NCBI GenBank assembly: GCA_902567095.1 | Contig: CACFLG010000005.1 | Span: 1,267-65,266 of the forward strand | DNA length: 64,000 bases | Direction of reading: 5' to 3' | DNA from: an uncultured OM182 clade bacterium | GTDB taxonomy: Bacteria > Pseudomonadota > Gammaproteobacteria > Pseudomonadales > Azotimanducaceae | In this document: positions 1 through 64,000 of the stretch, one piece after another | How positions within the stretch are numbered: position 1 is the stretch's first letter | Layout: every line of letters begins with the position of its first letter | Program-made: the position numbers and the translations under genes | Notes under the pieces: model-generated | Databases searched by the model: none | What the model saw: only the letters and a program-made list of their open reading frames with translations | What the model was told of the DNA's origin: nothing

Positions 1-251
1 TCTCCGCGGGCCGTGAGCTCAGCGCAACACATTGAGGGACCTAGTTCTAAACCGTCTTTCGAAAACTTGGCCTCCAACATACCGTCTATTTTTTTTACAT
101 CGACTATTAAACGGGATTGATCCTCTGTGGAGTTGTTTTGGATTATAAGGTCTGTTCCTCCGGCTAGTACCCGAGCAGGGATTTCTGATTCCTTTAGCAG
201 CCTGACTGCTTCATCGATTGAATTCGGTGCTTCATAAACTACTGATACCAT
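1..251 (-). CDS. N-terminal fragment of an FAD-binding (medium) subunit of a xanthine/CO-dehydrogenase-family molybdoenzyme. It runs off the window edge.
   Basis: My own translation of the minus strand from the ATG at 251 gives MVSVVYEAPNSIDEAVRLLKESEIPARVLAGGTDLIIQNN... The N-terminal AGGTDL motif is typical of CoxM/XdhB-type FAD-binding subunits. It is absent from the ORF track because it is truncated. Confidence 0.55.
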   Translation of the reverse strand, partial: MVSVVYEAPNSIDEAVRLLKESEIPARVLAGGTDLIIQNNSTEDQSRLIVDVKKIDGMLEAKFSKDGLELGPSMCCAELTARG

Positions 252-402
252 TTTCCCTCCTTTTCGCCCTTTCAGGTTCGATCATCCAGCGACGCGACCC
301 GACAATATCAGATTAATATATATACCATGCAAAGGTTCCTCGGCCAAGAAGAGCCTTTGTTATTCCTCCCGAGGCTTGCGATAATTGACCTGAACAAAGG
401 GT

Positions 403-1368
403 CTATAAATTCGAAATATAACTACATATTCTCTCAGTCAATTTGGACTGATTTATGTTAGAGAACCCGCGAGACATTGATATGCCCTGATGAACTAGGC
501 TAACTATATCGGCAAGTTCATCAAAATTGGCGTTTAACGACAGTAACTCACTCGCCTTGAAAAGTGATGGATACTTAATTTCTTCCAAGCCAACTTTCTG
601 AATAACCATCGCATCAAAAGTCACTTTATATAAAACACTTAAGCTCTCAGACTTACTAAGCCGATCAATTTCTCCTGCGCCCAAGAAAGGAGAAACTGAG
701 CCATCAATAATTGAACAGATAAGATCTCCGACTTTTTCGGATTCTGGTTCAAAATTATCAGGAACTCCACCTCCTTTTTTCGAAGAGGACGACACATGCT
801 TTTCTATTAGCGCAAATGAATCATCGATCTCTCTCTTTTCAAGGTTCGCAAAACTCTGAGTATTATCAAATGGCAATTTAAGTTTGTAAGTCTGGCAACG
901 ACTCCTAACTGTAGGCAAAAGAGACAAAGGTCGGTTACTTACCAAACAAAAGAAAGTTCCTTTTGGTGGCTCTTCAAGCACTTTTAGTAAAGCATTTTGC
1001 GCCTGAACGTTTAGATCGTCGGCAGCACAAATCAGACAGAGTTTTATGCCGCCTAAAACCGAGCTCTTAGTTGCCCAATCGATGACATCACGAACTTTTT
1101 CTACCTTGATCTGCCTGTCATCTCCTCTGTCAAGGATCTTTAAATCAGGGTGGTTGCTCGCCAACCTTAACTTGCAGCTTTTACAATTTTGGCAAGGTTT
1201 GAAAGAAGAAGTGCACAAAAGGCGCTCTGTAATTGCCTTGCCCACCGCTTCTCCGGAGTCCTCAGCCTCTGCATTTATCAAGAACGCATGAGGCAACTTT
1301 TTCGCTTCGACCGTTGTTAGGAAATTAATCCAGCTACCATCACCATTGGACGGAATATTAGAGCTCAA
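403..1368 (-). CDS. holB: DNA polymerase III delta-prime subunit
   Basis: 321 aa with a Cys cluster (CQNCKSCKL) and the clamp-loader box ALLKVLEEPP. It overlaps tmk by 4 nt, in the tmk-holB order conserved in gammaproteobacteria. Confidence 0.85.
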   Translation of the reverse strand: MSSNIPSNGDGSWINFLTTVEAKKLPHAFLINAEAEDSGEAVGKAITERLLCTSSFKPCQNCKSCKLRLASNHPDLKILDRGDDRQIKVEKVRDVIDWATKSSVLGGIKLCLICAADDLNVQAQNALLKVLEEPPKGTFFCLVSNRPLSLLPTVRSRCQTYKLKLPFDNTQSFANLEKREIDDSFALIEKHVSSSSKKGGGVPDNFEPESEKVGDLICSIIDGSVSPFLGAGEIDRLSKSESLSVLYKVTFDAMVIQKVGLEEIKYPSLFKASELLSLNANFDELADIVSLVHQGISMSRGFSNINQSKLTERICSYISNL

Positions 1369-2012
1369 AGAAACCTCGATTTAATCAGCAATCTCAGTTC
1401 ATTTTGAATGGCCTCAACAGAAGAAGATGCGTCAAAAACTTGATATCTTGAATCTTTTCTAGACAAACTCAAAAAAGTGTCCCTGACTGGTCCAAAGAAT
1501 TTGGCCCCTTCCTTTTCGAAACGGTCAGCTTTTGAATTTTTTGTTGCTCTTCTCAATCCATCCTTCCATTCTAAGTCAAGAACAATTGTAAGATCAGGAA
1601 CGAAGCTTCCGAAAGCTAACTCCGTTAGTTTTTGGACATGCGAAGCTCCAAGCCCGCGTCCAGCACCTTGATAAGCGATACTTGAGTCATTAAATCTGTC
1701 GCATAAGACCCATTTTCCGCTTTCGAGAGCGGGTTTGATCTTCTCTTCAATATGCTGAGCTCTGGCAGCAGCCATCAAGAGAAGCTCAGCCATAGGAACC
1801 ACATTTTTTTGTCGCTCATCCAACAAAATTTCCCGCAACACCTCTCCGAGGGCTGTACCTCCAGGCTCTCTGGTTAGAACCACTTTAAATTCTAAATCTT
1901 TTAAATATTCCGCTAAGAGCTCTATTTGGGTGGATTTACCGGCTCCCTCTATCCCTTCAAACGTGAGAAATTTACCTGATGACATGTCAAGGAGCCCGTC
2001 TGCTATTTCCAA
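1365..2012 (-). CDS. tmk: thymidylate kinase
   Basis: P-loop FEGIEGAGKST, a TREPGGT motif and a length of 215 aa. Confidence 0.95.
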   Translation of the reverse strand: MEIADGLLDMSSGKFLTFEGIEGAGKSTQIELLAEYLKDLEFKVVLTREPGGTALGEVLREILLDERQKNVVPMAELLLMAAARAQHIEEKIKPALESGKWVLCDRFNDSSIAYQGAGRGLGASHVQKLTELAFGSFVPDLTIVLDLEWKDGLRRATKNSKADRFEKEGAKFFGPVRDTFLSLSRKDSRYQVFDASSSVEAIQNELRLLIKSRFL

Positions 2013-3024
2013 GTTGGTATCTTTTAACGGCGGCCAAATGCTCTTTGTAATTCTTTGAAAAATAACTTTTACCGTTACCCATTGCTACAAAATAATAAAA
2101 GGGAGACTTAACCTCAGAGAGAACCACATTTATGGACTCGCGCCCCGGCGAAGCAATTGGAGTCGGGGGCAGACCAAACCGAGTGTATGTATTAAAGGGG
2201 TTATCACGCCTCAAATGGTGCCTTTTAAGATCGCCATCGAAAGCACCTCCCAAACCATATATGACCGTCGGGTCACTCTCCAATCTCATCCCGCTTCTCA
2301 GCCGATTTAAGAACACCGAACCAATTTTGGCTCTATCGGGCCCGTATCCTGTTTCTTTTTCAACCATTGAAGCTAGGATAAGTGACTCATAAGGCGTTTT
2401 TAAAAGCCTTTCCGCGCGTCTGCTCGACCATTCTAAAGCGATAATTTCTTTCATTTTTCGGTGGGCACTTTCAAGCAAATCTAGGTCGCTAGTTCCAAGA
2501 TTATAGTAGTACGTGTCTGGAAAAAACCAACCTTCGATCTCGCCCTTTATCCCAATCAAACCAGCGATTTCAGCGTCGCTCATGTCCGGGATCTTCTTAT
2601 TTAGGTGCGGCAGAACCATTAACTTTTTACGCCACTGGCTGAAAGTCCAACCCTCTGGAAAGGTCGCCCGATAACTAACCACCGCTCCGGCTCTAAGCAA
2701 CTTTATTATTTCTCGAACAGTCATCCCCTTGGCCAAACTATACTTCCCAGCTTTTATCGGACCTCTATCTTCTGTAAGTTTCGAGTAAAGCCTTATGACA
2801 TTCCTGTTCTGATTGATCAGAGACCCCTCCTCCTCAAGTTTGTCGAACAGATCAAGTATGGTCGAACCTCTTGGAACCTCTAGTATCATAGAGCGATCCA
2901 TACTCGAGTCGAGTTTGGACAAAATGAATGCAAAGGCAACTATAAGAACCAATAAAAAAAATAAAGAAAAAGTTAGCAGAAATAACTTATTCCTTTCGAT
3001 GAACTCTTTAATATGACTATGCAA
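1987..3024 (-). CDS. mltG: endolytic murein transglycosylase MltG (YceG family)
   Basis: 345 aa with an N-terminal TM anchor and YceG-type motifs (FPEGWT, SIVEKET-like ASMVEKET, NTY..GLPP.PI..PG). Confidence 0.9.
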   Translation of the reverse strand: MHSHIKEFIERNKLFLLTFSLFFLLVLIVAFAFILSKLDSSMDRSMILEVPRGSTILDLFDKLEEEGSLINQNRNVIRLYSKLTEDRGPIKAGKYSLAKGMTVREIIKLLRAGAVVSYRATFPEGWTFSQWRKKLMVLPHLNKKIPDMSDAEIAGLIGIKGEIEGWFFPDTYYYNLGTSDLDLLESAHRKMKEIIALEWSSRRAERLLKTPYESLILASMVEKETGYGPDRAKIGSVFLNRLRSGMRLESDPTVIYGLGGAFDGDLKRHHLRRDNPFNTYTRFGLPPTPIASPGRESINVVLSEVKSPFYYFVAMGNGKSYFSKNYKEHLAAVKRYQLGNSRRAP

Positions 3025-4258
3025 TTTTCTTTAGAACTAACGAGCCATTAGTGCCCCCAAACCCAAAAGAATTGCTCATCGCTACGTCAATGAGCGTTTC
3101 TTTTGCATTTCCGGCCACATAATCCAAATCGCACCCATCGCTCGGATTTTCGAGATTTATAGTCGGAGGAGCGACTTGATCCTGAATCGCGCAGATAGTC
3201 ACAATCGCTTCTATGGCACCGGCAGCGCCGAGGGCATGGCCATGCATTGACTTAGTAGAACTGACAAGAAGCTTGCTCGCGTGTGAACCAAAAGTGCTTT
3301 TTATTGCAGCCGTTTCCGCAAGGTCTCCCAGAGTTGTGGAGGTGCCATGCGCATTTATGTAGTGAACATTGGAGGAAGGGATTTTGGCATCATTCAAGGC
3401 ATTCTTCATAGCGTCTGCGGCACCCGAACCATTGCTAGAAGGAGAAGTCATGTGATCAGCATCTGCACTCATCCCAAAACCAATGAGTTCGCAATAAATT
3501 CTTGCTCCTCTTTTTTTCGCATGTTCGTATTCCTCTAGAACAATAGCTCCTGCACCGTCGCTGAGAACGAACCCGTCTCTATCTCGATCCCACGGCCTAC
3601 TAGCGCTTGTGGGATCTTCATTTCTTAGAGAAAGAGCTCTCATCGCCGCAAAACCTGCAATGGTCGTTGGACAGGTCGCCTTTTCAGCTCCTCCAGCGAC
3701 CATAATATCTGCATCTCCATGCATAATTAATCTCGCAGACATTCCTATATTATGGAGTCCAGTGGTACACGCCGTGGATATTGCCAAGTTTGGTCCCCTG
3801 AACCCATACCTTATTGAAAGGTGCCCAGAAACCATATTAATAATGCTAGAGGGCACAAAAAACGGGGAAACCTTGGATGGTCCTTTATTGATAACCACGT
3901 CATGACAGGTCTCTATTGTATTGATCCCGCCAATCCCTGATCCAATTGAGACGCCAACTCTTCTTAAGTCAACAGGTGACGAATCAATCTCCGAATCACT
4001 GACCGCCTGCACTCCAGCTGCCAAGCCTAGGAGAATGAAATCGTCCATTCTCCTAGAATCCTTTGGAGAGATGTAACTAGATAAATCAAAATCTGGAATC
4101 TGGCCGCCAATTTTTACAGTGTGCTTTGTTACGTCGAAAGCCGTGAGATTAGAAATTCCGCTCTTTCCTGCCAACATCGCAGCCCAAGATGTTCTTACAT
4201 CAGGGCCTAACGGACTGACCATGCCTATACCTGTAATTACAACCCTTCTGCCCGACAT
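3017..4258 (-). CDS. fabF: 3-oxoacyl-ACP synthase II
   Basis: 413 aa with the active-site region ISTACTTG, both His boxes (NAHGTST, KSMHGHALGAAG) and a C-terminal NSFGFGGTN. It lies next to acpP. Confidence 0.95.
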   Translation of the reverse strand: MSGRRVVITGIGMVSPLGPDVRTSWAAMLAGKSGISNLTAFDVTKHTVKIGGQIPDFDLSSYISPKDSRRMDDFILLGLAAGVQAVSDSEIDSSPVDLRRVGVSIGSGIGGINTIETCHDVVINKGPSKVSPFFVPSSIINMVSGHLSIRYGFRGPNLAISTACTTGLHNIGMSARLIMHGDADIMVAGGAEKATCPTTIAGFAAMRALSLRNEDPTSASRPWDRDRDGFVLSDGAGAIVLEEYEHAKKRGARIYCELIGFGMSADADHMTSPSSNGSGAADAMKNALNDAKIPSSNVHYINAHGTSTTLGDLAETAAIKSTFGSHASKLLVSSTKSMHGHALGAAGAIEAIVTICAIQDQVAPPTINLENPSDGCDLDYVAGNAKETLIDVAMSNSFGFGGTNGSLVLKKIA

Positions 4259-4343
4259 TGTCGTTCCCCAAACAAAATACTTTAAAGGAGATGATTAAAA
4301 CGCAAACCAAATGTAAGTGAACAGATTATTGCTGGGTCGCTTT

Positions 4344-4577
4344 TTACGTATTGGCTTCGATGTAGTCGATCGCTTCTTTAACCGTGGTTATTTTCTCTGC
4401 TTCCTCGTCAGGTATCTCAGTCTCAAACTCTTCTTCTAGAGCCATAACTAATTCGACTGTGTCGAGCGAATCTGCTCCGAGATCCTCAACAAAAGAAGCT
4501 TCAGGGGTAACTTCCTCTTCTTTGACCCCGAGTTGCTCACATACTAATTTTGTAACTCGTTCAACAATAGTGCTCAT
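4344..4577 (-). CDS. acpP: acyl carrier protein
   Basis: 77 aa with the phosphopantetheine site [20 protein letters not shown]. Confidence 0.97.
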
Positions 4578-4680
4578 GGCCGGAATTACTCCTTCTGCTG
4601 TAAAGAAGCGGTAGTTTAATGAAATGGCCGATACTGATTCAAGCTTTTTGTGTGAGTTTTCTTACAAAGACTAAAATTTT

Positions 4681-5406
4681 CTACGATCTATACATCCCGC
4701 CGTTGATGTGAATCGTCTCTCCGGTGATGTAACTAGATGATTCATTGCATAAAAATGACGCTAGAGCAGCCACCTCGGCAGCATCTCCAAATCTGCCCAA
4801 AGGAATCAAATTAAGCATCGCCTGCTGATTAGACTCCGCAATTTCCTGTGTCATCTCGGTTTTTATATAGCCTGGCGCTATAGAATTCACTGTGATTCCT
4901 CGGGAACCCAACTCTAAACTTAGGGAGCGAGTGTACCCTTCTATTCCAGCTTTCGAAGCCGCATAGTTGGTTTGACCAGGATTGCCCATTGAGCCGACGA
5001 CAGACGACAGGTTTATAATACGGCCCCAACGCGCCTTGATCATGCCTCTAAGAAAAGCTTTTGTAATTCTAAAAAGACCGCTCAGGTTCGTCTCTATAAC
5101 ATCATCCCACTCTTCATTCTTCATTCTAATAGCAATATTATCTCTGGTTATCCCAGCATTATTAATTAACACAAGCGGCGCCTCAAACCTCTCTTTCACT
5201 TCATTCGCAAAATGGTCTATTGATTCAGTGTCAGCAATATCGAGCTGCATACCGAAGCCCAGGCCTGATATTCCTTTCGAGATTTTCTCCGCACCTGCCT
5301 GCGAGGTCGATGTGCCAACGACAAAAAACCCAGAGTTAATAAGTTCTCCAGAAATAGCATGGCCTATCCCGCGACTTGCTCCAGTGACTACGGCTACTTT
5401 TTGCAT
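4681..5406 (-). CDS. fabG: 3-oxoacyl-ACP reductase
   Basis: 241-aa SDR with TGASRGIG, NNAG and YAASKAG motifs, positioned between fabD and acpP. Confidence 0.95.
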   Translation of the reverse strand: MQKVAVVTGASRGIGHAISGELINSGFFVVGTSTSQAGAEKISKGISGLGFGMQLDIADTESIDHFANEVKERFEAPLVLINNAGITRDNIAIRMKNEEWDDVIETNLSGLFRITKAFLRGMIKARWGRIINLSSVVGSMGNPGQTNYAASKAGIEGYTRSLSLELGSRGITVNSIAPGYIKTEMTQEIAESNQQAMLNLIPLGRFGDAAEVAALASFLCNESSSYITGETIHINGGMYRS

Positions 5407-6341
5407 TATTTACCGAGGCTCGCTAACTGGTTAGCTTCTATTTCAGCGTTAAGAGAGCCCACAACCGCTCTTTTGTTTACTCGCTTAATAAGGCCACTGA
5501 GGACTCTTCCTGGACCGCACTCAACAAAGTTTTCTACCTGATTATCCCAAAGAGTTTTTATCGACTCGGTCCAACGAACGGGGGCACATACTTGATCCAC
5601 TAAATTTCTCCGAATCGACTCAGGGTCTGTCTCATAAACTGCGGTTACATTTTGAACAACAGGGATCTTTGGTGCGATAATTTCAATTTCACTTAGGCGT
5701 TCTTCCATTTTTAACGCTGCCGGCTTCATTAACGAGCAATGAAAAGGTGCGCTAACGTTTAAAAGGATGGATCTTTTCGCACCGCTTTCTTTGCATCTTC
5801 CTATCAAAACTTTAAGTGTTTCATTATCTCCGGCCACAACAACTTGCTCTGGCGCATTGAAATTTGCGGCTTCAACTAATCCTGTTTTCGATTCTCGCGT
5901 CACGGACTCGCAAATCTCTATCATCATATCGTCACTAAGCCCTAAAACAGCTGCCATGCCACCCTTTCCGAGAGGGACCGCCCCTTGCATATATTGGCCA
6001 CGTCTCCGAACTAATTTAACAGCATCTTCAAATCGAATGGCTCCTGCCGCTACTAATGCTGCATACTCACCTAAGCTATGCCCCAGAACGACGTCAGGAA
6101 ACTCCGCATTATTGTTCATCGCATATCGAAACAGAGCTATCGAAACAGTGAGCAAAGCTGGTTGGGTGTATTCAGTTTGATTAAGCACCTCTTCTGGTCC
6201 AGAGGAGATTAACTCTCCCATATCGTAGCCCAAGGCCTCTGAAGCTTCTTCGTAAGTAGCAGCTACCTCAGAACTTTTTGCAACTAACATTCCAACCGAT
6301 TGCGATCCTTGTCCCGGAAAGACGTAAGCAAAACCACTCAT
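5406..6341 (-). CDS. fabD: malonyl-CoA:ACP transacylase
   Basis: 311 aa with FPGQGSQ and the active-site motif GHSLGEY. Confidence 0.95.
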   Translation of the reverse strand: MSGFAYVFPGQGSQSVGMLVAKSSEVAATYEEASEALGYDMGELISSGPEEVLNQTEYTQPALLTVSIALFRYAMNNNAEFPDVVLGHSLGEYAALVAAGAIRFEDAVKLVRRRGQYMQGAVPLGKGGMAAVLGLSDDMMIEICESVTRESKTGLVEAANFNAPEQVVVAGDNETLKVLIGRCKESGAKRSILLNVSAPFHCSLMKPAALKMEERLSEIEIIAPKIPVVQNVTAVYETDPESIRRNLVDQVCAPVRWTESIKTLWDNQVENFVECGPGRVLSGLIKRVNKRAVVGSLNAEIEANQLASLGK

Positions 6342-6371
6342 ATTCGGGAAATTCTTTGGATATGTTTAGAA

Positions 6372-6557
6372 CTAATCTTCTGAAACATCATCTGAAAACA
6401 CCTTTTTTCCTCTATAGAAACCGTCCTCCGTGATGTGATGTCTTCTATGAGTCTCACCGGTAGTTGGGTCTTCCGAAAGTGTCGCAGATCCTAAACTATC
6501 GTGCGATCTTCGTTTACCTCTCCTTGCTCGAGTGACCTTACTTTTTTGAACAGCCAT
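6372..6557 (-). CDS. rpmF: 50S ribosomal protein L32
   Basis: [20 protein letters not shown]..., 61 aa, downstream of yceD as in E. coli and Pseudomonas. Confidence 0.95.
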
Positions 6558-6558
6558 A

Positions 6559-7014
6559 TCAAACCTCCTTCCTGTCTCGTCCTTTATATTTTAACGCCAA
6601 ATCGCTGAACGGCCGATAAGTATCTTCGCAGGCTGCTTCGCCCAACGCCTCCTTTGAGTCACTGCCCTCTGAGAATCTGGCCGCGTATCCAGCACATCCG
6701 CTCCTATGTTTAGGTGCCATAGGTATAGCCACAATTAGCTCATCTTCCACTATATCCTGCAGAGAAACGCACTTTCCAACTGCAACAAACGCCGCTCGGT
6801 CCTGGTCCAAATCAAATAGCTCGTTTAGCTCTTCGACAACCACAGTATTTATCTCACAGGAGATCTGTTCCGAAAATTCTCCAAGGCAAATCTGACACTC
6901 TAAGTTAACCGCTGCTGATACATTGCCGGTTATCAAAGTTCGGCATTGTTCGTCAATAGAGAAAATCAAAGAAAATTTTACCTGCCCCTCCTGCCCAAGA
7001 ACCAAAGGGCACAA
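6559..7014 (-). CDS. yceD: YceD/DUF177 protein (large-subunit rRNA accumulation protein)
   Basis: It has the CxxC...C pattern ([10 protein letters not shown]) and an acidic middle region ([12 protein letters not shown]), and lies directly upstream of rpmF. The track start is a TTG. The in-frame upstream stretch still looks YceD-like but contains no ATG/GTG/TTG, so the true start is uncertain. Confidence 0.8.
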
Positions 7015-7578
7015 TCTATCGAAATTAACCAGAGGTTCCGATCCTTTCCATGTCGCGTTTCTTCGGGCTTGCTTAGCGTGATCTATTTCTTTCAGATTGG
7101 CTTACCTGCTTCTTTTGATGCGCATATTAGGCAGTCGAGTCACGCCTGTCAAAGAAAGGAAAGATAAAAATAGAGCTTATTTCGTCTAGAGATTCATTGT
7201 GTCGTTTTAAACCGTCTAACATAATCTATCAGCAATTATTTTGGATCTCTTAATTTAGAAGCCTTGAGCGTTGAAGCACTGTTTTAGCTACCACAAAAAC
7301 GTCTACCTGTTTAAAAGATTCTATTTGATTCGGAGAGCTGAAGACTATTCGAATCAGAGCAGCTAACTCAAACAAGAAAATCTAGCTTACAAAGTGCCGC
7401 CTAAAAAAGTTAAAACTTTAGGCAATTGGAAGAAATCAAGCTGAAAATTTTTTTACTTAAACTTCTTAATCAAGCACTTTCTCTCACTTGGGATCAAAGG
7501 CGAACAGGCAAAAACAAAGCCGACCAAAAAAATACAAGAGTTTTTCTACACAAATATCCTAGGTAACTGTTTTTACGT

Positions 7579-8517
7579 TTATTTTAATAACATCTTAAAT
7601 GTTTCCGTAAATTCTTGAGACAGGGGGCATTCAACATCTACTTTCCCAACGTGTTTATTTTGGGGGATTGAGATTTGGGATGCGTGCAGCATCATGCGGG
7701 TTTTTAACCCTAACACTGATTCCTTAAATTTATCGCCGTACCTAATATCTCCTACTATCGGGTGGCGAGCCCAAAGCGCGTGCACCCTTATTTGGTGAGT
7801 TCTTCCGGTTTTTGGAAAAGCTTCAACCAGCGAGAAATCCTCGTTTCCGGAAATCTTTCTAAACCCAGTTCTAGCGCTTTTTCCTGATGCACTTACTTTA
7901 GTCCAACGCTCGCGCCCCTCATTAGAATATACCTCAAGAGCTTGGTTTATATAAGTCAACTTTTCAGGCCAGTCGCCATGAACAAGAGCTGTGTACCTCT
8001 TCGAAATACTTCCGGGCCTACGAAGCAATTCTTGCAAAAAAACCAGGCTAGCGCGTTTTTTTGAGATCATGAGACATCCTGAGGTATCCTTATCAAGTCT
8101 ATGAATTAGCTCAAGTTTTTCTTTTGTATTTTTATTTTTTCGGCTTGCTCTTAAACTTTCGATCAAACCAAATTTTACCGATGACCCACCGTGAACAGCA
8201 AGTCCGGCAGGTTTGTTGAAAACAATCAAATCGCTATTCTCAAAAACGATTTGAGTCTCGGGCTTAAAAAGAGGGTCGACATACTTGTTTTCTCTCGCGC
8301 TTAACCTAATTGGGGGCAATCTAACCTCATCACTCAAATAAAGCTTGGTTGAGGCACTTGCTCGGCTCCTGTTAACCCTTATCTCATTTCTTCGGATCAA
8401 CCGATAAATTCTTGACTTCGGCACTCCTTTGAGTGTTTTAAATAAAAAATTATCGAGCCTTTGGCCGGCACTATCCTCCATAATTTTTAAAAAGGTTACA
8501 TTTTGAAAAGTCTGCAT
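7579..8517 (-). CDS. rluC: 23S rRNA pseudouridine synthase, RluA family (RluC-like)
   Basis: 312 aa with an N-terminal S4 domain (RLDNFL..., SRIYRLIRRNEIRVN) and the catalytic motif HRLDKDTSG. It is divergent from rne as in E. coli. Confidence 0.85.
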   Translation of the reverse strand: MQTFQNVTFLKIMEDSAGQRLDNFLFKTLKGVPKSRIYRLIRRNEIRVNRSRASASTKLYLSDEVRLPPIRLSARENKYVDPLFKPETQIVFENSDLIVFNKPAGLAVHGGSSVKFGLIESLRASRKNKNTKEKLELIHRLDKDTSGCLMISKKRASLVFLQELLRRPGSISKRYTALVHGDWPEKLTYINQALEVYSNEGRERWTKVSASGKSARTGFRKISGNEDFSLVEAFPKTGRTHQIRVHALWARHPIVGDIRYGDKFKESVLGLKTRMMLHASQISIPQNKHVGKVDVECPLSQEFTETFKMLLK

Positions 8518-8947
8518 TAATTGAAAATAATTTTAGAATTAGTTTTTTTTGGAAATCTTGTTATACTTGTTCTTCATTCGGATAGCCAGCAACTAACAAG
8601 ACGGTAAAAAAGGCTAATAGAGCAGATTATTGGTAACGATCGTTGAGAAGATCGGTCCGGAAGTTCCATTGGGGAACATCATAAGAATTTAAATCGCCTA
8701 GCCCTCAGACACGGCTAGGTAGCTATTAACCGCACAGAGTTCGGTTCTAGCGTAGTAGGCAGATTAGATAATATTGAGTCCTGTGGAAGAAGGATTCAAC
8801 TGAAAAAAAAGAATCGGCAGTTCCTCTTAACGTGAGTTAACGTGAAATTATGCCGAAATCCTCTGAACCACAGTTAGAGCTGTCGGTTTTATCGCCTTTC
8901 CTATTACGCCAAACGTTACTCGTGCCTACGAACAAGCGTGGACGAAT
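8518..8947 (+). promoter_or_regulatory. Long structured 5' leader/promoter region of rne (probable autoregulatory leader)
   Basis: A 430-nt non-coding gap precedes rne. Hand-found hairpins include a 7-bp stem at 8697-8719 (CCTAGCC N9 GGCTAGG) and a 5-bp stem with a GUGA loop at 8827-8840. In E. coli, rne is autoregulated through a long 5' UTR. Confidence 0.5.
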
Positions 8948-11485
8948 ATGAAACGAATGCTAATAAATGCAACCCATGAAGAAGAACTAAGGGTTGCTAT
9001 GGTCGACGGCCAAAAACTATATGATCTGGATATCGAAAAAAGGATCCGGGTTCAAAAAAAATCGAATATATATAAGGCAAGAGTCACTCGTGTCGAACCT
9101 AGCCTAGAAGCAGCCTTCGTCGACTATGGGGGGAATCGCCACGGATTCCTTCCCCTCAAAGAAATATCTAGAGAATACTTCAGTGTTCAGCCAAGCAGTA
9201 TTCGAGGAAAGATTAATATCCAAGATGTAATCAAGGAAAACCAGGAACTGATAGTACAAGTAGATAAAGAAGAGAGGGGGTCCAAGGGTGCTGCCCTTAC
9301 AACTATGCTGTCTCTTGCCGGCCGATACCTAGTTTTAATGCCTAATAACTCTCGCGCTGGAGGCATATCCAGAAGAATAGAAGGAGAAGAGCGCCAGGCA
9401 TTAAAGGAATCTATGTCACACTTAAATATCCCAAAAAACATGGGCGTCATCATTCGCACGGCAGGGGTTGACAGAAATGCTGAGGAACTCCAATGGGACC
9501 TTGACTACTTGTTAAACGTACATAACGCGATTACTAAAGCATCGGAAGAAAAAAAGGCCCCTTTTTTGATTTACCAAGAAAGCGACGTAATTACGCGCGC
9601 AGTGAGGGATTATTTAAAAGATGATATTGGAGAAATTCAACTGGATACGGTTGAAGCTTTTGACCAAGCTAATCAATTTATTGAACAAGTAATGCCGCAT
9701 TTCAAACCTAAGTTGAAGATGTACTCTAGCGATGTGCCGCTGTTTAATAGGTATCAAATAGAAAGCCAGATCGAAACCGCCTTTAACAGAGAAGTCAGAT
9801 TGCCCTCGGGTGGCTCACTAGTAATAGATCCTACCGAAGCTTTAGTATCAATTGATATTAATTCCTCCAGAGCTACCAGAGGAGCAGATATTGAAGATAC
9901 CGCGTTGAATACTAATCTTGAAGCTGCTACGGAGATATGCAGGCAATTGAGGCTCAGAGATATTGGTGGTTTAGTGGTCATAGATTTTATCGACATGATA
10001 TCACCTAAGAATCAAAGAATGATCGAAAATCGAATGCGGGATGAGCTTCAAATTGATAGAGCTCGAGTTCAGGTTGGCAGGATTTCTCAATTTGGTCTCT
10101 TAGAAATGTCGCGCCAAAGGCTGCGCCCCTCTTTGGGAGAAACGAGCGGTGTAGTCTGCCCTAGATGCGATGGTTTGGGGAGTATAAGAGATGTTGAATC
10201 ATCAGCTTTAGCGGTTCTTAGAATGGTTGAAGAAGAAGCTTTAAAAGAGACCAGCTCAGAAATTAGAGCGTTTTTACCCATAAGTGTTTCATCATTTGTC
10301 CTAAACGAAAAAAGAAAGATGCTTTTAGACATCGAACAAAGAAACAAGGTCTCTGTCGTTGTGGTGCCCGATCCTCAGTTAGATACACCCCATTATAGGG
10401 TTGAGCGTATACGATCCCAGGACTCAGAGGGAGACTTACCCCTCTCATATGAGATGAAACAACAAAAAGAAGAAGAAAATCAGACAACTAAGAGAACAAG
10501 TGAACCCGTAGTTGAAGAAGCAGCAGTAAAAAAAGTGGACCAAACACCTCGCTCTCGAGGGAATAGACAAGCAAAACAAGATGGAGAGGGATTTTTAAAA
10601 TGGCTTGTAAAACTTTTTCTTGGCTTCGAGAGGAAACCATCAAGGTCCAATGATGGGAACAAAAGGAGGGATAGGAACGTCAGAACTAGGCGATCCAATC
10701 CTCTAGATCGAGCTCGAAAAAGCAACCAAGCTAGCTCCCAATCAAACGGAGAGAGAAATAAAAGGGCTCGAAAAGCAGGGCCAGATGAAGAAAAGAAAAC
10801 TAGGAACAAGGATTTTTCCAGTACTGACCAAGTTCATGAATTAAAACCCAAATCAAGGAAAGCGCCCGAACAAGACGCGAGCAAGAGGAGGTCTCCTGGC
10901 TCTAGTTCGTCGAAGGAACTTGATAAAAACAAGCGAATAAAAGACCTTGATCTCGACAAACGCGCACGAGGGGGCAGAAAATCTCGAAATATCGATAGCG
11001 AGGAACTGGTAAATCTAGACGATAATACAAATGAAGAATCAGTCAGAGAGGAAAAAATTACTGGCCGTGAATTGCCTGTCCCGACTTCCGGTTTTGAGTC
11101 TGTGCAACCAAATCCGTCAGCAGATGGCGGACTCCAAGCAGCTAATAGCGATTCAACAGTCTCACCCTCCGACGCAGACGATGAAGTTGGTAATGAAGAA
11201 GATATAAATGAATCAATACCGCTAGAGCATTCTGAAATGAACCCAAGCACTGAAAGTAGGACTTCGGCAAGCCAAAGCACAGAGTTCAAACCGTTTGAAG
11301 CTGCGAGAGCGCCTAATGACCCTAGGTTAAACCCAAGAGAAATTCCCCAGGGCCCGGTATTACAGAACGCTCCTAGAATATTAGTGGAGTCTTACCTAGC
11401 TGCTGAAAAAAGAGTTATTTTAGAGAGTCACCCGAGCCAACTGGGGCGTGTCAATAATGACCCGAGGAGAGCTAGCGGCAGTTAA
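8948..11485 (+). CDS. rne: ribonuclease E
   Basis: 845 aa. N-terminus [31 protein letters not shown]1 domain and catalytic core, followed by an Arg/Lys/Glu-rich low-complexity scaffold half. Confidence 0.95.
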
Positions 11486-11530
11486 TATAGTTATAAGTCC
11501 TCATCGCCCCAGATGCTTTTTAGGAAAGCG

Positions 11531-12529
11531 CTAGATTGGCTGCTCGGGGAGGACCTCGGGCTCTATCTCAAGGCTCACATCATAGGCACTATGAACACGC
11601 GTCTTAATAAGCTTAGATAATTTTTTTAGGTCATCAAATGTTCCTGCCGAATGATTGATTATCACGAGAGCGTGTTGTCGAGAGATAGAGACCCCTCCTA
11701 TTGACTGACCCTTTAGGTCCAAAGAATCGATAAGCCAAGCTGCAGAAAGCTTGATACCATGCCGATAAACATATCCTGGAATGTTTGGAAATTGGCTTTC
11801 GAGAATCTTATATTTTTCAGCTGTAACAACAGGGTTTTTAAAAAAACTTCCAACATTAGGAAATCGTCTTAAGTCCGGTAATTTTCTCTTTCTAGCAACA
11901 CAAACAGCGCGGTAAATTGTTCCTGAACTCATTTCTAAATTATGTTTTTCAAGATATATCCTGACGTCGGGATACTCCCAAACTAGTTCATTTCCTGAGG
12001 AAATAGTTATGCTCGTAACACACCATTCTTTTTCTTTTTTGAACTTGCTATCGCGATAGGAAAACTCGCAATCCGTGTTTGAGAAAGTTACGGTTTCGCT
12101 AGTAAAAAGATTGAGAGCCTCTACAGATTTTAATCTGTCACTCAGCTCTACTCCATATGCGCCAATATTTTGAATCGGTGCCGCCCCAACGGTCCCAGGA
12201 ATCAGCCCTAAATTCTCTAACCCTTGAAAGCCCTTTAAATCACAAGACCTAACTAACTCTTCCCAATTTTCTCCCGAAGAGGCTTTGAGCTGATTTTCAG
12301 AAAAAGTTCTTCCTCTTAAATTATTTTTAATAACCAGGCCATCTATATGAGTGCCTAAAATCAGGTTTGTTCCTGAACCTAAAACAAATACATCCAGAGA
12401 TCTATCTTTCGCAAATGCAACCGCCTCAGACAATTCCTCAATATTAAATGCCTCACAGAACCAACGCGCCGTGGAGTTAAGTCCGAAGCTATTTAGCTTC
12501 CTCAAGGAAAAACTCTCCTGAAACCTCAA
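11531..12529 (-). CDS. murB: UDP-N-acetylenolpyruvoylglucosamine reductase
   Basis: 332 aa with an FAD-binding PCMH-type N-terminus (VLGSGTNLI), a C-terminal MurB domain (GSFFKNP) and AAWLID. Confidence 0.9.
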   Translation of the reverse strand: MRFQESFSLRKLNSFGLNSTARWFCEAFNIEELSEAVAFAKDRSLDVFVLGSGTNLILGTHIDGLVIKNNLRGRTFSENQLKASSGENWEELVRSCDLKGFQGLENLGLIPGTVGAAPIQNIGAYGVELSDRLKSVEALNLFTSETVTFSNTDCEFSYRDSKFKKEKEWCVTSITISSGNELVWEYPDVRIYLEKHNLEMSSGTIYRAVCVARKRKLPDLRRFPNVGSFFKNPVVTAEKYKILESQFPNIPGYVYRHGIKLSAAWLIDSLDLKGQSIGGVSISRQHALVIINHSAGTFDDLKKLSKLIKTRVHSAYDVSLEIEPEVLPEQPI

Positions 12530-12608
12530 ATATTCCTCTCTCTAGACTGGAAGATGATCACGTAACGAAAAAAAGTATACAATACAACCCGTTAAAGAGG
12601 AGCTAAAA

Positions 12609-13379
12609 ATGGAATTGAAAGAGAAAATTGCGTTCATTACGGGTGGAGCTTCAGGCTTAGGTAAGGCCACTGCAGAATATTTTATAGCCGCTGGAGCAAA
12701 AGTAATGCTTTTTGATCTGAGCCCTGAGAACGCAGAGGTCGCAGCGCAAGAGCTTGGAGAGAACGCTGATTGGTCGTCTGGTGATGTCTCTAATGAAAGT
12801 GACGTAAACCAAGCCATACTCAAAACAAAAGAACGTTTTGGAGGTTTGCATATTAATATCAATAGTGCTGGCATAGGAGCAGCAGCCAGGACGCTCGGAA
12901 AAAACGGGCCTATGGCAATCCAACAATTTGAGTTTGTAATCAAAGTAAACCTCTTAGGCACGTTCAATTGCTTGCGGCTATGCGCCGCTGAGATGAAAAA
13001 TAATGAACAAAAAACAGAGGACGGCGAAAAAGGCGTCATTGTAAATGTAGCCTCGGTAGCGGCCTTTGATGGCCAAATAGGACAGGCAGCCTACAGCGCG
13101 TCCAAAGCAGGCGTTGCGGGCATGACACTGCCTATTGCGAGAGATTTAGGAAGAGACGGTATCAGAGTCGCGACCATTGCTCCCGGTATTTTTGAAACAC
13201 CCATGATGAAATCTGCTCCACCGCAAGTTCGTGAACCCTTAGTAGAGATGACTCAATTTCCGAAACGCCTAGGCAACCCAGTAGAATTCGCTGAGACAGC
13301 AGCGCACATCGTAAGATGCAGCTACATAAATGGCGAAGTAATCCGTCTCGATGGAGGAATCCGAATGGCTCCAAAATAA
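12609..13379 (+). CDS. SDR oxidoreductase, 3-hydroxyacyl-CoA dehydrogenase type-2-like
   Basis: 256 aa with TGGASGLG, NSAG and YSASKAG motifs. It is convergent with UGSC selenoprotein copy 1. Confidence 0.85.
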   Translation: MELKEKIAFITGGASGLGKATAEYFIAAGAKVMLFDLSPENAEVAAQELGENADWSSGDVSNESDVNQAILKTKERFGGLHININSAGIGAAARTLGKNGPMAIQQFEFVIKVNLLGTFNCLRLCAAEMKNNEQKTEDGEKGVIVNVASVAAFDGQIGQAAYSASKAGVAGMTLPIARDLGRDGIRVATIAPGIFETPMMKSAPPQVREPLVEMTQFPKRLGNPVEFAETAAHIVRCSYINGEVIRLDGGIRMAPK

Positions 13380-13398
13380 AGGTTAACCAGACATCAAC

Positions 13399-13920
13399 TC
13401 AAAACTTTGAGGTTGAAATCATAGCTATTACCTCTGAAAAGTATCGGTCAGCCAAATGAACTATCTCTTGATCGCTTCGATCCTGTATGGGATGTTCAAC
13501 AAACACCTTAAAAGGATCAAAGCCAAGTGACAAGGCCTGAGCTTGGGCTGCATCTACGAATTCAGAGGAAGCTACAAAGCCTCCAGGCACGCCTCTGCTA
13601 TCTAGGTCCATAATGTCATGCAAACTGCACGACGTGCACGAACCTCAGTCTGCCAGAGCCTCAATCACCGCGTCGCAACTTGCTGCGATTTCATTCTTAA
13701 GCTCTATCGGAGCTACTCGAGTGAACGTAGGCTTAGAGAATCTCCTTACTCCAATTCCCTTCTCATGAAGCCTGTTCGCTATTCTATCTAAGAAAAAATC
13801 TCCCTTAGGTTTCGAGATATCCAAAAGCCCTACGGTCTTTTTTTGAAGATTATTCAATCGTTTTAAAGGAAGTCTTTTCGAAGATTTCTGTTCACTCGTG
13901 GGATCAAGTAGATTAGTCAT
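13399..13920 (-). CDS. UGSC-motif selenoprotein, copy 1 (in-frame UGA = Sec at 13642-13644)
   Basis: Track ORFs 13645-13920 and 13399-13623 are in the same frame (13920-13623=297). The minus-strand read across the junction is GCT CTG GCA GAC TGA GGT TCG TGC ACG, i.e. ...IEALAD-U-GSCTSC... It is a paralog of 47098-47631. selA, selB and selC are all in this window. Confidence 0.8.
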
Positions 13921-13929
13921 ATCATTCTC

Positions 13930-15345
13930 TCATGCAATTTTTCTCGTGACCGGGGCGCTTCCGACCTTGCCGCTCGCACCCCAGCCGGCAATAATGGCGG
14001 AAAACATACCTGCCTTGCCGCCCGCCCGAACGATCAGTAAACCACCGTCACGGAATTTCGGGATCTGTTTGGACTTGAATCTTAAAGGGAGACCTTCAGA
14101 TATTCCATCAGCGCCTGCAACTAATTCCTCTCCCGAGACGATCAAAAGTCCTCCCAGTCTATTTTTCAAATCAGCCTTTGTCCAACCAGCGAGGCGAAAA
14201 ACTCGCTCGTGTTCGGGCGAGACCACCAGTATAGCATCGGATGCCAATGCTAGTTTTGGGTGTCCGACTGATCTAAGCCCAGCAGCAAAAGTTCTGCTTA
14301 AAGATTCAGGATCTCGCGATTTTTGGTCTACAATTGCTTGAACTCCATCTGCGGCGAATAAAGTGACTGAGGAGCACCCTGGCGCTATCCCCCGTTCTTG
14401 CGCTAATGGTTCCCAATAGGAGCCGTCTTCGTCCTCAGCAAAACAAAAGCCAACCTTCCCCGGCGTACCGAAAGCTGAACGATCGACCTCTTGGGGCTTG
14501 CCGCCTCCTACATTTCGAATAACTAGCTGTAAAGCTCGTCCTATAGTTGAGTTAGCCCTATTGCCCTGACCTAAAACATTGCCCTGAGAATTCATGCCTA
14601 TCTCTCGAGCTATCGGCCCGTTTACTATAATCAAGGGCCCCGAGAAGTAAGTGGTGGCTAACAAACCATGCATACAAAACTCATCTTGTAACGCGGCCTC
14701 AACCGAGGCAATAACCACAGGCAAATATTGCGGGAGACACCCCGCTAAAACTGCGTTTATCGCAATTTTTTCAACCGAGCATTCAACCAGGTTTGGAGGA
14801 ATCACCCCAATAATATCTTGAGGATGGCGAGTAGTTCCTGAAAGCATTCTCAGGACTCTTTCTTTTGTAGGGGGGACAACTGGGAGCCCATCAGACCAAC
14901 CTCTAGAATAGCAAGCTTCAATTTCATCCTCATGTTCGGCGAGAGAAATGTCTCTTGATTTGATTACCTTGTCACCATACTTTGCGGCAAGCTTTTCCGG
15001 CATCCCTGGCGCCAAGGTATCTGAACCACAGCCTGGTTTATACTTGACCATCTTTTCGGGGATCTCGATTTGAAGGAACTCTGCCCATTCCTCTGAATTC
15101 CAACCCTCAATTCGATCTAATTCTTTTCCGTCTTTGCCGTAGCTTATTAACGTTGGCACTATCTCGATACTCGCTTCCCATGAACGTCGCAACCCCAAAT
15201 CTTCTCTTACCTCCAGACCTTGAGAAAAAGAAGAACCGTCCTGACAGAGAATTTCGGCGCTGTTTTTTTTTAGAAAGCTTTCAAGGATAGGCGCAACTAA
15301 CTTGCAGGTCTCACAGCCTTGTTTTAGAAAGACTACCAAGCTCAA
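13930..15345 (-). CDS. Thioredoxin-fold (CxxC) domain fused to an uncharacterised ~350-aa domain; UGSC partner protein, copy 1
   Basis: 471 aa. N-terminus VVFLKQGCETCKLVAPIL...VPTLI (CxxC plus cis-Pro motif). The remainder aligns by eye with 47624-48694 (DGLPVVPPT/DGLPVVVPT, EKIAINAVLAGC/EKIAVAAVMAGC, PLIIVNGP, RANSTIGRAL/RANASIGRAL, GGGKP/GGGRP). It starts 1 nt after the kdsB stop. Confidence 0.75.
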   Translation of the reverse strand: MSLVVFLKQGCETCKLVAPILESFLKKNSAEILCQDGSSFSQGLEVREDLGLRRSWEASIEIVPTLISYGKDGKELDRIEGWNSEEWAEFLQIEIPEKMVKYKPGCGSDTLAPGMPEKLAAKYGDKVIKSRDISLAEHEDEIEACYSRGWSDGLPVVPPTKERVLRMLSGTTRHPQDIIGVIPPNLVECSVEKIAINAVLAGCLPQYLPVVIASVEAALQDEFCMHGLLATTYFSGPLIIVNGPIAREIGMNSQGNVLGQGNRANSTIGRALQLVIRNVGGGKPQEVDRSAFGTPGKVGFCFAEDEDGSYWEPLAQERGIAPGCSSVTLFAADGVQAIVDQKSRDPESLSRTFAAGLRSVGHPKLALASDAILVVSPEHERVFRLAGWTKADLKNRLGGLLIVSGEELVAGADGISEGLPLRFKSKQIPKFRDGGLLIVRAGGKAGMFSAIIAGWGASGKVGSAPVTRKIA

Positions 15346-15346
15346 C

Positions 15347-16090
15347 TTATTCTTCCTCTCTCAACTGATAATCAACTCTCTTAGCATCTTCAAGGGTATC
15401 CACTCCTGGAGGAGAGCTGATCAAGGCTTCGACAACTTTTATGCTCATCCCGCAAACCAACATCCTGAGCTGCTCTAGTTTTTCTATTAATTCTAGATCA
15501 CAGGGTTCGTGCTTCACATAACTTTTTAGTTTTCTAAAAGTATAAGCGTAAATTCCGATATGCCGAAGGTGCTCCGAACTAAAAAGGTCGTTTGTGCTAG
15601 GAGGTGAAGCTTTGGGGTCGCAAGGGATCGGTGCTCTGGAAAAATACAAGGCCCTGTGCTTTTGATCCCGCACCACTTTCACGACATTATTATTAATAAA
15701 ATCTTCGACGGATTTAATCCTCTCGCACAAGGTAACCACTTCGTTCTCTTGATTTATCTCGGCCGCAACCTGTTGAATTGAACGGGGCGGGATTTGAGGC
15801 TCATCTCCCTGGACATTGACGATAATATCATTCTCACCAAGATCTAAAATCGTCGCAGCTTCACAAACTCTCTCAGTTCCAGAAAGATGATCCGGAGACG
15901 TCATAATCCCTTCGCCGCCGAAACCTATGACTTCCTGAAGTATTTCTCTATTATCCGTGGCTACCACGACTCTTGCAGCTCCACTTTCTTGCGCTTTCAA
16001 ATAAACACGCTCTATCATAGTCAATCCATCTAACTTAATTAGAGGCTTCCCGGGTAATCTAGTCGATCCGTATCTTGCCGGGATTATCAC
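15347..16090 (-). CDS. kdsB: 3-deoxy-manno-octulosonate cytidylyltransferase
   Basis: IIPARYGSTRLPGKPL N-terminus, NVQGDEP motif, 247 aa. Confidence 0.93.
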   Translation of the reverse strand: MIIPARYGSTRLPGKPLIKLDGLTMIERVYLKAQESGAARVVVATDNREILQEVIGFGGEGIMTSPDHLSGTERVCEAATILDLGENDIIVNVQGDEPQIPPRSIQQVAAEINQENEVVTLCERIKSVEDFINNNVVKVVRDQKHRALYFSRAPIPCDPKASPPSTNDLFSSEHLRHIGIYAYTFRKLKSYVKHEPCDLELIEKLEQLRMLVCGMSIKVVEALISSPPGVDTLEDAKRVDYQLREEE

Positions 16091-16101
16091 ATTGAACGCA
16101 G

Positions 16102-16305
16102 TTATTTCTCTATCTCCAATTTTCTTGCCAGCTCAGGAATCATGATCGGGATATCATCTTCGATGGGAAACGCCAATTTGTCGACAAAACAAATCAATTC
16201 ATGACTATCTTGTTGATAGGTTAGATTCCCTTTGCATATAGGACAAACTAATATATCTAAGAGAGTCTTTTCTAGTGCCATGTTTTTAAAACCTTCTTTA
16301 TACAA
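16102..16305 (-). CDS. ycaR: Trm112/YcaR (UPF0434) family small zinc-ribbon protein
   Basis: 67 aa with LLDILVCPICKG...L and DDIPIM motifs, between lpxK and kdsB as in E. coli. Confidence 0.85.
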   Translation of the reverse strand: MYKEGFKNMALEKTLLDILVCPICKGNLTYQQDSHELICFVDKLAFPIEDDIPIMIPELARKLEIEK

Positions 16306-19159
16306 GCATCCTGGTTACTCGATCCATTACTTCCTCTTGAACGATGGCCTCAACTTCCAAGTACCAGATTTTTTCCTTATTTATATTCAGATACTTAACC
16401 TTGACTGCGTCTTTCTCCGTTAATAATACCACTTCGTCATCAAATGAGAGGTCCGCTTCATTAAACGAGTAATGATCTGGATATTCGATTGACCGATAAT
16501 TATATCCTAGTTGATTCAAGGTCGACCAAAAACGGTTGGCGTTACCCAATGCAGCCATTGCGGTCAATTGGACCCCTTTCAAAGCGTCAACTTCTCTCTC
16601 TTCACCAGACCCGAGGTTTACAAGTCGAGTGGGCACAACATCAAGGGTAAACGGCTCTTTGTCCAGAGAAATCAATTTGCTAGAAATATTTCCATTAACC
16701 AAAACGAGGTCGATTGTTTTAATCCTTGAAATTGGTTCTCGCAACGGACCAGCGGGGAGACAAAAACCGTTTCCAAATCCCCTTTCCCCATCAACGATCA
16801 GAATTTCGAAGTCTCTGTCAAGCTTATAATGCTGCAGCCCATCGTCGCTAATTATCAAATCAACTTGGTGGTTCGCTAATAGAGTTTTGGCTGCTCGAAC
16901 TCGATCTGGATCTACAACTACGGGGACTGAAGTTCTTCGTCTTATCAAATAAGGTTCGTCTCCTGACATATAAGAACCAGTGGCATCAGACATGTCTAAC
17001 GGATAAGAATCTGCGTTACCGCCGTAACCTCTCGAGATAACTCCCGGTCGATATCCAATACTCTTCAGATGTTTTACCAGCGACACAACGAATGGTGTTT
17101 TCCCGGTTCCGCCCACTGTTAAGTTGCCAACAACAATAACTGGGACTTGAGAACTCCATTTAGAGCTTAGACGGAGGTGAAGTTTTCTCAGAAAAAAACT
17201 GGCTCGATAAAGAGCCTCCAACGGTCTAAGCAGATATAACCACCCAGCATCAGAGTACCAAGCATTGACTATTCTAGAGGTCTCGATTGGCAAATTGGGA
17301 GAATTCCAGGAAACAGTTCTGTCTCTATTGTTTTCGGGCATACGAGAAACATTTTTGCTTTTTTTAGGCGTCCAATCGTCGGCCTGATGAAGCCTCGCAT
17401 AAGCTCCGCCCGCTTCTAACAAGTCTTGATGCGTACCCTCCTCCGCTACCCTGCCCTGATCCAGAACAAAAATTCTATCCGCCATTTCGATGGTTGATAG
17501 TCTATGGGCAATAACAAATGTCGTTCTGCCTTTAACTACCGCTCCCAAAGCGGATCTTATTGATTTTTCTGACTCAGTGTCTAGAGCCGAAGTCGCCTCG
17601 TCTAATATCAAAACTGGTGCATCTTTTAAAAAAGCTCTTGCTATGGCTATCCTCTGCCTCTGGCCTCCAGAAAGCATGACCCCATTATCCCCTACGACCG
17701 TGTCGAGACCATCGGGCATCTGGACAATAAATTCCCAAGCAAATGATTTTTTTGCAGCTTCTTCGACTTGTTCGCGGGACGACTTTTTTAGAGATCCATA
17801 TCGGATATTGTTTAATATCGAATCGTTAAACAGTACAACTTGTTGACTCACGATGGAGATATGGTCTCTGAGACCAGTCAGTGCGAAATTCTGCAAAGGT
17901 TCATTATCCAATAATATCTGACCTGATGTGACCTCATAAAAGCGAGGGATCAGACTAACAAGGGTGCTCTTACCGCTACCCGATTTTCCAACTAGAGCAA
18001 CTGTTTCCCCTGGTTTCGCATAAAGGCTGATATTCTGGAGGACTCTGCTAGCTTCTTGCTGATAGCCAAAGGACACATCTTTGAACTCAATCGACCCTTC
18101 TATTTCGTCCACCATCAACTTCCCGTCATCCTGCTCAGGAGTCTCATCAAAGACATCAAAGATATCCTCTGCGGCAGCCAGTCCTCTCTGAATTTTAGCC
18201 ACCACTTCGGATAAGTTTCGAATAGGCTTCGCCAGCAATCCGCCCGTTGTTATGAAAGCTATTACGGATCCCGCTGACATGTCAGCTAAAAAAATAGGGT
18301 CCAAAACTAACCAGACCAGACCAGCTAAGGATAGAGAAACCAAAAACTGAATCACTGGTGTCGCTAATGAGGCAGTCATTACCATTTTTATGGATTGCCG
18401 TCGATTATCGCCGCTTACAGTTTCAAATCTAGCGGTTTCAAACTCTTTTCCTCCAAATGTCCTGACCTCCCTATGACCTTGAATTGCTTCAGAGGCGACG
18501 TGGGTAATACCTCCTACAGACACCTGAATTCTTTCGCTGATCCGTCTAAACCTTTTGCCGGCGTACGTCACTAACAACCCAATAAGCGGAGCAACCAAAA
18601 CAAACAAAAGCGTGAGCTTCCAGTTTAGGTAAAGCAGCAAGGCCAAATAACCCAACACGGTAAAGCCTTCTCTAAGAATTATACGAACCGCATCCGTCGC
18701 CGCGTCAGTCACTTGGGAAACGTGATAGGTGACTTTAGATACTAGATGGCCCATTGCGTGCTTGTCATAGAAACTGCTTGGCAAGCTAAGAAGCCTTCCG
18801 AACAATTCACACCTCAGATTGTGCACCAGATTGTTTGCAACGAGCGCAATAAAATAGTTTCCAGAGAAGCTGCCCACTCCACGCAGGATAGCTATTAGGA
18901 TTATCCCCAAAGGGATAAGCACCCTATCAAGCTGATCTGCCGGGCCAAATATTTTTTCAAAGTAGACCTTAGCGCCGCTTCCAAATTCGGGCGTATTTTC
19001 CCCTAACGAGTCGACAATAAAGGCAATCAATTGAACAAAGCCAACGTTCGCCAGGGAGTAGAGTAGAAAACCAATCATGCTTAGCAAAAATGCGCCCCAA
19101 TAGGGAATGACATAAGCAAGCAAACGACTATAAATCCCCAAGTCTGAGCTCATATTCAT
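16298..19159 (-). CDS. Fusion protein: lipid A export ABC transporter MsbA (N-terminal ~590 aa) plus tetraacyldisaccharide 4'-kinase LpxK (C-terminal ~330 aa)
   Basis: A single 953-aa ORF. The ABC half has six TM segments, Walker A GKSGSGKST, signature LSGGQRQR and Walker B LILDEATSALD. After a ~40-aa linker the LpxK P-loop VIVVGNLTVGGTGKTP and ISRGYGG follow. Confidence 0.9.
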   Translation of the reverse strand: MNMSSDLGIYSRLLAYVIPYWGAFLLSMIGFLLYSLANVGFVQLIAFIVDSLGENTPEFGSGAKVYFEKIFGPADQLDRVLIPLGIILIAILRGVGSFSGNYFIALVANNLVHNLRCELFGRLLSLPSSFYDKHAMGHLVSKVTYHVSQVTDAATDAVRIILREGFTVLGYLALLLYLNWKLTLLFVLVAPLIGLLVTYAGKRFRRISERIQVSVGGITHVASEAIQGHREVRTFGGKEFETARFETVSGDNRRQSIKMVMTASLATPVIQFLVSLSLAGLVWLVLDPIFLADMSAGSVIAFITTGGLLAKPIRNLSEVVAKIQRGLAAAEDIFDVFDETPEQDDGKLMVDEIEGSIEFKDVSFGYQQEASRVLQNISLYAKPGETVALVGKSGSGKSTLVSLIPRFYEVTSGQILLDNEPLQNFALTGLRDHISIVSQQVVLFNDSILNNIRYGSLKKSSREQVEEAAKKSFAWEFIVQMPDGLDTVVGDNGVMLSGGQRQRIAIARAFLKDAPVLILDEATSALDTESEKSIRSALGAVVKGRTTFVIAHRLSTIEMADRIFVLDQGRVAEEGTHQDLLEAGGAYARLHQADDWTPKKSKNVSRMPENNRDRTVSWNSPNLPIETSRIVNAWYSDAGWLYLLRPLEALYRASFFLRKLHLRLSSKWSSQVPVIVVGNLTVGGTGKTPFVVSLVKHLKSIGYRPGVISRGYGGNADSYPLDMSDATGSYMSGDEPYLIRRRTSVPVVVDPDRVRAAKTLLANHQVDLIISDDGLQHYKLDRDFEILIVDGERGFGNGFCLPAGPLREPISRIKTIDLVLVNGNISSKLISLDKEPFTLDVVPTRLVNLGSGEEREVDALKGVQLTAMAALGNANRFWSTLNQLGYNYRSIEYPDHYSFNEADLSFDDEVVLLTEKDAVKVKYLNINKEKIWYLEVEAIVQEEVMDRVTRMLV

Positions 19160-19590
19160 GGTGACAGTTTTCCCTCATATGATGCTTTAAGAAAGACCCT
19201 TTCAAAACCAGATATTCGTGCGGCTTCTATTGCGAGGACAACGGATTTGTGCGGAGCTAGCTCGTCTGCTGCTATAACTAAATCTGAGGGTGAAAGCCCC
19301 CCGAGCTTCAATGATATAAGTGAAGAGAGCTCTCGAACATCCTCAAAAAATAGCAACTCTTGATCGAAGTAGAAACTACTGTCTTTTCTTATAACAAGCG
19401 TCAGCGTGGTTTTTTCTTGGTCAGCTAAACTCCTCCCTTCAGTGGTTGGAAGATCTACAATCAAATTTGCTTTAGACTGGAAAGTTGCCGGCACAACAAA
19501 GAAAATCAGCAACAGAAAAACCACGTCGATAAAGGGAGCAAGATTTATCTCGCTGGCTCTTCTTAATCTTCTAGAAAATTTCATCATCAT
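19156..19590 (-). CDS. exbD: ExbD/TolR-family biopolymer transport protein
   Basis: 144 aa with an N-terminal motif INLAPFIDVVFLLLIFF, then a periplasmic domain. It overlaps msbA by 4 nt. Confidence 0.8.
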   Translation of the reverse strand: MMMKFSRRLRRASEINLAPFIDVVFLLLIFFVVPATFQSKANLIVDLPTTEGRSLADQEKTTLTLVIRKDSSFYFDQELLFFEDVRELSSLISLKLGGLSPSDLVIAADELAPHKSVVLAIEAARISGFERVFLKASYEGKLSP

Positions 19591-19622
19591 TGCGCTTTTT
19601 TAATTAGTCTTGCGAAGAACTC

Positions 19623-20246
19623 TCATTTTTTTGACAACAGTTCGATGAAACGCTCACAATCGCCAGCTAAAAAAACTAAAAGCTCGTCCACTTTTCGTTC
19701 AAAATAGCGTTGAAAAAATAAAGTTGGGATAGCAACAATCAAACCTGCCGCAGTAGTAATCAATGCTTGTGATATACCTCCTGCTAGCGCGCTAGTAAAA
19801 CCTCCTCCAGCGGTTTCAACAACCCCAAAAACAGTTATCATCCCAATAACCGTGCCTAAAAGACCAAGCAACGGGGTTATTGCAGCAATGGTGCCAAGGG
19901 TTCCAAGGTTTCTCAGCAATTCATGTTCAACGAAACTTGCCGCATTTTCTGCAGAAGTACGCATCGCATCGTATCCGTCATTCTTTTTTGCGAAAGCTGA
20001 GATAAAAAGAAAGCCAAGAAAAGAATCGCCTCCCAAACTAACAATACTATTCTTGTCAACGCCTATTCTTGTGGCAGGGTTATTCAATTCTCTAAGTAGT
20101 TTCCTTGGAAGAATATTTTCTCTCCGCAATACCCACGAGCGCTCTATCACGATCGCCAACGAAATCACTGAGCAAAAAATGATTGGAAGCATAAGCCAGC
20201 CCCCAGCACCTATGAGTTCAAACACGGAATCTCTGACGTTAAGCAA
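19623..20246 (-). CDS. exbB: MotA/TolQ/ExbB-family proton channel
   Basis: 207 aa with three TM segments and the conserved stretch GLLGTVIGM...ALITTAAGL.VAIP. Confidence 0.8.
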   Translation of the reverse strand: MLNVRDSVFELIGAGGWLMLPIIFCSVISLAIVIERSWVLRRENILPRKLLRELNNPATRIGVDKNSIVSLGGDSFLGFLFISAFAKKNDGYDAMRTSAENAASFVEHELLRNLGTLGTIAAITPLLGLLGTVIGMITVFGVVETAGGGFTSALAGGISQALITTAAGLIVAIPTLFFQRYFERKVDELLVFLAGDCERFIELLSKK

Positions 20247-20315
20247 ATATAAACTTTATCACAAAAAAAAGGTTTCTAATCACTTTAGTGATCTCAAAAA
20301 AATAGATAAAATCTA

Positions 20316-21527
20316 CTAAGCAACTATTCCCTGTTTGAATAAGTCTCCGACCTCTGAATCCCCTAAACCAAGATCATCTTTTAAAATCTCTTCGGTATGC
20401 TCACCTAACACAGGAGCCGGTAACGCTGCTAGATTCTCCGATTCACTGAACCTTATAGGAGATCCTGAAGCTATATAACTGCCGATCTCTGGTTGATTAA
20501 TTAATCCCATCATTGGGTTAGCGATTGAGCAATCGACGTCTTTTTCGACCATCTCTTTAAATGTTCTGTATGGTCCGTAACAAACACCATGCTCGTCCAG
20601 AAAGGCGCAGACTTCTTCATAGACTCTTGATTTGAACCAAGGCTCGAGGATCTTTGCAATAGCTTCTTTTGCTTTGAACCTATCTCCCTCTTTGCTGAAA
20701 TCTAAGCTCATCGAAGCTTCTAGCGCAACAATTTCATCTTTGCTGCCAGTGGCTACTAATATAGAACTCCACTGTCTCGGCGTAAGGCCAACTATCATTA
20801 AGCGTCTTTTATCTTTTGTTTCAAAATCCCTCCCAAAAGCACCATAAAGGTAGTTCCCGTATTTTTTCCTATCTTCGCCATTTATCGTAACCTCCGAAAT
20901 ATTTCCAAGATTACTGGTCGTCGCTATCGCTACATCTTTCAGCGCTAATTTAACCAGCTGACCTTCTCTTTCTATTCGTCGATGCCTCTCCGCGGCCAAG
21001 ACCGCTATTGCAGCCATTTGTCCAGTAATGTTGTCCCAAGCAGGAAGAAGATAATTTGTCGGCTCGTCATTGTTCTGACTGCCTGTTAATGTTGCAAAGC
21101 CGACAGCACAGTTCACTGTGTAGTCCAAAGCCGAGCCACCCAGACGATCTCCCATGATATTGACATAGATTAGGTCGTCTCTTGTCGCGCGAAGTTTTTC
21201 ATACGCTAACCACCCTCTCTCAGGGAAATTCGTCAGAAAAATTCCATCTGCGAAGCTGTTTCCAGCTAGAAGAGAGGTTATAAGTTCTCTGCCTCGAGGA
21301 TGACCAATGTCAACTTGAAAAGATCGTTTTCCTTTATTCATTCCAGCCCAAAACAAACTAGCCCCTTCTTTAGTGACCGGCCAGCGCCTGTAATCTAGAC
21401 CACCGCCTATTGGATCGAATCTAATTACGTCCGCACCTAGCTGCGCTAAAGTCATACCTCCAAGGGGGGCCGCGACAAATGCAGAACCTTCAAGAATCCG
21501 TAAACCTTTAAGAATTCCTTTTTTCAT
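20316..21527 (-). CDS. Family III CoA-transferase (CaiB/BaiF type)
   Basis: 403 aa. The N-terminus LKGLRILEGSAFVAAPLGGMTLAQLGADVIRFDP is typical of the family. Confidence 0.85.
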   Translation of the reverse strand: MKKGILKGLRILEGSAFVAAPLGGMTLAQLGADVIRFDPIGGGLDYRRWPVTKEGASLFWAGMNKGKRSFQVDIGHPRGRELITSLLAGNSFADGIFLTNFPERGWLAYEKLRATRDDLIYVNIMGDRLGGSALDYTVNCAVGFATLTGSQNNDEPTNYLLPAWDNITGQMAAIAVLAAERHRRIEREGQLVKLALKDVAIATTSNLGNISEVTINGEDRKKYGNYLYGAFGRDFETKDKRRLMIVGLTPRQWSSILVATGSKDEIVALEASMSLDFSKEGDRFKAKEAIAKILEPWFKSRVYEEVCAFLDEHGVCYGPYRTFKEMVEKDVDCSIANPMMGLINQPEIGSYIASGSPIRFSESENLAALPAPVLGEHTEEILKDDLGLGDSEVGDLFKQGIVA

Positions 21528-21530
21528 AAA

Positions 21531-22526
21531 TCATCCTCTCGAGATCACTCCTAATCGCCAATCTAGTACCTTCGTCTCTTTTTGACCTTCTTTTACAGAG
21601 ACTTCGCTCTCAGCAAACACTTCTACGGTCAAATCTAAGATAGAAAACTCATCATAATCTTCACGTTGGTTTACTAAAACTTCGCTTCTTAATATATCTC
21701 CCTCAAATACTGGAGCTAGGTGTTCGCAGTGAAACCAACAAATGATAGTGATCAAACCAGGTAAAGCGCGACTAACTTGAGCGGCAGCTAAAGATATCGT
21801 ATGTCCCCCATAAACAAGCCGCTCAGAGTAGCCGCCTTTCTTCGAATCAAGATGGGTCATCGCAAGATTCAATGTTAGTCGAACGATCTCCGGTGCTGAA
21901 GTAACAGTATCTCTAGCTTCTATGACAATTCTCTGCCCTACCTCTAAGTGAACCTGTTTCGGACTAAATTCTTTAAAATTCCAGGGTGGCACCAAGGCCT
22001 TGAGTTTATCGAAATCAAGAGAAACAGATATCAAGTCAAAATCATCATTTTTCCCAGTGTCTGCCTCAGAGTCTCTACATGGAAGCATCGGGCATCTATA
22101 AAAATTCAAAACAGACTGGCCCTCTTGGTTTGAGACCTCAATATAAAGCGCGGCCATCCCGCTTGCAGCTCGTCCCGGTTTTATTCTGTTTTGCCGCAGC
22201 GCGACCACAGAAGTCTTGGTCTTGAGCGTATCACCCAGAAAGACAGGCAGCCTAAAAGCAACTCCCCGGTAAAAAAGGTTTCCGAGCACCCTTTGAGATG
22301 GAATTGTACTTAATCCAATTGCTATGTTTGCCACTAAGCAAGAATTTACCAGCGGCGTAGGCGATTTTGTAACTTTTTTACTCAGAGGCCAACTTAAAGG
22401 CAGCGCCAAGCGATCCCCGAAAGCCATTTGGTGAGCAGCCAGATGACCTTCAGTAATTGTAACTTCGGGCACATTGTTAAATTCATCGCCCACATTCAAA
22501 TCTTCAAACCACGGAGAACCTGACAT
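21531..22526 (-). CDS. MaoC-like (double hot-dog) acyl/enoyl-CoA hydratase
   Basis: 331 aa. Its two-hot-dog length, its position directly upstream of the CoA-transferase, and the VGDEF...T.T..H....A..GD N-terminal pattern support the call. Confidence 0.7.
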   Translation of the reverse strand: MSGSPWFEDLNVGDEFNNVPEVTITEGHLAAHQMAFGDRLALPLSWPLSKKVTKSPTPLVNSCLVANIAIGLSTIPSQRVLGNLFYRGVAFRLPVFLGDTLKTKTSVVALRQNRIKPGRAASGMAALYIEVSNQEGQSVLNFYRCPMLPCRDSEADTGKNDDFDLISVSLDFDKLKALVPPWNFKEFSPKQVHLEVGQRIVIEARDTVTSAPEIVRLTLNLAMTHLDSKKGGYSERLVYGGHTISLAAAQVSRALPGLITIICWFHCEHLAPVFEGDILRSEVLVNQREDYDEFSILDLTVEVFAESEVSVKEGQKETKVLDWRLGVISRG

Positions 22527-22680
22527 GCCCCCAATCCTTTTTTAACCAGAGTATTTTGATCGACTTACATTATAGGATAATCAGGGTATTTTCGCAGGAT
22601 CAAAATGACAGCCCGGTCATCAATCAGCCGTTCAGAGGCTATAAAGTCGATCGTTGTTACAAGTCAGAGCTTGGGAAGCA

Positions 22681-22926
22681 TTAATCTTTTCGAATATCTG
22701 GAAAAAGGAGCAAGTTTTGACTAGATGCGCTATTCAGAGCTTCCGAAAACCTTTTTTTCGATGGATCTTGCAATTCAAGCATCATTTTCAAATGATGAAT
22801 TACTTTTCTGCCCGTCTTCTGCTTCGATCTAGTTCGACTCATCTTCTTCGCTGCCCTCATCGCTAACTTAGAGTGCATTCGCGACTTGAGAGAACCGGTC
22901 GAGTTCACTATGACATTGCTTTTCAT
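22681..22926 (-). CDS. Small, highly basic hypothetical protein, candidate SOS-regulated gene
   Basis: 81-aa ORF with the SD sequence GAGG 7 nt upstream of the ATG (minus strand TGCGAGGTTAATCGATG). A canonical LexA box sits between a -35-like TTGATA and a weak -10. I recognise no homolog. Confidence 0.45.
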   Translation of the reverse strand: MKSNVIVNSTGSLKSRMHSKLAMRAAKKMSRTRSKQKTGRKVIHHLKMMLELQDPSKKRFSEALNSASSQNLLLFPDIRKD

Positions 22927-22950
22927 CGATTAACCTCGCACCAATAGTTT

Positions 22951-22970
22951 TACTGTACAAACGAACAGTA
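22951..22970 (-). promoter_or_regulatory. LexA (SOS) box, perfect CTGT-N8-ACAG core
   Basis: The plus strand reads TACTGTACAAACGAACAGTA, against the gammaproteobacterial consensus TACTGTATATATATACAGTA. A second, weaker box ATATGTATATTTGTACAGTA lies at 22977-22996. Confidence 0.6.
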
Positions 22971-22997
22971 TCAAGAATATGTATATTTGTACAGTAC

Positions 22998-25571
22998 TTA
23001 AGAAAAAACTATCGCATTGTTAGACACTTGGGCCTTTATGTTGGCTTTCTGGGACTTTTCTTCTGAAATCAACTGGAGAGCTATCGGGTTTTCGACTAAA
23101 TCCCTTATCGATCTTTTTAGGGGGCGGGCACCGTCCAAGGCAGAAAATCCGTCTTTAGCGATAAAGTCACAAACCTCCTCATCAAACTCAAATTCAATAC
23201 CTTCTAAAAACAAACGAGATTTGAGTTTATTTAGCTCGATTATTGAAATCTGTTTTATCTCTGCCTCTCCTAACGGGTTGAAGGTGACAATATCATCGAT
23301 GCGATTGATGAATTCGGGCCTGAAATTCGCCTTCACTTTGTTCATAACTAACCCTTTTAGAGTTGACATATTGTCACCAGCGTTTAAACCAACTTGAATT
23401 TCTTCCGCACCCAAATTAGAGGTCATTACAACAATTGCATTCTTAAAATTGACTCTCCTGCCCTTGTTATCACTCAAATGGCCGTCATCAAGAATCTGTA
23501 ACAAGAGATCGAAAATCTCCGGGTGAGCTTTTTCAATTTCATCCAATAAAATGAGACTGTGCGGACGTTTTCTTACCGCTTCCGTCAGGAGCCCCGAACT
23601 TTCATATCCTATATACCCTGGAGGGGCCCCTATTAACTTGCTTACCGAGTGTTTCTCCATGAACTCAGACATGTCAAGCCTTATCAGGGCTTGTTTATTA
23701 TCAAACAAGAGATCAGCTAAAACCTTACACAATTCCGTCTTTCCTACTCCCGTTGGACCCAGGAATAAAAACGACCCGTTCGGCCTTTCCGGATCCGCAA
23801 TACCGGCTCTAGAGCGCCGAATAGCGTTGGAAACGGCACTAATTGCGTGAGATTGTCCTACTACTCTTGCGCTGAGCTCGGATTCAAGATTTATCAATCG
23901 CTCTCTTTCTTCTTCTAACATTTTAGCTACAGGAATGCCTGTCCACTTCGAAACTATCTCGGCGATTTCCGCTTCGGTAACTCGATCTCTTAACAGTTTA
24001 TTTTTAACGCTTTTATTCTCTTGTTGCTCAAAAAGCTCTTTTTCAAGTTCAGGAATCACTCCATACTGGAGCTCTGACATTCCTGCTAGATCGCCTGAAC
24101 GCCTAAGCGATTCGAGTCTAAGCTTCGTATCATCTAGCTTAGTTCGCAACTCCCGAGACTTCGATACCACCAGTTTTTCAACGCTCCATATTTGATTGAG
24201 CTCGGCTAAACTATTTTCGTTCTCTGTGATTTCTTGCTGCAGCATGGCCTCTCGTTTTCGGGAATCTTTATCATCTTCGTTCTTAAGCGCCTCTGATTCG
24301 ATCTTCAGCTGTATTATTCTTCTTTCAAGCTTATCCATTTCTTGGGGTTTCGAGTCGATTTCCATACGAATCAAACTCGCTGCCTCATCAACTAAATCGA
24401 TCGCCTTATCTGGTAAATGACGATCTGAAATAAATTTGCTCGATAACTGACCGGCAGCGACTAAAGCCGGGTCTGTTATTTCTACGCCATGGTGCAAGGA
24501 ATAACGTTCTTTGAGTCCTCGCAAAATAGCTATGGTCGAAGACACATCTGGCTCCGAAACGTTTATTTTTTGAAATCGTCTCTCTAACGCAGCATCTTTT
24601 TCGATATTTTCTCTATACTCTTCATAAGTAGTCGCGCCAACACAGTGCAACTTTCCTCTCGCCAAAGCTGGCTTTAGCATATTCCCGGCATCCATTGAGC
24701 CTTCCGCTTTCCCGGCGCCCACCAAGTTGTGAATTTCGTCTATAAACAAAATTATCTCGCCCTCTCTACTTTCAAGATCACGGATAATTGCCTGAAGCCG
24801 TTCCTCAAAATCACCACGGAATTTCGCACCCGCAACAACGCTTGCCATGTCGAGCGATAAAACTTTCTTCCGCTTTAATCCATCAGGGACTTCGTTATCA
24901 ACAATCCTCTGAGCTAACCCTTCCAGGATTGCTGTCTTCCCAACTCCCGGGTCACCGATAAGCACAGGGTTATTTTTTGTGCGCCGTTGCAGCACCTGAA
25001 TAGTTCTTCTTATTTCATCGTCTCTTCCTATAACCGGATCAAGTTTTCCCAATGCTGCACTCTCAGTTAAATCAATAGTAAATTTTGAAAGAGCCTGCAT
25101 CGTCTCCTCTGAACTGACTTCCTGAATAACTTTTCCTTTCCTTAACGTTTGTATGGCTCCACGAATTCGGTCGCAGTTAATTCCGAAGCTATCGAACACA
25201 CGTCGAAGCTTTTGATCCTTTTCTACGCTCGCTAAAAAAAATATTTCGGTGGAAACAAAACTGTCTCCGAATTGAGCTTTCAGCGATTCAGATTGAGCAA
25301 AGATTTCATTGAAATTCTTCGATGGTTTTAACGAGTCAACGCCTCCAACTTGCTCGGGAAGGAGATCAATCTCGTCACTAATTTTCTGAGCTAACAAAGA
25401 TGAATCAATCTGAATTAACTCAAAAATCTCGAAAACTGTTCCCTCTCGATCTAACAGGAACACACTCATCAAGTGCAAAGAGGAAAGTTGATTATGGCTC
25501 TTCGATCGCGCAAACCTCTCCGCTTGAACAAATACTTCTTGAAGTTTTCTAGTACATTTCTCGAGTATCAT
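22998..25571 (-). CDS. clpB: ATP-dependent chaperone ClpB
   Basis: 857 aa with two AAA+ modules (GDPGVGKT and GPTGVGKT Walker A motifs) and a long coiled-coil middle domain. Confidence 0.97.
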
Positions 25572-25603
25572 TTGTTTTTCTCTTTCAATTCTTAGACTCT
25601 GTT

Positions 25604-25631
25604 ACTTTGGGTCTATCCTTTTAATTTCAAG
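25604..25631 (-). promoter_or_regulatory. Candidate sigma32 heat-shock promoter of clpB
   Basis: The minus strand reads CTTGAAA-N13-CCCAAAGT, against the consensus CTTGAAA-N13-15-CCCCATNT. It ends 33 nt upstream of the clpB ATG. Confidence 0.45.
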
Positions 25632-25731
25632 CTCTTTTAGATTTATAGTAGTTTAGAACATTGCATACCGTGAACTATAGGTTATTGTCGCCCTGTCTCA
25701 TTAATTAACGCTAGACCCTAAAGTAACAAAT

Positions 25732-26229
25732 ATGAGTGAGAAAAAAATCTACATAACTCCACAGGGAGCGAGAAGCCTCCGTGACGAACTAGATACACTT
25801 TGGAGAAAAACTCGTCGTGAGGTTACCAAACAAGTTAGTGAGGCTGCAGCTTTGGGAGATAGAAGCGAAAATGCTGATTATATATACGGAAAGAAAAGGC
25901 TCAGAGAAATCGACAAGAGAATTAGATATATAACGAAAAGGCTTGACCAGATCTCTATCGTCGAGGCCCTTCCAAATGATCTTGGCAAGGTTTATTTTGG
26001 TGCATGGGTTACGATTGAGCGGGACAATGGAAAGACTGAAACGGTTCGCATAGTTGGACCTGACGAAATCGAGCCAAAATCCCACTGGATAAGCATTAAT
26101 TCCCCAATGGCTAGGGCGCTTATTGGAAAAGAAAAGGGCGACGATTGCGAGGTCATGACCCCTGAGGGAAAATCAAAAATTGTAATTCGTGACGTCGACT
26201 ACAAAACAACTACTAGGGCAAAGAAATGA
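25732..26229 (+). CDS. greB: transcription elongation factor GreB
   Basis: 165 aa. LGDRSENADYIYGKKRLREIDKRIRYITKRL closely matches the E. coli GreB coiled-coil region, and SPMARALIGKEKGD is also present. Confidence 0.9.
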   Translation: MSEKKIYITPQGARSLRDELDTLWRKTRREVTKQVSEAAALGDRSENADYIYGKKRLREIDKRIRYITKRLDQISIVEALPNDLGKVYFGAWVTIERDNGKTETVRIVGPDEIEPKSHWISINSPMARALIGKEKGDDCEVMTPEGKSKIVIRDVDYKTTTRAKK

Positions 26230-27311
26230 GTTACGAGCGTAATAACATCCGTAAAATGCTGGGTTACTCAAGCGGAGAGCAACCGGGCAGTGCCGACAGC
26301 ATAAAACTCAACACAAATGAAAACCCCTACCCGCCATCGCCAAACGTATTGAAAGCAGGCACAAAATTTCAATATAACAACCTAAGACTTTACCCAGATG
26401 GCAACGCTGATGGTCTGAGAAGAGCAATTTCCCAGCTCCACTCCGTAAGCCCAACAAATGTTTTAGCGACTCGAGGCGGAGACGAACTATTACGGCTCTT
26501 AGTCACTACGTTTGTAGACCCTGGAAAAAAGATAGGAATGACCTACCCAACTTACTCCCTCTACCCAGTGCTAGCAGAAATACAAGACTGCCCAATCGAA
26601 TCAGTCGAACTAAACTCTGACTGGAAAGTTCCAGACCACTTTGCATCGGACATGAATGATAAAGGCGTAAAGTTATGTTTCCTAGTCAATCCTCATTCGC
26701 CAACGGGCACTTTTACAACCAAGGCCAAGATTGAGGAAATAGCCAATGAACTCGACTCGATTCTTGTTATTGATGAGGCATATATCGACTTCATTGATGA
26801 TCAATTTCAAAGCTGCATTGACTTAATTCCGAGACACGACAATTTGATCGTACTCAGAACTCTGAGCAAGGGCTACTCGTTAGCTGGATTAAGAGTAGGC
26901 TACGGGATTGCCCAAGAGGAATTGATCCATCCGATGCTCACCAAAACTAAAGATAGCTACAACCTTGATCAAATCAGCCAGGTCATAGCCACGTGCGCGC
27001 TAGAAGACCAAGAACACAAGAGAAAGTGTTCCACTCTAATAAAAGCATCGCGCAATAAATTGCAAGAGGGATTAGAAAAGTTGGGGCTCGCCGTAGCACC
27101 AAGTCAGGCTAATTTTCTTTTAGTTACAATACCTGACCAATTCCAACTAACAGCATATGATCTTTACAAAGAACTAAAAACTAAAAACATCTTCGTTAGA
27201 TATTTCAATATGCCTCGCTTAGAAGATAAGCTTCGCATAAGCGTTGGATTGCCCGAGCAAAATAAAAAACTCATTAAAATTATAGAACCCCTGTTATACA
27301 GACCTAAATGA
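26226..27311 (+). CDS. hisC: histidinol-phosphate aminotransferase (class II aminotransferase)
   Basis: 361 aa with KLNTNENPYPPSP, IDEAY and a PLP-lysine region RTLSKGYSLAGLRVGY. Confidence 0.8.
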   Translation: MSYERNNIRKMLGYSSGEQPGSADSIKLNTNENPYPPSPNVLKAGTKFQYNNLRLYPDGNADGLRRAISQLHSVSPTNVLATRGGDELLRLLVTTFVDPGKKIGMTYPTYSLYPVLAEIQDCPIESVELNSDWKVPDHFASDMNDKGVKLCFLVNPHSPTGTFTTKAKIEEIANELDSILVIDEAYIDFIDDQFQSCIDLIPRHDNLIVLRTLSKGYSLAGLRVGYGIAQEELIHPMLTKTKDSYNLDQISQVIATCALEDQEHKRKCSTLIKASRNKLQEGLEKLGLAVAPSQANFLLVTIPDQFQLTAYDLYKELKTKNIFVRYFNMPRLEDKLRISVGLPEQNKKLIKIIEPLLYRPK

Positions 27312-27784
27312 TCGAATCAACCCGTAATGAAGAAACCCAATCTACGATATTGGTTTTGAGACCTAATAATTCTCTCACGTGGAGATTGAACTTAGTATTA
27401 CTTCTCTTAGTCGCAGCGGTATCTATTTCGATCGCTATAAGTTTTTTGATTGCCGGAGCTTGGGTCATTCTTCCGTTTTCGCTGGTTGAGCTAGTATTGC
27501 TCGCGTTATGCATTCATTACGTCGCCAAACAATGCGCCAGACAAGAAGTCATCACAATTTCGGAGTTCGAAGTATTAGTTGAAATGGGAATAAGAAAACC
27601 GACAAAAAAGGCTTGCTATCAAAGAATCTGGTCAAAATTTTTTGTCAGACCGGGCAAGAGTGTTCAAGACCCTGAAAAGGTTGTAATTCGTTCTCACGGC
27701 GACGAACTAGAAATAGGAGAGTTTCTAAATAAAGATGATAAAGCAGACCTTGTCAGGATTTTGAAAAAGACGGTAGCCATCTAA
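27308..27784 (+). CDS. DUF2244-like two-TM membrane protein
   Basis: 158 aa with LRPNNSLTW followed by two hydrophobic helices and a soluble tail. The family assignment is from memory. Confidence 0.55.
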   Translation: MIESTRNEETQSTILVLRPNNSLTWRLNLVLLLLVAAVSISIAISFLIAGAWVILPFSLVELVLLALCIHYVAKQCARQEVITISEFEVLVEMGIRKPTKKACYQRIWSKFFVRPGKSVQDPEKVVIRSHGDELEIGEFLNKDDKADLVRILKKTVAI

Positions 27785-27805
27785 ACAGATTTCTTTTCTG
27801 TTTAA

Positions 27806-28645
27806 CTATCCTCGTAACCGCATAAGTCCCTCTTGGGAAACCGATGCAATTAGGCATCCCTCGGAAGAGAACATTAAGCCTCGATTAAAACCTCTGCCAT
27901 TTGATGCTTTCGGACTCTCGATAACGGCGAGAACCCATTTATCAATTCGGAATCTCTGATGAAACCACATAGAGTGGTCTAAACTCGCTGTTTGCAAACC
28001 ATTTAGCCAAGACATTTTATGCGGCAAACCAGAAGTGCTCAGTAACCCCATATCGGACGCGTATGCAAGAAATCCCTGATGTTCCGAATATTGGTCGCTT
28101 AACTTTTTCTTACTCCTCAACCAAATATGCTGAACCGGCAACATTTTTTTTGGGTTAGCGAAGTCTATGTCCTCAACTCTTTTAAGCTCTATGGGTCTCT
28201 CTCGACACAAAATTTTTCTTTGTTCTTCAGTAACCGCATCAAGATTTTCTTTCATTCTTTCGATATCGGTGGGTAACTCCTCTGGGAGGGGGACTGGAGG
28301 CATTTTGAATTGATGCACAAACCCTTTCTCAGTCCTTTGCAAAGAAGCAGTCATGATAAAAATTGTACGGCCTTTTTGAATTGCAGTTACTCGACGAGTT
28401 GAAAAGCTTTTACCGTTTCGGACTCGATCTACCTCATACAGTATCGGCTCATTAGGATCGCCCGGTCTCAAAAAGTAAGCGTGCAAAGAGTGACAATTAC
28501 CAACAGTAACCGTATGGATGGCCGAGAGCAAAGCTTGAGCTAAAACATACCCACCGAAAACCCGTTCGAGCCCACTTTCTTCAGGCTTCCCTTGAAACAG
28601 GTTCTCCTCGATTCTTTTTAGATGTAATTTTTCTAGAGTGTTCAT
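27806..28645 (-). CDS. tesB: acyl-CoA thioesterase II
   Basis: 279 aa, double hot-dog fold, with FGGYVLAQAL, NGKSFSTRRV and SLDHSMWFH motifs. Confidence 0.88.
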   Translation of the reverse strand: MNTLEKLHLKRIEENLFQGKPEESGLERVFGGYVLAQALLSAIHTVTVGNCHSLHAYFLRPGDPNEPILYEVDRVRNGKSFSTRRVTAIQKGRTIFIMTASLQRTEKGFVHQFKMPPVPLPEELPTDIERMKENLDAVTEEQRKILCRERPIELKRVEDIDFANPKKMLPVQHIWLRSKKKLSDQYSEHQGFLAYASDMGLLSTSGLPHKMSWLNGLQTASLDHSMWFHQRFRIDKWVLAVIESPKASNGRGFNRGLMFSSEGCLIASVSQEGLMRLRG

Positions 28646-28830
28646 GCTATTTCCGAGCTATCTCCGAGCCCGCATCCTCTGCCTTCGATAATTTTAGGAA
28701 AGTCCCGCTGACGGCGTCCAAAAAATACCCGGCGACGATCGAAATCTCTAATAATATTGGTACAGTTTCCCGCACGTTTGAAAAAAGTTAAAAAAAATAG
28801 ACAATATCAAAGAATTTTCTTGTCGCAACT

Positions 28831-29334
28831 ATGTTGAACCTTAAAAAATATTTCCCGACTCAGCAAGAGATAAAAGAAATGAAATATCTCCATGTTTTTG
28901 GAGATCTTCTTTTCGAGCCAAATCTTTGGCACTTCAACCGGAATTCTCTTTCCTATGCTTTTTTGATAGGAGGTTTTTTTTGTTTTATGCCAATGCCTTT
29001 TCAGACTATACCTTGTGTCTTGGTTGCTCTCTGGATCAGATGCAACCTCCCCGTCTCTATTGCTGTAGTTTGGATTAGCAACCCTATCACCATAGGTCCA
29101 ATGATTTATTTCTCGATAATAGTGGGCCAAGAAGTCCTAGGAGGCGGGACTCTTCTTGTTCCGTTAGACCTCAACTTGAGCTGGATTAAAAATCAAATCG
29201 CCGTTATTTGGAAACCCCTTCTTGTGGGCAGCTTCGTGTGCGGCGTCTCTGCCGGGGTGGCCGGCTTTCTTGGGGTGCGAGCCTACTATAGACTAAAAAT
29301 TATGAACTATAAGAGGCGTAAGACTTCTAGCTGA
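28831..29334 (+). CDS. DUF2062-family membrane protein
   Basis: 167 aa with SLSYAFLIGGFFCFMPMPFQ...SNPITIGPMIYF, typical of DUF2062. Confidence 0.65.
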   Translation: MLNLKKYFPTQQEIKEMKYLHVFGDLLFEPNLWHFNRNSLSYAFLIGGFFCFMPMPFQTIPCVLVALWIRCNLPVSIAVVWISNPITIGPMIYFSIIVGQEVLGGGTLLVPLDLNLSWIKNQIAVIWKPLLVGSFVCGVSAGVAGFLGVRAYYRLKIMNYKRRKTSS

Positions 29335-29350
29335 TTGCTGTTTTTTATGG

Positions 29351-30547
29351 CTATCTCAACGCGTCAGTTGGCAAAATCCTGGCTGCTCGAAGAGAGGGAA
29401 CCAGACCAGCGATAAAGCTTACGGCTAGAGATGCAGTAGCAATAAGAGCAAGATCATCAAATCTTATCTGTATCGGTATTTGAGAAAAGTAGGTTCCTTC
29501 TACGATACTAAATCCGAATGTTGAAGATACCCAAGCCATCAGATTGGGCACATACAACGACAATATAACCCCAATCACTAACCCACTAACTACCGCTAAC
29601 AAAGATATAAATCCACCGAAAAAAAGAAAAATCGAGGTAATTTGACTAGATCTCAATCCGATCGTGCGCAAAATAGCAACTTCATTTCTTTTGTCTTCGA
29701 TTAAAATTGTTAGGGCCGAAATTATGCCAGTTGACGAAATAGCGATAACTAAGAGCATCACTACGAGGAGGAGATTTTTTTCAATACTTACCGCTCTGAA
29801 AAAATTCCCGAACCTTTCTGTCCAAGCTTCTACCTTTAAGCCTTCTTGCTGAAGAAGATCAGCAATTTCATCGGCTTTAAGAACATTCTCTAAATATAGT
29901 CTTGAGCCAATCTGCCTGTTTAAAAGATTAGAAATATCCCCAACTTCAGCCAAAGCCACATAACTATCGAGCTCAGACCGAAAGGCAAAGGTGCCGCCTA
30001 GATACGCCGGATACATTTTTGGCCTTACAGTGTCTCCTGACTCAGACATTATTGGAAATAACAAATAAAAAGGGTCTCCCAGATCGAGCCCATAACCTCG
30101 AGCGACTGACTGACTTAGTAGCAACCGTAGACCATACTCTTCGGGGAGGCTAACTTGATTTTTTTGCCCCATGGCTTGATGAATTTTAGTCCCCATTAAT
30201 TCCATATCCTTCGAAAATCCGTAAATTTCAAGGAAGTGGTTGCGAGCCCTAGTGAGCATCATCCCCTCAACGGCCATAAAAGGCGTTATGTGTTTTATGG
30301 CCTCTGTTCCCAGAAATGATTCAACATGGGTCGCATCTAATTCAGAACCCTCCACATAAACATGCGGCACAACGCCCAGCAAACGGTCCTTCAATTGGGA
30401 ATCAAAACCATTCATCACTGAGCTTACTACCGTAAGGATGGTTACTCCAATCGAGATGCCCAGGAAAGATGCGAGAGCAATCGGAGAGAAAAAATTGTTA
30501 TTGGATCGAGCAAACAGAAATCTCAATGCGATGTATCTAATAATCAC
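29351..30547 (-). CDS. lolE: lipoprotein-releasing ABC transporter permease LolE
   Basis: 398 aa, FtsX/MacB-type permease, in lolC-lolD-lolE order. Confidence 0.85.
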   Translation of the reverse strand: MIIRYIALRFLFARSNNNFFSPIALASFLGISIGVTILTVVSSVMNGFDSQLKDRLLGVVPHVYVEGSELDATHVESFLGTEAIKHITPFMAVEGMMLTRARNHFLEIYGFSKDMELMGTKIHQAMGQKNQVSLPEEYGLRLLLSQSVARGYGLDLGDPFYLLFPIMSESGDTVRPKMYPAYLGGTFAFRSELDSYVALAEVGDISNLLNRQIGSRLYLENVLKADEIADLLQQEGLKVEAWTERFGNFFRAVSIEKNLLLVVMLLVIAISSTGIISALTILIEDKRNEVAILRTIGLRSSQITSIFLFFGGFISLLAVVSGLVIGVILSLYVPNLMAWVSSTFGFSIVEGTYFSQIPIQIRFDDLALIATASLAVSFIAGLVPSLRAARILPTDALR

Positions 30548-31230
30548 GCTGCACGTTCTGCAAGCTTGCCACTTTTTAAAACAAAAATCTTGCTAAGCCG
30601 CCGCGCAAAGGACTCGTCGTGCGTTACCACAACAAACGAAGTTTCCAGAGAACTAGTTAAATCTAGCATTAGCTCCTCCACTATCTGAGAATTTTCTTCG
30701 TCTAAATTACCTGTTGGCTCATCAGCTAAAACCAAAGAGGGATTATTAATCAGGGAACGTCCAATTGCGACACGCTGCCTTTCCCCGCCGGACAATTCAG
30801 AGGGTAAGTGGCTTGAACGACGCTTTATATCTAATTTTAAAAGCATCTGATCAGCTAAAGAAAATGCTTCGGACCTGGGTTTACCAGAAATCAAAGCAGG
30901 CAACGCAATATTTTCCCTAGCGGAAAACTCTGGCATTAAATGATGAAACTGGTAGATGAAACCTATTTTCAGATTTCTAAAATTCGCCATTGCGGTTTCT
31001 GAAAGTAAGGAGAGACTTTGGCCATCAATCGCGACTTCTCCCTCAGTCTGACGGTCCAAACCTGCTAAAAGGTATAAAAATGTGCTTTTTCCGCTTCCCG
31101 AAGCCCCTATAATTCCTGTGGTTTCTCCTTCTCTGACAGAAAAATCAATACCACTAAGAACCTCTATAGACTTGTTTCCTTGGGTAAAGCTTTTGTATAG
31201 ACCTTGCGCTTTTATAATTTCACGTTTCAA
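30544..31230 (-). CDS. lolD: lipoprotein-releasing ABC transporter ATPase LolD
   Basis: 228 aa with Walker A GASGSGKST, signature LSGGERQR and Walker B LVLADEPTGNLD. Confidence 0.9.
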   Translation of the reverse strand: MKREIIKAQGLYKSFTQGNKSIEVLSGIDFSVREGETTGIIGASGSGKSTFLYLLAGLDRQTEGEVAIDGQSLSLLSETAMANFRNLKIGFIYQFHHLMPEFSARENIALPALISGKPRSEAFSLADQMLLKLDIKRRSSHLPSELSGGERQRVAIGRSLINNPSLVLADEPTGNLDEENSQIVEELMLDLTSSLETSFVVVTHDESFARRLSKIFVLKSGKLAERAA

Positions 31231-32452
31231 GGTTGAGTACTCTCGCAGGCATCATTCTGGCAGCTTTCCTTGCTGGCATAACAGAAAAGATAATTATTGT
31301 TGCTAAAGCTGTTAAAAATATTGCAGCAATATCAGAAAAGATAATTTTAGTTGGGAAATGTTTTATAAAATACTCATCCATAAACCCCGACTGAAGCGAA
31401 TCGTTAAGAAAATTGAAAAGTGGTGCCAACACAGTTGTGACTCCAAAACCCAAAGCAAATCCAGCTAAAACCCCCAGCAGACCAATGTACAATCCACTTA
31501 GCAAAAATATAATCAAAATGTCCCTCTCGGAAGCACCCAAAGTCTTCAAAACGGCTATCTCTGGCTTTGCTTGACTTACGGTTAGAGCCAAATTAGACGA
31601 GATGTTAAAGATAGCAGCCAGGACCAAAAACATCATCAAAAACGCCAGGGTGGCTTTCTGTGTGCCAATGGCTTCATACAAAGCACCGTGAGACTGTTGC
31701 CAACTATACCCATTAAGAGAGTCTTTAGCGTAAATCACATCGAACACAGTTCGAGAAGCTTGGAAAACGTTTTTTGTTTTTATCGAAACGCCATCTATTT
31801 CCTTTTGTCTCTTAAGCCTGCGCAAGTCATTCGAATGCATGATCAGTAAATTGCTATCAATATCTAGGTCCAATTCAAAAAAACCAACAACCTCCAACCT
31901 ACGAGTCGTTAGGTGAGAGCCAGCTAGCGAAACACTTACTTGTGGTAAAACCAATGTAATCTGATCACCAACAGAGAGCCGCAAAGTATTCGCTAAATCT
32001 CGACCCAACACCACATTAAAATTCGAGCTCTCCAGCGATTTGAGGTCTCCAACTACAATCGCCTCGGGCAATATTGAGACGGTCCCCTCGATCTCAGGAT
32101 CGATGCCTCTAACGGACACGGACGCAAGAGTGCCAGACGAGACAATCATGCCTCGACTCTCTATAAAAGGCGCCGCCGCCTCAATGTTTGAGTGTGATAG
32201 AAGGGAGTCTCGCATTTTGGCCAGATCAAAATCGGGGTCATCCGAATAAATAACTCCATGAGGGGTGGCCGCAAGCAGCCTTTCTCTAAACTCCTTGTCG
32301 AACCCATTTACTATGGAAAGAACAGTAAATAAGGCTGCAATCGCTACAGCTACTCCAATTATGGAGAAAAGACCAACCAAGGAGCTTCCTCGCCTTGCGG
32401 GGAAAGAGAAAGCTATTTTGCGCGCCAATGCGAATCGCCAATGACCAACCAT
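31220..32452 (-). CDS. lolC: lipoprotein-releasing ABC transporter permease LolC
   Basis: 410 aa, FtsX/MacB-type permease, paralog of 29351-30547. Confidence 0.85.
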   Translation of the reverse strand: MVGHWRFALARKIAFSFPARRGSSLVGLFSIIGVAVAIAALFTVLSIVNGFDKEFRERLLAATPHGVIYSDDPDFDLAKMRDSLLSHSNIEAAAPFIESRGMIVSSGTLASVSVRGIDPEIEGTVSILPEAIVVGDLKSLESSNFNVVLGRDLANTLRLSVGDQITLVLPQVSVSLAGSHLTTRRLEVVGFFELDLDIDSNLLIMHSNDLRRLKRQKEIDGVSIKTKNVFQASRTVFDVIYAKDSLNGYSWQQSHGALYEAIGTQKATLAFLMMFLVLAAIFNISSNLALTVSQAKPEIAVLKTLGASERDILIIFLLSGLYIGLLGVLAGFALGFGVTTVLAPLFNFLNDSLQSGFMDEYFIKHFPTKIIFSDIAAIFLTALATIIIFSVMPARKAARMMPARVLNLET

Positions 32453-32488
32453 CCTAGGATTTACTCCTATGCTCTCTGTCCTTAGCCT

Positions 32489-32662
32489 TTATTTTCTGGC
32501 GCAGTTTTCTTTCTTGCCACAGAATTGACAGGCCGCATCGCCATTTAAACTCTTTAGCCCACCGCAAGAGCCAGCAATTGGGTCACGGCCCTTGATTACT
32601 CCAATCGCCATAGCAATGACCGAAGCCAGCAAGATCACGAAACTAAAAATAAACTCAATCAT
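32489..32662 (-). CDS. nqrM: NqrM-like (DUF539) Na+-NQR maturation protein. This small ORF is absent from the track.
   Basis: My own translation is MIEFIFSFVILLASVIAMAIGVIKGRDPIAGSCGGLKSLNGDAACQFCGKKENCARK (57 aa), with one TM helix, a GSCGG motif and a CxxC motif. Its ATG overlaps the apbE stop (ATGA), matching the usual apbE-nqrM arrangement. Confidence 0.65.
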   Translation of the reverse strand: MIEFIFSFVILLASVIAMAIGVIKGRDPIAGSCGGLKSLNGDAACQFCGKKENCARK

Positions 32663-33672
32663 TCACTAAGACTCGTTACATATTCTTGAAATTTTTCAGA
32701 GGAAAAAACTTCGTATTTCCCCGATTGACGTATTATAGCCATAACTTTTAGGTTTTTCTCATTTGATATCTGCGAAAGACTTTCTAATCCGATTGCGTTT
32801 AATCCGGTAGCCAAGGCATCAGCAAGAGCCGCACTCCGATGCAAAACAGTAACTGATCCGACCCCGTTATCAATCGGATAGCCATTATCAGGATTTATGA
32901 TGTGAGGGAAAAAAGCACCGTCCGACTCAAAAAAATTTCTATAGTCTCCGGAGGTAGCCATCGCTAGATTATCAAGTGGAACAGTGCTAAAGACTTTCCT
33001 CTCGTTACGATTGGGAACTTCTATCGCGATGTTCCAGGGTTTGCCTCGAGGACTCAATCCACGGGCTTTCACTTCACCACCTATCTCTACAAAAAAATTT
33101 TCCAGATCCCTATGCTCAAGAAACTCCGCTATAAGATCTACCGCGTACCCCTTAGCAATCCCCGAAAAATCGAGTCGCGTCTCTCTCGACTTATAAACAA
33201 AATTCGAGGTTATCTTCAATGGATTGTCCGAGGGGGTCTCCAATAAATCTTCTATCTTGATTCGTGAGGGAGGCCCTTCCCTCTTAAAATCAGGGCCAAA
33301 ACCCCAAAGATCAACCAAGGGACCTATCGAAACATCAAACGCACCCCGAGTAATATTTTTGACCTCTTCACTGAGCAACAAAAGCTCCCTAAACGAAGAG
33401 GAGACCGTCACCGCGCCTTCCGAGCGGTTAAATTTTGATATCTCTGACTCAGCCATGTAATGAGAGAAGACCCCATTGAATTCGAGCAACTCCTGATCGA
33501 TTAGAGCCTTTAAGTCGACCTCTTTATCTAGCTGATCAGATATCTTTACAGTGTAGGTTGTTCCCATCGTCACGCCTTCAATCACAGTAAGAGATTTGTT
33601 TGTTTTTGAGCAACCTGCGAGCACTAGCACCGCAGCACAAACAAAAAATATTGAGTTAAAACTTTGTTTCAT
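32659..33672 (-). CDS. apbE: FAD:protein FMN transferase ApbE (lipoprotein)
   Basis: 337 aa with lipobox VLAGC|S, FDVSIGPL, SGIAKGYAVD and ATSGDY motifs. Confidence 0.9.
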   Translation of the reverse strand: MKQSFNSIFFVCAAVLVLAGCSKTNKSLTVIEGVTMGTTYTVKISDQLDKEVDLKALIDQELLEFNGVFSHYMAESEISKFNRSEGAVTVSSSFRELLLLSEEVKNITRGAFDVSIGPLVDLWGFGPDFKREGPPSRIKIEDLLETPSDNPLKITSNFVYKSRETRLDFSGIAKGYAVDLIAEFLEHRDLENFFVEIGGEVKARGLSPRGKPWNIAIEVPNRNERKVFSTVPLDNLAMATSGDYRNFFESDGAFFPHIINPDNGYPIDNGVGSVTVLHRSAALADALATGLNAIGLESLSQISNEKNLKVMAIIRQSGKYEVFSSEKFQEYVTSLSE

Positions 33673-33688
33673 GCTTTACTCCCGCTCC

Positions 33689-34183
33689 ATGGACCCGTTA
33701 AAAGAAAGCTCTTCACATAAATTATACAACGGATCGCCGAAGGAGCTTCAGGAGATAATGCATGAGCTAATCCCTATGAGCAGGTTCATGGGCGTTGCAG
33801 TCTCGGAATATAAAAGAGATACGCTGACACTGACCGCTCCATTGAGCAAAAACATCAACCACCAACAATCGGCTTTCGGTGGAAGCATTTTTGCTTTGGC
33901 GGCTTTAGCCGGTTGGGGCATCTTGCAGCTTAAGCTCAGAGAGCTTGATTTAGACTGCAATATCGTAGTGTCAGACGCAAAAGCTAAATTCCTCAAACCC
34001 ATTCGTGAAGATCTGGTGTGCAAGGCCAAGCTTAACCATTCTCACATTCGGTTACTCAAGGAAATTAACAAGACTGGGTCTGTTGTAGTCGAGCTAGACA
34101 CTGAATTTTTAGCTAGGGGAATTACTGCTATGACCTCCCGTTCAATTTACCATGTAAAAAATCTCGGGATAGAGGCTCAATGA
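33689..34183 (+). CDS. YiiD_C/hot-dog-fold putative thioesterase
   Basis: IPMSRFMGV...L.APL..N.NHQQSAFGGSIFALAALAGWG matches the YiiD C-terminal thioesterase pattern. I chose the ATG at 33689 because the track start at 33596 overlaps apbE. Confidence 0.6.
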   Translation: MDPLKESSSHKLYNGSPKELQEIMHELIPMSRFMGVAVSEYKRDTLTLTAPLSKNINHQQSAFGGSIFALAALAGWGILQLKLRELDLDCNIVVSDAKAKFLKPIREDLVCKAKLNHSHIRLLKEINKTGSVVVELDTEFLARGITAMTSRSIYHVKNLGIEAQ

Positions 34184-35166
34184 ACAAATATAACCCTGCC
34201 AGAGTGGCCCTGGGCAGACTTCCCACACCGATTGAACGCTTAGAGACGCTCTCGAAAAAGTACAAAAAAAATATATGGATAAAAAGAGATGATCTATCTG
34301 AGACCGCGTTGTCCGGAAACAAAGTTAGAAAGTTGGAATATATCGTAGCTGAAGCACTCGAGAACAAAGCAGATGTCCTAGTGACTTGGGGCGCTGTTCA
34401 GTCAAACCACTGCAGAGCTACCGCCATCGCTGCAGCCAGGCTTGGTATGAAATCGCACTTAGTTCTTCGAGGTTCCGAACCGAACGAAGCCGATGGAAAC
34501 CTCTTAATTGATAAGTTGGTCAATTCTAGGATCTCCTACCAAACACCTGATGAATACGGAAAAATGGATAAAACCTATGAACTCCTTCAAACACAATACG
34601 AGAAAGAGGGTAAAAAAACCTTCCGAATACCTGTCGGGGGAAGCAATGAGACAGGTCTTTGGGGATATATCAATTGCGCGCGCGAATTAGTATCTGATTT
34701 CAAAAATATCGGTTTTAATCCTGAGGCAATCGTTTGCGCCACTGGATCCGGAGGAACTCAGGGAGGGCTAATACTAGGCGCTGACCTTCACCAAATTGAT
34801 GGCCAGATTTTCGGGATAAATGTTTGCGATAACAAAAGGTATTTTGAAAACAAAATTGGAGAAGACATCAATCTTTGGTTAGAAAAATATTCTCCAGCAA
34901 CAAGCAAAGCGACCCAGCTCCAAACAAACATCATTGAAGGATACGTCGGTGAGGGTTACGGCAAGGCCTCGGCTGAAATTTTCGAGACCATCCGCGAAGT
35001 CGCAGAATTAGAGGGAATTTTGTTAGACCCGGTATATACTGGGAAGGCCTTTCATGGCATGATTTCTGAGATAGAAAACGGCTGTCTCGCGAGATTCCAA
35101 GACATCCTTTTTATTCACACCGGGGGCATTTTCGGGATCTTCCCTCATAAAGAAAACATGGTCTAA
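34180..35166 (+). CDS. PLP-dependent D-cysteine desulfhydrase/ACC deaminase family enzyme
   Basis: 328 aa with TPIERL....IWIKRDD......GNKVRKLEY (PLP lysine) and a glycine loop TGSGGTQGG. Confidence 0.8.
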   Translation: MNKYNPARVALGRLPTPIERLETLSKKYKKNIWIKRDDLSETALSGNKVRKLEYIVAEALENKADVLVTWGAVQSNHCRATAIAAARLGMKSHLVLRGSEPNEADGNLLIDKLVNSRISYQTPDEYGKMDKTYELLQTQYEKEGKKTFRIPVGGSNETGLWGYINCARELVSDFKNIGFNPEAIVCATGSGGTQGGLILGADLHQIDGQIFGINVCDNKRYFENKIGEDINLWLEKYSPATSKATQLQTNIIEGYVGEGYGKASAEIFETIREVAELEGILLDPVYTGKAFHGMISEIENGCLARFQDILFIHTGGIFGIFPHKENMV

Positions 35167-35169
35167 ACG

Positions 35170-35736
35170 ATGAAAAACCTTATTTTTCTCTTGGTGTTCC
35201 TTTTCTCTGGCTGTTCTTCTCTTCCGACCCTTTGGCCTTTTGGGAAAGACAAGGACAATTGTTTAGAGACGAATAGTTGCGAGTCTGCAGCAGAAGTCAC
35301 TAGGGCAGAAAGTGAAACGTGGTCATGCAACGGAACATCAAAATCGGAAGGCTGGACGTGCGCGCGATCGTCAGCTCCTAACTTCTCAGACAAGCCCTCA
35401 AGCCAAGATATTGGTTCGATCTCAGCAAACAAAATTGATTTAGTTCAAAAGCTATCCCTATTCCTCGACAGCGGGTTTGCCGTCCAAATAGCCGCCCTGC
35501 AGTCGATCGAAGAAATCACAAAGCTTGCTGAAAGGATTGGCATTGAGACTCCTTTGATAGCAGAAACAAAGCTTGAAGGAGCTATTTGGTTCGTTCTCGT
35601 TTTAGATCTTTATGAGGAGTTTGAGTCGGCGCAGGCCGCAAGCAAAAACCTTCAGAGAGCTTACCCTTTTCTGAATGAGCCCTGGGTAAGGCCCGTCAAG
35701 TCCCTTAAGAAGTCGCTGGCAAAATTCAGCGGATAA
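35170..35736 (+). CDS. SPOR-domain lipoprotein
   Basis: Lipobox LFSGC|S. The C-terminal ~75 aa (GFAVQIAAL...WFVLVLDLYEEFESAQAASKNLQ) has the SPOR peptidoglycan-binding pattern. Confidence 0.7.
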   Translation: MKNLIFLLVFLFSGCSSLPTLWPFGKDKDNCLETNSCESAAEVTRAESETWSCNGTSKSEGWTCARSSAPNFSDKPSSQDIGSISANKIDLVQKLSLFLDSGFAVQIAALQSIEEITKLAERIGIETPLIAETKLEGAIWFVLVLDLYEEFESAQAASKNLQRAYPFLNEPWVRPVKSLKKSLAKFSG

Positions 35737-35739
35737 CTT

Positions 35740-37140
35740 ATGAAAAAAAAAGAAATACTTCGGAACATTCCCTCCGTAGACAAGATCCTAGCCCTTTTTG
35801 CCGGTCGGGACGAGCTACGGAACTATGGACTGACTCGATTAACGGAGGCTAGTCGAAAAACCTTAAAAAATTTTAGAACGCAGATAACAAATGAGAAGCT
35901 AACCTCCGCCCCGACACTGGACGAAATATCAGAACAGGTGATAGCTCTAATTGAAACACAAAACGAGGGGTCTCTTAAGGCAGTAGTAAATCTCACAGGA
36001 ACGGTCCTGCACACAAACCTTGGCAGGGCTACTTTACCCCTTTTTGTGGCTAACGAGCTTTCTGGAATTGCGAGTGGGAACAATAATTTAGAATATGAAC
36101 TTGAAGAGGGATCCAGAGGAGACAGGGATAGCCATGTCGAGAGACTTCTCACGGAACTTACAGGAGCAGAAGCCGCAACGGTTGTAAACAACAACGCAGC
36201 AGCAGTCTTGCTCTGCCTTAATACTTTTGCTTCAAAAAAAGAAGTTTGTGTTTCTAGGGGGGAGCTTGTAGAAATTGGGGGTTCTTTCAGGATCCCCGAA
36301 ATCATGGAAAAATCAGGGAGTACCCTGAGAGAAGTGGGCACGACTAATAGAACTCATTTAAAAGATTACGCCTCCGCCGTGAATGAACGAACGGGCTTAA
36401 TTATGAAAACGCACACGAGCAATTATGTTATCCAAGGCTTTACCCATGAAGCAACCCACGCAGAGCTTGCAAACCTTGGTAAATCAAGAGGAATTCCTCT
36501 CTTTGCGGACCTCGGGAGCGGCACTTTATTAAATCTGGAAGAATTTGGACTTAACCATGAAACAACCGTTCAGGAGCTCATTTCAGCAGGAACAGACTTA
36601 GTCTCTTTCAGTGGAGACAAATTGCTCGGAGGACCTCAAGCGGGCATCATTGTGGGAAGAACAGATCTCATCTCCCAACTCAAAGAGAACCCGCTTAAGC
36701 GAGCCCTGAGGGTAGACAAGCTTACTATTTCGGCGTTGAGCGGAGTTCTAAAGCTTTATCGACACCCAGAAACACTAGCCGAAAACCTTCCTACCATGAG
36801 ATTTTTAACAAGAACGCCGGATGAAATTTTTAAAATGGCACAAGAAATTTTACCAGCCTTATTAAAGACAATAGCCCCTAAGTTTAAAGCACAAATTATC
36901 GAAACAAAAAGTCAGATCGGAAGCGGAGCTTTACCACTAGACCAACTGGACTCCTTTGCCTTAAGCATAGAGAGTGCAGACAACTCCGATAAGGCCCTGA
37001 GAGAAATCGCTCACAAGTTCAGACAACTCCCGGTTCCGATTATCGGAAGAATCGCGGGCGGGCGGCTTCTGTTTGATCTGCGAACTCTGGAACTACCCTC
37101 CTCATTCCTTGAGCCTATTACGGAACTTAAATCTGTATGA
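35740..37140 (+). CDS. selA: L-seryl-tRNA(Sec) selenium transferase
   Basis: 466 aa. Motifs seen: VVNLTGTVLHTNLGRA, NNNAAAVLL and FSGDKLLGGPQAGIIVG (PLP-lysine region). Confidence 0.93.
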   Translation: MKKKEILRNIPSVDKILALFAGRDELRNYGLTRLTEASRKTLKNFRTQITNEKLTSAPTLDEISEQVIALIETQNEGSLKAVVNLTGTVLHTNLGRATLPLFVANELSGIASGNNNLEYELEEGSRGDRDSHVERLLTELTGAEAATVVNNNAAAVLLCLNTFASKKEVCVSRGELVEIGGSFRIPEIMEKSGSTLREVGTTNRTHLKDYASAVNERTGLIMKTHTSNYVIQGFTHEATHAELANLGKSRGIPLFADLGSGTLLNLEEFGLNHETTVQELISAGTDLVSFSGDKLLGGPQAGIIVGRTDLISQLKENPLKRALRVDKLTISALSGVLKLYRHPETLAENLPTMRFLTRTPDEIFKMAQEILPALLKTIAPKFKAQIIETKSQIGSGALPLDQLDSFALSIESADNSDKALREIAHKFRQLPVPIIGRIAGGRLLFDLRTLELPSSFLEPITELKSV

Positions 37141-39014
37141 TCATTGCCACCGCGGGACATGTAGACCATGGAAAAACCTCTCTCGTTAAATCTATAACGG
37201 GCGTGGACACCGATCGGCTGGCTGAGGAGAAAAAAAGGGGGCTCACAATTGAATTAGGGTTTGCTTACACGAAGTCAGACAGCGGCGAATCGATCGGATT
37301 TGTTGATGTCCCTGGACACTCACGATTTATCGGCAACATGTTATCCGGGGTTTCGACTATAGACGCTACTATCCTTGTAATCGCCTGCGATGACGGCGTC
37401 ATGCCTCAAACGCTCGAACACCTTCAAATCTTAGAGCTCTTAGGTATCGAAAATGGCTTTATTGTCCTAACAAAAATTGATCGGTGCGAGGTAACACAGA
37501 TAGAGACAAGACAAAACGAGATAAGAAGAGAGTTAGCCAAGTCATTCCTTAAAGGTTGCCCAATAGTCCCAGTATCCTCAGTAACGGGTACTGGCATCGA
37601 GAAAGTAAAAGAAACAATTGAAGAGCTAGCCAAAAAAAAACAAAAAACAACAAAGCAAGGATTATTTAGGCTTTCAGTTGACAGGAGATTCGTGCTTCAA
37701 GGCACAGGTTTGGTAGCAACTGGAACTGTTGCTGACGGAGAGGTCTGCGAAGGAGACGAGATATGGCTAATGCCCTCAAAGATAAAACTAAAAGCAAGGT
37801 CTTTAAGAGTAAATTCTGATAAAAAAAACTTGGCTCGATTAGGAGACCGATGCGCTATCAATCTTACCGGCGAAAACATCAAACTCACTGATGTTAAAAG
37901 AGGGAACTGGCTTACAAAAAATCCGGGAGACGCAACAAAAAAGGTAGTGGTTAGACTAAAACTCCTCAGACCATCCCAAGGTAAGTTGAAAAACTTCTCG
38001 CAAGTTCATTTTCATGCGGGCGCCAATCATGCTCAGGGGAGAATGGTTTTCCATGATCTAGAAGACTACTCGGACGGCGAAACAAGTGTTGCAACAATTT
38101 TATTGTCTGAAGAAATAAATCTTTGCTACGGCGATTATTTTGTAATTCGAGACCAGTCAGCATCTTTAACGCTCGGCGGCGGCAGGATCTTGAACCCATG
38201 CCCACCGGGGAACAAAAAAAAAGAATCAGCGGAAAGAGAAACTCTAAATCTGTTCAAGTTCAAGGATATCGAGAGCGACATCCTAACCTACATTCAAGGT
38301 TTACGAGCCAGCGTACCTATCAAAAAGCTGGTTGCTGTGTTTAACGTATCCGAAAAAAATTTATTTCATCTCGTCGAGAATAATAATTTAACCACTATTA
38401 AGCAGAGTGAAGTAATTAGCGGACCAAACCTTCAGGATTTAGAACAACGAATAGAGGCATTCATTCGGGGGTGGCAACAAAAAAAATCTGGCGAGAGAGG
38501 CGTTCCCGAGTCGTCCATAGAGACTGGTGTCGAAGATCATTCCTTGGACTCAATCTCACATGCTATCGAGTCACTCATTTATAAAAAAAGGATCGCAAGA
38601 CATGGAAATGTGATCTCTTTATGCGGCTACCGCGTTCAACTTGATCAGGAAGGGAAAAGCCTTTGGGAAAAGCTATCACCTATCCTCAAAGAAACTTGGA
38701 GAAAGCCGCCTGTCATGCATGATCTAGCTAAAGAGTTACGGCTAGAACCTAAAAAGCTCGAGCAGGCCCTGGTTCCACTAATCAAAGCAGGACTTATTTT
38801 GCGACCGATTAAGAACCGTTATTTTCTGCCGGAAGCCTTAGATGACCTAAAGGGTGACATTTTCAAGGCTGCAGACAGTGATAATCAGATTTCGGTTAAA
38901 AGCTATCGAGACATAACCGGGATAGGCAGAAATCTTTCGATAGAGATTCTCGAGTATTTTGACAGACAAGGGGTCACCAGGAGACTGGGAGACAAAAGAC
39001 AAATCATAGAGTAA
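37137..39014 (+). CDS. selB: selenocysteine-specific translation elongation factor
   Basis: 625 aa with GTPase motifs AGHVDHGKTS, DVPGH and TKID, plus a long winged-helix C-terminal extension. It has an ATGA overlap with selA. Confidence 0.93.
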   Translation: MIIATAGHVDHGKTSLVKSITGVDTDRLAEEKKRGLTIELGFAYTKSDSGESIGFVDVPGHSRFIGNMLSGVSTIDATILVIACDDGVMPQTLEHLQILELLGIENGFIVLTKIDRCEVTQIETRQNEIRRELAKSFLKGCPIVPVSSVTGTGIEKVKETIEELAKKKQKTTKQGLFRLSVDRRFVLQGTGLVATGTVADGEVCEGDEIWLMPSKIKLKARSLRVNSDKKNLARLGDRCAINLTGENIKLTDVKRGNWLTKNPGDATKKVVVRLKLLRPSQGKLKNFSQVHFHAGANHAQGRMVFHDLEDYSDGETSVATILLSEEINLCYGDYFVIRDQSASLTLGGGRILNPCPPGNKKKESAERETLNLFKFKDIESDILTYIQGLRASVPIKKLVAVFNVSEKNLFHLVENNNLTTIKQSEVISGPNLQDLEQRIEAFIRGWQQKKSGERGVPESSIETGVEDHSLDSISHAIESLIYKKRIARHGNVISLCGYRVQLDQEGKSLWEKLSPILKETWRKPPVMHDLAKELRLEPKKLEQALVPLIKAGLILRPIKNRYFLPEALDDLKGDIFKAADSDNQISVKSYRDITGIGRNLSIEILEYFDRQGVTRRLGDKRQIIE

Positions 39015-39037
39015 CTGTTGGGCATCAAGGGTAAAAA

Positions 39038-39565
39038 ATGAAAAAAATCCTGAAAAACATAGTTTTATTTATTTCATCTTCTCTTTTTTCTAGTGCGGGA
39101 GCCACTCAAGTATTAGTCGGCCAAACCATTCCCGACTTCGAGATGATAGGTACAGACGGCGCCCCTTATTCCAAAGATACATTAGAGGGAAATTATTTCG
39201 TGATAGCTTTTTTTCCCAAAGCTTTTACCGGCGGCTGAACCATGCAGTGCAAATCGCTGCGTGACAGTGATTCTGTGATCAGGAATTTCGAATTGAAATA
39301 TTTTATGGCTAGCAGCGCAGACAGTGTGGAGACCCTAAGCAGATTCAAAAAGGAAAACGAGGCCTCGTTCACTATGCTATCAGACAAAAACGGATTTGCA
39401 GCGAAGGCTCTTGGCGCATACAACCCGATCGGGTTCGCAAAGAGGTGGACTATATACGTAGACGATAATGGGAAAATTTTAAAGGTGGATAAAAGCGTCA
39501 ATGTAAGGACCGCAGGACAAGATTTAGCTGAAAACTTATCGAAGTTGGGATTCCCTAAGCGCTAG
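39038..39565 (+). CDS. Signal-peptide-bearing Bcp/PrxQ-type peroxiredoxin with selenocysteine at the peroxidatic position (UGA at 39236-39238)
   Basis: Track ORFs 39038-39238 and 39242-39565 share one frame. The junction reads FFPKAFTGG-U-TMQCKSLRD, against E. coli Bcp FYPKAMTPGCTVQACGLRD. The N-terminus MKKILKNIVLFISSSLFSSAGA looks like a signal peptide. The gene lies 24 nt downstream of selB. Confidence 0.85.
39241..39263 (+). promoter_or_regulatory. Candidate SECIS hairpin of the Sec-peroxiredoxin mRNA
   Basis: A hand-folded 9-bp stem, CAUGCAGUG (39241-39249) paired with CGCUGCGUG (39255-39263), includes two G:U pairs and has loop CAAAU. It starts 3 nt after the UGA. Confidence 0.4.
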
Positions 39566-39571
39566 AAAATT

Positions 39572-40537
39572 TTAGTGCGATCTGCTAGCGATCAATCTCG
39601 CGAGATTTTCTAGATTGGTCGTGTCTCCCTCAATCTTTTGCAGGCAACCTAATGAGAGTTCAAGCTCATATTCAAGCCTACGCTCGGCCTCTTCCTCGCC
39701 TAAGATGCTTACAAAGGTGCTCCTGTTATTCTTCTTGTCAGACCCGGCTGGCTTACCCATAATTTCAGGCTTGCCCTGCACATCAAGGAGATCATCCCTA
39801 ATTTGAAAACAAAGCCCAAGATGATCGGCAAAGAGATGCAGTTCTGGGAAACTCTCACCTGGTCTTAATGCAGTAACCAGTTCCACGCTTGCCGAAAATA
39901 ACGCGCCAGTTTTTTTTCGGTGCATCAACTCCAGCTCTTTCAGTGACAACAGGCTCTCTGAAGACTCAATATCTAATAATTGCCCATAAATCATTCCTTC
40001 GGCTCCGCCAGCTTTCGCAAGAATTTTTGTCCAATCGGGTATGGCTAAATCTGTCGCCCCATCGGCCAGGACTTCAAAAGAATAGGTTAGCAAAGCGTCG
40101 CCCGTCAGCACCGCGGTAGCTTCTCCAAACTCCTTATGGACTGCAGGCTTCCCTCTTCGAAAATCATCATCGTCCATAGAGGGCAAGTCATCGTGAACGA
40201 GCGAATATGAATGCATCATCTCAATGGCGGCTGAAACAGGGTCCACCTGAGACGCTTCAACACCCAAAGCCTCTGAGGTGGCATAGATAATAAGCGGGCG
40301 TATTCTTTTCCCTCCTGCAAAAAGCGCATGCCTTAGCGCCTTCTCTAAAATAACTGAGGGACAGTGAGCTTCGATGAAACGATCCAAGAGCTCATTTACT
40401 CTTATTTTTTTCTTTTCACGCCACCGCTCGAATTCTAAAGCACTGTCTTTTTCCATCTTTGCTCTTATCCTTATGGGAGTGGCGCGGCTTAGTAAAGTTA
40501 CTCTTGAATATAGTGTATCCTTCGAACACTCAACCAT
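39572..40537 (-). CDS. ispA: (2E,6E)-farnesyl diphosphate synthase
   Basis: First Asp-rich motif LVHDDLPSMDDDDFRRGKP and second Asp-rich motif FQIRDDLLD. The real start is probably the ATG at 40456 (MEKDSALEF...). Confidence 0.9.
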   Translation of the reverse strand: MVECSKDTLYSRVTLLSRATPIRIRAKMEKDSALEFERWREKKKIRVNELLDRFIEAHCPSVILEKALRHALFAGGKRIRPLIIYATSEALGVEASQVDPVSAAIEMMHSYSLVHDDLPSMDDDDFRRGKPAVHKEFGEATAVLTGDALLTYSFEVLADGATDLAIPDWTKILAKAGGAEGMIYGQLLDIESSESLLSLKELELMHRKKTGALFSASVELVTALRPGESFPELHLFADHLGLCFQIRDDLLDVQGKPEIMGKPAGSDKKNNRSTFVSILGEEEAERRLEYELELSLGCLQKIEGDTTNLENLARLIASRSH

Positions 40538-40558
40538 TGAACATAATAAAACTTAATC

Positions 40559-41524
40559 ATGAAAAAAGCTCCAATCAAAATCAGTGCAGCGGCTAATGTA
40601 GCGCTAATCAAATATTGGGGAAAAACAGACCTAGAAAAAAATATCCCATCCGCACCCTCGTTATCAGTTGGAATAGAAGATCTTCGCACCGATACCATAA
40701 TCTCTGAGTCAAGGGAAGATAAGGACACATTGATTGGGAAGTTCAAAAAATCTGACGAACAGCGGATACTAAATTATGTTTTCATGGCAAAAAAATTACT
40801 GGGTGTTTCCGGTGGATTAGAAATAGAAACAGAAAACAACTTTCCAGCCTCAAGCGGCCTAGCTTCCAGTGCTTCAGGTTTCGCAGCCATTGCATTAGGG
40901 ATAGACAAGTTTTATGGCCTTGATATGCCCAGAGAAGATATTTCTAGGCTTGCTCGGCTTGGCTCAGGATCCGCAGCGAGGTCTATCTATGGCGGTTTTG
41001 TGCAAATGGATACCGGCCCCGACCCGTTCGCTAAACCTCTGATCGTCGAAGATCCATGGCCATTAGACATTCTCGTGCTTGTGACCGAAGAACAGCCGAA
41101 AAAGATGAGCTCTACAGATTCAATGAACCTGACCAAAGACACTTCGCCCTTTTACTCGGCCTGGCTAGATACACAAGAAGCCGATTTTCTAAAAGCAAAA
41201 GATGCCATCGAAGAAAAAGACTTTTGGAAGCTCGCTCAAATCAGCGAGCATAATTGTCTTAAAATGCACTCAACAATAATGACATCGAAGCCACCTCACG
41301 TTTATTGGAACCCCACAACAGTAGAAATTCTCCATCAAGTCCAGAAGATCCAAAAAAAAGGTTTGCGCGTTTTTTTTACGATCGATGCTGGCCCGCAAGT
41401 GAAATTAATCTGTGATCCTTCTGACACCCAAAGAGTTCTCGAACAATTCGAATCAACGTCGGGTATTTCTAGAAGGATCGTTACGAAGGTGGGGGGAGAA
41501 CCCCAAATTGAGCAGCTCGCATGA
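40559..41524 (+). CDS. mvaD: diphosphomevalonate decarboxylase
   Basis: 321 aa with AAANVALIKYWGKTD, a GHMP motif SSGLASSASGFAA and GSGSAARS. Confidence 0.9.
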   Translation: MKKAPIKISAAANVALIKYWGKTDLEKNIPSAPSLSVGIEDLRTDTIISESREDKDTLIGKFKKSDEQRILNYVFMAKKLLGVSGGLEIETENNFPASSGLASSASGFAAIALGIDKFYGLDMPREDISRLARLGSGSAARSIYGGFVQMDTGPDPFAKPLIVEDPWPLDILVLVTEEQPKKMSSTDSMNLTKDTSPFYSAWLDTQEADFLKAKDAIEEKDFWKLAQISEHNCLKMHSTIMTSKPPHVYWNPTTVEILHQVQKIQKKGLRVFFTIDAGPQVKLICDPSDTQRVLEQFESTSGISRRIVTKVGGEPQIEQLA

Positions 41525-42438
41525 GAGCGTCCGCTCCGGGCAAGCTCTTTATTTTCGGGGAGTACACGGTACTGGAAGGCGGCACAGCTCTAATTTATCC
41601 TGCACCCTTAGAAGCAAAAACCGAATCAGTGGCCTCTGAAGAGTCGATAGTGGTAACCCATTCTGAGCAAAAGGTTACCTTAAATCTCTCGGAGGCTCTG
41701 AAGCAACTTCCATTGGTATCTGCTATTGCTGAATTGGTCGGAGTAAATTGCTTTAAAAACAAGATGACTATTTTAGACACGAGACCATTCTTTAGAGGTA
41801 AACAAAAGCTGGGTTTAGGGTCGTCATCTGCTCTGACCGTCTCTACAATTAAATGCCTCCGTCCAGAGCTTAGTATGAAAGATACGATAGAGCTTGGGAC
41901 CCGATGCCACAATCTCTTTCAGGGAAAAAAAGGCAGCGGTGGCGATGTTGCGCTGGCTGCGCATGGGCAGCCTATCTTGTTTAATCAAGATAGAGGCCCC
42001 AGACCGGTCGATCGGCTTCAAGGCTTGCACGTATTAGCTATATGGACAGGAAAGTCAGCTTCGACCTCGAACTTCCTGGTCAAGCTGGAACAATGGAAAA
42101 CCAAAAGTCGTGCAAGGTTTTATTCAAAAATGGAGGAGCTAGCTAAAATTTCACTGTCGTGCACGCATAATGTCGAAGAACAAAACATATCAAATCTTAT
42201 CGAAAATATTATAAAATTCGATGCGGCGTTGGAGATCTTTTCAAAGACTTCCCAGCTTAACTTCTATAGTGATAACCATTTAAGAATGAAAACCGAAAGC
42301 AAAAAAGCGGGCTTAGCTTACAAGCCCTCGGGCGCGGGCGGCGGTGACTTTGGAATCTCCTTTAGTGATGACGCCCAGCGGATAAAAGAATTTAGCGAGC
42401 GCTTAAGCTCCCTTAACATCGTCAACTTTATCCTTTAA
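41521..42438 (+). CDS. phosphomevalonate kinase (GHMP family)
   Basis: 305 aa with ASAPGKLFIFGEYTVLEGG, LGLGSSSALTV and KPSGAGGGDFG, located between the decarboxylase and the HMGR/MVK fusion. Confidence 0.75.
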   Translation: MRASAPGKLFIFGEYTVLEGGTALIYPAPLEAKTESVASEESIVVTHSEQKVTLNLSEALKQLPLVSAIAELVGVNCFKNKMTILDTRPFFRGKQKLGLGSSSALTVSTIKCLRPELSMKDTIELGTRCHNLFQGKKGSGGDVALAAHGQPILFNQDRGPRPVDRLQGLHVLAIWTGKSASTSNFLVKLEQWKTKSRARFYSKMEELAKISLSCTHNVEEQNISNLIENIIKFDAALEIFSKTSQLNFYSDNHLRMKTESKKAGLAYKPSGAGGGDFGISFSDDAQRIKEFSERLSSLNIVNFIL

Positions 42439-42450
42439 AAAAGAGAAAAT

Positions 42451-44694
42451 GTGCCGAGGAAGATAATGGGAAAAGGACAGATTCCGGGTTTTTATAAGCT
42501 ATCTATCCTCGAGAGGCTAAAGAAGCTTAAAGATTTCGGGAAAATTTCAGAGGACGATTTTAAGGCCCTTCTTGAAGACAGACACCTGCTGTCCACCCAG
42601 CGCGCAGACAAGATGATAGAGAATGTAATCGGTGTCATGGGCTTACCATTGGGTCTTGGACTGAATTTCCTAGTGAATGACAAGGACTACATGGTACCCC
42701 TAGTTGTAGAAGAGCCCTCCATTGTGGCGGGTTTGAGCTCTGCGGCGAAGGTTTTCAAAGGGTCCGGGGGTGCAGAATCTTTTCTTGAAGAGTCTTTGTT
42801 AATCGGCCAGGTGCAGATCGTGTCTCCAAAAAATAGCGAAGACGCAAAAACCGCAATTTTGTTTAATAAATCCTCCCTTTTAGAAAAGGCCAATGAAGCC
42901 CACCCGAGAATGGCAGAGCGGGGTGGAGGGGCGAAAGACATTGAAGTAAGAGTTTTTGAGCCAACGGAAGATCAGCCGGCCATGGTGATCCTGCATCTTC
43001 TAGTCGACACCTGCGACGCGATGGGAGCTAATGTTGTGAACACCATGTGTGAAAGCCTCGCGCATGATTTGGAAGCCTTGACCGAGGGAAGAGTTTTCCT
43101 GCGTATACTTAGCAACCTCGCAGATAGATCTATCGTCAAAACGAAAGTAGAGATAGATACGAACGAATTAAAAGGAAAAGGTTTTAGGGGTGACGAGGTA
43201 AGGGATGGAGTGATTCTTGCCTCTCAGCTCGCAGAGATAGATCCTTATCGCGCCGCAACCCACAACAAGGGAATCATGAATGGCATTGATCCGCTCGCCA
43301 TCGCTACCGGAAATGACTGGCGGGCGATTGAAGCCTCAGCTCACGCATTTGCAGCAAAAACAGGTCGCTACAAATCCCTTTCGAAGTGGCAAGCTACCAG
43401 CTCGGGAAAACTGCAGGGCACTTTAGAAATACCCTTAAAGGTGGGCACGAAAGGCGGCTCGTTAGGAGCAAATGAGACGATTCAAATTAGCCAAAAACTC
43501 TTAGGGATCACAAATGCAAAAGAGCTAGCTGAATTGATGGGCGCGGTGGGGCTCGCGCAAAACTTCGCTGCACTTAGAGCCCTAGCGACCGAAGGAATTC
43601 AGAAAGGGCACATGTCTCTCCACTCTCGTAGCGTGGCACTGACCGCGGGCACACCGCCGAAACACTTCGATGAAGTAGTGAGAAAACTCAAGGAATCGGA
43701 CGAGATTACCGTCACCAAAGCCAAAAAAATTCTTGAAGACCTCTCTTCAAAAACGAACAAGACCGTAGCGAAGAAAAATGAACACGCCACGATTGCAACT
43801 GCAAATGGAAAAGTGATTTTGCTTGGAGAACATGCCGTTGTATACGGTAAACCCGCCGTGGCGGTTCCAATCAAAGACGCTGTTATAACTGAGATAAGCG
43901 ACTCGGATGGCAGGAATGAGCTTGAGGTTCCTGCCTGGGATCTTGATGGACGGTTAAAACAATCTAACAATGAATGGTGGAAGTCCCTACAAGATGTTTT
44001 CGAGACACTCGGGGTATCCAACAAAAAATTTAATCTTCGGGTAAAGCCCAACATTCCGGCTGCAGTGGGTTTAGGGGGATCTGCTGCTATCGCGGTTTCG
44101 ATTATAAGGTGTGTCTCAAAACACTTTAAATTGGATCTTACGGATCCAGAGATCAACGATCTTGCTTTTGTGTGTGAGACCGCTGCGCACGGGACAGCCT
44201 CAGGCATCGACAATACTATTGCGACCTTTGGCGAGCCCCTGGTTTACCAGCGAGAGCCCTCTATGAAAATAGAAACTCTTAAGTTCGACAAACCCGTCAG
44301 CCTCGTCATAGGCATATCAAATACTCCTTCTTTAACAGCAGAGATGGTAGCGGGCGTAAGGGCTAGATGGAAAGAGAACACGGAATTATACGAAGCCCTT
44401 TTCGAAAACTTCGAAAAAGTTGCTAGGTCGGGAATCTCTGCTATCCGGAGCGGGGACTACCAAACATTGGGAGAGATGATGAACATCAATCAAGGTCTTT
44501 TGTCAGCTATTCAAGTGTCCTCTCCTGAGTTAGACCGAATGATAGAGATAGCAAGAAGCCAGGGCGCGATTGGCGCTAAAGTTACTGGCGCAGGGGGCGG
44601 CGGTTCAATGGTCGCCTTATGCGAAGAAAAAACTGAGCCCGTCGCGTCAGCACTTTCTAACAAAGGGTTCAAGGTCCTTCAGGTCAAACTGTGA
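42451..44694 (+). CDS. Fusion protein: class II HMG-CoA reductase (N-terminal ~430 aa) plus mevalonate kinase (C-terminal ~300 aa)
   Basis: HMGR part: EEPSIVAGLS, DAMGANVVNTMCE, ATHNKGIMNGIDPLAIATGNDWRA, GTKGG and ALATEGIQKGHMSLH. MVK part: GKVILLGEHAVVYGKPA, PAAVGLGGSAAIAVS (GHMP motif 2) and KVTGAGGGGSMVAL. It is a single 747-aa ORF; an alternative ATG lies at 42466. Confidence 0.9.
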   Translation: MPRKIMGKGQIPGFYKLSILERLKKLKDFGKISEDDFKALLEDRHLLSTQRADKMIENVIGVMGLPLGLGLNFLVNDKDYMVPLVVEEPSIVAGLSSAAKVFKGSGGAESFLEESLLIGQVQIVSPKNSEDAKTAILFNKSSLLEKANEAHPRMAERGGGAKDIEVRVFEPTEDQPAMVILHLLVDTCDAMGANVVNTMCESLAHDLEALTEGRVFLRILSNLADRSIVKTKVEIDTNELKGKGFRGDEVRDGVILASQLAEIDPYRAATHNKGIMNGIDPLAIATGNDWRAIEASAHAFAAKTGRYKSLSKWQATSSGKLQGTLEIPLKVGTKGGSLGANETIQISQKLLGITNAKELAELMGAVGLAQNFAALRALATEGIQKGHMSLHSRSVALTAGTPPKHFDEVVRKLKESDEITVTKAKKILEDLSSKTNKTVAKKNEHATIATANGKVILLGEHAVVYGKPAVAVPIKDAVITEISDSDGRNELEVPAWDLDGRLKQSNNEWWKSLQDVFETLGVSNKKFNLRVKPNIPAAVGLGGSAAIAVSIIRCVSKHFKLDLTDPEINDLAFVCETAAHGTASGIDNTIATFGEPLVYQREPSMKIETLKFDKPVSLVIGISNTPSLTAEMVAGVRARWKENTELYEALFENFEKVARSGISAIRSGDYQTLGEMMNINQGLLSAIQVSSPELDRMIEIARSQGAIGAKVTGAGGGGSMVALCEEKTEPVASALSNKGFKVLQVKL

Positions 44695-45260
44695 AAAACG
44701 ACCAAACCGTCTCATCGCCTACTGAGAAATTGATCCTTGTCGACAAAAGCGATAGAAAGATTGGGCAGATAACCAAGCAGGACGCCCACCAAGGGAAAGG
44801 CCGTTTGCACAGAGCATTCTCAATATTTCTGTTTAATGATCAAAAACAACTTTTATTACAAAAGAGAAGCTTAAAGAAACCGTTGTGGCCGGGATTCTGG
44901 GCTAATTCCTGCTGCAGCCATCCACGGGTGGGTGAGGAATTAGAGGAAGCCGTGCATCGCAGGCTGGAACAAGAACTCAATGTTTCCACGTTGGTTCATT
45001 ACTTGTATAAATTTGAGTACAAAGCTTCGTTCAAGGACGTTGGCACGGAGCACGAACTATGTTCAGTTTGGCTTGGCCACGTCCGAGAGGAAGACATAGA
45101 ATTTAACCGAGAAGAGATATCTGAAATCAAATATGTCCCGATTGAAAATATGGAAAAAGAACTTGCTCGTAATAGCGATATCTGCACGCCTTGGCTTAAG
45201 CTGGAATGGAAAACAATTCAATCTGAGCACCTGGAAAGAGTTCTAAGCATAATAGCTTAA
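44691..45260 (+). CDS. idi: isopentenyl-diphosphate delta-isomerase, type 1 (Nudix)
   Basis: 189 aa with HRAFSIFLFN, LLLQKRS..K..WPG.W.NSCCSHP and ELC motifs. Confidence 0.9.
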   Translation: MKNDQTVSSPTEKLILVDKSDRKIGQITKQDAHQGKGRLHRAFSIFLFNDQKQLLLQKRSLKKPLWPGFWANSCCSHPRVGEELEEAVHRRLEQELNVSTLVHYLYKFEYKASFKDVGTEHELCSVWLGHVREEDIEFNREEISEIKYVPIENMEKELARNSDICTPWLKLEWKTIQSEHLERVLSIIA

Positions 45261-45303
45261 AACGTGGCATTATCTCTGGCTCTAGCTAAAGGGAAGCAAG
45301 CGA

Positions 45304-45714
45304 ATGAAGATTAGCGGAGGGTGTTATTGTAAGAGAATTCGGTATTCATTTGACGGCGATATCGCGACTTCGCTTCAATGCCACTGTCGAGAATGTCAGT
45401 ACATAACAGGAGGAAACCCAAACGTATTGGTGCTAGGATCCGACAGCGATCTAACCTTCTTACAAGGCGAAGAGTTTATTTCTAGCTTCACCAGAGACGA
45501 TTTAGAGGGCGCTGTTACCCGTCTGTTCTGCTCCATTTGCGGAACGGCACTTGGAACTAAGCCTCCAAGATTAAAGGGCTCGATTGCACTAAAAATTGGG
45601 ACGATGGACGACCCATCGTTTTTTGTGCCGTCTGCCGCAATTTTTACCAAGGACAAGCAATCGTTTCACCACATATCTCCAGACGTCCCCAGCTTCGAAG
45701 GGGCACCGGGTTAA
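45304..45714 (+). CDS. GFA/CENP-V-family zinc protein (glutathione-dependent formaldehyde-activating-like)
   Basis: 136 aa with the cysteine pattern GGCYC....CHCRECQ....FCSICG. Confidence 0.8.
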   Translation: MKISGGCYCKRIRYSFDGDIATSLQCHCRECQYITGGNPNVLVLGSDSDLTFLQGEEFISSFTRDDLEGAVTRLFCSICGTALGTKPPRLKGSIALKIGTMDDPSFFVPSAAIFTKDKQSFHHISPDVPSFEGAPG

Positions 45715-45728
45715 GCGGACAACAAACC

Positions 45729-47012
45729 TTGAAGAAAACCCTCTACACAAAGAATTACACGCATTATGTTCTCGGAGCACTTACCGTTGTTTACGTCTTC
45801 AACTTCATCGACAGACAGATCTTAGCTATCTTAGCCCCTGCAATCAGGGATGATCTTGGACTTTCGGACACGCAAATTGGTGCTCTGTCGGGCTTAGCCT
45901 TCGGACTGTTCTATGCAACTTTAGGGATTCCAATAGCTCGGCTTGCTGACAAATACTCTAGAGTCAACGTAATATCGATCTCACTGGGTGTTTGGTCATT
46001 AATGACTGCCCTTTCAGGCTTAGCGACTAATTTTTTTCAGTTGCTCATTGCAAGGATTGGGGTGGGGATCGGAGAGGCAGGTGGAAGCCCCCCTTCTCAC
46101 TCGCTTATCGCAGATTATTTTTCTCCCGAGTCGCGTTCCTCAGCCTTAGGCGTTTTCGCCTTAGGCGTGCCGATTGGCATCCTTTTTGGAAACCTGGCTG
46201 GTGGGTGGATCAATGAGTTTTTTGGGTGGCGAAATGCCTTTTTCTTGGTTGGAATTCCTGGGATCGTGCTTGCACTCGTCGTTAAGTTCTCAATCAAGGA
46301 ACCTCCAAGGGGTTACTCAGAAGAATCAGAAAAAGCATCAGATCAGGTTCCCTTTTCAGAGGTTCTCAGAACCATGTGGAGTTTCCCTTCTTTTCGATAC
46401 ATCGCCCTTGGCGCCGGAACTCAGGCGTTTGTTGGTTATGGCTCTATCGCCTGGATGCCCTCTTTTTTCGTGAGAGCTCATGACATGAGTACTGGCGAGA
46501 TCGGAACCGCGCTGGGCCTAATAATTGGCCTGTTTGGGGGGGTCGCTACCATTATTTCCGGATTCGCTGGCGACTACTTTGGAAAGAAAGATAAAAAATA
46601 CTACATGTTAATTCCTGCGATCGCTTTTTTGATTGCGTTCCCGACGGGGGCCGCGGTCTTTATGGTCGACAGCCTCTTCTACGCTCTACTCATCTACACC
46701 ATCCCTGTTTTCTTGGTGAATCTCTACACCGGGCCCACCTTCGGCATGACTCAGACGCTCGCTCCTCTTGCAATGAGAGCATCCGCGTCGGCGCTCATGC
46801 TTTTTATCGTGAACTTTATCGGCTTGGTGTTCGGCCCCACGGCCGTGGGTTTTATTAGTGACACCTTGCAGGCATATCTTTTGATGAGCGAGGTCGAGTC
46901 GCTTCGCTGGTCTCTGCTTTCGTGTAACGTTGTCTACCTGTTGAGTTTCCTTTTTTACTACTTAGCATCGAAAACGATAGGATCTGACCTTAGTAGACAA
47001 AATAAGGGATAA
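45729..47012 (+). CDS. MFS transporter (spinster-like)
   Basis: 427 aa, about 12 TM helices, with the MFS loop motif LADKYSRVNV and GIGEAG. Confidence 0.85.
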   Translation: MKKTLYTKNYTHYVLGALTVVYVFNFIDRQILAILAPAIRDDLGLSDTQIGALSGLAFGLFYATLGIPIARLADKYSRVNVISISLGVWSLMTALSGLATNFFQLLIARIGVGIGEAGGSPPSHSLIADYFSPESRSSALGVFALGVPIGILFGNLAGGWINEFFGWRNAFFLVGIPGIVLALVVKFSIKEPPRGYSEESEKASDQVPFSEVLRTMWSFPSFRYIALGAGTQAFVGYGSIAWMPSFFVRAHDMSTGEIGTALGLIIGLFGGVATIISGFAGDYFGKKDKKYYMLIPAIAFLIAFPTGAAVFMVDSLFYALLIYTIPVFLVNLYTGPTFGMTQTLAPLAMRASASALMLFIVNFIGLVFGPTAVGFISDTLQAYLLMSEVESLRWSLLSCNVVYLLSFLFYYLASKTIGSDLSRQNKG

Positions 47013-47097
47013 AACCCTTGGAATTGTTCGCAAGAAACCTCTAGATTAAAACTGTCAGATTCATGAAATATTAATATTTTGGAAACGGAGGAACGCT

Positions 47098-47631
47098 ATG
47101 TTCGAATACGTGAACCCTGAAGGGCAATCTTCCATAGAGAATACGCCCTACCGACTTTCAGCATCGATTAAAGGTGCTAACGCAATAAAAATTGGATTCC
47201 TCGCAAACGGCTTTCCCGACTCAGAAAATTTCCTCGCATTGTTAGCAGATGAATTATCAGAGCTTGAGCCGGGTATAGAAAAAGAATTTTACAATAAAGG
47301 GAACGCCTCGATCGCGGCGAGTCCCGAGCTCTTATCAAGCATCACGTCCGATTGTCAGGCGGTAGTAGCGGCCTACGGGCACTGAGGATCTTGTACCACC
47401 GGCACCGTGCGTGACGGAATCAACATCGCAAAGCTCAACATACCCGCTGTAGCCCTGGTGACGGAAGAGTTCTGGCCGCAAGGGGATTTTGTCTCGGTCT
47501 CTTTGGGGATGCCAGAGATTCCAAGGGTAAAGCTACCACACCCCGTCGCGGGATCTGGAACGGAAAACATGAGAATGATTGCAAAATCTGTAGCAACCCA
47601 AGTGATCGCCTCGCTAGACACTAATGCGTGA
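47098..47631 (+). CDS. UGSC-motif selenoprotein, copy 2 (in-frame UGA = Sec at 47383-47385)
   Basis: Track ORFs 47098-47385 and 47407-47631 share one frame. The read-through is GCC TAC GGG CAC TGA GGA TCT TGT ACC, i.e. ...VAAYGH-U-GSCTTG... A GGAGG SD sequence precedes the ATG. It is a paralog of 13399-13920. Confidence 0.8.
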
Positions 47632-48694
47632 TCTCTTAACCGCAAAATCAGAAGAAGACGCGCTAGAAGATCTCCACAGGAAAGGCTTAACCGACGGATT
47701 GCCGGTGGTTGTGCCAACTCCAAGCAGAGTAGACAGAATGGCGCTTGCGTCTGGCAATGACCCAGACATGGTCATCGGGGCCATGGGTCCAGGGAATGGC
47801 GTAGCAACGATCGAAAAAATAGCCGTCGCCGCAGTAATGGCGGGCTGCGTTCCGGATCACATGCCCGTCGTTTTGGCTGCGGTCAAGGCAGTGATCAACC
47901 CGGTATTTGATTTGACTGAGATGCAAGCCACCACACACTGCACCGCGCCTCTCATTATTGTGAATGGGCCCGCGAGGTTCTCCTGCGGACCAATCTCGTC
48001 AGGCTACGGAGCCCTGGGCCCGGGCCATAGAGCAAACGCCAGCATTGGCAGAGCGCTTAGGCTTGCCATGATCAATATTGGAGGGGGGCGACCCGGAAGC
48101 TCTGACATGGCGTTGCTTGGGCACCCAGGCAAGTTCACATACTGCCTAGCCGAAAACGAAGAAGAAAGTCCATTTGAACCCTTGCACACCTCTTTTGGAT
48201 TTGAAAGGGATGAAAGCATTGTTACGGTGATGGGGGGCGAGGCGCCCCACTCCGTGCTTTTCGGTGCGGACGGTGATGACCCCAAGAGCTACAAGGGCTT
48301 GCTAGATATTCTCGCAATCGGTCTGACTAACCCTGCGACGAACAACGCAATACTTACCGGCGGGTCTGCGCTGATTATTCTTAATCCGGAGCATGCAGCG
48401 GTGCTCGCCGACGCCGGTCTTAACCGGACAACAATCAGCGAAGAGTTGCACACAAGGTGCCTCCATACGGAGAAGGATATCAAGCGACTTGTCCCCGCAT
48501 TTTCGAGCAATAGAGAGGGAAACCGAAACGCCTTTACGGGTCCAGAGCAGATTTTAATTATGATGGCGGGCGGCTCAGGGCTTTATTCGATGGCGATCCC
48601 CACATGGAGCGCAGGGGCCCACAAAAACTCACCATCCTGTGAGAAGATAGAAACAGATTTTTTCTGTGAGATTCCGGACAAGAAGATTGACTAA
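47624..48694 (+). CDS. Uncharacterised ~350-aa domain protein; UGSC partner protein, copy 2 (no Trx domain)
   Basis: 356 aa. It overlaps the UGSC gene by 8 nt. It shares DGLPVVVPT, EKIAVAAVMAGC, PLIIVNGP, RANASIGRAL and GGGRP blocks with residues ~150-471 of 13930-15345. Confidence 0.75.
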   Translation: MRDLLTAKSEEDALEDLHRKGLTDGLPVVVPTPSRVDRMALASGNDPDMVIGAMGPGNGVATIEKIAVAAVMAGCVPDHMPVVLAAVKAVINPVFDLTEMQATTHCTAPLIIVNGPARFSCGPISSGYGALGPGHRANASIGRALRLAMINIGGGRPGSSDMALLGHPGKFTYCLAENEEESPFEPLHTSFGFERDESIVTVMGGEAPHSVLFGADGDDPKSYKGLLDILAIGLTNPATNNAILTGGSALIILNPEHAAVLADAGLNRTTISEELHTRCLHTEKDIKRLVPAFSSNREGNRNAFTGPEQILIMMAGGSGLYSMAIPTWSAGAHKNSPSCEKIETDFFCEIPDKKID

Positions 48695-48708
48695 CACGAG
48701 AGACTGAG

Positions 48709-49485
48709 ATGACCGACTTCCCTACGCCCTACGTATCTAACGATTTAAAAGACAAAGTGGCTTTGGTCACAGGCACCACCTCGGGCCTGGGCCGGCGCTT
48801 CGCGCTGGTGCTTGCCGCCTGCGGCGCAAAGGTCGCCCTGACCGGTCGACGAGCAGAAAGGTTAGATGAATTAGCCAAAGAAATTAGGGAATCAGGCGGG
48901 ACATGTCACCCAATCCCTTTCGACATCACGGATGAAAAACAAATACCCGAGGTTGTCGACAAAGCTCAGAAAGAGTTAGGGCTGGTGGATATCCTCGTAA
49001 ATAACGCAGGGATACCTGATGCCCAAAGAGCGCACAAGATGAGCAATGAATTTACTGACCTGGTATTTGGGACGAACCTTATCGGTCCCTGGAAGCTCTC
49101 TTGCGAGGTCGCGAGGAGACTAATCGAAGCAAAAAAACCTGGGCGCATGGTGAATATTTCGTCAGTGGGCGCGTTTAGGTACGACGGAAACGGGGCCGCA
49201 CTCTACTCGGTAACCAAATCCGCTTTAATTCGAATGACTGAGTGCCTCGCGGTCGAGTGGGCAAGATTTAACATCAACGTTAACGCGATCGCGCCAGGCG
49301 CTTTTTCCTCTGAGATGATGGACGGTATGCTGGAGCGGATGGGCGACTTCTCGTCGGCGTTCCCACGCGGTCGCATCGGAGATCCAGCGCAGATGGACTC
49401 TTCCCTGCTCTACTTCGTCTCCCCCGCGTCAGAGTTTGTGACCGGGACCTACGTGAAGATAGACGATGGACAGGGGGCACGTTAA
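48709..49485 (+). CDS. SDR-family oxidoreductase
   Basis: 258 aa with TGTTSGLG, NNAG and YSVTKSA motifs, immediately downstream of UGSC partner copy 2. Confidence 0.85.
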   Translation: MTDFPTPYVSNDLKDKVALVTGTTSGLGRRFALVLAACGAKVALTGRRAERLDELAKEIRESGGTCHPIPFDITDEKQIPEVVDKAQKELGLVDILVNNAGIPDAQRAHKMSNEFTDLVFGTNLIGPWKLSCEVARRLIEAKKPGRMVNISSVGAFRYDGNGAALYSVTKSALIRMTECLAVEWARFNINVNAIAPGAFSSEMMDGMLERMGDFSSAFPRGRIGDPAQMDSSLLYFVSPASEFVTGTYVKIDDGQGAR

Positions 49486-49512
49486 GGCTCGTGCCATAGA
49501 CAGGAAGGTGAA

Positions 49513-50727
49513 GTGAATTTGAAATCATGTCTAACATCCATTGCTCTGTTGATCTGCCTGATTCTCTCTGTCGAGGGTCGCGGCGAGACTCAAATACCTT
49601 TCTCCGGTATTGCCTTCACTTCAGAGTTATCACTTGCGAGGGACTCAATGCCCTACACCTTTGGCATCATAGGCGACGAGGACTCTAACAAAAGCACCAA
49701 CTTCAGAAACAATCTACGGGAAAAAGCAGAGGGCAAACAATTAAAAAATGGGGCCTTCCTTTCTGCGAATGCTCAAAACCGCTTAAAGCGAGGGCAGGCA
49801 CTCGCTGTCGCTTTAGCGATCGAACGAGAGAGAATGCTTGAAACCAAACTCAGCGACGACGAGTACCAACTTAGCTTTGACATCGACGCCACCATTTTGG
49901 CCTTTAACTTTGACGAAAAGGCCATAGTCTCGTCACATCCTATTAGGCTGACATTGCTCACATCGTTACCAAGGAAACCCACCGAAAATGATAGGTCGAA
50001 GCTCGCAAATATTATGTTTTTTGGGGACACAGAAAAAGAGTGGTTCGAGAACCTCTCAGAATCTTATTTAATTACAGAATTCATGAAAGCTGTTCAGGAC
50101 ACAGAAATCCGTCAGGCCTGGCGCTCACATATTAGAGTTAAAAATATTGATCTGTCCCCTCAAGCGGCAAAGGTTTTGAAGGATCTTGATCAAGACCCCG
50201 ACTACATGCGACAACTGATCGCGTCCAGCGTCTCCTCATCCATGAGCACACGCCTTATGATTCCAGTGCTGCCATATGTTAAGAGCCAAGCAATCCAGAG
50301 CAGCATGACACTGAAGTTTTTTGAAACAGACCTCATGAATTTTAAAATTCCTGAGGCAAGCTTCCACATAGATCTTACACTTCGAGGATTTGGCTCGAAG
50401 ATTCTCGAAGAGACTAACCGCACTAAGGTTGTGTCTTATATCTCCGGTGTTCAAGTCCAGATAATAGATATAGACTTTGACGCGTCTCGAATGAAGCAGA
50501 AATTCCAAGCGGGAAACGTAAAACGACTGACTTCGGATATGACAGAGAACCTCTGGCATGAGTACGAACTAAGTCTGCTGTCACTGCTTGATCAAATAGT
50601 CATTCAAATCGACAAGCCAGACAAGAAATGGGTAGAAAAAAGAACAACCGGAAAATCAAAAACGAGAGACATTGTTAAATCTCTAAAAAATGTTAAAAAG
50701 CAGGTCATTGATCAGGTAAGGAGTTAA
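49513..50727 (+). CDS. Secreted protein of unknown function (envelope cluster gene A)
   Basis: 404 aa with a GTG start 27 nt after the SDR stop and a hydrophobic N-terminal signal-like segment LTSIALLICLILSVEG. I recognise no motif. Confidence 0.7.
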   Translation: MNLKSCLTSIALLICLILSVEGRGETQIPFSGIAFTSELSLARDSMPYTFGIIGDEDSNKSTNFRNNLREKAEGKQLKNGAFLSANAQNRLKRGQALAVALAIERERMLETKLSDDEYQLSFDIDATILAFNFDEKAIVSSHPIRLTLLTSLPRKPTENDRSKLANIMFFGDTEKEWFENLSESYLITEFMKAVQDTEIRQAWRSHIRVKNIDLSPQAAKVLKDLDQDPDYMRQLIASSVSSSMSTRLMIPVLPYVKSQAIQSSMTLKFFETDLMNFKIPEASFHIDLTLRGFGSKILEETNRTKVVSYISGVQVQIIDIDFDASRMKQKFQAGNVKRLTSDMTENLWHEYELSLLSLLDQIVIQIDKPDKKWVEKRTTGKSKTRDIVKSLKNVKKQVIDQVRS

Positions 50728-50731
50728 AGAA

Positions 50732-51865
50732 ATGAAAGAAAGGATCGCCCGGCCGTCATCAGCTTTTATCTTTCTTATGTTTTTAGTTGGAGTCTTTGCC
50801 TCATTGCTCTGGCAGAGCGCTCAAGCGCAGCAAGTGGAGATCAAGGGAACCTCATCCGCAATACTAAGCGGCAAATGTATCCGAGACAACAACGTTCGAG
50901 GTAAGCGTGACAAAGAGACCTTTGCCGAAACGCTTCAGAGAGCAAAGGTCAACTCAGTAAGAAGACACGTTGCAAACAGCGGAATCGCTGTCGCTAACGC
51001 TTACGACGCGAAACAAGCTGAAATAGCCAGAACTATTGATGACTTCATATTAAATCCAAATATTCGAGTGATTTGCGAGCGAGGCAAGAAGAATCTGCAA
51101 ATCGCCGTGACTGGAGAGCTCAATAAATCCGCGTTTGACAGAACCCTCGCCCTCAACCAAATGGCGGTCAAAGATCGATCAAGATTAACCTCCATCTTTG
51201 TCGCCCGAAGGCAGAGCGAGCTCAAAGCCTTTGACGCGCGAAGAACCGAGATCTCACGAACAACCGAGCTAAGCGAGGCCTCGCAGGCAGCGGAAGTGGG
51301 TGCGGATGGATCCATGAAAGCAGAGGGAATGTCGGTGTCGACTAAAAAGACTGAGTCTGGAGGGAATACAGCATACAAAGCCGACCAGATAAAGTACCAG
51401 ACCTTTCGTCCAGACGGGTTGGAAACCGCCACCAACGAAATTTTTGTCTCCCTCGGTTACCGGCCCATCAACAATTCACAAGTCGAAGCGATTAGCAAAG
51501 GAAAATTTAATGTCGCGCTTTTTGAGGAGGAGTTTGCCTCAAGCGAGAATATCAGCAACGCCACGCTAAGCAGCGCTTTTGAAGCTATCTCGGGCATCAT
51601 CCCTTTGCTAGTTATAGCCCGGCTTGATGTGGGCGCGCCAATAAGAGATCGTGGTAACGAGGAGCCAATCGTAGTGGTGGATGTAAAAGCTCAAGTTTAC
51701 AGATATGACGGGCTTTTCTACGAGACCGTGGGCTCCTACGGACCAGTCCAGATAAAAAGCGCAGGAATAACATCGACCGCGGCAGAAAACAATGCGATAT
51801 TAGAGGCATCTAGGGAGGCAGCCAGTCAACTCGGCGCCCAGCTGCTACAAAACAACATATTTTAG
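50732..51865 (+). CDS. Secreted protein of unknown function (envelope cluster gene B)
   Basis: 377 aa, starting 4 nt after gene A, with a signal peptide ending AQA|QQ. Ala-rich helices (AENNAILEASREAASQLGAQL) recall LPP20-type modules, tentatively. It ends ...LLQNNIF. Confidence 0.7.
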   Translation: MKERIARPSSAFIFLMFLVGVFASLLWQSAQAQQVEIKGTSSAILSGKCIRDNNVRGKRDKETFAETLQRAKVNSVRRHVANSGIAVANAYDAKQAEIARTIDDFILNPNIRVICERGKKNLQIAVTGELNKSAFDRTLALNQMAVKDRSRLTSIFVARRQSELKAFDARRTEISRTTELSEASQAAEVGADGSMKAEGMSVSTKKTESGGNTAYKADQIKYQTFRPDGLETATNEIFVSLGYRPINNSQVEAISKGKFNVALFEEEFASSENISNATLSSAFEAISGIIPLLVIARLDVGAPIRDRGNEEPIVVVDVKAQVYRYDGLFYETVGSYGPVQIKSAGITSTAAENNAILEASREAASQLGAQLLQNNIF

Positions 51866-51876
51866 GGAGGAAAAGC

Positions 51877-52554
51877 ATGAAGAAAATAATAATTATAGGC
51901 CTATCACTTATGTTTTTTGGGTCCATGACCGCCAACGCAATCAAATTGCCGGGCATGCCAGGAAAGTCAGACGACAAGGCAGCGTCTGCGGAAGCCAGTG
52001 AATCCGCTGCGGATTCCCAAGATGCTCTGGTCTCACAATTCAAGACCACACTCGGCTCGATACTTCTTGCTCAAAAGTACCTCTCCGTCGCCTTCGATCA
52101 AGCTGATCAGGCCGCGGCGTTGGATACTGAAATCGCCAGCCTAGAAGGAGACTGCGGAACTGATTGCCTTAAACGAGCGGTGAAGCTTTCAGGCAACGCC
52201 ACGGAATCAATCGGTGAGAAGCTAGACGCAAAGACAGAGATTGGCGCAACCGGCAAAACAAACTACGCACTAGCGCTGCCCCCTTACATAAGGGGAACTC
52301 TATCCGTCAAGGACCTAGCAAGCGCCGCTGGTTCCTGGGGCAAGCAGGCGACCGGAGAAATTAAGAATGCCGGCATGATGGGTGCGACAAAGCTCAAGAA
52401 GAAGCTGGGTACGGGCATGTACGTCGCGCAGCAAACCCCAAAACTCGCAAAGAATTGGGCAAAGGCCACAAAACAGATTTTCACCTACGCTAAATCTTCA
52501 AATATCGACCTAAGCAAGGTTGAAGGCGCAAGCGACTTCGATTTTGGTGACTAG
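51877..52554 (+). CDS. Secreted Ala/Lys-rich protein of unknown function (envelope cluster gene C)
   Basis: 225 aa with signal peptide MKKIIIIGLSLMFFGSMTANA. The C-terminus is ...EGASDFDFGD. Confidence 0.7.
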   Translation: MKKIIIIGLSLMFFGSMTANAIKLPGMPGKSDDKAASAEASESAADSQDALVSQFKTTLGSILLAQKYLSVAFDQADQAAALDTEIASLEGDCGTDCLKRAVKLSGNATESIGEKLDAKTEIGATGKTNYALALPPYIRGTLSVKDLASAAGSWGKQATGEIKNAGMMGATKLKKKLGTGMYVAQQTPKLAKNWAKATKQIFTYAKSSNIDLSKVEGASDFDFGD

Positions 52555-52565
52555 CGCGTAAGCAC

Positions 52566-53834
52566 GTGAAAAAATATCTGATTTTTATGCTCCTGATCTC
52601 TGGCGCTCTGTGCCAGGGAATCAGCGCGCTGGAAGTGACCTACAAAACCATCGAAGTTCTTGGGACCGGAAGCAGTCGTGACGAGGCGGTCACTTGGGCC
52701 CAAATCAACGCAATCCAAATGGTCACCGGAACTAAAATGTCTGCCTCAATCGAAGCAGAACGAGGTCTGTCCTCTGACGAGAAGGGCTCTAGGTTCTTTC
52801 AAAGCTCTTATGTAGATGTAAGCAAAGAGACTGCTGGCGTAATAAGATCCTCAGAGATCAGAAGCGTCCTGTATAACAAAGAATTGCAGGAGTGGAACGC
52901 CATTCTAATGGTCACGGTCCTTGATCTAGAGCGAGCGGGAGGGAGAAAAGCCATTGCCATCTCTGACCTGCGGGCAGAAAAAAGATCGTTAAGACCCTTT
53001 GCTCGTGATTTGACCGGTCTCCTCAAATCCAAACTGACGTCCTCGAGGAAATTCTCGGTGCTTGAGCAAAACCTTGGCACGAAATTTCGTCAGGAGCTGG
53101 ACGCCATAATTGAAAACCCCTTGCTCTCGCTGACAGAAAAGGTGATCGTCAAAAACGGTCTCCCACCCGATCTCGTTCTCGTTGGTAAGGTAGAGGCCGT
53201 TTCCTTGAAACTCACTGAGATTGCGCCCTCCTCCGACCTAATAAGGATAAAAATTCCTGACGTATCCGCAAGGGTTAACTATCAGATCATCGATATGTAT
53301 ACCTCGGAGACAAAGTTTCATGATGTTGCTCGAATCCGTCTGACCCAAGCAGATTTCGCTGCGTCTGGCCAAGCGGTGAATGAAGGAAACATTGGGTCAC
53401 TGTCCGCAGAAATCATTAGCACCAGGATAGTGGACAAGATCCTTGACGCCATATACCCGGTTATTCTTACCTCGATCTCTGAGGACAACCAGGTAAGCCT
53501 TAATTTTGGTTCAGAGTTCAACAAGCAAGGGGATGTCTTCAAAATATACCGGCGAGGGGACAGGATATATGACCCATACACGGAAGAAGTGATGACCTGG
53601 GAAGAGAGCTTTATGGGCGAAGTAAAAGTCACCCGGACACTGCCCAAAGTGAGCTTTGGAGAAATATCGGGAAACGAGCAAGATTTAAATCGAATCAGGG
53701 AAGAGCTAACAGAAAGATCAAGACAATTCGTGGCCTACAAAATAGCTAAAAGCTCAGCATCTAGTTCAAAAATGAAGAAAAAGGTACGTAAGGAAATCAG
53801 TGAAGAGAAGAAAGCTTTGGAGGAAGAATTCTAG
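52566..53834 (+). CDS. Secreted protein with an LPP20-like N-terminus and a CsgG/LpoB/FlgO-like middle domain (envelope cluster gene D)
   Basis: 422 aa, GTG start, signal peptide. The segment AIAISDLRAEK..FARDLTGLLKSKLTSSRKFSVLEQN...DLVLVGKVEAVS matches the CsgG-family pattern from memory (tentative). The C-terminus is KKVRKEISEEKKALEEEF. Confidence 0.7.
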   Translation: MKKYLIFMLLISGALCQGISALEVTYKTIEVLGTGSSRDEAVTWAQINAIQMVTGTKMSASIEAERGLSSDEKGSRFFQSSYVDVSKETAGVIRSSEIRSVLYNKELQEWNAILMVTVLDLERAGGRKAIAISDLRAEKRSLRPFARDLTGLLKSKLTSSRKFSVLEQNLGTKFRQELDAIIENPLLSLTEKVIVKNGLPPDLVLVGKVEAVSLKLTEIAPSSDLIRIKIPDVSARVNYQIIDMYTSETKFHDVARIRLTQADFAASGQAVNEGNIGSLSAEIISTRIVDKILDAIYPVILTSISEDNQVSLNFGSEFNKQGDVFKIYRRGDRIYDPYTEEVMTWEESFMGEVKVTRTLPKVSFGEISGNEQDLNRIREELTERSRQFVAYKIAKSSASSSKMKKKVRKEISEEKKALEEEF

Positions 53835-53878
53835 ATCGGATCTAAAAAAACAAACGAATATTTGAAAGAGGAAAACCT

Positions 53879-55672
53879 ATGCAAATTATTATCACGATAC
53901 TCATTATCGCAGGGCTCGTAATGTTTTTTGGGCCTGAGTCCTGTAGCGATTTAGGTGATACAACCTCAAAATCTGAAGCCGCGTCAGAAGAGACCGAGAC
54001 CTATAGTCGTTCCTCAGAAAGCGGTTCTGATGAAGAGGACCCCTTTTCAGAGGTCAGGCAACTTCTTTCCAACATCTCTGGGCCAACGTCTGAGAGCGAA
54101 ATAGTTAAACGAGCTCAAGCCTCTGCCTTCGTTGCGGAGGGGATATGTCCGAATCCCGTTGAAGACGTTAGAGAACGGGAGTTGGCGTGGTTAAAGCAGG
54201 AATCGCAAAAAGGGGCCAATTATTTAGGTCCAAGATTTACCGAAGACAACGATATCTACTTTGGGAGCGGAACTCCCTCTTTCCAAAAACTTGAAGTCAC
54301 CTCCACGCCCAGCAGAGATGCGGTCATCGCGCGGGATATGCTCTTTGCAATGGCTACTCTTCAGGCAAAAGCAGCGATTATTACTCAAATAAACAACAAC
54401 ATGACTGTTGAGCGTTACCTGAAGCAACCCAGGACCGGGATGACAAATGAGGAGGCGATATACAAAAAGGGAGAGGATTTACTTAACAACAGAAAAGAAA
54501 TTGCCGGAGAGATAGAGGCAGTCAACGAGGAACTAGGACGAGTAAATGAGGCATTACTAGACGCAGATGAAGACTACATGGAGGGAGTTACCTTTGGTGA
54601 TCGGATTGGGTCTTCAATTGACGGTATAAATAAACGACTTAACGAAGAATATAATCGTTCAGACATAACATCAGAAGAGAAAGAGCAGCTAGACATGCTT
54701 AGAGCTCGAGTCCAGACACTGAAAAACAAAAAAGAGACCTTGGAAATCGAACAAGAGAAATTAGCTGACGAAATATTGCCTTATGCTAAGGCTGTTTCTC
54801 AAGAAGAAGCGGTGAATAAGTTAGCCTGGCAAACTCTTTATGGTGTTCAAATTGTTAAACAATTCTTCTGTTTTAATCCCGAAAATCGATCCGCTGCCTT
54901 GCTTATAAGAGCGGTTTGGAGCACCAAGCTTCAGGAAGAAGCCGAAAAAACTCTAAGGAGAGAGCCAGTCACTCTTCAACCCACGGATCCCAACAAGCAG
55001 TTCTTTCAATACCTACTGTCAGACCTTGACGTGCAAAGGCCGACTTTTGGCAGATACGTGGAACCAAATGGCTCCGTGGTTTGGTACGCTGTTAGGCATG
55101 GAATTCCTATCCTAGGTAATAGCGTCGCTAGCACAGAAGCGGTTAAAGCATTTGCAGAGGCAATGCTCTTATCCTCGCTCTACTCGGAGGTCGGGACGCA
55201 GGTTCAAGCGAGCAGAGGCCTAGTCGGAGCAGCTGACGGCAGGGGTGCATTCACTACAGAAACACTAGCCGTAAACATGCGAGAAGAAGCTGAAAACGTT
55301 TTCTTTCCTGTTACTAGCCATCCCGGTATAACAGACAATCCCATGGGCGGTGAAAAATTGGAGTATGCGGTTGCATATGTTAGCGCAGACTCTTTGGCAC
55401 GATCACCCGAGATGGTCAAGCTCATTGAGGAGGCAAACTTTAGATTTCATAAAGATCAAGCTTACGTCAAGGGCCTTATCTCTGGCATGCAAGCGGCAGG
55501 CGCCTCGACAAAAAATGACCCCGAAGCAAGTCGAAGAGGCTTTAATGAGGGTGCCTCGGGGGTGATTTCTGGCGCTCAAGAGAACTCCTCAATCAGCAAT
55601 CAAAAAAGGACCGGACAACCAAAACCGGAAAAAGCGGATCGTTGGGAAAGTGACGTGAATGACGATTTCTAA
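53879..55672 (+). CDS. Membrane-anchored coiled-coil protein of unknown function (envelope cluster gene E)
   Basis: 597 aa with N-terminal TM segment MQIIITILIIAGLVMFFG, an acidic Ser/Glu linker and a heptad-like stretch EEKEQLDMLRARVQTLKNKKETLEIEQEKLADE. The C-terminus is KPEKADRWESDVNDDF. Confidence 0.7.
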   Translation: MQIIITILIIAGLVMFFGPESCSDLGDTTSKSEAASEETETYSRSSESGSDEEDPFSEVRQLLSNISGPTSESEIVKRAQASAFVAEGICPNPVEDVRERELAWLKQESQKGANYLGPRFTEDNDIYFGSGTPSFQKLEVTSTPSRDAVIARDMLFAMATLQAKAAIITQINNNMTVERYLKQPRTGMTNEEAIYKKGEDLLNNRKEIAGEIEAVNEELGRVNEALLDADEDYMEGVTFGDRIGSSIDGINKRLNEEYNRSDITSEEKEQLDMLRARVQTLKNKKETLEIEQEKLADEILPYAKAVSQEEAVNKLAWQTLYGVQIVKQFFCFNPENRSAALLIRAVWSTKLQEEAEKTLRREPVTLQPTDPNKQFFQYLLSDLDVQRPTFGRYVEPNGSVVWYAVRHGIPILGNSVASTEAVKAFAEAMLLSSLYSEVGTQVQASRGLVGAADGRGAFTTETLAVNMREEAENVFFPVTSHPGITDNPMGGEKLEYAVAYVSADSLARSPEMVKLIEEANFRFHKDQAYVKGLISGMQAAGASTKNDPEASRRGFNEGASGVISGAQENSSISNQKRTGQPKPEKADRWESDVNDDF

Positions 55673-56093
55673 GTCCTCAGCAATTCTTTTTACGCTCTGC
55701 TTAACAGCCTGCTCGGAGAATAGAAGCGATATATATCCGGGCGGGCACACCCTCCCTGCCATTGATTTTCTTGAATCCCTTATAGAGGATGAGAGTAGAT
55801 TTAGTGAGGGCTATTACCAAAAAGGTGACAAACTCTACTTTCTAGTTGAAGTAAAAGCTGATTCCTACGGTCCCATGATGTCTGTAAAAGCCGAAGCAGA
55901 AAGCACGCTTACGATAGGGCAAGGGCTTTTAGCTTACGCAGAAAAAAAATGCGAGGGAATTTCAAAAATTCAGACCAAGATGACGGAGACCATTAAACTC
56001 CTCTCGAAAAATTTTGAGGGTTTCTACCGCGAGTTGTGGAGCACTTCACTTTATCCGATAGATGAAAAAATCGAATCGATCTGTAAAAGCTAG
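55659..56093 (+). CDS. Small lipoprotein of unknown function (envelope cluster gene F)
   Basis: 144 aa with lipobox LTAC|S. Its ATG overlaps gene E by 14 nt. Confidence 0.65.
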   Translation: MTISKSSAILFTLCLTACSENRSDIYPGGHTLPAIDFLESLIEDESRFSEGYYQKGDKLYFLVEVKADSYGPMMSVKAEAESTLTIGQGLLAYAEKKCEGISKIQTKMTETIKLLSKNFEGFYRELWSTSLYPIDEKIESICKS

Positions 56094-56649
56094 GCTCTCT
56101 GCCTTGCTTGCTCTGTCGTTACTCTCTGTCAGTGCTTGGAGCCAACTAGCGTGGATAAAAAAAGAGACCAATCTACTATCGGAAGCCAAGACAAGCGCAA
56201 CGGTTCAGGCTCTCTTGTCGCCAAAAACCAAGGCCACGGTTCTCACACGAAAAGGCATCTGGGTACAGATTCAGGCAAACGGAGAAAACGGCTGGGTCAA
56301 GCTGTCGTCTCTTCGGTTTGGAGATAGCGGTAATTACAGAACCTCTTTAAGTGATCTCAAGACAGGACGGGAAGGCGCTGGCAATAACGTCGCAGCCACG
56401 GGCGCCAGAGGACTAGAGGCTGAAACCCTCGCTCTAGCCAAAGCAGACTACGAGGGCTTCTCTCAGTTCAAAGACATCTCACAAGACACCGCCTTATTGA
56501 TCGAACTCCGACAAATTAAAATGACGCGAGACATATCAGCGATATCTTTCAATCCGAGGGCAGTAAACGAAAGCACTGTCTTTGAAGCAGGCAACAAGCA
56601 AACGACTAAGAAACCAAAAAGAAGAACTGAGATCGACGATGAATTTTAA
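56062..56649 (+). CDS. Secreted SH3b-domain protein (envelope cluster gene G)
   Basis: 195 aa with signal peptide LLALSLLSVSAWS and an SH3_3-like segment ATVLTRKGIWVQIQANGENGWVKLSSLRF. The C-terminus is TTKKPKRRTEIDDEF. Confidence 0.7.
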   Translation: MKKSNRSVKARLSALLALSLLSVSAWSQLAWIKKETNLLSEAKTSATVQALLSPKTKATVLTRKGIWVQIQANGENGWVKLSSLRFGDSGNYRTSLSDLKTGREGAGNNVAATGARGLEAETLALAKADYEGFSQFKDISQDTALLIELRQIKMTRDISAISFNPRAVNESTVFEAGNKQTTKKPKRRTEIDDEF

Positions 56650-57424
56650 GTCTTTTAAAATCGCGATTTTGATTGGTCTCTGCTGGACGTTGTTTTCGGG
56701 AGGGATCACTGTTTATGGGGCAGCAGGAGATGAAGAATCGGAAATTGGGAGGGAGGTCGTGGCGCTTTACCTGGGCGCGGCGTCCCTCATCAATGACAAA
56801 AAAATCCTCGAATACGTGAACACCCTTGGTCAGCATATCGTGAGCTTTGTTCCTAAATCGGAGCAAACCAGAGACTGGAGGTTTGGTGTGATCGAATCGA
56901 GCGGTGTGAATGCTTTTGCAGCCCCTGGAGGCTACATCCTAATTACTAGAGGACTTCTGAACCTAACTGAAACCGAGGATCAGCTGGCCTTTATCTTAGC
57001 GCACGAGATTTCCCACGTCGTTAAGCGGCATCATCTCAAGGTAATACAAAAACAAAAGCAAATGTCACGCTTGCTCTCCAAGATGCAATCCAATATGAAA
57101 GAATCAAACGAGCTATTCCAAGATCTCAGCGGCGTTTATCGAGATTTTGCAACAAAAGGGTTGGATAAAAACGCAGAGCATGAGGCGGACCTTGACGGCT
57201 CCGTGTTAGCGGCGCGGGCAGGATTTAATTTGATGTCGGGACAGGAACTGCTCTTCATCCTCTCCGAGTTCTACCGAGACGGGAACGAAGCCCAGCTGTT
57301 TTTTAAAACGCATCCCCATCCTCTAAGCCGCGTTGATAAACTCTCAGAGTCGTTGCCCACCCAGATCGAAAAATTTGCCGTGGATTCTGACCCGAGCTCA
57401 GGGTACCGAGGCCTAAAGCGGTGA
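56639..57424 (+). CDS. Secreted M48-family zinc metalloprotease (envelope cluster gene H)
   Basis: NAFAAPGGYILITRGLL...QLAFILAHEISHVVKRHH (HExxH). I chose the ATG at 56639 (MNFKSFKIAILIGL... signal peptide) over the track start at 56582. It overlaps gene G by 11 nt. Confidence 0.8.
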   Translation: MNFKSFKIAILIGLCWTLFSGGITVYGAAGDEESEIGREVVALYLGAASLINDKKILEYVNTLGQHIVSFVPKSEQTRDWRFGVIESSGVNAFAAPGGYILITRGLLNLTETEDQLAFILAHEISHVVKRHHLKVIQKQKQMSRLLSKMQSNMKESNELFQDLSGVYRDFATKGLDKNAEHEADLDGSVLAARAGFNLMSGQELLFILSEFYRDGNEAQLFFKTHPHPLSRVDKLSESLPTQIEKFAVDSDPSSGYRGLKR

Positions 57425-58989
57425 AAGGTCTTCTCGCTCGGCTAGGGCTTTTATCCCGAAAAATGCGAACCGGTTTTTTTCTTGGTCTCTTCATTTTATT
57501 TTCGGTTTTCTCATCGATTTTGTTTCACTTCCAGTTCGATCTTCTTGATATCGAAAGCCTCCAATACGATGAGGGCGCTATCGATACCGCGTTTGATTGG
57601 AGATTTAAAATGCCGGACGCCAGCCCGAGCTTCCTCATCGTTGAAATTGACGAGGCCTCGCTCCACCACTTTTCTGAAGAGTACGGCAGGTGGCCTTGGC
57701 CAAGAGATATCTTTGGAGAGACGCTAGCAGGGATATCAGAGTATGACCCAAAGTCGGTTACCTTTAACATCATGTTCTCTGACCCTGATAGGCTAGACCC
57801 CGATTCTGATGCACTCTTTGATTTTATAATTGCGGAGACGGATAACGTCATCTTTCCTGCAACGCGTTTGTCAAAGCAAAACGATGAGCTTAGTGAGGTC
57901 AAAGCAAGCCAGCTTTCGTTTTCTCGAGACATAGAGGAAGACCGAACTGTTGCCATATTAGTGACTCAGTTCGGGGCTGCCACTACCAAAATGGCTATCA
58001 ATAACCTGTTGATTGATGATGACGGCATAGTTCGACGTTTTGCGGCGCTGCATTCTGAGCCTGGTTTCTCGCTACTAACGCTTCCTGGAAAGATTGCAGA
58101 GCTCGAATCACGATCATTAACAGACACTGAGTACCTCATAAACTGGCCAGAAGACATTAACAATTATGAATCTATATCGTTTAAGGTTTTATATGAAGCT
58201 CTGGAAAATGGTGATAAGTCCGTGCTCACAAGTTTATCAGACGAACACATACTGTTTGGGTTGACCGCACCTGGCTTGTCTTTCCAGCGACCCACTCCCG
58301 TGTCGGCCTTCACGGAGGACACGCGCATACTCACGGCCGTTGCCGACAATATAATTCAAGGGAATGGGCTCAGCACGATCCCACCCGCCCTGATTCTATT
58401 TCTTGCTATATTGATGTTCGGAGTGCTCTCGCTTTGCTTTATTTTGAAAGTTGATGATGGGTTAATTGACGTGATCTTCATTGGCCTTGAAACCAGCTCA
58501 ATCCTGATCACGATCGGTTCGATGAGTTTCACGTCCTATGCGATCGACTTAAGCTTTCTGATATTTTCTGGGCTCATCTACTTCGCAATATGTAAAACCT
58601 ACGACATACCCGTTAGATCATCTGAACGAGCCTACCGAAATTTCTTCGACGGAAAAACATCGGAGAAATACGCCTATTTTTCTGTTTTTATTTATCAGTC
58701 TGGGCAGCTAGACCAACTTCTGCAGTTCCTGAAAATAAAGTCTCCGGCGAGCGAGCGTATTTTCTTGGTAGACAATTTTATTTCGTCGCAGAGTTTGTTT
58801 CAGGAAGAGATTGTTGAGAGCGAAGTGTTGGTTTTCATGCATAGCGAGCCTCTTGCAGAATCTGAGGTGATAGATCAATTTTCTGCTACTCTTAATTTCT
58901 CTGTCGGCAAAAATTTTCAATCCGATGCGCTGCGGGCGATTGTCGGGTTATACAATGAAATGCTTGGACCTTCGTCGGTTGAGAACTAG
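57421..58989 (+). CDS. CHASE2-domain membrane protein without a recognisable output domain (envelope cluster gene I)
   Basis: 522 aa with a GTGA overlap with gene H. After the N-terminal TM segment comes FLIVEIDEASLHHFSEEYGRWPWPRDIFGETL...FNIMFSDPD, the CHASE2 signature. Then come ~3 TM helices and a ~130-aa tail with no kinase, cyclase or GGDEF motifs that I can see. Confidence 0.75.
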   Translation: MKGLLARLGLLSRKMRTGFFLGLFILFSVFSSILFHFQFDLLDIESLQYDEGAIDTAFDWRFKMPDASPSFLIVEIDEASLHHFSEEYGRWPWPRDIFGETLAGISEYDPKSVTFNIMFSDPDRLDPDSDALFDFIIAETDNVIFPATRLSKQNDELSEVKASQLSFSRDIEEDRTVAILVTQFGAATTKMAINNLLIDDDGIVRRFAALHSEPGFSLLTLPGKIAELESRSLTDTEYLINWPEDINNYESISFKVLYEALENGDKSVLTSLSDEHILFGLTAPGLSFQRPTPVSAFTEDTRILTAVADNIIQGNGLSTIPPALILFLAILMFGVLSLCFILKVDDGLIDVIFIGLETSSILITIGSMSFTSYAIDLSFLIFSGLIYFAICKTYDIPVRSSERAYRNFFDGKTSEKYAYFSVFIYQSGQLDQLLQFLKIKSPASERIFLVDNFISSQSLFQEEIVESEVLVFMHSEPLAESEVIDQFSATLNFSVGKNFQSDALRAIVGLYNEMLGPSSVEN

Positions 58990-58997
58990 GGCCACGC

Positions 58998-60851
58998 TTA
59001 CCTGCTTTTCCAGAAATCAGTGACCCTCTCGATCTCCTCAAGGCTTACCATCGGAGCCTGAAAACGGGTAAGACCCTTCGCCGCTGGATTAAGAAATAAT
59101 CCGTCTCCCTTCCCCTGCAATGCCTCTGCACCTTTCTGGTTCAGTATGACGCGTGAGTCAACATTTGAGCTCACGCGAAACGCCAGCCTCCCGGGCACAT
59201 TGGTCTTTATCAGGCCCGTGATAATGTCTGCCGTAGGTCGCTGTGTCGCCATGATAAGATGAATCCCCGCCGCCCTCGCCTTTTGGGCAAGGCGCACAAT
59301 CGGATCTTCGATAATACTTCCTTCCTGCATCAGCAGATCAGCGAGTTCGTCAATGACCACTACCATGTGAGAAAGTTTATTACGATTGTCTTCCAATTCA
59401 TTGAATTCTATTATATTTCTAGAATTGCTCTCATTTAAAAGGCGGTATCGCTCATCCATCATTTCGGTTAATTCGTTTAGCCGATCGATTGTCTGATCTG
59501 TCTCAGTAATGACCTCTCCGTCAAGGTGAGGCAGACCACGGAAATGAGAGAACTCCACCATTTTGGGATCGATCAAAACAAGCCTCAAGCCTTCGGGGGA
59601 TGCATGGTAAAGCAGCGAAACCAGCAGAGAGTTTAAAGCGATTGACTTACCCGACCCGGTAGACCCTGCAACTAAGAGGTGAGGCATTTGAGACAAATCA
59701 ACACAAACCGGAGAACCCAATGTGTCGATTCCTATTCTTAGAGGTAACTGCATCTCTGCACTTTCACGGGAGGTGTTAGTAATTAATTCGCGAAGCCCAA
59801 TGGTGCGCCTGTTTTTAACAGGGACCTCTACTCCTATCTTGCCTTCCCTGCCAACAATATCCGCGTTAAGTCGGACCGCGTCGTCCGGATGACCCAAGAA
59901 ACGGCTTATATCAGGCAGATGTCTCTCAACCTCTGAAATCTTTGTGCCCCGCTTTGGCGCCACAAAATGGGTCGCGACCATCGGCCCCACGACCGTCTCA
60001 TCTACGTCAGCCTTGACCCCGAACTGCTTCAACGCCGCCACTAGACGAGCGCTAGATTCTTTTAATTCTTCCTCGTCTCTATTCTCCTCATCAGAGGGTC
60101 TCAGAAAATCAATGTTCGGCCGCTCGTCTCCATATTCAGGGACGGGAGCGGGAACCGGCTGAGGCCTATCTTTTTGATCCGGCTCCTTCACAGGTTCAGG
60201 AGGTCGGGAGATATCTTCTGATCCCCTCTCACCCCCGGCAACCTTATCTCCGCCGGAGTGCTCAGAACCACCGACCGGTTTCTCGTCACTACCAAGGTCA
60301 TTGTTTTTATTCTCGTCTTTTTTAGATTCGTCTCTAGATGGCGGTGGTGGAGCTGAACTACCCGAGAAGGCTGAGCGCAGATAACCGATCGTCAAGGAGA
60401 CCCATTTTTTTACCTCTCTGGGAGAAAGACAAAACGCAAACACCAGGAGTAAAAGGAGCAGCGAGATAGGTCTTCCCAGAACCGATTCTAAAATTCCCCA
60501 GCCAGAATTTCCTATTGCTCCGCCCATGCCCGATGAACCAAAAATAGCTGAAGCGATAAAAATGAGCCCAGCGAGCCTGTACTGGTCTAGACTGCTCATC
60601 TTGCGACCTTTAATCTGGACGAAAGCGACGTAACCTGTAACTACAGGAAAAAACCAGGCGCCAGTCCCCAGCATACCCATCAAAGCGGAGCCGACTAGGC
60701 TGCCCATAGAGCCAAGAAATTCGGCTTGGCCTTGATGCACCTGCAGAAGACAAAGCCCAAAGTAACCTGACAACGCAAGCAGCGTGTACGGGCTAACGAG
60801 AATCTGTCTTAATAGATTTTCTTTTTTTTTCCTAGCCAATGGTTCCCTCAC
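58998..60851 (-). CDS. ftsK: FtsK/SpoIIIE-family DNA translocase lacking the C-terminal gamma (KOPS/XerD) domain
   Basis: 617 aa with a 4-TM N-terminal domain, a Pro/Glu-rich linker, and a motor with Walker A AGSTGSGKS and Walker B VVVIDELADL. The ORF stops at ...EEIERVTDFWKSR, right after the beta domain. Confidence 0.8.
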   Translation of the reverse strand: MREPLARKKKENLLRQILVSPYTLLALSGYFGLCLLQVHQGQAEFLGSMGSLVGSALMGMLGTGAWFFPVVTGYVAFVQIKGRKMSSLDQYRLAGLIFIASAIFGSSGMGGAIGNSGWGILESVLGRPISLLLLLLVFAFCLSPREVKKWVSLTIGYLRSAFSGSSAPPPPSRDESKKDENKNNDLGSDEKPVGGSEHSGGDKVAGGERGSEDISRPPEPVKEPDQKDRPQPVPAPVPEYGDERPNIDFLRPSDEENRDEEELKESSARLVAALKQFGVKADVDETVVGPMVATHFVAPKRGTKISEVERHLPDISRFLGHPDDAVRLNADIVGREGKIGVEVPVKNRRTIGLRELITNTSRESAEMQLPLRIGIDTLGSPVCVDLSQMPHLLVAGSTGSGKSIALNSLLVSLLYHASPEGLRLVLIDPKMVEFSHFRGLPHLDGEVITETDQTIDRLNELTEMMDERYRLLNESNSRNIIEFNELEDNRNKLSHMVVVIDELADLLMQEGSIIEDPIVRLAQKARAAGIHLIMATQRPTADIITGLIKTNVPGRLAFRVSSNVDSRVILNQKGAEALQGKGDGLFLNPAAKGLTRFQAPMVSLEEIERVTDFWKSR

Positions 60852-60867
60852 TTTTATATTTTTTCAT

Positions 60868-61542
60868 CTAAAAAAAACCCACCAGCCAATCCCAGGCTGT
60901 AGACCAGCAGCTAAACACGTAGGCTATGGCCTCATCAGGGCCATCAAGGAAATAAATAAGCGCCCAGCCGTAGATCATGACATTAGCGGTAGGCAAAAAC
61001 AAAGCCGCAAACAGAAAGCCTGTCTCCTGCAGGTCAGTCTGACCACTGTGGGTCTCAACATAGGTAGACGTTATGTGGTAGGCCATAACCGCTCCCAGCA
61101 TGACCTCGATAGAGTCGTAGTACTGGCGATCAACAACAACCGACAGAATCATCGGAATCAGCATCAGCGTAGGAAAAAAATACGGAGCGATATAGATCAG
61201 CCAGTTTTCGCCTCCCTCGATATAGCAGACACCACCAGAATTCCAAGTAGCCTGGAGACCTGTGACTCTTTTGAAGGTGATCCAAGCGAACAAAGCGTGA
61301 GTTAATTCATGCTCGAAGGTTGAAAAAAAAGATCCTGCAGAGCGTTTGCTAAAGATAAATACCCAGAGCAAAAAGTATCCGACAAAGCCAATCAGGATAG
61401 TAACCTTACTTGAAAATAGTTCGCCTACGACTCCCGAATCCCTGAGCTCGATCAGAGAGAAGGGTAGAATTAAGATCGACGCCGCAGCCAGTGGCCACTT
61501 GATGATCTCTAATCCTTTGTCAATAAAACCTGAAATTGACAC
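60868..61542 (-). CDS. Polytopic membrane protein with an HExxH motif (putative zincin/M50-like)
   Basis: 224 aa, about 6 TM helices, with FEHELTHALFAW. It lies 16 nt upstream of ftsK on the same strand. Confidence 0.55.
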   Translation of the reverse strand: MSISGFIDKGLEIIKWPLAAASILILPFSLIELRDSGVVGELFSSKVTILIGFVGYFLLWVFIFSKRSAGSFFSTFEHELTHALFAWITFKRVTGLQATWNSGGVCYIEGGENWLIYIAPYFFPTLMLIPMILSVVVDRQYYDSIEVMLGAVMAYHITSTYVETHSGQTDLQETGFLFAALFLPTANVMIYGWALIYFLDGPDEAIAYVFSCWSTAWDWLVGFF

Positions 61543-61553
61543 TGAACTCTCCT

Positions 61554-62621
61554 CTATACGAAGGGTATGATTTTTTCTGCGATATCTTCCAGCACTTTGA
61601 ACCTTGGGTCAAAGGAAGGCAGATTCATGACCTGATTGAGGCCGGCTTCATTGAGCGCCGCGAGCCTCTCGATCAGCTCATCCTGAGTCCCAACCATGCA
61701 AGTAGCCTTAATTAGATCTGCCGTTACAAACTTTTCTTCTTCAGGCAAAACCCAGCAATTATGTCCCATGTGTATCCGTTGATGCCTTCGATCCTCCGGA
61801 TAATCTTCAAGAAGTCTCGTGTAGTCGTCCCAAATCCCAGACATTGCGTTTGGGGGTTGGTGACCAAAATTCCTCCACTGGTCATAGGCATAGTGCACCG
61901 ACGCCATGACCATCGCGCCGCACTCAGATTTAATTCTAGCTGAGTCAATTGCTTCATCTTCGTCTTTAACAATCATTGCAGTAAGTCCCGTCGTGTAGAA
62001 ATTACTGCGATCAAAGCCGGGAGGACTATTTGATTCCATTAACCCCCAAAGACTCTCCATTACTGCTGGACTTGATGGCAGGGCAAGCACCGCCCCGTCT
62101 CCATATTTTCCGGCAAGCCCAAGGGAACGTGGGCCGAAACCAGAAACATACAGAGGAATAGAATCCTCAAAATTAACGAAGCCTTTGTCAGGCATTATAT
62201 GTTTGATCGGAATTTGTCCGTCCTGATGATTTAGAAGAGATTCTTCTCCCCGAAGCAGCGGAGACAGCTCCTCGAGATAGCTCTCAAATTTGGCTATTCG
62301 CTGGGGCGGAAGCCCCATGACACGCATAGCAGTATTGCCAGCGCCAACTCCAAAAAAAGTTCTGCCAGGCGCAAGCGCGTTTATTGTAGCGATCCCTGCC
62401 GCATTTACAGAGGCTGGGCGGGTGCCCGTAATTGCAACTCCGGTTCCTAGCTTAATAGAATTGGTTCGGTAAGCCGCGAGCGCCAAAGTCGCGTAGCAGT
62501 CCGACCAGATCATTTGACTGTCTGCGAGCCAGGCATGCGAGTAGCCCAGCTCCTCGGCTCTAACAATATAGTCGGTGTCGCCTATGTGGCTTGGCACGCA
62601 AACACCTATATCCATCCGCAA
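61554..62621 (-). CDS. LLM-class (luciferase-like) flavin-dependent oxidoreductase
   Basis: 355 aa. The TIM-barrel LLM pattern is present (AEELGYSHAWLADSQ, GTGVA....RP, FFGVGAG). Confidence 0.75.
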   Translation of the reverse strand: MRMDIGVCVPSHIGDTDYIVRAEELGYSHAWLADSQMIWSDCYATLALAAYRTNSIKLGTGVAITGTRPASVNAAGIATINALAPGRTFFGVGAGNTAMRVMGLPPQRIAKFESYLEELSPLLRGEESLLNHQDGQIPIKHIMPDKGFVNFEDSIPLYVSGFGPRSLGLAGKYGDGAVLALPSSPAVMESLWGLMESNSPPGFDRSNFYTTGLTAMIVKDEDEAIDSARIKSECGAMVMASVHYAYDQWRNFGHQPPNAMSGIWDDYTRLLEDYPEDRRHQRIHMGHNCWVLPEEEKFVTADLIKATCMVGTQDELIERLAALNEAGLNQVMNLPSFDPRFKVLEDIAEKIIPFV

Positions 62622-62709
62622 ACTCTCCGCCTAGCGTCAGGTATCGAGTTTGCCTCAAATGAGGAAGATACGAAAGACGATCACCAAAACACCTGCTATC
62701 ATCGATCAC

Positions 62710-62803
62710 GGAAGAGCAATGCACCCGGTGGTGCGCGCGGCCTTCAAAGCCGTTGAGCTGCTGATAAAGTGGCTGGAGGGTTCGACTCCTTCCTCTTCCG
62801 CCA
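62710..62803 (+). tRNA. selC: tRNA-Sec (anticodon UCA)
   Basis: Hand fold: acceptor GGAAGAG/CTCTTCC with a G discriminator and encoded CCA. The 6-bp D-stem TGCACC/GGTGCG has the 4-nt loop CGGT, which is a tRNA-Sec hallmark. Anticodon stem GCGGC/GCCGT carries loop CTTCAAA. A long variable arm has the 6-bp stem AGCTGC/GTGGCT. The T-arm is GAGGG-TTCGACT-CCTTC. The 5' and 3' ends resemble E. coli selC (GGAAGA...TTCGACTCC...TCTTCCGCCA). Confidence 0.85.
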
Positions 62804-62940
62804 ATATATCATATAAATCAATAGTTTATAATGACAATAAATATATACATACCAACCTACATACCAATAGAATCTTGCTCAAACCCAAAATTAAGTCTCT
62901 GAAAACAAAAAGAACGAAGATTTACTAAGACCGAGATAAG

Positions 62941-62960
62941 GACCCCCTACCCCCCTTTTT
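62941..62960 (+). repeat. C-rich direct repeat GACCCCCTACCCCCCTTTTT, copy 1
   Basis: It matches 63819-63840 (GACCCCCTACCCCCTTTTTTTT) apart from homopolymer lengths. Confidence 0.6.
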
Positions 62961-63099
62961 CAATCTGGGACTCCTGCTATCTAGTATTAGGGATCTGAAC
63001 GAACGATTAGGTGCTCCTCGAACCGAAAGACATAGAATGAGCTATCTCTTGGAGAATTTGCTGTTATTATCTTCGGCAAATAAAAAGTCTTAAAATTAT

Positions 63100-63774
63100 A
63101 TGTCCCGTTTATTTATCTCTATCGTTGGTGCCTTATTGCTGTTTTTAACAGCATGTTCTAACGAAGAACCCCAGCTCGAAAAAAAGAACCTCGTCGTCGA
63201 TTCTGTTGTTCCTAACCAACGCGATCCGGATGCAGACGCAATAGTGACAGTTGACTATATGATGCAGGAATTCTACGAAAAAAACCCCGAATACTATCCT
63301 GGATATACTTCAAACGAGTATGGCGGCAGGATAATCGCTGACGGCATCGGGAAAACTTTTTGGTCAGCTTACTGCGGAGCAATGCACGAAGCCGCTCAAG
63401 GCTTTTTAATATCTATCAACTCAGAGAGATCCTTCGAAAAAAACGAATTGACTCCACTTCGTCGCATATCCCCTAACTTAGACGTTTCGTGGCGGCATAC
63501 AGTCATGGAAAAGGCATCGGGCTCATCAGGAACATTCCAGAAAAAAAATCGGTCAATTGACCGTCAAATTGAGATTTCCCTATTCGACAGCAAAATCAGA
63601 TGCTCTTTCAAAGATGGCATTTATAGTGAATACAGTGATCTTGAAAACAGCGCGGATTTAATCCGTGAAATGAAAAAAGAAGGCCACGGCATTTTAAAAA
63701 CCTTCAAAGGGTTCGATGGAATGGGAACTCCAGTTGCCTTCGGTATAACTATTTGGATTCGATTTAAGCAATAG
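63100..63774 (+). CDS. Lipoprotein of unknown function
   Basis: 224 aa with lipobox LFLTAC|S. I recognise no motifs. Confidence 0.65.
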   Translation: MSRLFISIVGALLLFLTACSNEEPQLEKKNLVVDSVVPNQRDPDADAIVTVDYMMQEFYEKNPEYYPGYTSNEYGGRIIADGIGKTFWSAYCGAMHEAAQGFLISINSERSFEKNELTPLRRISPNLDVSWRHTVMEKASGSSGTFQKKNRSIDRQIEISLFDSKIRCSFKDGIYSEYSDLENSADLIREMKKEGHGILKTFKGFDGMGTPVAFGITIWIRFKQ

Positions 63775-63818
63775 TGACTTAGCAAGTAGGAATAGGGAAT
63801 CCTTTCTAGCTTTATTGA

Positions 63819-63840
63819 GACCCCCTACCCCCTTTTTTTT
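63819..63840 (+). repeat. C-rich direct repeat, copy 2
   Basis: See 62941-62960. It lies 45 nt after the lipoprotein gene stop. Confidence 0.6.
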
Positions 63841-63909
63841 CAGGACGATTCCATATTTCGGGTGACCCTGAGTTATAATCCCCAATCTAATTAGTAATAG
63901 GAACTCGCT

Positions 63910-64000
63910 GTGTTAGCCACTCAAACCGCCCAATCTGTAATCGACCATGGTCTAACACTTGGCGCTGACTTCGCCGAAATTTTTGTTGAGAAGAGCCAGT
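63910..64000 (+). CDS. N-terminal fragment of a TldD/PmbA-family metalloprotease. It runs off the window edge.
   Basis: My own translation from the GTG at 63910 gives VLATQTAQSVIDHGLTLGADFAEIFVEKSQ. The GADFAEIFVE pattern is typical of TldD/PmbA N-termini. Confidence 0.5.
   Translation, partial: MLATQTAQSVIDHGLTLGADFAEIFVEKSQ

Follow-up and report, generated by a model that had tools for sequence, protein, structure and literature searches.

The UGSC selenoproteins and an unnamed family of ~350-aa proteins, here called the partner, make up a tightly coupled functional unit, as supported by gene neighborhoods, metagenome contigs and natural fusions. Their adjacency or fusion, almost universal in bacteria and in archaea, makes it probable that they are one selenium enzyme linked to thioredoxin. 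The analysis showed directly that the two are obligately paired or fused, that UGSC has a flavodoxin-like predicted fold, which residues are conserved, and that the pair is associated with the thioredoxin system; the reductase function proposed below is the reading that we favor.

Two UGSC/partner pairs in one window

The window analyzed here is a 64,000-nucleotide (64-kb) stretch of a contig from an uncultured OM182 clade bacterium. A preliminary description of this DNA had proposed that it carries two copies of a three-gene module consisting of UGSC, its partner and an SDR oxidoreductase. An ORF check placed all six ORFs at the coordinates given there. The features are as follows.

12609..13379, plus strand: SDR1 oxidoreductase beside copy 1, of a 3-ketoacyl-reductase/HSD-like subfamily, convergent with UGSC1
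13399..13920, minus strand: UGSC selenoprotein copy 1 (UGSC1), 173 aa, Sec codon at 13647-13645 in the motif D-U-GSCTSC, that is, UxxCxxC
13605..13644, minus strand: SECIS-like stem-loop of copy 1, apical loop GUU, immediately 3' of the UGA
13930..15345, minus strand: partner copy 1 (partner 1), an ORF of 471 aa ending 9 nt upstream of UGSC1, with a Trx-like domain carrying CETC (residues ~1-95), a conserved PGCGS linker and the partner core (~131-471)
47098..47631, plus strand: UGSC selenoprotein copy 2 (UGSC2), 177 aa, TGA Sec codon at 47383-47385 in the motif GH-U-GSCT
47399..47417, plus strand: SECIS-like hairpin of copy 2, CCGGCAC-CGUGC-GUGACGG, read from the sequence, its loop ~20 nt past the UGA
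47624..48694, plus strand: partner copy 2 (partner 2), an ORF of 356 aa, unnamed family, its first 8 nt shared with the 3' end of UGSC2
48709..49485, plus strand: SDR oxidoreductase (SDR2) beside copy 2, Pfam adh_short at E 4e-50, co-directional and 14 nt downstream
62709..62802, plus strand: tRNA-Sec, anticodon TCA (Rfam RF01852, 65.6 bits; ARAGORN)

The spacing reported earlier for partner and UGSC was likewise correct: in copy 1 the genes are 9 nt apart, and in copy 2 they overlap by 8 nt. Read-through translation of each UGSC frame gave a single in-frame TGA followed by GSCT. Both proteins matched the Pfam UGSC family PF24696 over essentially its full length (profile positions 2-170 of 172; E 4e-38 for copy 2 and 7e-37 for copy 1). 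Against NCBIfam NF041046, copy 1 scored 136.7 bits, above the curated cutoff of 125, and copy 2 scored 92.8 bits (E 2e-26), below it. The full-length profile matches place both copies in the UGSC family, and the in-frame TGA of the U-G-S-C motif is accompanied by means of decoding it. In a pairwise comparison, the two UGSC proteins were 26% identical (E 2e-16). The two partners were 35% identical over ~350 aa (E 4e-55), and the conserved blocks quoted in the preliminary description were present in both. On our reading, the two pairs in the window are paralogous enzymes of the UGSC/partner type that have diverged from each other.

The presence of tRNA-Sec within the window provides decoding machinery for both UGSC genes; selA, selB and selD were not seen within its 64 kb. 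SECIS-like hairpins with a GU-containing loop ~20 nt past the TGA were kept, with compensated stems, in ~70 homologous loci. The copy 1 stem-loop folded at -20.5 kcal/mol (z -2.0), and hairpins of its type showed compensatory pairing across loci (GUGCA/UGCAC versus GUGGA/UCCAC). The copy 2 hairpin, energetically weak on its own, was also found in orthologous loci (L004-L024).

UGSC and its partner are linked across genomes

The preliminary description had suggested gene-neighborhood analysis as a check. We found the partner adjacent and on the same strand for 77 of 80 UGSC matches in a set of 80 GTDB species loci that had been found via the partner; the set includes Gamma-, Beta-, and Alphaproteobacteria, Acidimicrobiia, Dehalococcoidia, Rokubacteria, Binatia and haloarchaea. 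In the reverse direction, we examined 120 metagenome contigs picked solely by a DNA pattern for the UGSC Sec motif. They held 126 UGSC matches, 35 of which were lost to contig ends. Of the 91 that could be assessed, 85 had a partner beside them at an adjacency cutoff of 400 nt and 6 had none. Three of these six had a same-strand partner at 450 to 570 nt, just past the cutoff, and in a fourth the partner directly adjoined on the opposite strand. About 10% of partner genes lacked an adjacent UGSC gene. Several paralogous pairs may occur in one genome, as many as three of them in tandem (locus L041).

In the UGSC alignment, the Sec position, G97, C99, D106 and an HP motif were conserved. Sec forms outnumbered Cys forms 72 to 3 in the GTDB loci, and the GOS data reported in PMC2398784 included 255 Sec and 21 Cys sequences. 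The Cys-type homologues of Sphingomonas, Natrialba, Halalkalicoccus, Natrinema, Roseovarius and Variovorax retained the partner. Some Cys-type fusions had lost the resolving Cys (consensus CGTSTS), and a few fusions had lost both redox residues with the partner cysteines still in place. From these losses, seen in sequence, it follows that the partner may act without a selenol/thiol centre in some lineages.

The SDR gene is probably a local neighbor

The three-gene module fared differently in its two parts: the UGSC/partner unit, in two paralogous copies, stood, and the SDR as third member did not. Only 5 of the 80 diverse loci had an SDR gene directly beside the pair in the same orientation, and 18 had one within 4 kb. 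With one SDR gene per 21 to 39 kb, ~22 to 38% of loci would be expected to have one within that distance, so that 18 of 80 is background. On the metagenome contigs, an SDR gene lay within 2.5 kb of 9 of the 126 UGSC matches. A conserved linkage of adh_short genes to UGSC/partner was thus not found across lineages. SDR1 and SDR2 were only 30% identical and belong to different SDR subfamilies, and no fusion of an SDR to UGSC or the partner was found among the top 150 cluster representatives. SDR1, on the opposite strand and convergent with UGSC1, lies outside its transcript. The copy 1 order kdsB-partner-UGSC-(SDR)-murB was retained in relatives at 64 to 66% identity; kdsB and murB being housekeeping genes, this synteny gives no sign of a functional link for SDR1. 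The adjacency of SDR2 was retained in close relatives (L001-L004), and SDR2 is probably a lineage-specific, noncore neighbor. An SDR serving as a dedicated third component, for example, by delivering NAD(P)H-derived electrons or by synthesizing the substrate, would be consistent with the SDR genes beside both copies in the window and in relatives at 64 to 73% identity and with the operonic arrangements in L004, L050, L064, L065 and Variovorax. Given the background-level frequencies, the separate subfamilies, the place of SDR1 inside the kdsB/murB block and the lack of fusions, we regard such a role as highly improbable.

No other third gene recurred, none being operonic in more than 6 of the 80 loci. 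Within 4 kb of the pair, we found CoA-transferase genes at 12 loci, LLM oxidoreductase genes at 7, TctC-type binding protein genes at 7 and acyl-CoA dehydrogenase genes at 6 (n = 80), a context that points loosely to the metabolism of small organic acids or acyl-CoA. Genes for DsrE, TusA and cysteine desulfurase lay near the Paracoccus copy. GrdA-, GrdC- and GrdD-like genes did not recur in the 80 neighborhoods.

Fusions tie the pair to the thioredoxin system

Among the top 150 cluster representatives, 39 were fusions of UGSC and the partner, in both domain orders. All other fusion partners of the partner family were disulfide reductase modules, attached at its N terminus: Trx-like domains, AhpC/Redoxin and the catalytic chain of ferredoxin-thioredoxin reductase (FTR). 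In partner 1, the N-terminal domain carries CETC at residues 12-15 and matched thioredoxin profiles (TIGR01068, E 0.0018; PF00085, E 0.089), and a 58-member family profile covering both partner types, including partner 1, matched PDB thioredoxins at E 2e-4; these matches were mutually consistent, though all were below curated cutoffs. The partner 1 orthologues carry the source name "thioredoxin family protein."

Two plasmids, one from Roseovarius and one from Variovorax, carried trxB co-directionally in an operon with the pair. As a general neighbor, trxB was rejected, being present in only 2 of the 80 GTDB loci and there on the opposite strand. In Paracoccus ferrooxidans, selB lies 3.3 kb from the UGSC/partner pair. 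The preliminary description's view of UGSC and its partner as a redox system, with chemistry of thiols and selenols, was borne out by the UxxC at a helix N terminus, by the Trx, AhpC and FTR-beta fusions, and by trxB in some operons.

The partner is a large family with conserved cysteines

Scoring of 8,000 candidates gave at least 7,857 partner homologues, and the best 120 of these were unnamed or "hypothetical" throughout. At 50% identity, the family falls into more than 6,600 clusters. The partner had no match in Pfam, even at E ≤ 10, or in NCBIfam, and among PDB sequences it matched nothing except through the Trx-like N-terminal domain of the copy 1 type. In one partner, we saw a weak NifU-like C-terminal match (E 0.0085), below cutoff. 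Conservation over 596 sequences was 97% for C75, 96% for C174, 100% for E177 and 99.8% for R143; in some members C174 is replaced by Val.

The AF2 model of partner 2 (pLDDT 76, pTM 0.82) had no significant match among PDB folds in a Foldseek search. The top matches, all insignificant, were Fe-S fumarate hydratases (E 2e-3, TM 0.24, rmsd 17 Å), and PurM/HypE-like matches (E 0.5 to 1.6, TM ~0.1) were judged to be noise. These top matches, together with a fumA-like gene directly downstream of the pair in L010-L012, had raised the idea of kinship with fumarate hydratases. A relationship to the class I (Fe-S) enzymes was rejected at an hhalign probability of 1.3%, and in view of that value the fumA-like gene order was taken as plain synteny.

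UGSC has a predicted flavodoxin-like fold and resembles GrdB/PrdB around Sec

In an AF2 model of a natural UGSC-partner fusion (pLDDT 84, pTM 0.84), the UGSC domain matched flavodoxin and lumazine-synthase folds. The predicted fold of UGSC is therefore flavodoxin-like and not thioredoxin-like.

Having spotted a motif resemblance by eye, and only then, we compared UGSC with GrdB/PrdB-like selenoproteins (PF07355). The Sec loops aligned in register, with hhalign P values of 6e-5 to 2e-4 compared with 0.02 to 0.4 for reversed, shuffled and unrelated controls; the profile similarity was modest (probability 45 to 65%) and covered ~72 columns around Sec. The following G-x-P-T-V strand and a P-x-x-P/FPxG segment were also in register with PrdB/GrdB-like proteins from GOS, which themselves match PF07355 (GRDB). 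Neither UGSC protein matched PF07355 directly, even at E ≤ 10, so that membership in that family was not indicated. A partner of the GrdE/PrdA proprotein type was likewise not indicated, the partner having no Pfam match, and GrdA, GrdC/D or PrdC-F genes did not recur in the 80 neighborhoods.

A candidate two-subunit reductase and its alternatives

Judging from sequence patterns and structural models, UGSC and its partner are likely to be two subunits of one selenium-dependent reductase; in many organisms they are joined in a single chain. Our best reading of the pair is as a candidate thioredoxin-recycled, Sec-dependent two-subunit reductase. The selenium-dependent reductase put forward in the preliminary description thus keeps its support from pairing, fusion and the association with thioredoxin and loses its SDR component.

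In the proposed mechanism, UGSC would be a small flavodoxin-like α/β protein presenting Sec-x-x-Cys at the N terminus of the helix after strand 3. The partner, which has two domains and no relative of solved structure, would supply the putative substrate site, composed of the DGLP loop together with Cys75, Cys174, Glu177, Arg143, Asn138 and Thr104. The selenol would attack a substrate held by the partner, a neighboring Cys would resolve the adduct to give a selenenyl-sulfide, and a thioredoxin-type module, fused in copy 1 and represented elsewhere by free Trx/TrxB, would re-reduce the selenenyl-sulfide. We infer which way electrons flow, that Sec acts as the nucleophile and that it contacts the partner cysteines.

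A more specific form of the two-subunit reductase would be an analogue of the Stickland-type "protein B," with UGSC as a trimmed GrdB/PrdB homologue and the partner in the role of GrdE/PrdA. The partner would then bind and activate an amino-acid- or betaine-like substrate, perhaps via a carbonyl formed by self-cleavage at a conserved Cys, and Sec would reductively cleave a C-N (or C-S/C-O) bond. The alignment of Sec on Sec with the GOS proteins, with both flanking segments in register and those proteins matching PF07355, is consistent with this idea, as is the UxxCxxC of copy 1. The grd/prd operons show a two-subunit or fused arrangement, a high Sec:Cys ratio and an association with Trx/TrxB, to which the layout, Sec:Cys ratio and thioredoxin association of UGSC/partner bear a resemblance by analogy. 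However, the partner matched neither the GrdE/PrdA family nor any Pfam model at E ≤ 10 and had no PDB fold match, it bore no sign of proprotein cleavage, GrdA-, GrdC- and GrdD-like genes were not recurrent in the 80 neighborhoods, and most hosts are aerobic heterotrophs or haloarchaea. We therefore consider this form rather unlikely.

The pair might instead not be an enzyme at all but a device for redox sensing, for trafficking of sulfur, selenium or metal, or for maturation, in which Cys and Sec bind a ligand or cluster. The conserved Cys pair together with Sec/Cys could ligate a metal or persulfide, and the sulfur genes near the Paracoccus copy, the sub-cutoff NifU-like match (E 0.0085) and the insignificant Foldseek matches to Fe-S fumarate hydratases would fit such a function. 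On the other hand, no recurrent neighbor indicated a client protein or pathway, and the profile comparison with class I fumarate hydratases was negative (probability 1.3%). Moreover, several paralogous pairs per genome better fit a substrate-diversified enzyme family, and the invariant Glu, Arg, Asn and Thr resemble a catalytic or substrate-binding site. A nonenzymatic role thus seems improbable, and we retain the two-subunit reductase. Going further, we suggest only tentatively that UGSC/partner represents an unrecognized, very widespread class of selenoenzyme, distantly derived from Stickland selenoprotein B and equipped with a catalytic subunit of new fold. Such a class might carry out Sec-dependent reductive bond cleavage on a small metabolite; its hosts would be aerobic bacteria of sea and soil and, for the Cys forms, haloarchaea.

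Earlier work and significance

UGSC has been described as a selenoprotein of unknown function (PMC2398784; reviews PMC9312934 and PMC13188914), and a 2026 review still lists it without an assigned function. In ocean metagenomes, it ranked as one of the five leading selenoprotein families, with 255 Sec sequences in GOS. The two UGSC proteins of the window fit this family in length and in their U-G-S-C and HP motifs, and their marine gammaproteobacterial origin accords with its abundance in the ocean. Zhang and Gladyshev (2008, PMC2398784) presumed a Trx-like fold, a guess not borne out by the flavodoxin-like model. According to the same paper, UGSC is fused to a conserved domain, "Unknown_1" (its Fig. 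S1A), which also occurs free in some aquatic organisms. Unknown_1, as it is described there, is very probably the partner family. At NCBI, the fused proteins carry the label "UGSC family (seleno)protein." The preliminary description had stated that no partner was defined. With the fusion noted in 2008, the pairing is only partly new, and that statement needs qualifying. In PMC2398784, the Unknown_1 fusion was described with no mention of how nearly universal the adjacency is, how broad the partner family is, the Trx, AhpC and FTR fusions or a functional model.

UGSC thus turns out to be one half of a two-part unit that is conserved and often fused, and this unit with its tie to the thioredoxin system changes an orphan motif into a defined, testable enzyme candidate. 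That a partner family of more than 6,600 clusters has no model in Pfam or NCBIfam reveals a large gap in protein-family databases, and the flavodoxin-like model of UGSC corrects the assumption of a Trx-like fold. Culturable hosts are at hand in Paracoccus (Sec form) and in Roseovarius, Variovorax and haloarchaea (Cys forms). If the tentative selenoenzyme class is real, one of the ocean's most abundant orphan selenoprotein families would gain a function.

Comparison with known systems

UGSC bears a likeness to GrdB/PrdB, in which a hydrophobic strand also leads into a U-x-x-C motif holding the Sec, with a helix and then a G-(I/V)-P/S-T-V strand coming next. As in UGSC, there is a second, larger subunit and a link to the thioredoxin system, and Sec is rarely replaced by Cys. 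UGSC differs in being only ~175 aa long, without the N-terminal two-thirds of GrdB/PrdB, and its partner is unrelated to GrdE/PrdA at the sequence level. Whereas the Stickland systems belong to fermenting anaerobes, UGSC/partner is found largely in aerobes and haloarchaea and is not accompanied by GrdA or GrdC/D genes. With MsrA/B-Trx fusions, peroxiredoxins and ArsC, the pair shares a Sec/Cys, putatively catalytic in UGSC, with a resolving Cys and natural fusions to Trx-like modules, which would regenerate the active site. Those enzymes, however, are single catalytic domains of known fold, whereas in UGSC/partner one protein carries the redox centre and the other the presumed substrate site, and neither has any of those folds.

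The UGSC genes and their partners

The preliminary description had placed two copies of a gene set in the window, and all six of its open reading frames (ORFs) are present where it put them; a tRNA-Sec gene lies in the same window.

12609-13379, plus strand, SDR1 (copy 1)
13399-13920, minus strand, UGSC1 (copy 1)
13930-15345, minus strand, partner 1 (copy 1)
47098-47631, plus strand, UGSC2 (copy 2)
47624-48694, plus strand, partner 2 (copy 2)
48709-49485, plus strand, SDR2 (copy 2)
62709-62802, plus strand, tRNA-Sec (anticodon TCA)

UGSC1 and UGSC2 are 26% identical; each is recognized by Pfam PF24696 (UGSC; E about 1e-37) and by NCBIfam NF041046. Read-through translation revealed one in-frame TGA in each gene, followed by GSCT. 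Directly 3' of the TGA, both genes carry a hairpin with a GU-containing loop, which is kept at a constant distance over about 70 homologous loci and whose stem shows compensatory changes among them (GUGCA/UGCAC versus GUGGA/UCCAC). Given this conservation of distance and pairing, the TGA codons of both UGSC genes are therefore Sec codons. The ORFs scanned beside tRNA-Sec encode a luciferase-like monooxygenase, an M50B-like peptidase and FtsK, and selA, selB and selD were not among them. A third, unannotated selenoprotein gene of the window, peroxiredoxin/BCP-like (39038-39565, plus strand, TGA at 39236-39238), fills an ORF-free gap from 39014 to 39572; its product has a signal peptide and the motif FFPKAFTGG-U-TMQC, in which Sec occupies the peroxidatic position.

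The two ~350-amino-acid partners are clearly paralogous to each other (35% identity, E 4e-55), partner 1 having at its N terminus an additional CETC thioredoxin-like domain. No Pfam or NCBIfam model matched the partner, even at E ≤ 10, and a PDB sequence search with it found no relative. The family is very large: two word-indexed searches returned at least 7,857 and at least 8,000 significant matches, with nearly all homologues among the matches listed being unnamed or "hypothetical," and an exhaustive profile search gave 6,648 clusters at 50% identity.

Linkage of UGSC and partner across genomes

We scanned a partner profile over one genome per GTDB species and kept the best 80 loci, which came from Gamma-, Beta- and Alphaproteobacteria, Acidimicrobiia, Dehalococcoidia, Rokubacteria/Methylomirabilota, Binatia, Myxococcota and one haloarchaeon. 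HMMs made from the window proteins detected a UGSC gene in 71 of the 80 loci. Among the UGSC matches (which included 72 Sec forms and 3 Cys forms), 77/80 directly adjoined the partner on the same strand, UGSC preceding the partner in 54 pairs and following it in 23. For the reverse test, metagenome contigs were scanned with a DNA pattern that specified the UGSC Sec motif only and that picks the SW-S-x-HD subfamily. This yielded 126 UGSC matches, of which 85 had an adjacent partner by a 400-nt criterion, 35 were cut off by the contig end and 6 had none; three of these six had a same-strand partner at 450 to 570 nt, and one had an opposite-strand partner directly adjacent. Taken together, the partner-selected and UGSC-selected loci show that each of the two genes is linked to the other almost obligately.

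Two or three tandem UGSC-partner pairs occur in a Chloroflexi metagenome-assembled genome (MAG) (locus L041, 3284-8681) and in loci L038, L039, L044, L054, L061 and L078, suggesting expansion into paralogues of differing specificity.

In plasmid sequences from cultured strains, the partner goes under the annotation "hypothetical protein" and adjoins a "UGSC family (seleno)protein." The gene order is LysR, partner, UGSC(Cys), trxB in Roseovarius sp. THAF8 and trxB, TctC, SDR, partner, UGSC(Cys) in Variovorax sp. SRS16, which answers in the affirmative the earlier question of whether Cys-type UGSC proteins keep the partner. As a general neighbor, trxB was rejected (2/80 loci). Haloarchaeal plasmids carry a Cys-form UGSC amid CoA-transferase, TRAP-transporter, amidohydrolase and aldehyde-dehydrogenase genes. 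On Paracoccus ferrooxidans pFER4 (locus L206, a 1.46-Mb replicon, 4381-10933), a Sec-type pair lies 3.3 kb from selB, and transglutaminase, cysteine desulfurase, TusA and DsrE genes lie 0.4 to 3.8 kb upstream of the pair. This context may mean that the pair is connected with the carriage of Sec machinery or with sulfur trafficking.

The module is a pair

The preliminary description had counted the SDR as a third member of the module, and an SDR does lie beside both copies in relatives at 64 to 73% identity as well. That proposal was not supported. A same-strand adjacent SDR was present in 5/80 GTDB loci and an SDR within 4 kb in 18/80, about the frequency expected from an SDR gene density of ~1 per 21 to 39 kb (window plus GTDB loci); on the metagenome contigs, 9/126 UGSC genes had an SDR within 2.5 kb. 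SDR1 and SDR2 have only 30% identity and come from different subfamilies, SDR1 and UGSC1 are convergently oriented, and the copy 1 adjacency belongs to a conserved housekeeping block (exbBD, msbA/lpxK, trm112, kdsB, partner, UGSC, SDR, murB, rne). Among other gene families, none was operonic with the pair in more than 6/80 GTDB loci. With the SDR at background frequency, the module is therefore the pair, UGSC plus partner.

A class I fumarate hydratase gene lies directly downstream of the partner in gammaproteobacterial relatives (loci L010 to L012), where the window has the SDR, and about 1.9 kb downstream in L005; we judged this to be synteny only. Elsewhere in the window, a 953-amino-acid fusion of an MsbA-type ABC exporter to LpxK tetraacyldisaccharide kinase (16298-19159, minus strand) is conserved in the relatives L084 and L085. 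This gammaproteobacterium also has a mevalonate-pathway cluster (40559-45260, plus strand), including a 747-amino-acid fusion of HMG-CoA reductase with a GHMP-kinase domain (42451-44694) and then an ORF (44691-45260) whose counterpart in L001, a Pseudomonadales relative, is a NUDIX protein. L001 has the same fusion and gene order upstream of its UGSC pair.

Fusions

UGSC-partner fusions, in both orders, made up 39 of the best 150 cluster representatives. Many fusion entries end exactly at the Sec codon, indicating that Sec-containing fusions are miscalled by gene finders. Five of these representatives were tandem double partners. Every other N-terminal extension of the partner that was identifiable is a disulfide-reductase module (thioredoxin-like, AhpC/TSA-Redoxin and the ferredoxin-thioredoxin reductase catalytic chain), which supports the redox role proposed in the preliminary description. 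In one database protein (P0396, 489 amino acids), UGSC is joined to an ornithine cyclodeaminase/mu-crystallin domain (PF02423), perhaps as a rare fusion or through an assembly artifact.

A "UGSC/Unknown_1" fusion was mentioned in the ocean-metagenome (GOS) selenoproteome paper (Zhang and Gladyshev 2008, PMC2398784). Unknown_1 and the partner are very probably the same domain, and the pairing was foreshadowed there and never developed since. As of 2026, the UGSC family was still listed as function-unknown (PMC9312934, PMC13188914).

Predicted structures and residue conservation

The AF2 model of partner 2 was reasonably confident (pLDDT 76, pTM 0.82) and has two alpha/beta domains; a Foldseek search of the PDB with it returned nothing significant. 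Kinship with class I fumarate hydratase was rejected (best Foldseek match E 2e-3, TM 0.24; negative profile comparison). We also modeled a natural Cys-type UGSC-partner fusion, with 47 fusion homologues as input (pLDDT 84, pTM 0.84). In this model, the UGSC domain adopts a five-stranded flavodoxin-like fold, matching lumazine synthase and flavodoxins (Foldseek probability about 1, target-normalized TM 0.5 to 0.6), with the C/U-G-S-C motif at the N terminus of the helix following strand 3. This predicted architecture is not that of a thioredoxin.

Conservation over 596 distinct partner sequences was at least 98% for the DGLP loop, T104, N138 and G142-R143, 100% for E177, 97% for C75, 96% for C174 and 93% for K170. 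UGSC proteins conserve the Sec position, the G, the +3 Cys, D106, F125 and an HP motif. Many Cys-type fusions keep the first Cys but have lost the +3 Cys, and a few have lost both.

A putative reductase and its likeness to GrdB/PrdB

The best-supported reading is that UGSC and the partner are the two subunits, often fused, of a putative Sec-dependent reductase. The redox or nucleophilic center would reside on UGSC and the substrate site on the partner, and the thioredoxin system would recycle the enzyme. The presence of several paralogous pairs per genome, together with catabolic neighbors, suggests that the family has diversified over small organic substrates.

In its most specific form, the reductase reading would be a reductive cleavage like that of Stickland protein B (GrdB/PrdB). 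This form is still unproven because the partner is unrelated to GrdE/PrdA. The GOS "proline reductase/GrdB"-like proteins, which match PF07355, share with UGSC a hydrophobic strand followed by x-x-U-x-x-C, a helix followed by a G-(I/V)-(P/S)-T-V strand, and a P-x-x-(L/F)…(H/F)-P-x-G segment. With hhalign, the two aligned over about 72 columns, Sec on Sec, with a P value of 2e-4 (probability 45%), or 6e-5 (probability 65%) with -M first. The controls were much weaker (reversed, 0.36; best of 30 column shuffles, 0.022; unrelated families, 0.17 to 0.4). At the level of sequence profiles, this likeness is a good lead toward distant homology of UGSC to the GrdB-like selenoproteins, though not proof.

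What the first reader, a model, noticed from the sequence alone, without database searches (positions are those of the whole stretch)
49513..58989. Nine-gene, translationally coupled envelope operon of unknown function ending in SH3b, an M48 protease and an output-less CHASE2 sensor
Genes A-I are all on the plus strand. The junctions between consecutive genes are 4, 11, 11 and 44 nt gaps, then overlaps of 14, 32, 11 and 4 nt.
- Every product has a signal peptide, a lipobox or an N-terminal anchor.
- No product has an ATPase, glycosyltransferase or secretin motif that I can see.
- The only recognisable domains are a CsgG/LpoB-like segment (D), SH3b (G), an M48 HExxH protease (H) and CHASE2 (I).

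This looks like a self-contained periplasmic or outer-membrane assembly with its own protease and sensor. I cannot map it to any described secretion, fibre, flagellar-ring or lipoprotein-trafficking system. It starts 27 nt after UGSC cassette 2 and may share a transcript with it.
Basis: partly seen in the sequence, partly recalled or inferred. Interest (0 to 1): 0.8.

Follow-up and report, generated by a model that had tools for sequence, protein, structure and literature searches.

The report
Uncharacterised FlgT-like periplasmic envelope operon
Nine overlapping genes for secreted proteins in an uncultured marine gammaproteobacterium combine a widespread but unstudied five-gene module, with two proteins built like the flagellar ring protein FlgT, and a conserved SH3b/protease/CHASE2 trio; the two share an acidic C-terminal tag, and the function is unknown but now testable.

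Summary

The cluster is a composite of two modules.
- **Module 1 (A-E, plus small lipoprotein F).** It occurs in Gamma-, Beta- and Deltaproteobacteria. D and E also occur next to LpoB/YcfL in Campylobacterota and Azospirillum. Francisella has LpoB next to an E relative. AlphaFold models of D and B best match the Vibrio flagellar H-ring protein FlgT. E is a divergent DUF6844 protein, related to Francisella FTT_1539c (PDB 4QVR, function unknown). A has no Pfam or PDB relative.
- **Module 2 (G-H-I).** It also occurs alone in other Proteobacteria.

The two modules sit together in two gene orders (ABCDEFGHI and GHI-ABCDEF) in 20 of 24 informative loci.

D, E and G end in a basic stretch followed by [DE][DE][DE][F/W]. 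G carries this tail only when it is linked to A-E (18 of 18 linked loci, 0 of 4 stand-alone).

Best reading (about 40%): a non-flagellar, outer-membrane-proximal periplasmic scaffold built on H-ring principles. Its subunits and the SH3b adaptor dock through C-terminal tails, and the adaptor recruits a protease and a membrane sensor.

No characterised system matches. Function is not established.

The parts
49513..50727 (+). Gene A. Exported 404-aa protein of a family that has no Pfam model and no solved relative.
   Evidence: ORF. Orthologues sit next to B in L001-L003, L007, L008, L016, L019 and L023-L025. The family has 365 clusters (50% identity) at E<=1e-3 among 1.84 billion representatives. 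Pfam hits: 0 of 51 members. No PDB relative.
50732..51865 (+). Gene B. Exported 377-aa protein with a FlgT-like fold: an LPP20/FlgT_N-like domain plus a CsgG/TolB-N-like domain.
   Evidence: AlphaFold model with pLDDT 76.5. Best Foldseek PDB match is 8z5n_0 (a chain of the Vibrio LPHT-ring entry, taken to be FlgT), E 1.1e-5 over the full length. Next come CC_3750, CT253, CsgG, GNA1162, Tip-alpha and LptE. One orthologue weakly hits FlgT_N.
51877..52554 (+). Gene C. Exported 225-aa protein that ends in DFDFGD.
   Evidence: ORF. Orthologues always lie between B and D or E. The C-terminus is usually [DE]F[DE]F(GD). No Pfam or NCBIfam hit.
52566..53834 (+). Gene D. Exported 422-aa three-domain FlgT-like protein (LPP20-like N domain, CsgG/LpoB/FlgT_M-like middle domain, FlgT_C/TsaP-like C domain) with a basic linker and an EEEF terminus.
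   Evidence: AlphaFold model with pLDDT 70. Foldseek: FlgT 3w1e at E 5.1e-18 and 8z5n_0 at 3.5e-16, both full length, then CT253, CsgG, TolB and PelC. A profile hit links the C domain to TsaP 6ve2_O, E 0.002. Orthologues hit CsgG, LpoB and FlgT_M.
53879..55672 (+). Gene E. 597-aa protein with an N-terminal anchor and a coiled-coil insert. It is a divergent DUF6844-family member and ends in NDDF.
   Evidence: hhalign of the E family against syntenic DUF6844 proteins: probability 96.4%, E 1.2e-9. An E-family HMM hits the L003 DUF6844 protein at 1.2e-11. The DUF6844 profile hits PDB 4qvr (FTT_1539c) at 1.4e-50. No direct Pfam hit for the window protein.
55659..56093 (+). Gene F. Small lipoprotein of 144 aa with lipobox LTAC and a Cys near the C-terminus.
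   Evidence: ORF. Detectable homologues only in close relatives and L024. Small exported proteins of similar size, too divergent to align, occupy the same position after E in L002, L015, L016, L019, L023 and L025.
56062..56649 (+). Gene G. Exported SH3b protein of 195 aa with a basic linker and a DDEF terminus. Proposed adaptor between the two modules.
   Evidence: SH3_3 at E 5.8e-7 and SH3_4 at 5.4e-6. Every G linked to A-E ends in [DE][DE][DE][FW] (18 distinct tails). The four stand-alone G proteins end in a YLP-type motif instead.
56639..57424 (+). Gene H. Exported M48 zinc metalloprotease of 261 aa. It resembles the BepA protease domain and has no TPR domain.
   Evidence: Peptidase_M48 at E 3.1e-25. 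Partial match to the NCBIfam BepA model (95.6 bits against a cutoff of 570). HEISH at nt 57002-57016 and EHEAD at nt 57176-57190.
57421..58989 (+). Gene I. CHASE2 membrane protein of 522 aa: one transmembrane segment, a periplasmic CHASE2 domain, three transmembrane segments, then about 128 cytoplasmic residues with no known output domain.
   Evidence: CHASE2 at E 2.9e-33, residues 46-337. Hydrophobic segments. The C-terminal region is unconserved across the family. About 300 relatives, mostly 520-600 aa with CHASE2 as the only domain.
53820..53831 (+). C-terminal tag of D (EEEF, preceded by KKKVRK...).
   Evidence: E419 is invariant and F422 nearly invariant in the D alignment down to 30% identity. 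24 of 27 distinct D tails are acidic-aromatic.
55658..55669 (+). C-terminal tag of E (NDDF).
   Evidence: The terminal F is invariant in alignments A4 and A5. 18 of 19 distinct E tails are acidic-aromatic. The Campylobacterota, Desulfobacteraceae and Azospirillum DUF6844 proteins also end in DDF.
56635..56646 (+). C-terminal tag of G (DDEF).
   Evidence: present in 18 of 18 G proteins linked to A-E and absent from 4 of 4 stand-alone G proteins.

Best explanation
The operon encodes a non-flagellar envelope assembly that sits in the periplasm close to the outer membrane.

**Core.** The ancient core is the D+E pair (a FlgT-like protein plus a DUF6844 protein). Here it works with A, B (a second FlgT-like protein), C and the small lipoprotein F.

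**Assembly (inferred).** By analogy with the Vibrio H-ring, FlgT forms a ring there and the flexible C-terminal loops of neighbouring subunits insert into adjacent rings. I propose that B and D oligomerise into a ring or lattice scaffold. The conserved tails of D, E and G (and the related tail of C) would act as docking peptides that plug into a shared site on the scaffold. Each tail is a lysine/arginine-rich linker ending in [DE][DE][DE][F/W]-COOH. The docking site is most likely on A or B, which lack the tail.

**Recruitment (inferred).** G is an SH3b adaptor and probably binds peptidoglycan. It has acquired the same tail and so recruits the otherwise autonomous SH3b/M48/CHASE2 trio. This would give the scaffold a resident metalloprotease (H) for turnover or quality control, and an inner-membrane CHASE2 protein (I) that senses or anchors.

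**Shown:** gene structure, export signals, domain and fold assignments, co-occurrence in two gene orders, and the distribution of the tail.

**Inferred:** oligomeric scaffold, tail docking, roles of H and I, and the physiological function (envelope architecture or outer membrane-peptidoglycan coupling).
For: - **Fold.** D and B models give FlgT as the best full-length PDB match. The C domain of D matches the ring-forming TsaP. D orthologues hit CsgG, LpoB and FlgT_M.
- **H-ring precedent.** In the Vibrio H-ring, the C-terminal loops of FlgP and FlgO insert into the neighbouring ring (10.64898/2025.12.02.691832).
- **Tail distribution.** Acidic-aromatic tails occur in 24 of 27 D, 18 of 19 E and 18 of 22 G distinct tails. 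They occur in 0 of the A, B, F, H and I tails. The four G exceptions are exactly the four stand-alone trios.
- **Co-occurrence.** The modules lie together in two different gene orders in 20 of 24 informative loci.
- **Accessory genes in relatives are all envelope-related.** These are LpoB, YcfL and LPP20 lipoproteins and an SLT lytic transglycosylase, PhoQ/OmpR-like genes plus SLT, and MlaFED-like genes.
- **Francisella (non-flagellated; my own knowledge).** Its relative of E, FTT_1539c, and the adjacent gene product FTT_1538c are outer-membrane-vesicle-associated.
- **No flagellar genes** appear among the annotated genes of the window or the cluster-adjacent genes of the loci; the one exception, an flhD gene about 10 kb from a stand-alone trio in L017/L018, is not cluster-adjacent.
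Against: - There is no experimental datum, and no multimer model could be run, so the ring or lattice is pure analogy.
- Foldseek TM-scores are low (0.25-0.30) because the domain orientations differ. pLDDT is only 70-76.
- FlgT-like, CsgG-like and LpoB-like folds serve very different functions (pore, enzyme activator, scaffold).
- The folds of A, C and F are unknown.
- The tail could instead be a protease degron, a membrane or peptidoglycan anchor, or a sorting signal.
- Module 1 works without G-H-I nearby in four lineages.
- The co-occurrence sample is dominated by related marine Gammaproteobacteria.
Confidence: 0.4

Rival explanations
1. Peptidoglycan-synthesis or envelope-growth regulator. 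The D+E pair would work with outer-membrane activators of penicillin-binding proteins. A-B-C would be functional replacements for the TPR-lipoprotein/YcfL/LpoB trio, and the SH3b, M48 and lytic-transglycosylase partners would act on the cell wall.
For: - In Nitratiruptor and other Campylobacterota, and on an Azospirillum plasmid, D and E sit directly after YcfL and LpoB-family genes.
- In Francisella, FTT_1540c is annotated LpoB and lies next to FTT_1539c, the E relative.
- SLT genes recur nearby.
- G carries SH3b.
- D orthologues hit the LpoB model.
Against: - The Pfam LpoB model covers many lipoproteins that are not PBP1B activators.
- No PBP gene is linked in any locus.
- Neither D nor B is a lipoprotein with the long N-terminal linker that defines LpoB.
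- A, B and C show no sequence relation to YcfL, LpoB or TPR proteins.
Confidence: 0.2
2. Periplasmic part of a trans-envelope transport machine. The inner-membrane motor would vary by lineage: an FtsK-like ATPase here, and MlaFED-like MCE transporters in others.
For: - A gamma-less FtsK/SpoIIIE ATPase ends 8 nt after I on the opposite strand.
- The same kind of gene follows F on the same strand in L002 and precedes G in L025.
- That gene diverges together with D-I between the window and L015.
- MlaE-MlaF-MlaD genes are embedded in or directly follow the cluster in six loci.
Against: - FtsK is absent from the available flanks of most type-2 loci.
- It could be the housekeeping ftsK kept nearby by ancestral synteny.
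- No outer-membrane channel, secretin or cargo gene is identifiable.
- The Mla genes are absent from this cluster and the rest of the window was not checked for them; in the loci they are confined to one subgroup.
Confidence: 0.12
3. Two unrelated operons (A-F and G-I) that merely abut, with no functional link.
For: Each module exists without the other in some genomes.
Against: - They are adjacent in two different orders in 20 of 24 informative loci.
- Overlapping reading frames join F/G, G/H and H/I.
- G carries the D/E-type tail only when linked to A-E, 18 of 18 against 0 of 4.
Confidence: 0.06
4. An accessory ring of the flagellar motor (a true H-ring or basal-disk system).
For: FlgT is the best structural match for D and B.
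Against: - No flagellar gene lies among the annotated genes of the window or next to the cluster in any of the 66 loci.
- No FlgO, FlgP, MotX or MotY genes are linked.
- Relatives occur in Francisella, which has no flagellum (my own knowledge), with the operon described.
- Pfam FlgT models are not reached at their gathering thresholds.
Confidence: 0.03

Closest known systems
FlgT, the H-ring protein of the Vibrio polar flagellar motor (PDB 3W1E, 8Z5N)
   Same: D has the same three-domain build (LPP20-like N, CsgG/TolB-N-like M, beta-barrel C). B has the first two domains. Both are periplasmic and non-lipidated. In the H-ring, C-terminal loops of partner proteins glue neighbouring rings together, which resembles the conserved tails here.
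   Different: No sequence-level membership, since the Pfam FlgT models fall below threshold. No linkage to flgO, flgP, motX, motY or any flagellar gene. Two paralogues plus A, C and E as partners. D carries a basic linker and an acidic-aromatic terminus.
Francisella tularensis operon FTT_1537c-FTT_1540c, including FTT_1539c (DUF6844, PDB 4QVR)
   Same: FTT_1539c matches the DUF6844 proteins that occupy the E position at E 1.4e-50. The LpoB-family gene FTT_1540c lies next to it, as in the Nitratiruptor and Azospirillum variants, where a D-like gene follows. The products are outer-membrane-vesicle-associated antigens, and an FTT_1538c insertion mutant is mildly attenuated.
   Different: Function is unknown there too. 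That variant pairs with LpoB rather than with A-B-C, and no SH3b/M48/CHASE2 trio is reported. I could not read the FTT_1538c sequence, so its identity as a D homologue is inferred from synteny. Window E is a divergent, longer form with a coiled-coil insert and does not hit 4QVR directly.
CsgG / LpoB / PelC / GNA1162(DUF799) / HpaA superfamily of outer-membrane-associated periplasmic proteins
   Same: The middle domains of D and B share this fold. Several members (CsgG, PelC) form rings under the outer membrane.
   Different: D and B lack a lipobox. No curli (csgA/B/E/F) or pel genes are linked. There is no evidence for the transmembrane hairpins of CsgG.
BepA / LoiP-type periplasmic M48 metalloproteases
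   Same: H has the M48 fold with HExxH and the downstream Glu ligand, plus a signal peptide. Its best NCBIfam match is BepA.
   Different: H has 261 aa and lacks the TPR domain of BepA (95.6 bits against a cutoff of 570). It is always paired with an SH3b protein and a CHASE2 protein, and that trio is not described in the literature searched.
CHASE2 transmembrane sensors (cyclases, histidine kinases)
   Same: I has the same periplasmic CHASE2 domain and membrane topology, including the conserved YGRWPWPR motif.
   Different: No cyclase, kinase or GGDEF output domain is present. Only a variable cytoplasmic tail of about 128 aa follows. A large subfamily of 520-600 aa shares this architecture.
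TsaP, the ring around the type IV pilus secretin (PDB 6VE2)
   Same: The C-terminal domain of D aligns with the FlgT_C-like domains of TsaP.
   Different: No LysM domain is present and no secretin or pilus genes are linked.

Membership tests
FlgT (flagellar H-ring) | Three-domain FlgT_N / FlgT_M / FlgT_C fold | tested here: met
   The D model matches 3w1e at E 5.1e-18 and 8z5n_0 at 3.5e-16 over about 420 columns. B matches 8z5n_0 at 1.1e-5. TM-scores are low (0.25-0.30) and pLDDT is 70-76.
FlgT (flagellar H-ring) | Sequence membership (Pfam FlgT_N/M/C at the gathering threshold) | tested here: not met
   Window D and B get no hit. D orthologues reach FlgT_M at 28.4 and 19.7 bits against a cutoff of 31.2. 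One B orthologue reaches FlgT_N at E 0.0087.
FlgT (flagellar H-ring) | Genomic and functional association with the flagellar genes flgO, flgP, motX and motY | tested here: not met
   No flagellar gene lies among the annotated genes of the window or next to the cluster in the loci; an flhD gene lies about 10 kb from a stand-alone trio in L017/L018.
CsgG curli secretion channel | CsgG-fold domain | tested here: met
   D orthologues hit Pfam CsgG at 2.4e-13 and 1.3e-10. Foldseek matches 4uv2 and 4uv3 at about 1e-6. Window D itself gets no Pfam hit.
CsgG curli secretion channel | Lipoprotein signal and linkage to csgE, csgF, csgA and csgB | tested here: not met
   D has a signal peptide without a lipobox. 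No curli genes occur in any locus.
LpoB (PBP1B activator) | Outer-membrane lipoprotein with a long disordered N-terminal linker and an LpoB globular domain | tested here: not met
   No lipobox in D or B. LpoB model hits occur only in D orthologues and are weaker than the CsgG hits. Separate, genuine LpoB-family genes sit beside D and E in variant loci.
DUF6844 (Pfam PF20891; FTT_1539c, PDB 4QVR) | Match to the DUF6844 model | tested here: inconclusive
   Window E gets no direct Pfam hit at E<=1 and its family profile does not hit 4qvr. However, hhalign to syntenic DUF6844 proteins gives 96.4% probability and E 1.2e-9, and the E HMM hits the L003 DUF6844 protein at 1.2e-11. The position next to D and the DDF terminus are also shared.
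Peptidase M48 | M48 domain with HExxH and a downstream Glu ligand | tested here: met
   PF01435 at E 3.1e-25. HEISH at residue 122 and EHEAD at residue 180.
BepA (BAM-assisting protease) | M48 domain plus a C-terminal TPR domain, about 480 aa | tested here: not met
   H has 261 aa. NF052400 scores 95.6 bits against a cutoff of 570, and only model positions 44-155 are matched.
CHASE2 sensor proteins | Periplasmic CHASE2 domain between transmembrane segments | tested here: met
   PF05226 at E 2.9e-33, residues 46-337. Hydrophobic segments.
CHASE2 sensor proteins | Cytoplasmic output domain (cyclase, kinase or GGDEF) | tested here: not met
   No Pfam or NCBIfam hit beyond CHASE2. The C-terminal 128 aa are unconserved in the family alignment.
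Bacterial SH3 (SH3b) | SH3_3 / SH3_4 domain | tested here: met
   G hits SH3_3 at 30.0 bits (cutoff 27) and SH3_4 at 26.5 bits (cutoff 24.1).
Anti-phage defence systems (PADLOC) | Match to any PADLOC model | tested here: not met
   Only chance-level hits, with E >= 0.002.

The most novel reading that the evidence does not exclude
The cluster encodes a previously undescribed envelope organelle. It would be a flagellum-independent periplasmic ring or disk, built from FlgT-like paralogues, a DUF6844 protein and two families that have no Pfam model. A dedicated C-terminal 'acidic-aromatic' docking code would hold it together. The same code would recruit interchangeable accessory units: an SH3b/M48/CHASE2 surveillance trio, lytic transglycosylases, MCE lipid transporters or an FtsK-like motor. 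If so, flagellar H-ring proteins would be one specialised branch of a broader and older family of outer-membrane-supporting scaffolds. That family would also be present in Francisella, Campylobacterota and gut Sutterellaceae.
Probability: 0.3. Interest if true: 0.8.

Novelty: new variant of a known kind. Interest (0 to 1): 0.62.

Why it matters
- **Breadth.** Module 1 is not a curiosity of one metagenome bin. Its A family alone has at least 365 clusters at 50% identity. Its D/E core reaches Campylobacterota, Alphaproteobacteria and human-gut Sutterellaceae, and an E relative next to LpoB occurs in the pathogen Francisella, where that protein is an abundant, immunodominant vesicle protein of unknown function with an orphan crystal structure.
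- **Missing annotation.** No paper in the searched library describes the module. Pfam has no model for A, B, C or F.
- **Testable hypotheses.** The FlgT-like folds, the shared C-terminal tag and the conditional tagging of the SH3b adaptor turn a block of hypothetical proteins into concrete hypotheses: who docks to whom, and what the protease cuts.
- **A second unstudied unit.** The SH3b/M48/CHASE2 trio is itself a widespread three-gene unit that has not been studied.
- **Possible wider significance.** If the scaffold reading is right, it bears on how flagellar outer rings evolved and on how Gram-negative bacteria brace or monitor the outer membrane.

Tried and rejected
- **Family libraries.** Pfam, NCBIfam and PADLOC on all nine proteins gave nothing beyond SH3b, M48 and CHASE2. 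A defence-system reading was rejected.
- **Internal comparisons.** Profile-profile comparisons of A, B, D and E with each other showed no relationship.
- **PDB sequence searches.**
  - The A and B profiles gave only chance hits.
  - The window-type E profile hit only coiled coils.
  - G hit only weak SH3 matches.
- **Pfam on the A family.** 51 members, 0 hits.
- **Regulatory and repeat scans.**
  - The promoter and terminator scan showed no enrichment over shuffles, so it gives no information about transcript boundaries.
  - Rfam found only tRNA-Sec.
  - The DNA repeat search found nothing meaningful.
- **Literature.**
  - CHASE2 with M48, SH3 or peptidase: nothing relevant.
  - DUF6844: only a Francisella antigen table.
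  - YcfL with LpoB: nothing functional on the pairing.
- **Plasmid collection.** One hit, on an Azospirillum plasmid, which proved useful as variant 2.
- **Degenerate cyclase idea.** I considered whether the C-terminus of I is a degenerate cyclase. I dropped this because the region is unconserved, and I did not run the profile comparison with A8.
- **B's C-terminal F as part of the tag.** Rejected, because it is not conserved.
- **FtsK-like ATPase as a fixed component.** Not accepted. It is adjacent in only three arrangements and absent from the available flanks of most type-2 loci.

Full report
**1. Observation**

Recomputed junctions are gaps of 4, 11, 11 and 44 nt, followed by overlaps of 14, 32, 11 and 4 nt. 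A starts 27 nt after the stop of a short-chain dehydrogenase.

- A, B, C, D, G and H begin with signal-peptide-like segments.
- F has a lipobox (LTAC).
- E has an N-terminal hydrophobic anchor.
- I has one N-terminal and three later hydrophobic segments.

Pfam confirms three domains:
- SH3_3/SH3_4 in G.
- Peptidase_M48 in H, with an intact HEISH...EHEAD site.
- CHASE2 in I.

A to F have no Pfam, NCBIfam or PADLOC hit. The last 128 residues of I are cytoplasmic, match nothing, and are not conserved among relatives. "Output-less" is therefore a fair description. Promoter and terminator scans do not exceed shuffled controls, so operon status rests on gene spacing and conservation.

**2. Setting**

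The window is ordinary chromosome from a Gram-negative bacterium that uses selenocysteine. It carries:
- RNase E, an MsbA-LpxK fusion, ClpB and LolC/E-like genes.
- SelA, SelB and tRNA-Sec.
- A UGSC selenoprotein with an in-frame TGA.

The closest contigs are marine metagenome bins labelled Gammaproteobacteria. Directly downstream, convergent and 8 nt away, lies a 617-aa FtsK/SpoIIIE ATPase that lacks the gamma domain. An M50B-like peptidase gene follows it.

**3. The cluster is two modules**

*Module 1.* A genome scan with the D family found A-B-C-D-E in four further groups:
- A Porticoccaceae MAG (L002).
- A Desulfobacteraceae MAG (L003).
- Duodenibacillus (L007).
- Sutterella (L008, with the order A-B-C-E-D).

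None of these has G-H-I within the flanks. In Campylobacterota (L004-L006) and on an Azospirillum plasmid, only D and E persist. There they follow a TPR lipoprotein, a YcfL (DUF1425) protein and an LpoB-family lipoprotein. In Nitratiruptor, LPP20 lipoproteins and an MltC-like lytic transglycosylase come next.

*Module 2.* Relatives of the CHASE2 protein I show that SH3b + M48 + CHASE2 also occurs as a stand-alone trio, in either order. This is seen in Gallionella and other Proteobacteria (L017/18, L020-L022).

*The two together.* The modules are joined in two different orders:
- Type 1, ABCDEFGHI: the window, L009-L011, L015 and L024.
- Type 2, GHI-ABCDE(F): L016, Halieaceae L019, L023 and L025.

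A metagenome scan with the B family added 40 loci. Among the 26 loci with at least 3.6 kb on one side, 20 carry G/H/I adjacent. Two of the other six (L001, L061) are cut on the informative side, which leaves four true negatives out of 24. The sample is biased towards related marine Gammaproteobacteria.

**4. What the proteins are**

- **D.** AlphaFold2 on a 14-sequence alignment gave pLDDT 70. The best PDB matches are full-length FlgT (3W1E, E 5e-18) and a chain of the Vibrio LPHT-ring entry 8Z5N, taken to be FlgT (3.5e-16). CT253, CsgG, TolB-N, GNA1162, HpaA and PelC follow. The C domain also aligns by sequence profile with TsaP. D orthologues hit CsgG, LpoB and FlgT_M.
- **B.** On a 24-sequence alignment the model reached pLDDT 76.5. 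The best match is again that chain of the LPHT-ring entry 8Z5N. LPP20/Tip-alpha-like and CsgG-like proteins follow.
- **E.** It is homologous to the DUF6844 proteins that take its place in other loci (hhalign 96.4%, E 1.2e-9; HMM 1.2e-11). Those proteins match the orphan structure 4QVR of Francisella FTT_1539c at 1.4e-50.
- **A.** The family has 365 clusters at 50% identity, with no Pfam hit in 51 members and no PDB relative.
- **C and F.** Both remain unassigned.

**5. A shared C-terminal tag**

D, E and G end in a Lys/Arg-rich stretch followed by [DE][DE][DE][F/W]-COOH. In the window these termini are EEEF, NDDF and DDEF. C usually ends in [DE]F[DE]F(GD).

Counts across distinct tails:

| Family | Acidic-aromatic terminus |
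|---|---|
| D | 24 of 27 |
| E | 18 of 19 |
| G | 18 of 22 |
| A, B, F, H, I | none |

- The three D exceptions are the LpoB-linked variants.
- The four G exceptions are exactly the four stand-alone trios, whose G proteins end in a YLP-type motif instead.
- G therefore carries the module-1 tag only where it is linked to module 1. This is the strongest single argument that the two modules work together and that G is the coupling adaptor.

**6. Mechanistic reading**

In the Vibrio H-ring, FlgT forms a 26-mer ring. The flexible C-terminal loops of FlgP and FlgO insert into the neighbouring ring (10.64898/2025.12.02.691832).

By analogy, I propose the following:
- B and D form an outer-membrane-proximal periplasmic scaffold.
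- The tagged tails of D, E, G and perhaps C dock onto it.
- G brings the M48 protease and the CHASE2 membrane protein to the scaffold.

All of this is inference. No multimer modelling or experiment was possible.

The accessory genes seen in relatives are all envelope-related, but they differ between lineages:
- A PhoQ/OmpR-like pair plus SLT and three unknown genes (type 2a).
- MlaE-MlaF-MlaD, embedded in or directly after the cluster in six loci (type 2b).
- LpoB/YcfL/LPP20/SLT (variant 2).

This fits a general envelope scaffold better than a single enzymatic pathway. It also keeps alive the rivals of peptidoglycan-synthesis control and trans-envelope transport.

A flagellar role is unlikely. 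No flagellar genes are linked to the cluster. A relative of the core exists in Francisella, which has no flagellum (my own knowledge). There FTT_1540c is LpoB, FTT_1539c is the DUF6844 vesicle antigen, and an FTT_1538c insertion mildly attenuates virulence.

**7. Other features**

Per-gene identities between the window and L015 fall into three blocks:

| Genes | Identity |
|---|---|
| B, C | 79-83% |
| D, E, G, H, I, FtsK-like ATPase | 30%, 27%, 38%, 58%, 60%, 50% (F not detectable) |
| M50B-like peptidase, luciferase-like oxidoreductase | 83%, 95% |

The block from D to FtsK therefore behaves as a replaceable or fast-evolving cassette. Such a cassette might be expected for mutually fitting or exposed components, and it hints that the ATPase belongs with it.

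The same kind of ATPase follows F in L002 and precedes G in L025. It is absent from the available flanks of most other loci.

**8. Verdict**

This is a genuine, co-conserved envelope gene set that matches no characterised system. It is, however, a fusion of two modules, it has clear fold-level kinship to flagellar H-ring and CsgG-like proteins, and its boundaries vary between lineages.
- I rate it a new variant of a known kind, namely outer-membrane-associated periplasmic scaffolds of the FlgT/CsgG/LPP20 superfamily.
- There is about a 30% chance that it is a distinct, undescribed envelope organelle.

Noticed in passing
window 58998-60851 (- strand): A 617-aa FtsK/SpoIIIE ATPase with N-terminal membrane segments, a Pro/Glu-rich linker and alpha and beta domains, but no gamma (KOPS-binding) domain. 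It converges on gene I with only 8 nt between the two stops. A similar gene follows the F-like gene on the same strand in L002 and lies two genes upstream of G in L025. It may be a dedicated paralogue linked to the cluster, or simply the local ftsK.
   Followed up: partly
window 52566-60851 compared with L015: A mosaic divergence pattern. B and C are 79-83% identical to L015, and the downstream M50B-like and luciferase-like genes are 83-95% identical. D, E, G, H, I and FtsK are only 27-60% identical, and F is undetectable. The D-to-FtsK block looks like an exchanged or fast-evolving cassette. E is also only 41% identical in L001, where D is 82%.
   Followed up: partly
L020-L022 and L017/L018 (stand-alone trios): SH3b + M48 + CHASE2 is a conserved three-gene unit in its own right, found in both gene orders. 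Stand-alone SH3b proteins end in a different conserved motif (..YLP..). No paper describing this trio was found.
   Followed up: partly
L016, L043, L052, L056, L057, L066: MlaE-MlaF-MlaD (MCE-type ABC transporter) genes lie on the same strand. They come directly after E, are inserted between C and D (L043, and directly after C in L056, where the contig ends before D), or in L016 lie about 2.5 kb downstream of E (MlaE and the ATPase only; contig end). This points to a link with lipid trafficking in one subgroup.
   Followed up: partly
L019, L023, L025, L037, L047, L061: Type-2 loci continue after F with an OmpR-type response regulator, a PhoQ-like histidine kinase, an unknown 217-aa protein, an SLT lytic transglycosylase and two more unknown exported proteins. 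This makes about 15 co-linear genes.
   Followed up: partly
window 55659 and 56639: The ATG start codons of F and H are formed inside the codons for the acidic tails of E (..AAT GAT GAC TTT TAA) and G (..GAC GAT GAA TTT TAA). The tag sequence and the translational overlap therefore constrain each other.
   Followed up: yes
window 47098-47631 (+), 62709-62802 (+), 35740-39014 (+): The UGSC-family protein is a single reading frame with an in-frame TGA at 47383-47385 (..AAYGH-U-GSC..). That makes it a selenoprotein that ORF listing splits in two. The tRNA-Sec gene and selA and selB lie in the same window.
   Followed up: partly
window 16298-19159 (- strand): A 953-aa ORF fuses an MsbA-like ABC exporter (ABC_membrane + ABC_tran) to LpxK (tetraacyldisaccharide 4'-kinase).
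   Followed up: no
window 42451-44694 (+): A 747-aa ORF fuses HMG-CoA reductase to a GHMP-kinase domain (mevalonate-pathway type). A NUDIX-domain protein follows.
   Followed up: no
L062-L064: A distant group (B about 28% identical) has A-B-C without a detectable D or E. Instead, a Cys-rich protein of about 340 aa and a 445-aa protein with a proline-rich end follow. Phage- or integrase-like ORFs lie upstream in L063.
   Followed up: no
window 49513 and L009-L011: Automatic gene calls on related contigs start gene A at an internal Met (359 aa), which removes the signal peptide. Orthologue alignment supports the longer GTG-initiated form.
   Followed up: yes

Follow-up and report, generated by a model that had tools for sequence, protein, structure and literature searches.

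Acidic-aromatic C-terminal tails on non-homologous exported proteins of a widespread envelope operon: candidate docking peptides

Several exported proteins encoded together in one bacterial envelope operon, although not homologous to one another, end in the same kind of short peptide, in which acidic residues precede an aromatic residue at the free C-terminus. Comparison of relatives supports the tails on the products of genes D, E and G as a genuine, selected terminal peptide. We tentatively propose, by analogy and with a little less than even confidence, that they are docking peptides by which subunits are joined in a periplasmic assembly resembling the flagellar H-ring. The gene cluster that has D and E as its core is widespread and uncharacterised. 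We describe here the operon, the distribution and conservation of its tails, the predicted folds of D and E, and the other explanations that the tails might have.

THE OPERON

The genes and tails are collected in Table 1. The window, as used below, is the whole stretch of DNA that was analysed (64 000 nucleotides).

Table 1. Genes of the operon and C-terminal tails of their products, in window coordinates
Feature	Coordinates	Strand	Length (aa)	Description
Gene A	49513-50727	+	404	Exported, fold unassigned; type-I operon core; basic C-terminus, without acidic-aromatic tail
Gene B	50732-51865	+	377	Exported core member, fold unassigned; C-terminus NNIF
Gene C	51877-52554	+	225	Exported, helical; conserved KLKKKL segment; ends ...EGASDFDFGD
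Gene C tail	52531-52551	+		...SDFDFGD; loose, variable relative of the acidic-aromatic motif
Gene D	52566-53834	+	422	Exported; three-domain FlgT/CsgG/TsaP-like; ends ...KKALEEEF
D tail	53760-53831	+		Residues 399-422; predicted K/E-rich amphipathic helix; L-E-E-E-F-COOH at 53817-53831
Gene E	53879-55672	+	597	Divergent DUF6844 protein; N-terminal hydrophobic segment, coiled-coil insertion, low-complexity C-terminal linker
E tail	55643-55669	+		W-E-S-D-V-N-D-D-F-COOH, closing a linker of variable length
Gene F	55659-56093	+	144	Predicted lipoprotein (LTAC/S), tail-less; accessory
Gene G	56062-56649	+	195	Exported SH3b-domain protein; Pfam SH3_3 5.8e-7; ends ...RRTEIDDEF
G tail	56629-56646	+		E-I-D-D-E-F-COOH, end of gene G
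Gene H	56639-57424	+		Exported short M48 metalloprotease, BepA/LoiP-like without TPR; accessory; Pfam Peptidase_M48 3e-25
Gene I	57421-58989	+		CHASE2-domain membrane protein; accessory; Pfam CHASE2 2.9e-33

Orthologs of gene A lie immediately 5' of B-C-D-E in 20 loci. Sequence searches of Pfam, NCBIfam and PDB returned no match for A and nothing usable for A, B or C. A single ortholog of B matched FlgT_N, weakly, and hhalign comparisons of A with D and of B with D were not significant; B is therefore not put forward here as FlgP-like or FlgT_N-like. Its NNIF end is not kept among distant orthologs.

Towards the 3' end the genes overlap: the start of F (ATG at 55659) overlaps the stop of E by 14 nt, and the start of H (ATG at 56639) overlaps the stop of G by 11 nt. 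Gene H matches the NCBIfam BepA model over part of its length only. Orthologs of F are confined to the related loci L009, L012 and L014, and those of H and I to L009 and L014. Neither the window ORFs nor the scanned ORFs flanking the operon in related loci included a recognisable flagellar gene.

THE TERMINAL MOTIF AND ITS EXPECTATION BY CHANCE

An earlier note on this DNA had quoted acidic, Phe-containing C-termini for the products of C, D, E and G, and the ORF translations give the same four ends. Its description of three of the four as [DE][DE][DE]F holds for D (EEEF) and G (DDEF), whereas E ends in N-D-D-F and C is only loosely similar. D, E and G have no other mutual sequence similarity, in keeping with the same note's view that the proteins are otherwise unrelated.

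Among the 59 gene-like ORFs of the window, D, E and G alone end in [DE][DE]F. Given the window composition, the chance of such a tail is ∼7e-4 per protein, which makes ∼3e-8 for at least three of nine proteins and ∼1e-5 for at least three of 59. Acidic-aromatic ends occur in 4 of 157 non-operon ORFs from the window and related loci (two of these four adjoin an operon), and a terminal W in just one of the 157. Neither the Pfam and NCBIfam models nor a limited literature search gave a description of an acidic-aromatic motif, in keeping with the earlier remark that no described sorting signal of this form was known to its author.

CONSERVATION OF THE TAILS

Conservation in orthologous operons had been set as a check on the shared tail, and the tails of D, E and G are conserved there. 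The D family was sampled as 143 full-length representatives with no more than 50% identity to one another. A terminal W, F or Y, mostly preceded by D or E, closes 90 of them (63%), W in 74 cases, and 20% of the 143 end in GGVxLPFD instead. Over the 90 representatives, D or E predominates at positions -2 to -4 (48–58% per position). In an alignment of D relatives E419 is invariant and F422 nearly so.

The E family is stricter in its last residue. All 20 distinct sequences, at 10–44% identity, end in Phe; these orthologs were taken from loci retrieved via D, and homolog searches with E alone and with a 17-sequence profile gave only relatives of at least 89% identity and one 40%-identical fragment. 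F597 is invariant and D596 nearly invariant in the alignment of E relatives, and F597 is one of only three invariant columns in the 17-sequence alignment of the E superfamily. The G tail is kept in all three G proteins (EIDDEF in L009, and DIEDEF in L014, which is 42% identical), with synonymous codon changes.

Tails on D and E persist in operons of Porticoccaceae, Desulfobacteraceae, Sutterella/Duodenibacillus, Campylobacterota and Azospirillum. LpoB-like lipoproteins within the clusters end in ...SVAW or ...TVSW, whereas the LpoB of Escherichia coli, without partners of the D or E kind, has the end ...AVSQQ. The motif is specific to the D/E system. Since it is fixed at the free C-terminus, the terminus itself is probably what is recognised.

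Gene C departs from this pattern. Its tail in the window has Phe at -3 and -5, and some ortholog ends resemble the motif (DFDFGD, LNFGD, DIFSD, DDDEFES, ISFDA, ANFDF, GFKF, GFQF); others do not (GDEMEG, VGDEI, ALGDL, SAVPM). This poor conservation counts against a shared docking function.

PREDICTED FOLDS OF D AND E

The AF2 monomer model of D (pLDDT 86.7) shows a predicted FlgT-like fold. Its best Foldseek matches are FlgT 3w1e and 8z5n (E 1.9e-18 and 7.5e-18), followed by CsgG, PelC and HpaA. The FlgT alignments span 411–415 columns, that is, the full length, and D has the three-domain N/M/C architecture of FlgT; the global TM is only 0.26–0.30, which is low because the domain orientations differ. 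At the sequence level the D-family profile matches TsaP at 5.4e-12 and CsgG at 5e-5, and profile and fold alike relate the middle domain to CsgG and the C domain to TsaP. The window D itself has no Pfam FlgT or CsgG match. Its relatives match Pfam CsgG (PF03783), LpoB, FlgT_M and FlgT_C, the last two below threshold save for a fusion protein in locus L029 that reaches the FlgT_C cut-off (28.9 versus 27 bits); in IMG, relatives carry the annotation 'CsgG' or 'TolB-like'. The signal peptide of D lacks a conserved Cys, unlike CsgG with its N-terminal lipobox. The family is large, with at least 1373 clusters at 50% identity. CsgG, PelC and TsaP, structural neighbours of D, are oligomeric or ring-forming envelope proteins, and from these neighbours we assume that D may form rings beneath the outer membrane.

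The tail of D is modelled as a helix (residues 399–421) with pLDDT 85–95 (AF2, deep alignment). In the 90 representatives hydrophobic residues peak at 0, 4, 8, 11, 15, 19 and 22 from the C-terminus, a helix-like period of ∼3.6. This confidence, together with a hydrophobic stripe that ends at the aromatic residue, suggests a packed element and not a free one. The high pLDDT could reflect packing within the chain, with no role in assembly.

Profile comparison shows E to be a divergent member of DUF6844, related to Francisella FTT_1539c. By hhalign E is linked to a family of short E-like proteins (99.7%, E 2.8e-27); PF20891 is matched by 8 of 17 E-family members (best 5.9e-25); and PDB 4QVR, the structure of FTT_1539c, is matched by the E profile at 1.7e-9 and by the short E-like profile at 7.9e-64. 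The window E gives no direct DUF6844 match, falling below the Pfam threshold, and carries a coiled-coil insertion of roughly 100–150 residues. The papers found that name DUF6844 or FTT_1539c do not mention a terminal Phe, and literature searches on FTT_1539c, DUF6844 and a C-terminal tryptophan found no functional study.

A PROPOSED ASSEMBLY

Our docking proposal is as follows. Each tail offers a final aromatic side chain and a free carboxylate, flanked by acidic residues. On D the tail closes a predicted K/E-rich amphipathic helix, and on E and G a flexible linker. The tail would insert into a hydrophobic, basic groove of the subunit next to it, a groove that most likely lies on a D subunit or between such subunits, so that E, the peptidoglycan-binding SH3b protein G and, elsewhere, an LpoB-like outer-membrane lipoprotein would be plugged into one scaffold. 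Ring formation, the docking function and the identity of the receptor subunit are all three points that we infer. No family other than D and E occurs in all tail-keeping operons, so the receptor is probably one of these two.

The earlier note had left the choice between a docking, a sorting and a processing tag, and had named the M48 protease H, the SH3b protein G or the CHASE2 protein I as what might read it. Docking is the best supported of the three, as D is FlgT-like and FlgT rings bind the C-terminal tails of partners; sorting and processing are less so. The suggested readers do not fit, since D and E keep their tails in operons that have none of these genes. F, G, H and I are restricted to the nearest relatives (L009, L012 and L014), and M48, CHASE2 and SH3b proteins are therefore not general readers. 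G, moreover, bears a tail itself.

A bolder version of the docking proposal, which we consider unlikely, is that a single receptor pocket reads the free carboxylate and the Phe or Trp beside Asp or Glu on at least three non-homologous families (FlgT-like, DUF6844, and SH3b or LpoB-like). This code would organise a periplasmic ring machine that is widespread, non-flagellar and so far unrecognised, and the gamma-less FtsK-like ATPase encoded alongside may work with it. If true, it would be a new code for envelope targeting or assembly, and not an ordinary subunit contact.

The tail motif offers a first way into the function of many envelope operons that lack annotation, a family that takes in the D-family clusters, DUF6844 and FTT_1539c of Francisella, a protein of solved structure that is uncharacterised. 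A short terminal motif is easily mutated, makes a prediction as to which subunits are partners and can be used to pull down a receptor, and it could reveal further components of the system genome-wide. Tail docking of the kind seen in the Vibrio H-ring may be a general way to build rings on FlgT/CsgG-like scaffolds, non-flagellar ones included.

COMPARISON WITH KNOWN SYSTEMS

The closest parallel is the Vibrio H-ring, where the C-terminal tail of FlgP (Q133-F143, modelled) sits in an open groove of the FlgT ring or in the clefts between its subunits, and a C-terminal loop of FlgO binds FlgP (bioRxiv 10.64898/2025.12.04.692373, 10.64898/2025.12.02.691832). The likeness lies in the three-domain FlgT architecture of D and in the attachment of H-ring partners by flexible C-terminal tails. 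There are also differences. Here the FlgT-like protein itself bears a tail; the DUF6844, A, B, C and SH3b partners were unrelated to FlgP and FlgO in all searches made; and no acidic-aromatic consensus is described for the H-ring. The operon has no flagellar genes near it, and its hosts include Sutterella, which is not known to be motile.

In its middle and C domains D resembles CsgG and TsaP, respectively. It differs from CsgG, TsaP and PelC in lacking a lipobox, in having an extra N domain and the C-terminal tail helix, and in its surroundings, from which curli, pilus and Pel genes are absent. Compared with FTT_1539c (4QVR), the window E is distinguished by its coiled-coil insertion.

The chemistry of the tails has a counterpart in SSB (...DDDIPF) and in gp2.5 and gp4 of T7, in which an acidic tail with terminal Phe docks its free C-terminus in a basic, hydrophobic pocket of several partners. 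The logic would be the same, as an analogy only: those are cytoplasmic DNA-replication proteins, unrelated in fold and compartment. LPXTG, PEP-CTERM and GlyGly-CTERM tags are likewise short C-terminal motifs common to otherwise unrelated exported proteins. In these tags, however, a TM helix and a basic cluster come after the motif, and the tag is cleaved by sortase, exosortase or rhombosortase, whereas the operon motif is the extreme end, with neither a TM segment nor an NCBIfam match. The operon genes and the neighbouring genes that were scanned include no enzyme of the sortase, exosortase or rhombosortase type.

ALTERNATIVE EXPLANATIONS

We give practically no credence to the idea that the likeness of the tails is chance, or a by-product of the start codons or ribosome-binding sites of overlapping downstream genes. 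Genes E and F and genes G and H do overlap, and ..AATGACGATTTCTAA and ..GATGAATTTTAA include the ATG of the next gene. The composition probability given above nevertheless speaks against chance, and D is followed by a 44-nt spacer (53835-53878), correctly given in the earlier note, which had argued that overlap could not be the only cause. We can go further on this point: the tails are kept at about 10–45% identity while their codons change synonymously, and downstream layouts differ, with overlaps, spacers of 15–500 nt or no downstream gene at all. Gene overlap is thus not the cause of the tails, and conservation in the D and E families together with the codon evidence refutes this explanation as a whole. 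A different alternative, which we think improbable, is a quality-control or processing signal, by which a periplasmic protease or sensor (a PDZ protease like DegS, DegP, Prc or CtpA, or the M48 protease of the operon) degrades, trims or reports unassembled subunits. The motif is at a free C-terminus, the window operon encodes both an M48 protease and a sensor-like CHASE2 protein, and the Y-x-F C-termini of OMPs, which are also exported envelope proteins with a final aromatic residue, activate DegS through its PDZ domain. DegS, however, prefers an aromatic residue at -3, where the operon tails have D, E or N in most sequences; no PDZ protein was found among the operon proteins scanned; M48 and CHASE2 are missing from most tail-keeping operons; and in the model of D the tail forms a helix that is well packed, unlike a degron.

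Slightly less credible again is an envelope anchor, in which the K/R-rich segment and the acidic aromatic end bind LPS or phospholipid head groups, divalent cations or peptidoglycan, and not a protein. K and R make up 25% of positions -25 to -6 of D versus 12% of its remainder, Trp and Phe favour membrane interfaces, and the clusters hold peptidoglycan-related genes (LpoB-like, SH3b and MltC-like). E tails, though, have no consistent basic stretch, and their terminal F is invariant regardless; anionic lipids would repel an acidic terminus unless cations bridged the two; and the heptad-like hydrophobic stripe of D suggests protein-protein packing. We regard as very unlikely an export or sorting signal that brings the proteins into the outer membrane or past it, whether it is read by BAM, as the OMP beta-signal is, or by a translocon of its own, for example the FtsK-like ATPase encoded next to the operon. 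The beta-signal is marked by a final F or W, which the operon tails also have, and an FtsK/SpoIIIE-family gene adjoins the operon in the window, in L002 and in L014, the last judged solely from the similar C-terminal sequence of an adjacent minus-strand ORF. But this neighbour is not seen in the other lineages with listed flanks. The beta-signal is, besides, an amphipathic beta-strand of a beta-barrel with alternating hydrophobics (-3, -5, -7 and -9), whereas the operon tails are acidic at -2 to -4, the residues before their ends are acidic or K/E-rich and helical or disordered, and D and E have predicted soluble periplasmic folds, not barrels. The known CTERM sorting models of NCBIfam gave no matches.

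COVARIATION WITH THE TAIL CLASS IN D

Mutual information between the tail class of D and the columns of its body singles out positions 219 and 226, which are basic in the acidic-aromatic class and E or Q in the LPFD class, an exploratory result that is confounded by phylogeny. The D of the window has Ile at both positions.

Operon layout and relatives

The nine genes of the envelope operon (A to I) are tightly packed on a single strand of the window, and by inspection all of their products except that of gene I begin with a signal-peptide-like segment. Pfam recognizes SH3_3 in G, Peptidase_M48 in H and CHASE2 in I, with no matches for genes A to F; an NCBIfam scan of the operon proteins gave nothing useful beyond this. 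Four products have the C-terminal ends ...SDFDFGD (C), ...KKALEEEF (D), ...WESDVNDDF (E) and ...RRTEIDDEF (G), here termed tails. An earlier note quoted these ends exactly, as it did the 44-nt spacer 3′ of gene D, while its count of three proteins ending precisely in three acidic residues and Phe must be lowered to two, since E ends in N-D-D-F. The stop codon of gene E overlaps the ATG of F, and that of gene G overlaps the ATG of H.

A profile of gene D retrieved 44 related loci from collections of genomes and metagenomes. D and E are common to two operon layouts: type I, with the order A-B-C-D-E, is found in the window and in many Gamma-, Beta- and Deltaproteobacteria, and type II, with the order TPR-lipoprotein, YcfL, LpoB-like, DUF6844, D, is found in Campylobacterota and on an Azospirillum plasmid (RefSeq-annotated). 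Genes F, G, H and I are restricted to close relatives of the window. No families other than D and E occur in every operon that retains tails. The cluster itself is unannotated.

In three gammaproteobacterial versions of the operon, the directly adjoining gene encodes an FtsK/SpoIIIE-family ATPase of 589–617 aa. Besides transmembrane segments at its N-terminus, the ATPase has alpha and motor domains; the FtsK gamma domain was not detected, and the protein could be a linked translocase instead of the housekeeping FtsK. Just past this gene, the window encodes a membrane protein that resembles Peptidase_M50B and ends in ...WLVGFF.

Coordinates of the operon, its relatives and other loci (positions are in the window unless a locus or accession is named)
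Feature	Position	Strand	Description
Whole operon	49513-58989	+	nine genes
Gene A	49513-50727	+	404 aa; exported, unknown fold
Gene B	50732-51865	+	377 aa; exported, unknown fold
Gene C	51877-52554	+	225 aa; exported, helical
Gene D	52566-53834	+	422 aa; FlgT-like
Gene E	53879-55672	+	597 aa; DUF6844
Gene F	55659-56093	+	144 aa; predicted lipoprotein
Gene G	56062-56649	+	195 aa; SH3b
Gene H	56639-57424	+	261 aa; M48 peptidase
Gene I	57421-58989	+	522 aa; CHASE2
FtsK-like ATPase	58998-60851	-	
FtsK-like ATPase	L002 9548-11317		
FtsK-like ATPase	L014 7463-8527		C-terminal sequence similarity only
M50B-like protein	60868-61542	-	membrane protein
Type II loci	L004-L006, L029, L045 (NZ_CP039640.1 253686-258689)		MltC-like lytic transglycosylase sometimes included
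Duplicated modules	L029 9725-11785		CsgG/LpoB-like
Small protein	L031 7045-7950	-	beside related operon
Small protein	L002 130-531	+	beside related operon
SelA and SelB	35740-39014		adjacent; selenocysteine synthesis, decoding
Mevalonate cluster	40559-45260		diphosphomevalonate decarboxylase; GHMP kinase; HMG-CoA reductase-GHMP kinase fusion (747 aa); NUDIX-type (IDI-like) protein

Conservation of the tails

The shared ending is strongly non-random. The ending [DE][DE]F is confined to D, E and G among 59 gene-like ORFs of the window, and these three have no mutual sequence similarity apart from the tail, as the earlier note held. At the amino-acid composition of the window the probability of such an ending is ∼7e-4 per protein and that of finding it in three of nine proteins is ∼3e-8. 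Non-operon ORFs of the window and loci (n = 157) seldom have an aromatic last residue (W 1, F 7, Y 4); four have an acidic-aromatic end, two of which adjoin an operon. Small proteins beside two related operons end in ...KTDNDF (L031) and ...GKCEDF (L002), and may be extra lineage-specific tail bearers.

Homologs of gene D down to 30% identity all end in [IL]-E-x-x-[FY]. More distant orthologs, from Porticoccaceae, Desulfobacteraceae, Sutterella/Duodenibacillus and metagenome contigs, end in DDDW, DEDW, DDEW, EDAW, DDAW, KDEW, SKEW, DSNW or KNDW. When 1.84 billion cluster representatives were searched exhaustively with a profile, 1373 D-family clusters were obtained at E ≤1e-3. Of the best 150, 143 are full-length proteins; 63% of these have an aromatic last residue (W 74, F 11, Y 5), and a second ending, GGVxLPFD, occurs in 29 (20%). 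For gene E, orthologs at 17–44% identity share an invariant terminal F, retain D at -2 and display the longer motif [WFY]-x-[SG]-[DE]-x-x-V-x-D-D-F. The terminal F is likewise invariant in a shorter E-like family of other operons, which is homologous to gene E (hhalign 99.7%, E 2.8e-27); the merged alignment of 17 sequences has just three invariant columns, the terminal Phe among them, and F is the very last residue in 20 of 20 distinct E-family sequences. Orthologs of gene G, found in close relatives only, end in EIDDEF or DIEDEF. Conservation among orthologs, proposed in the earlier note as a check, thus holds for D, E and G; the tails of C are variable, many having F beside D or G in the last five residues and several lacking it.

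Tail residues are retained despite synonymous codon change (GAA/GAG, GAT/GAC, TTT/TTC), and the 3′ contexts of tail genes include overlaps, spacers that are tens to hundreds of nucleotides long, and the absence of any following gene. Selection therefore acts on the end of the protein and not on start codons that overlap it or on ribosome-binding sites. The note had maintained that gene overlap could not be the sole cause; with the composition estimate, these observations refute chance or a gene-overlap artefact.

The C-terminus of gene A is conserved and basic (alignment A3: ...KKQVIDQVRS, ...KKVFSKLR, ...NKIIERCK), and might be a counterpart of the acidic tails. Gene A of Sutterella and Duodenibacillus has a lipobox at its N-terminus.

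Structure of tail-bearing proteins

The AlphaFold2 model of gene D (146-sequence alignment; mean pLDDT 86.7, pTM 0.77) has FlgT as its top Foldseek matches in the PDB (3w1e, E 7.5e-18; Vibrio LPHT ring 8z5n, 8e-17; ∼410 aligned columns), followed by matches of its middle domain to CsgG, CT253, HpaA, GNA1162 and PelC. Global TM-scores to FlgT are low (0.26–0.30), so the likeness is one of domain architecture, not of rigid-body arrangement. In profile comparisons the C domain matches TsaP (5.4e-12) and the middle domain CsgG (5e-5); relatives match Pfam CsgG, LpoB, FlgT_M, FlgT_C and TolB_N, and are labeled ‘TolB-like’ or ‘CsgG’ in IMG. Some D-family proteins (P0065, P0108) carry a fused caspase (Peptidase_C14) domain, and in others (P0071, P0074, P0104, P0156 and one at L029) CsgG/LpoB-like modules are duplicated. 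Gene E is, from its sequence, a divergent DUF6844 protein: PF20891 is matched by 8 of 17 E-family members, and Francisella FTT_1539c (PDB 4QVR; solved, uncharacterised) is a clear member (E 7.9e-64 against the short family). The literature searched assigns no function to FTT_1539c or DUF6844.

The D tail ends a K/E-rich helix (residues 399-421, pLDDT 85–95 in the deep-alignment model). In 90 aromatic-ended representatives hydrophobicity peaks at 0, 4, 8, 11, 15, 19 and 22 from the C-terminus, and positions 1-3 are 48–58% D/E; the tail is an amphipathic helix whose hydrophobic stripe finishes at the terminal aromatic residue. The motif is preceded in E by a low-complexity linker of variable length and in G by a basic stretch. 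In type II operons D ends in ...LPFD (GGVxLPFD), E in ...DDF, and the LpoB-like lipoprotein in W (...SVAW, ...TVSW). LpoB of Escherichia coli, where D and E partners are lacking, ends in ...AVSQQ, which makes the aromatic end a property of the system and not of the fold.

Type I and type II operons (L002, L003, L005, L007, L026, L033, L045) each seem to bear three tail kinds: [DE]x-W/F on D or LpoB-like; ...DDF on E; and a looser kind with F beside D or G near the end (C ...FDFGD, ISFDA, NFDF; type II D ...LPFD). These may correspond to three distinct docking sites.

Possible role of the tails

In cryo-EM of Vibrio motors, described in two recent preprints, a flexible C-terminal tail of FlgP (Q133-F143 in V. 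alginolyticus, residues 132-145 in V. cholerae) is reported to enter an open groove of the FlgT ring or its inter-subunit clefts (bioRxiv 10.64898/2025.12.04.692373, 10.64898/2025.12.02.691832). This H-ring precedent fits the present tails, which are fixed to the free C-terminus and lie on linkers or a packed amphipathic helix. Because D is FlgT-like and the tails have this position and context, we tentatively propose that they are docking peptides linking subunits of a periplasmic, probably ring-shaped, assembly. Gene G would tether the assembly to peptidoglycan through its SH3b domain, while the tether to the outer membrane would be provided by LpoB-like lipoproteins. Only D and E occur in all tail-retaining operons, so one of the two probably carries the receptor. 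The earlier note's view of a real tag therefore stands, with docking plausible; the M48, SH3b and CHASE2 readers that it suggested were wrong, since F to I occur in close relatives only.

That a PDZ or M48 protease reads the tail as a signal for quality control or processing is improbable, as the scan of operon proteins detected no PDZ gene, most operons lack M48, and the residue at -3 is acidic. Slightly less credible is a lipid, cation or peptidoglycan anchor, against which stand the heptad-like hydrophobic stripe and the invariant F of E, which has no basic stretch. A BAM-type or translocon sorting signal, the least probable of these, fits poorly with soluble folds and with a tail context that is helical and acidic.

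Docking, if true, would be a new variation on a known principle, that of attachment to FlgT-type rings by C-terminal tails; the system here is widespread and not flagellar, and its sequence code is clear. It is unlikely that one receptor, perhaps within a new envelope machine, recognizes a terminal code common to three or more unrelated families. The motif is captured neither by Pfam or NCBIfam models nor by the literature searched.

Other loci in the window

SelA and SelB genes are adjacent, so genes for tRNA-Sec and selenoproteins may be present in the genome. For a marine MAG of proteobacterial type, the mevalonate-pathway cluster is unusual.
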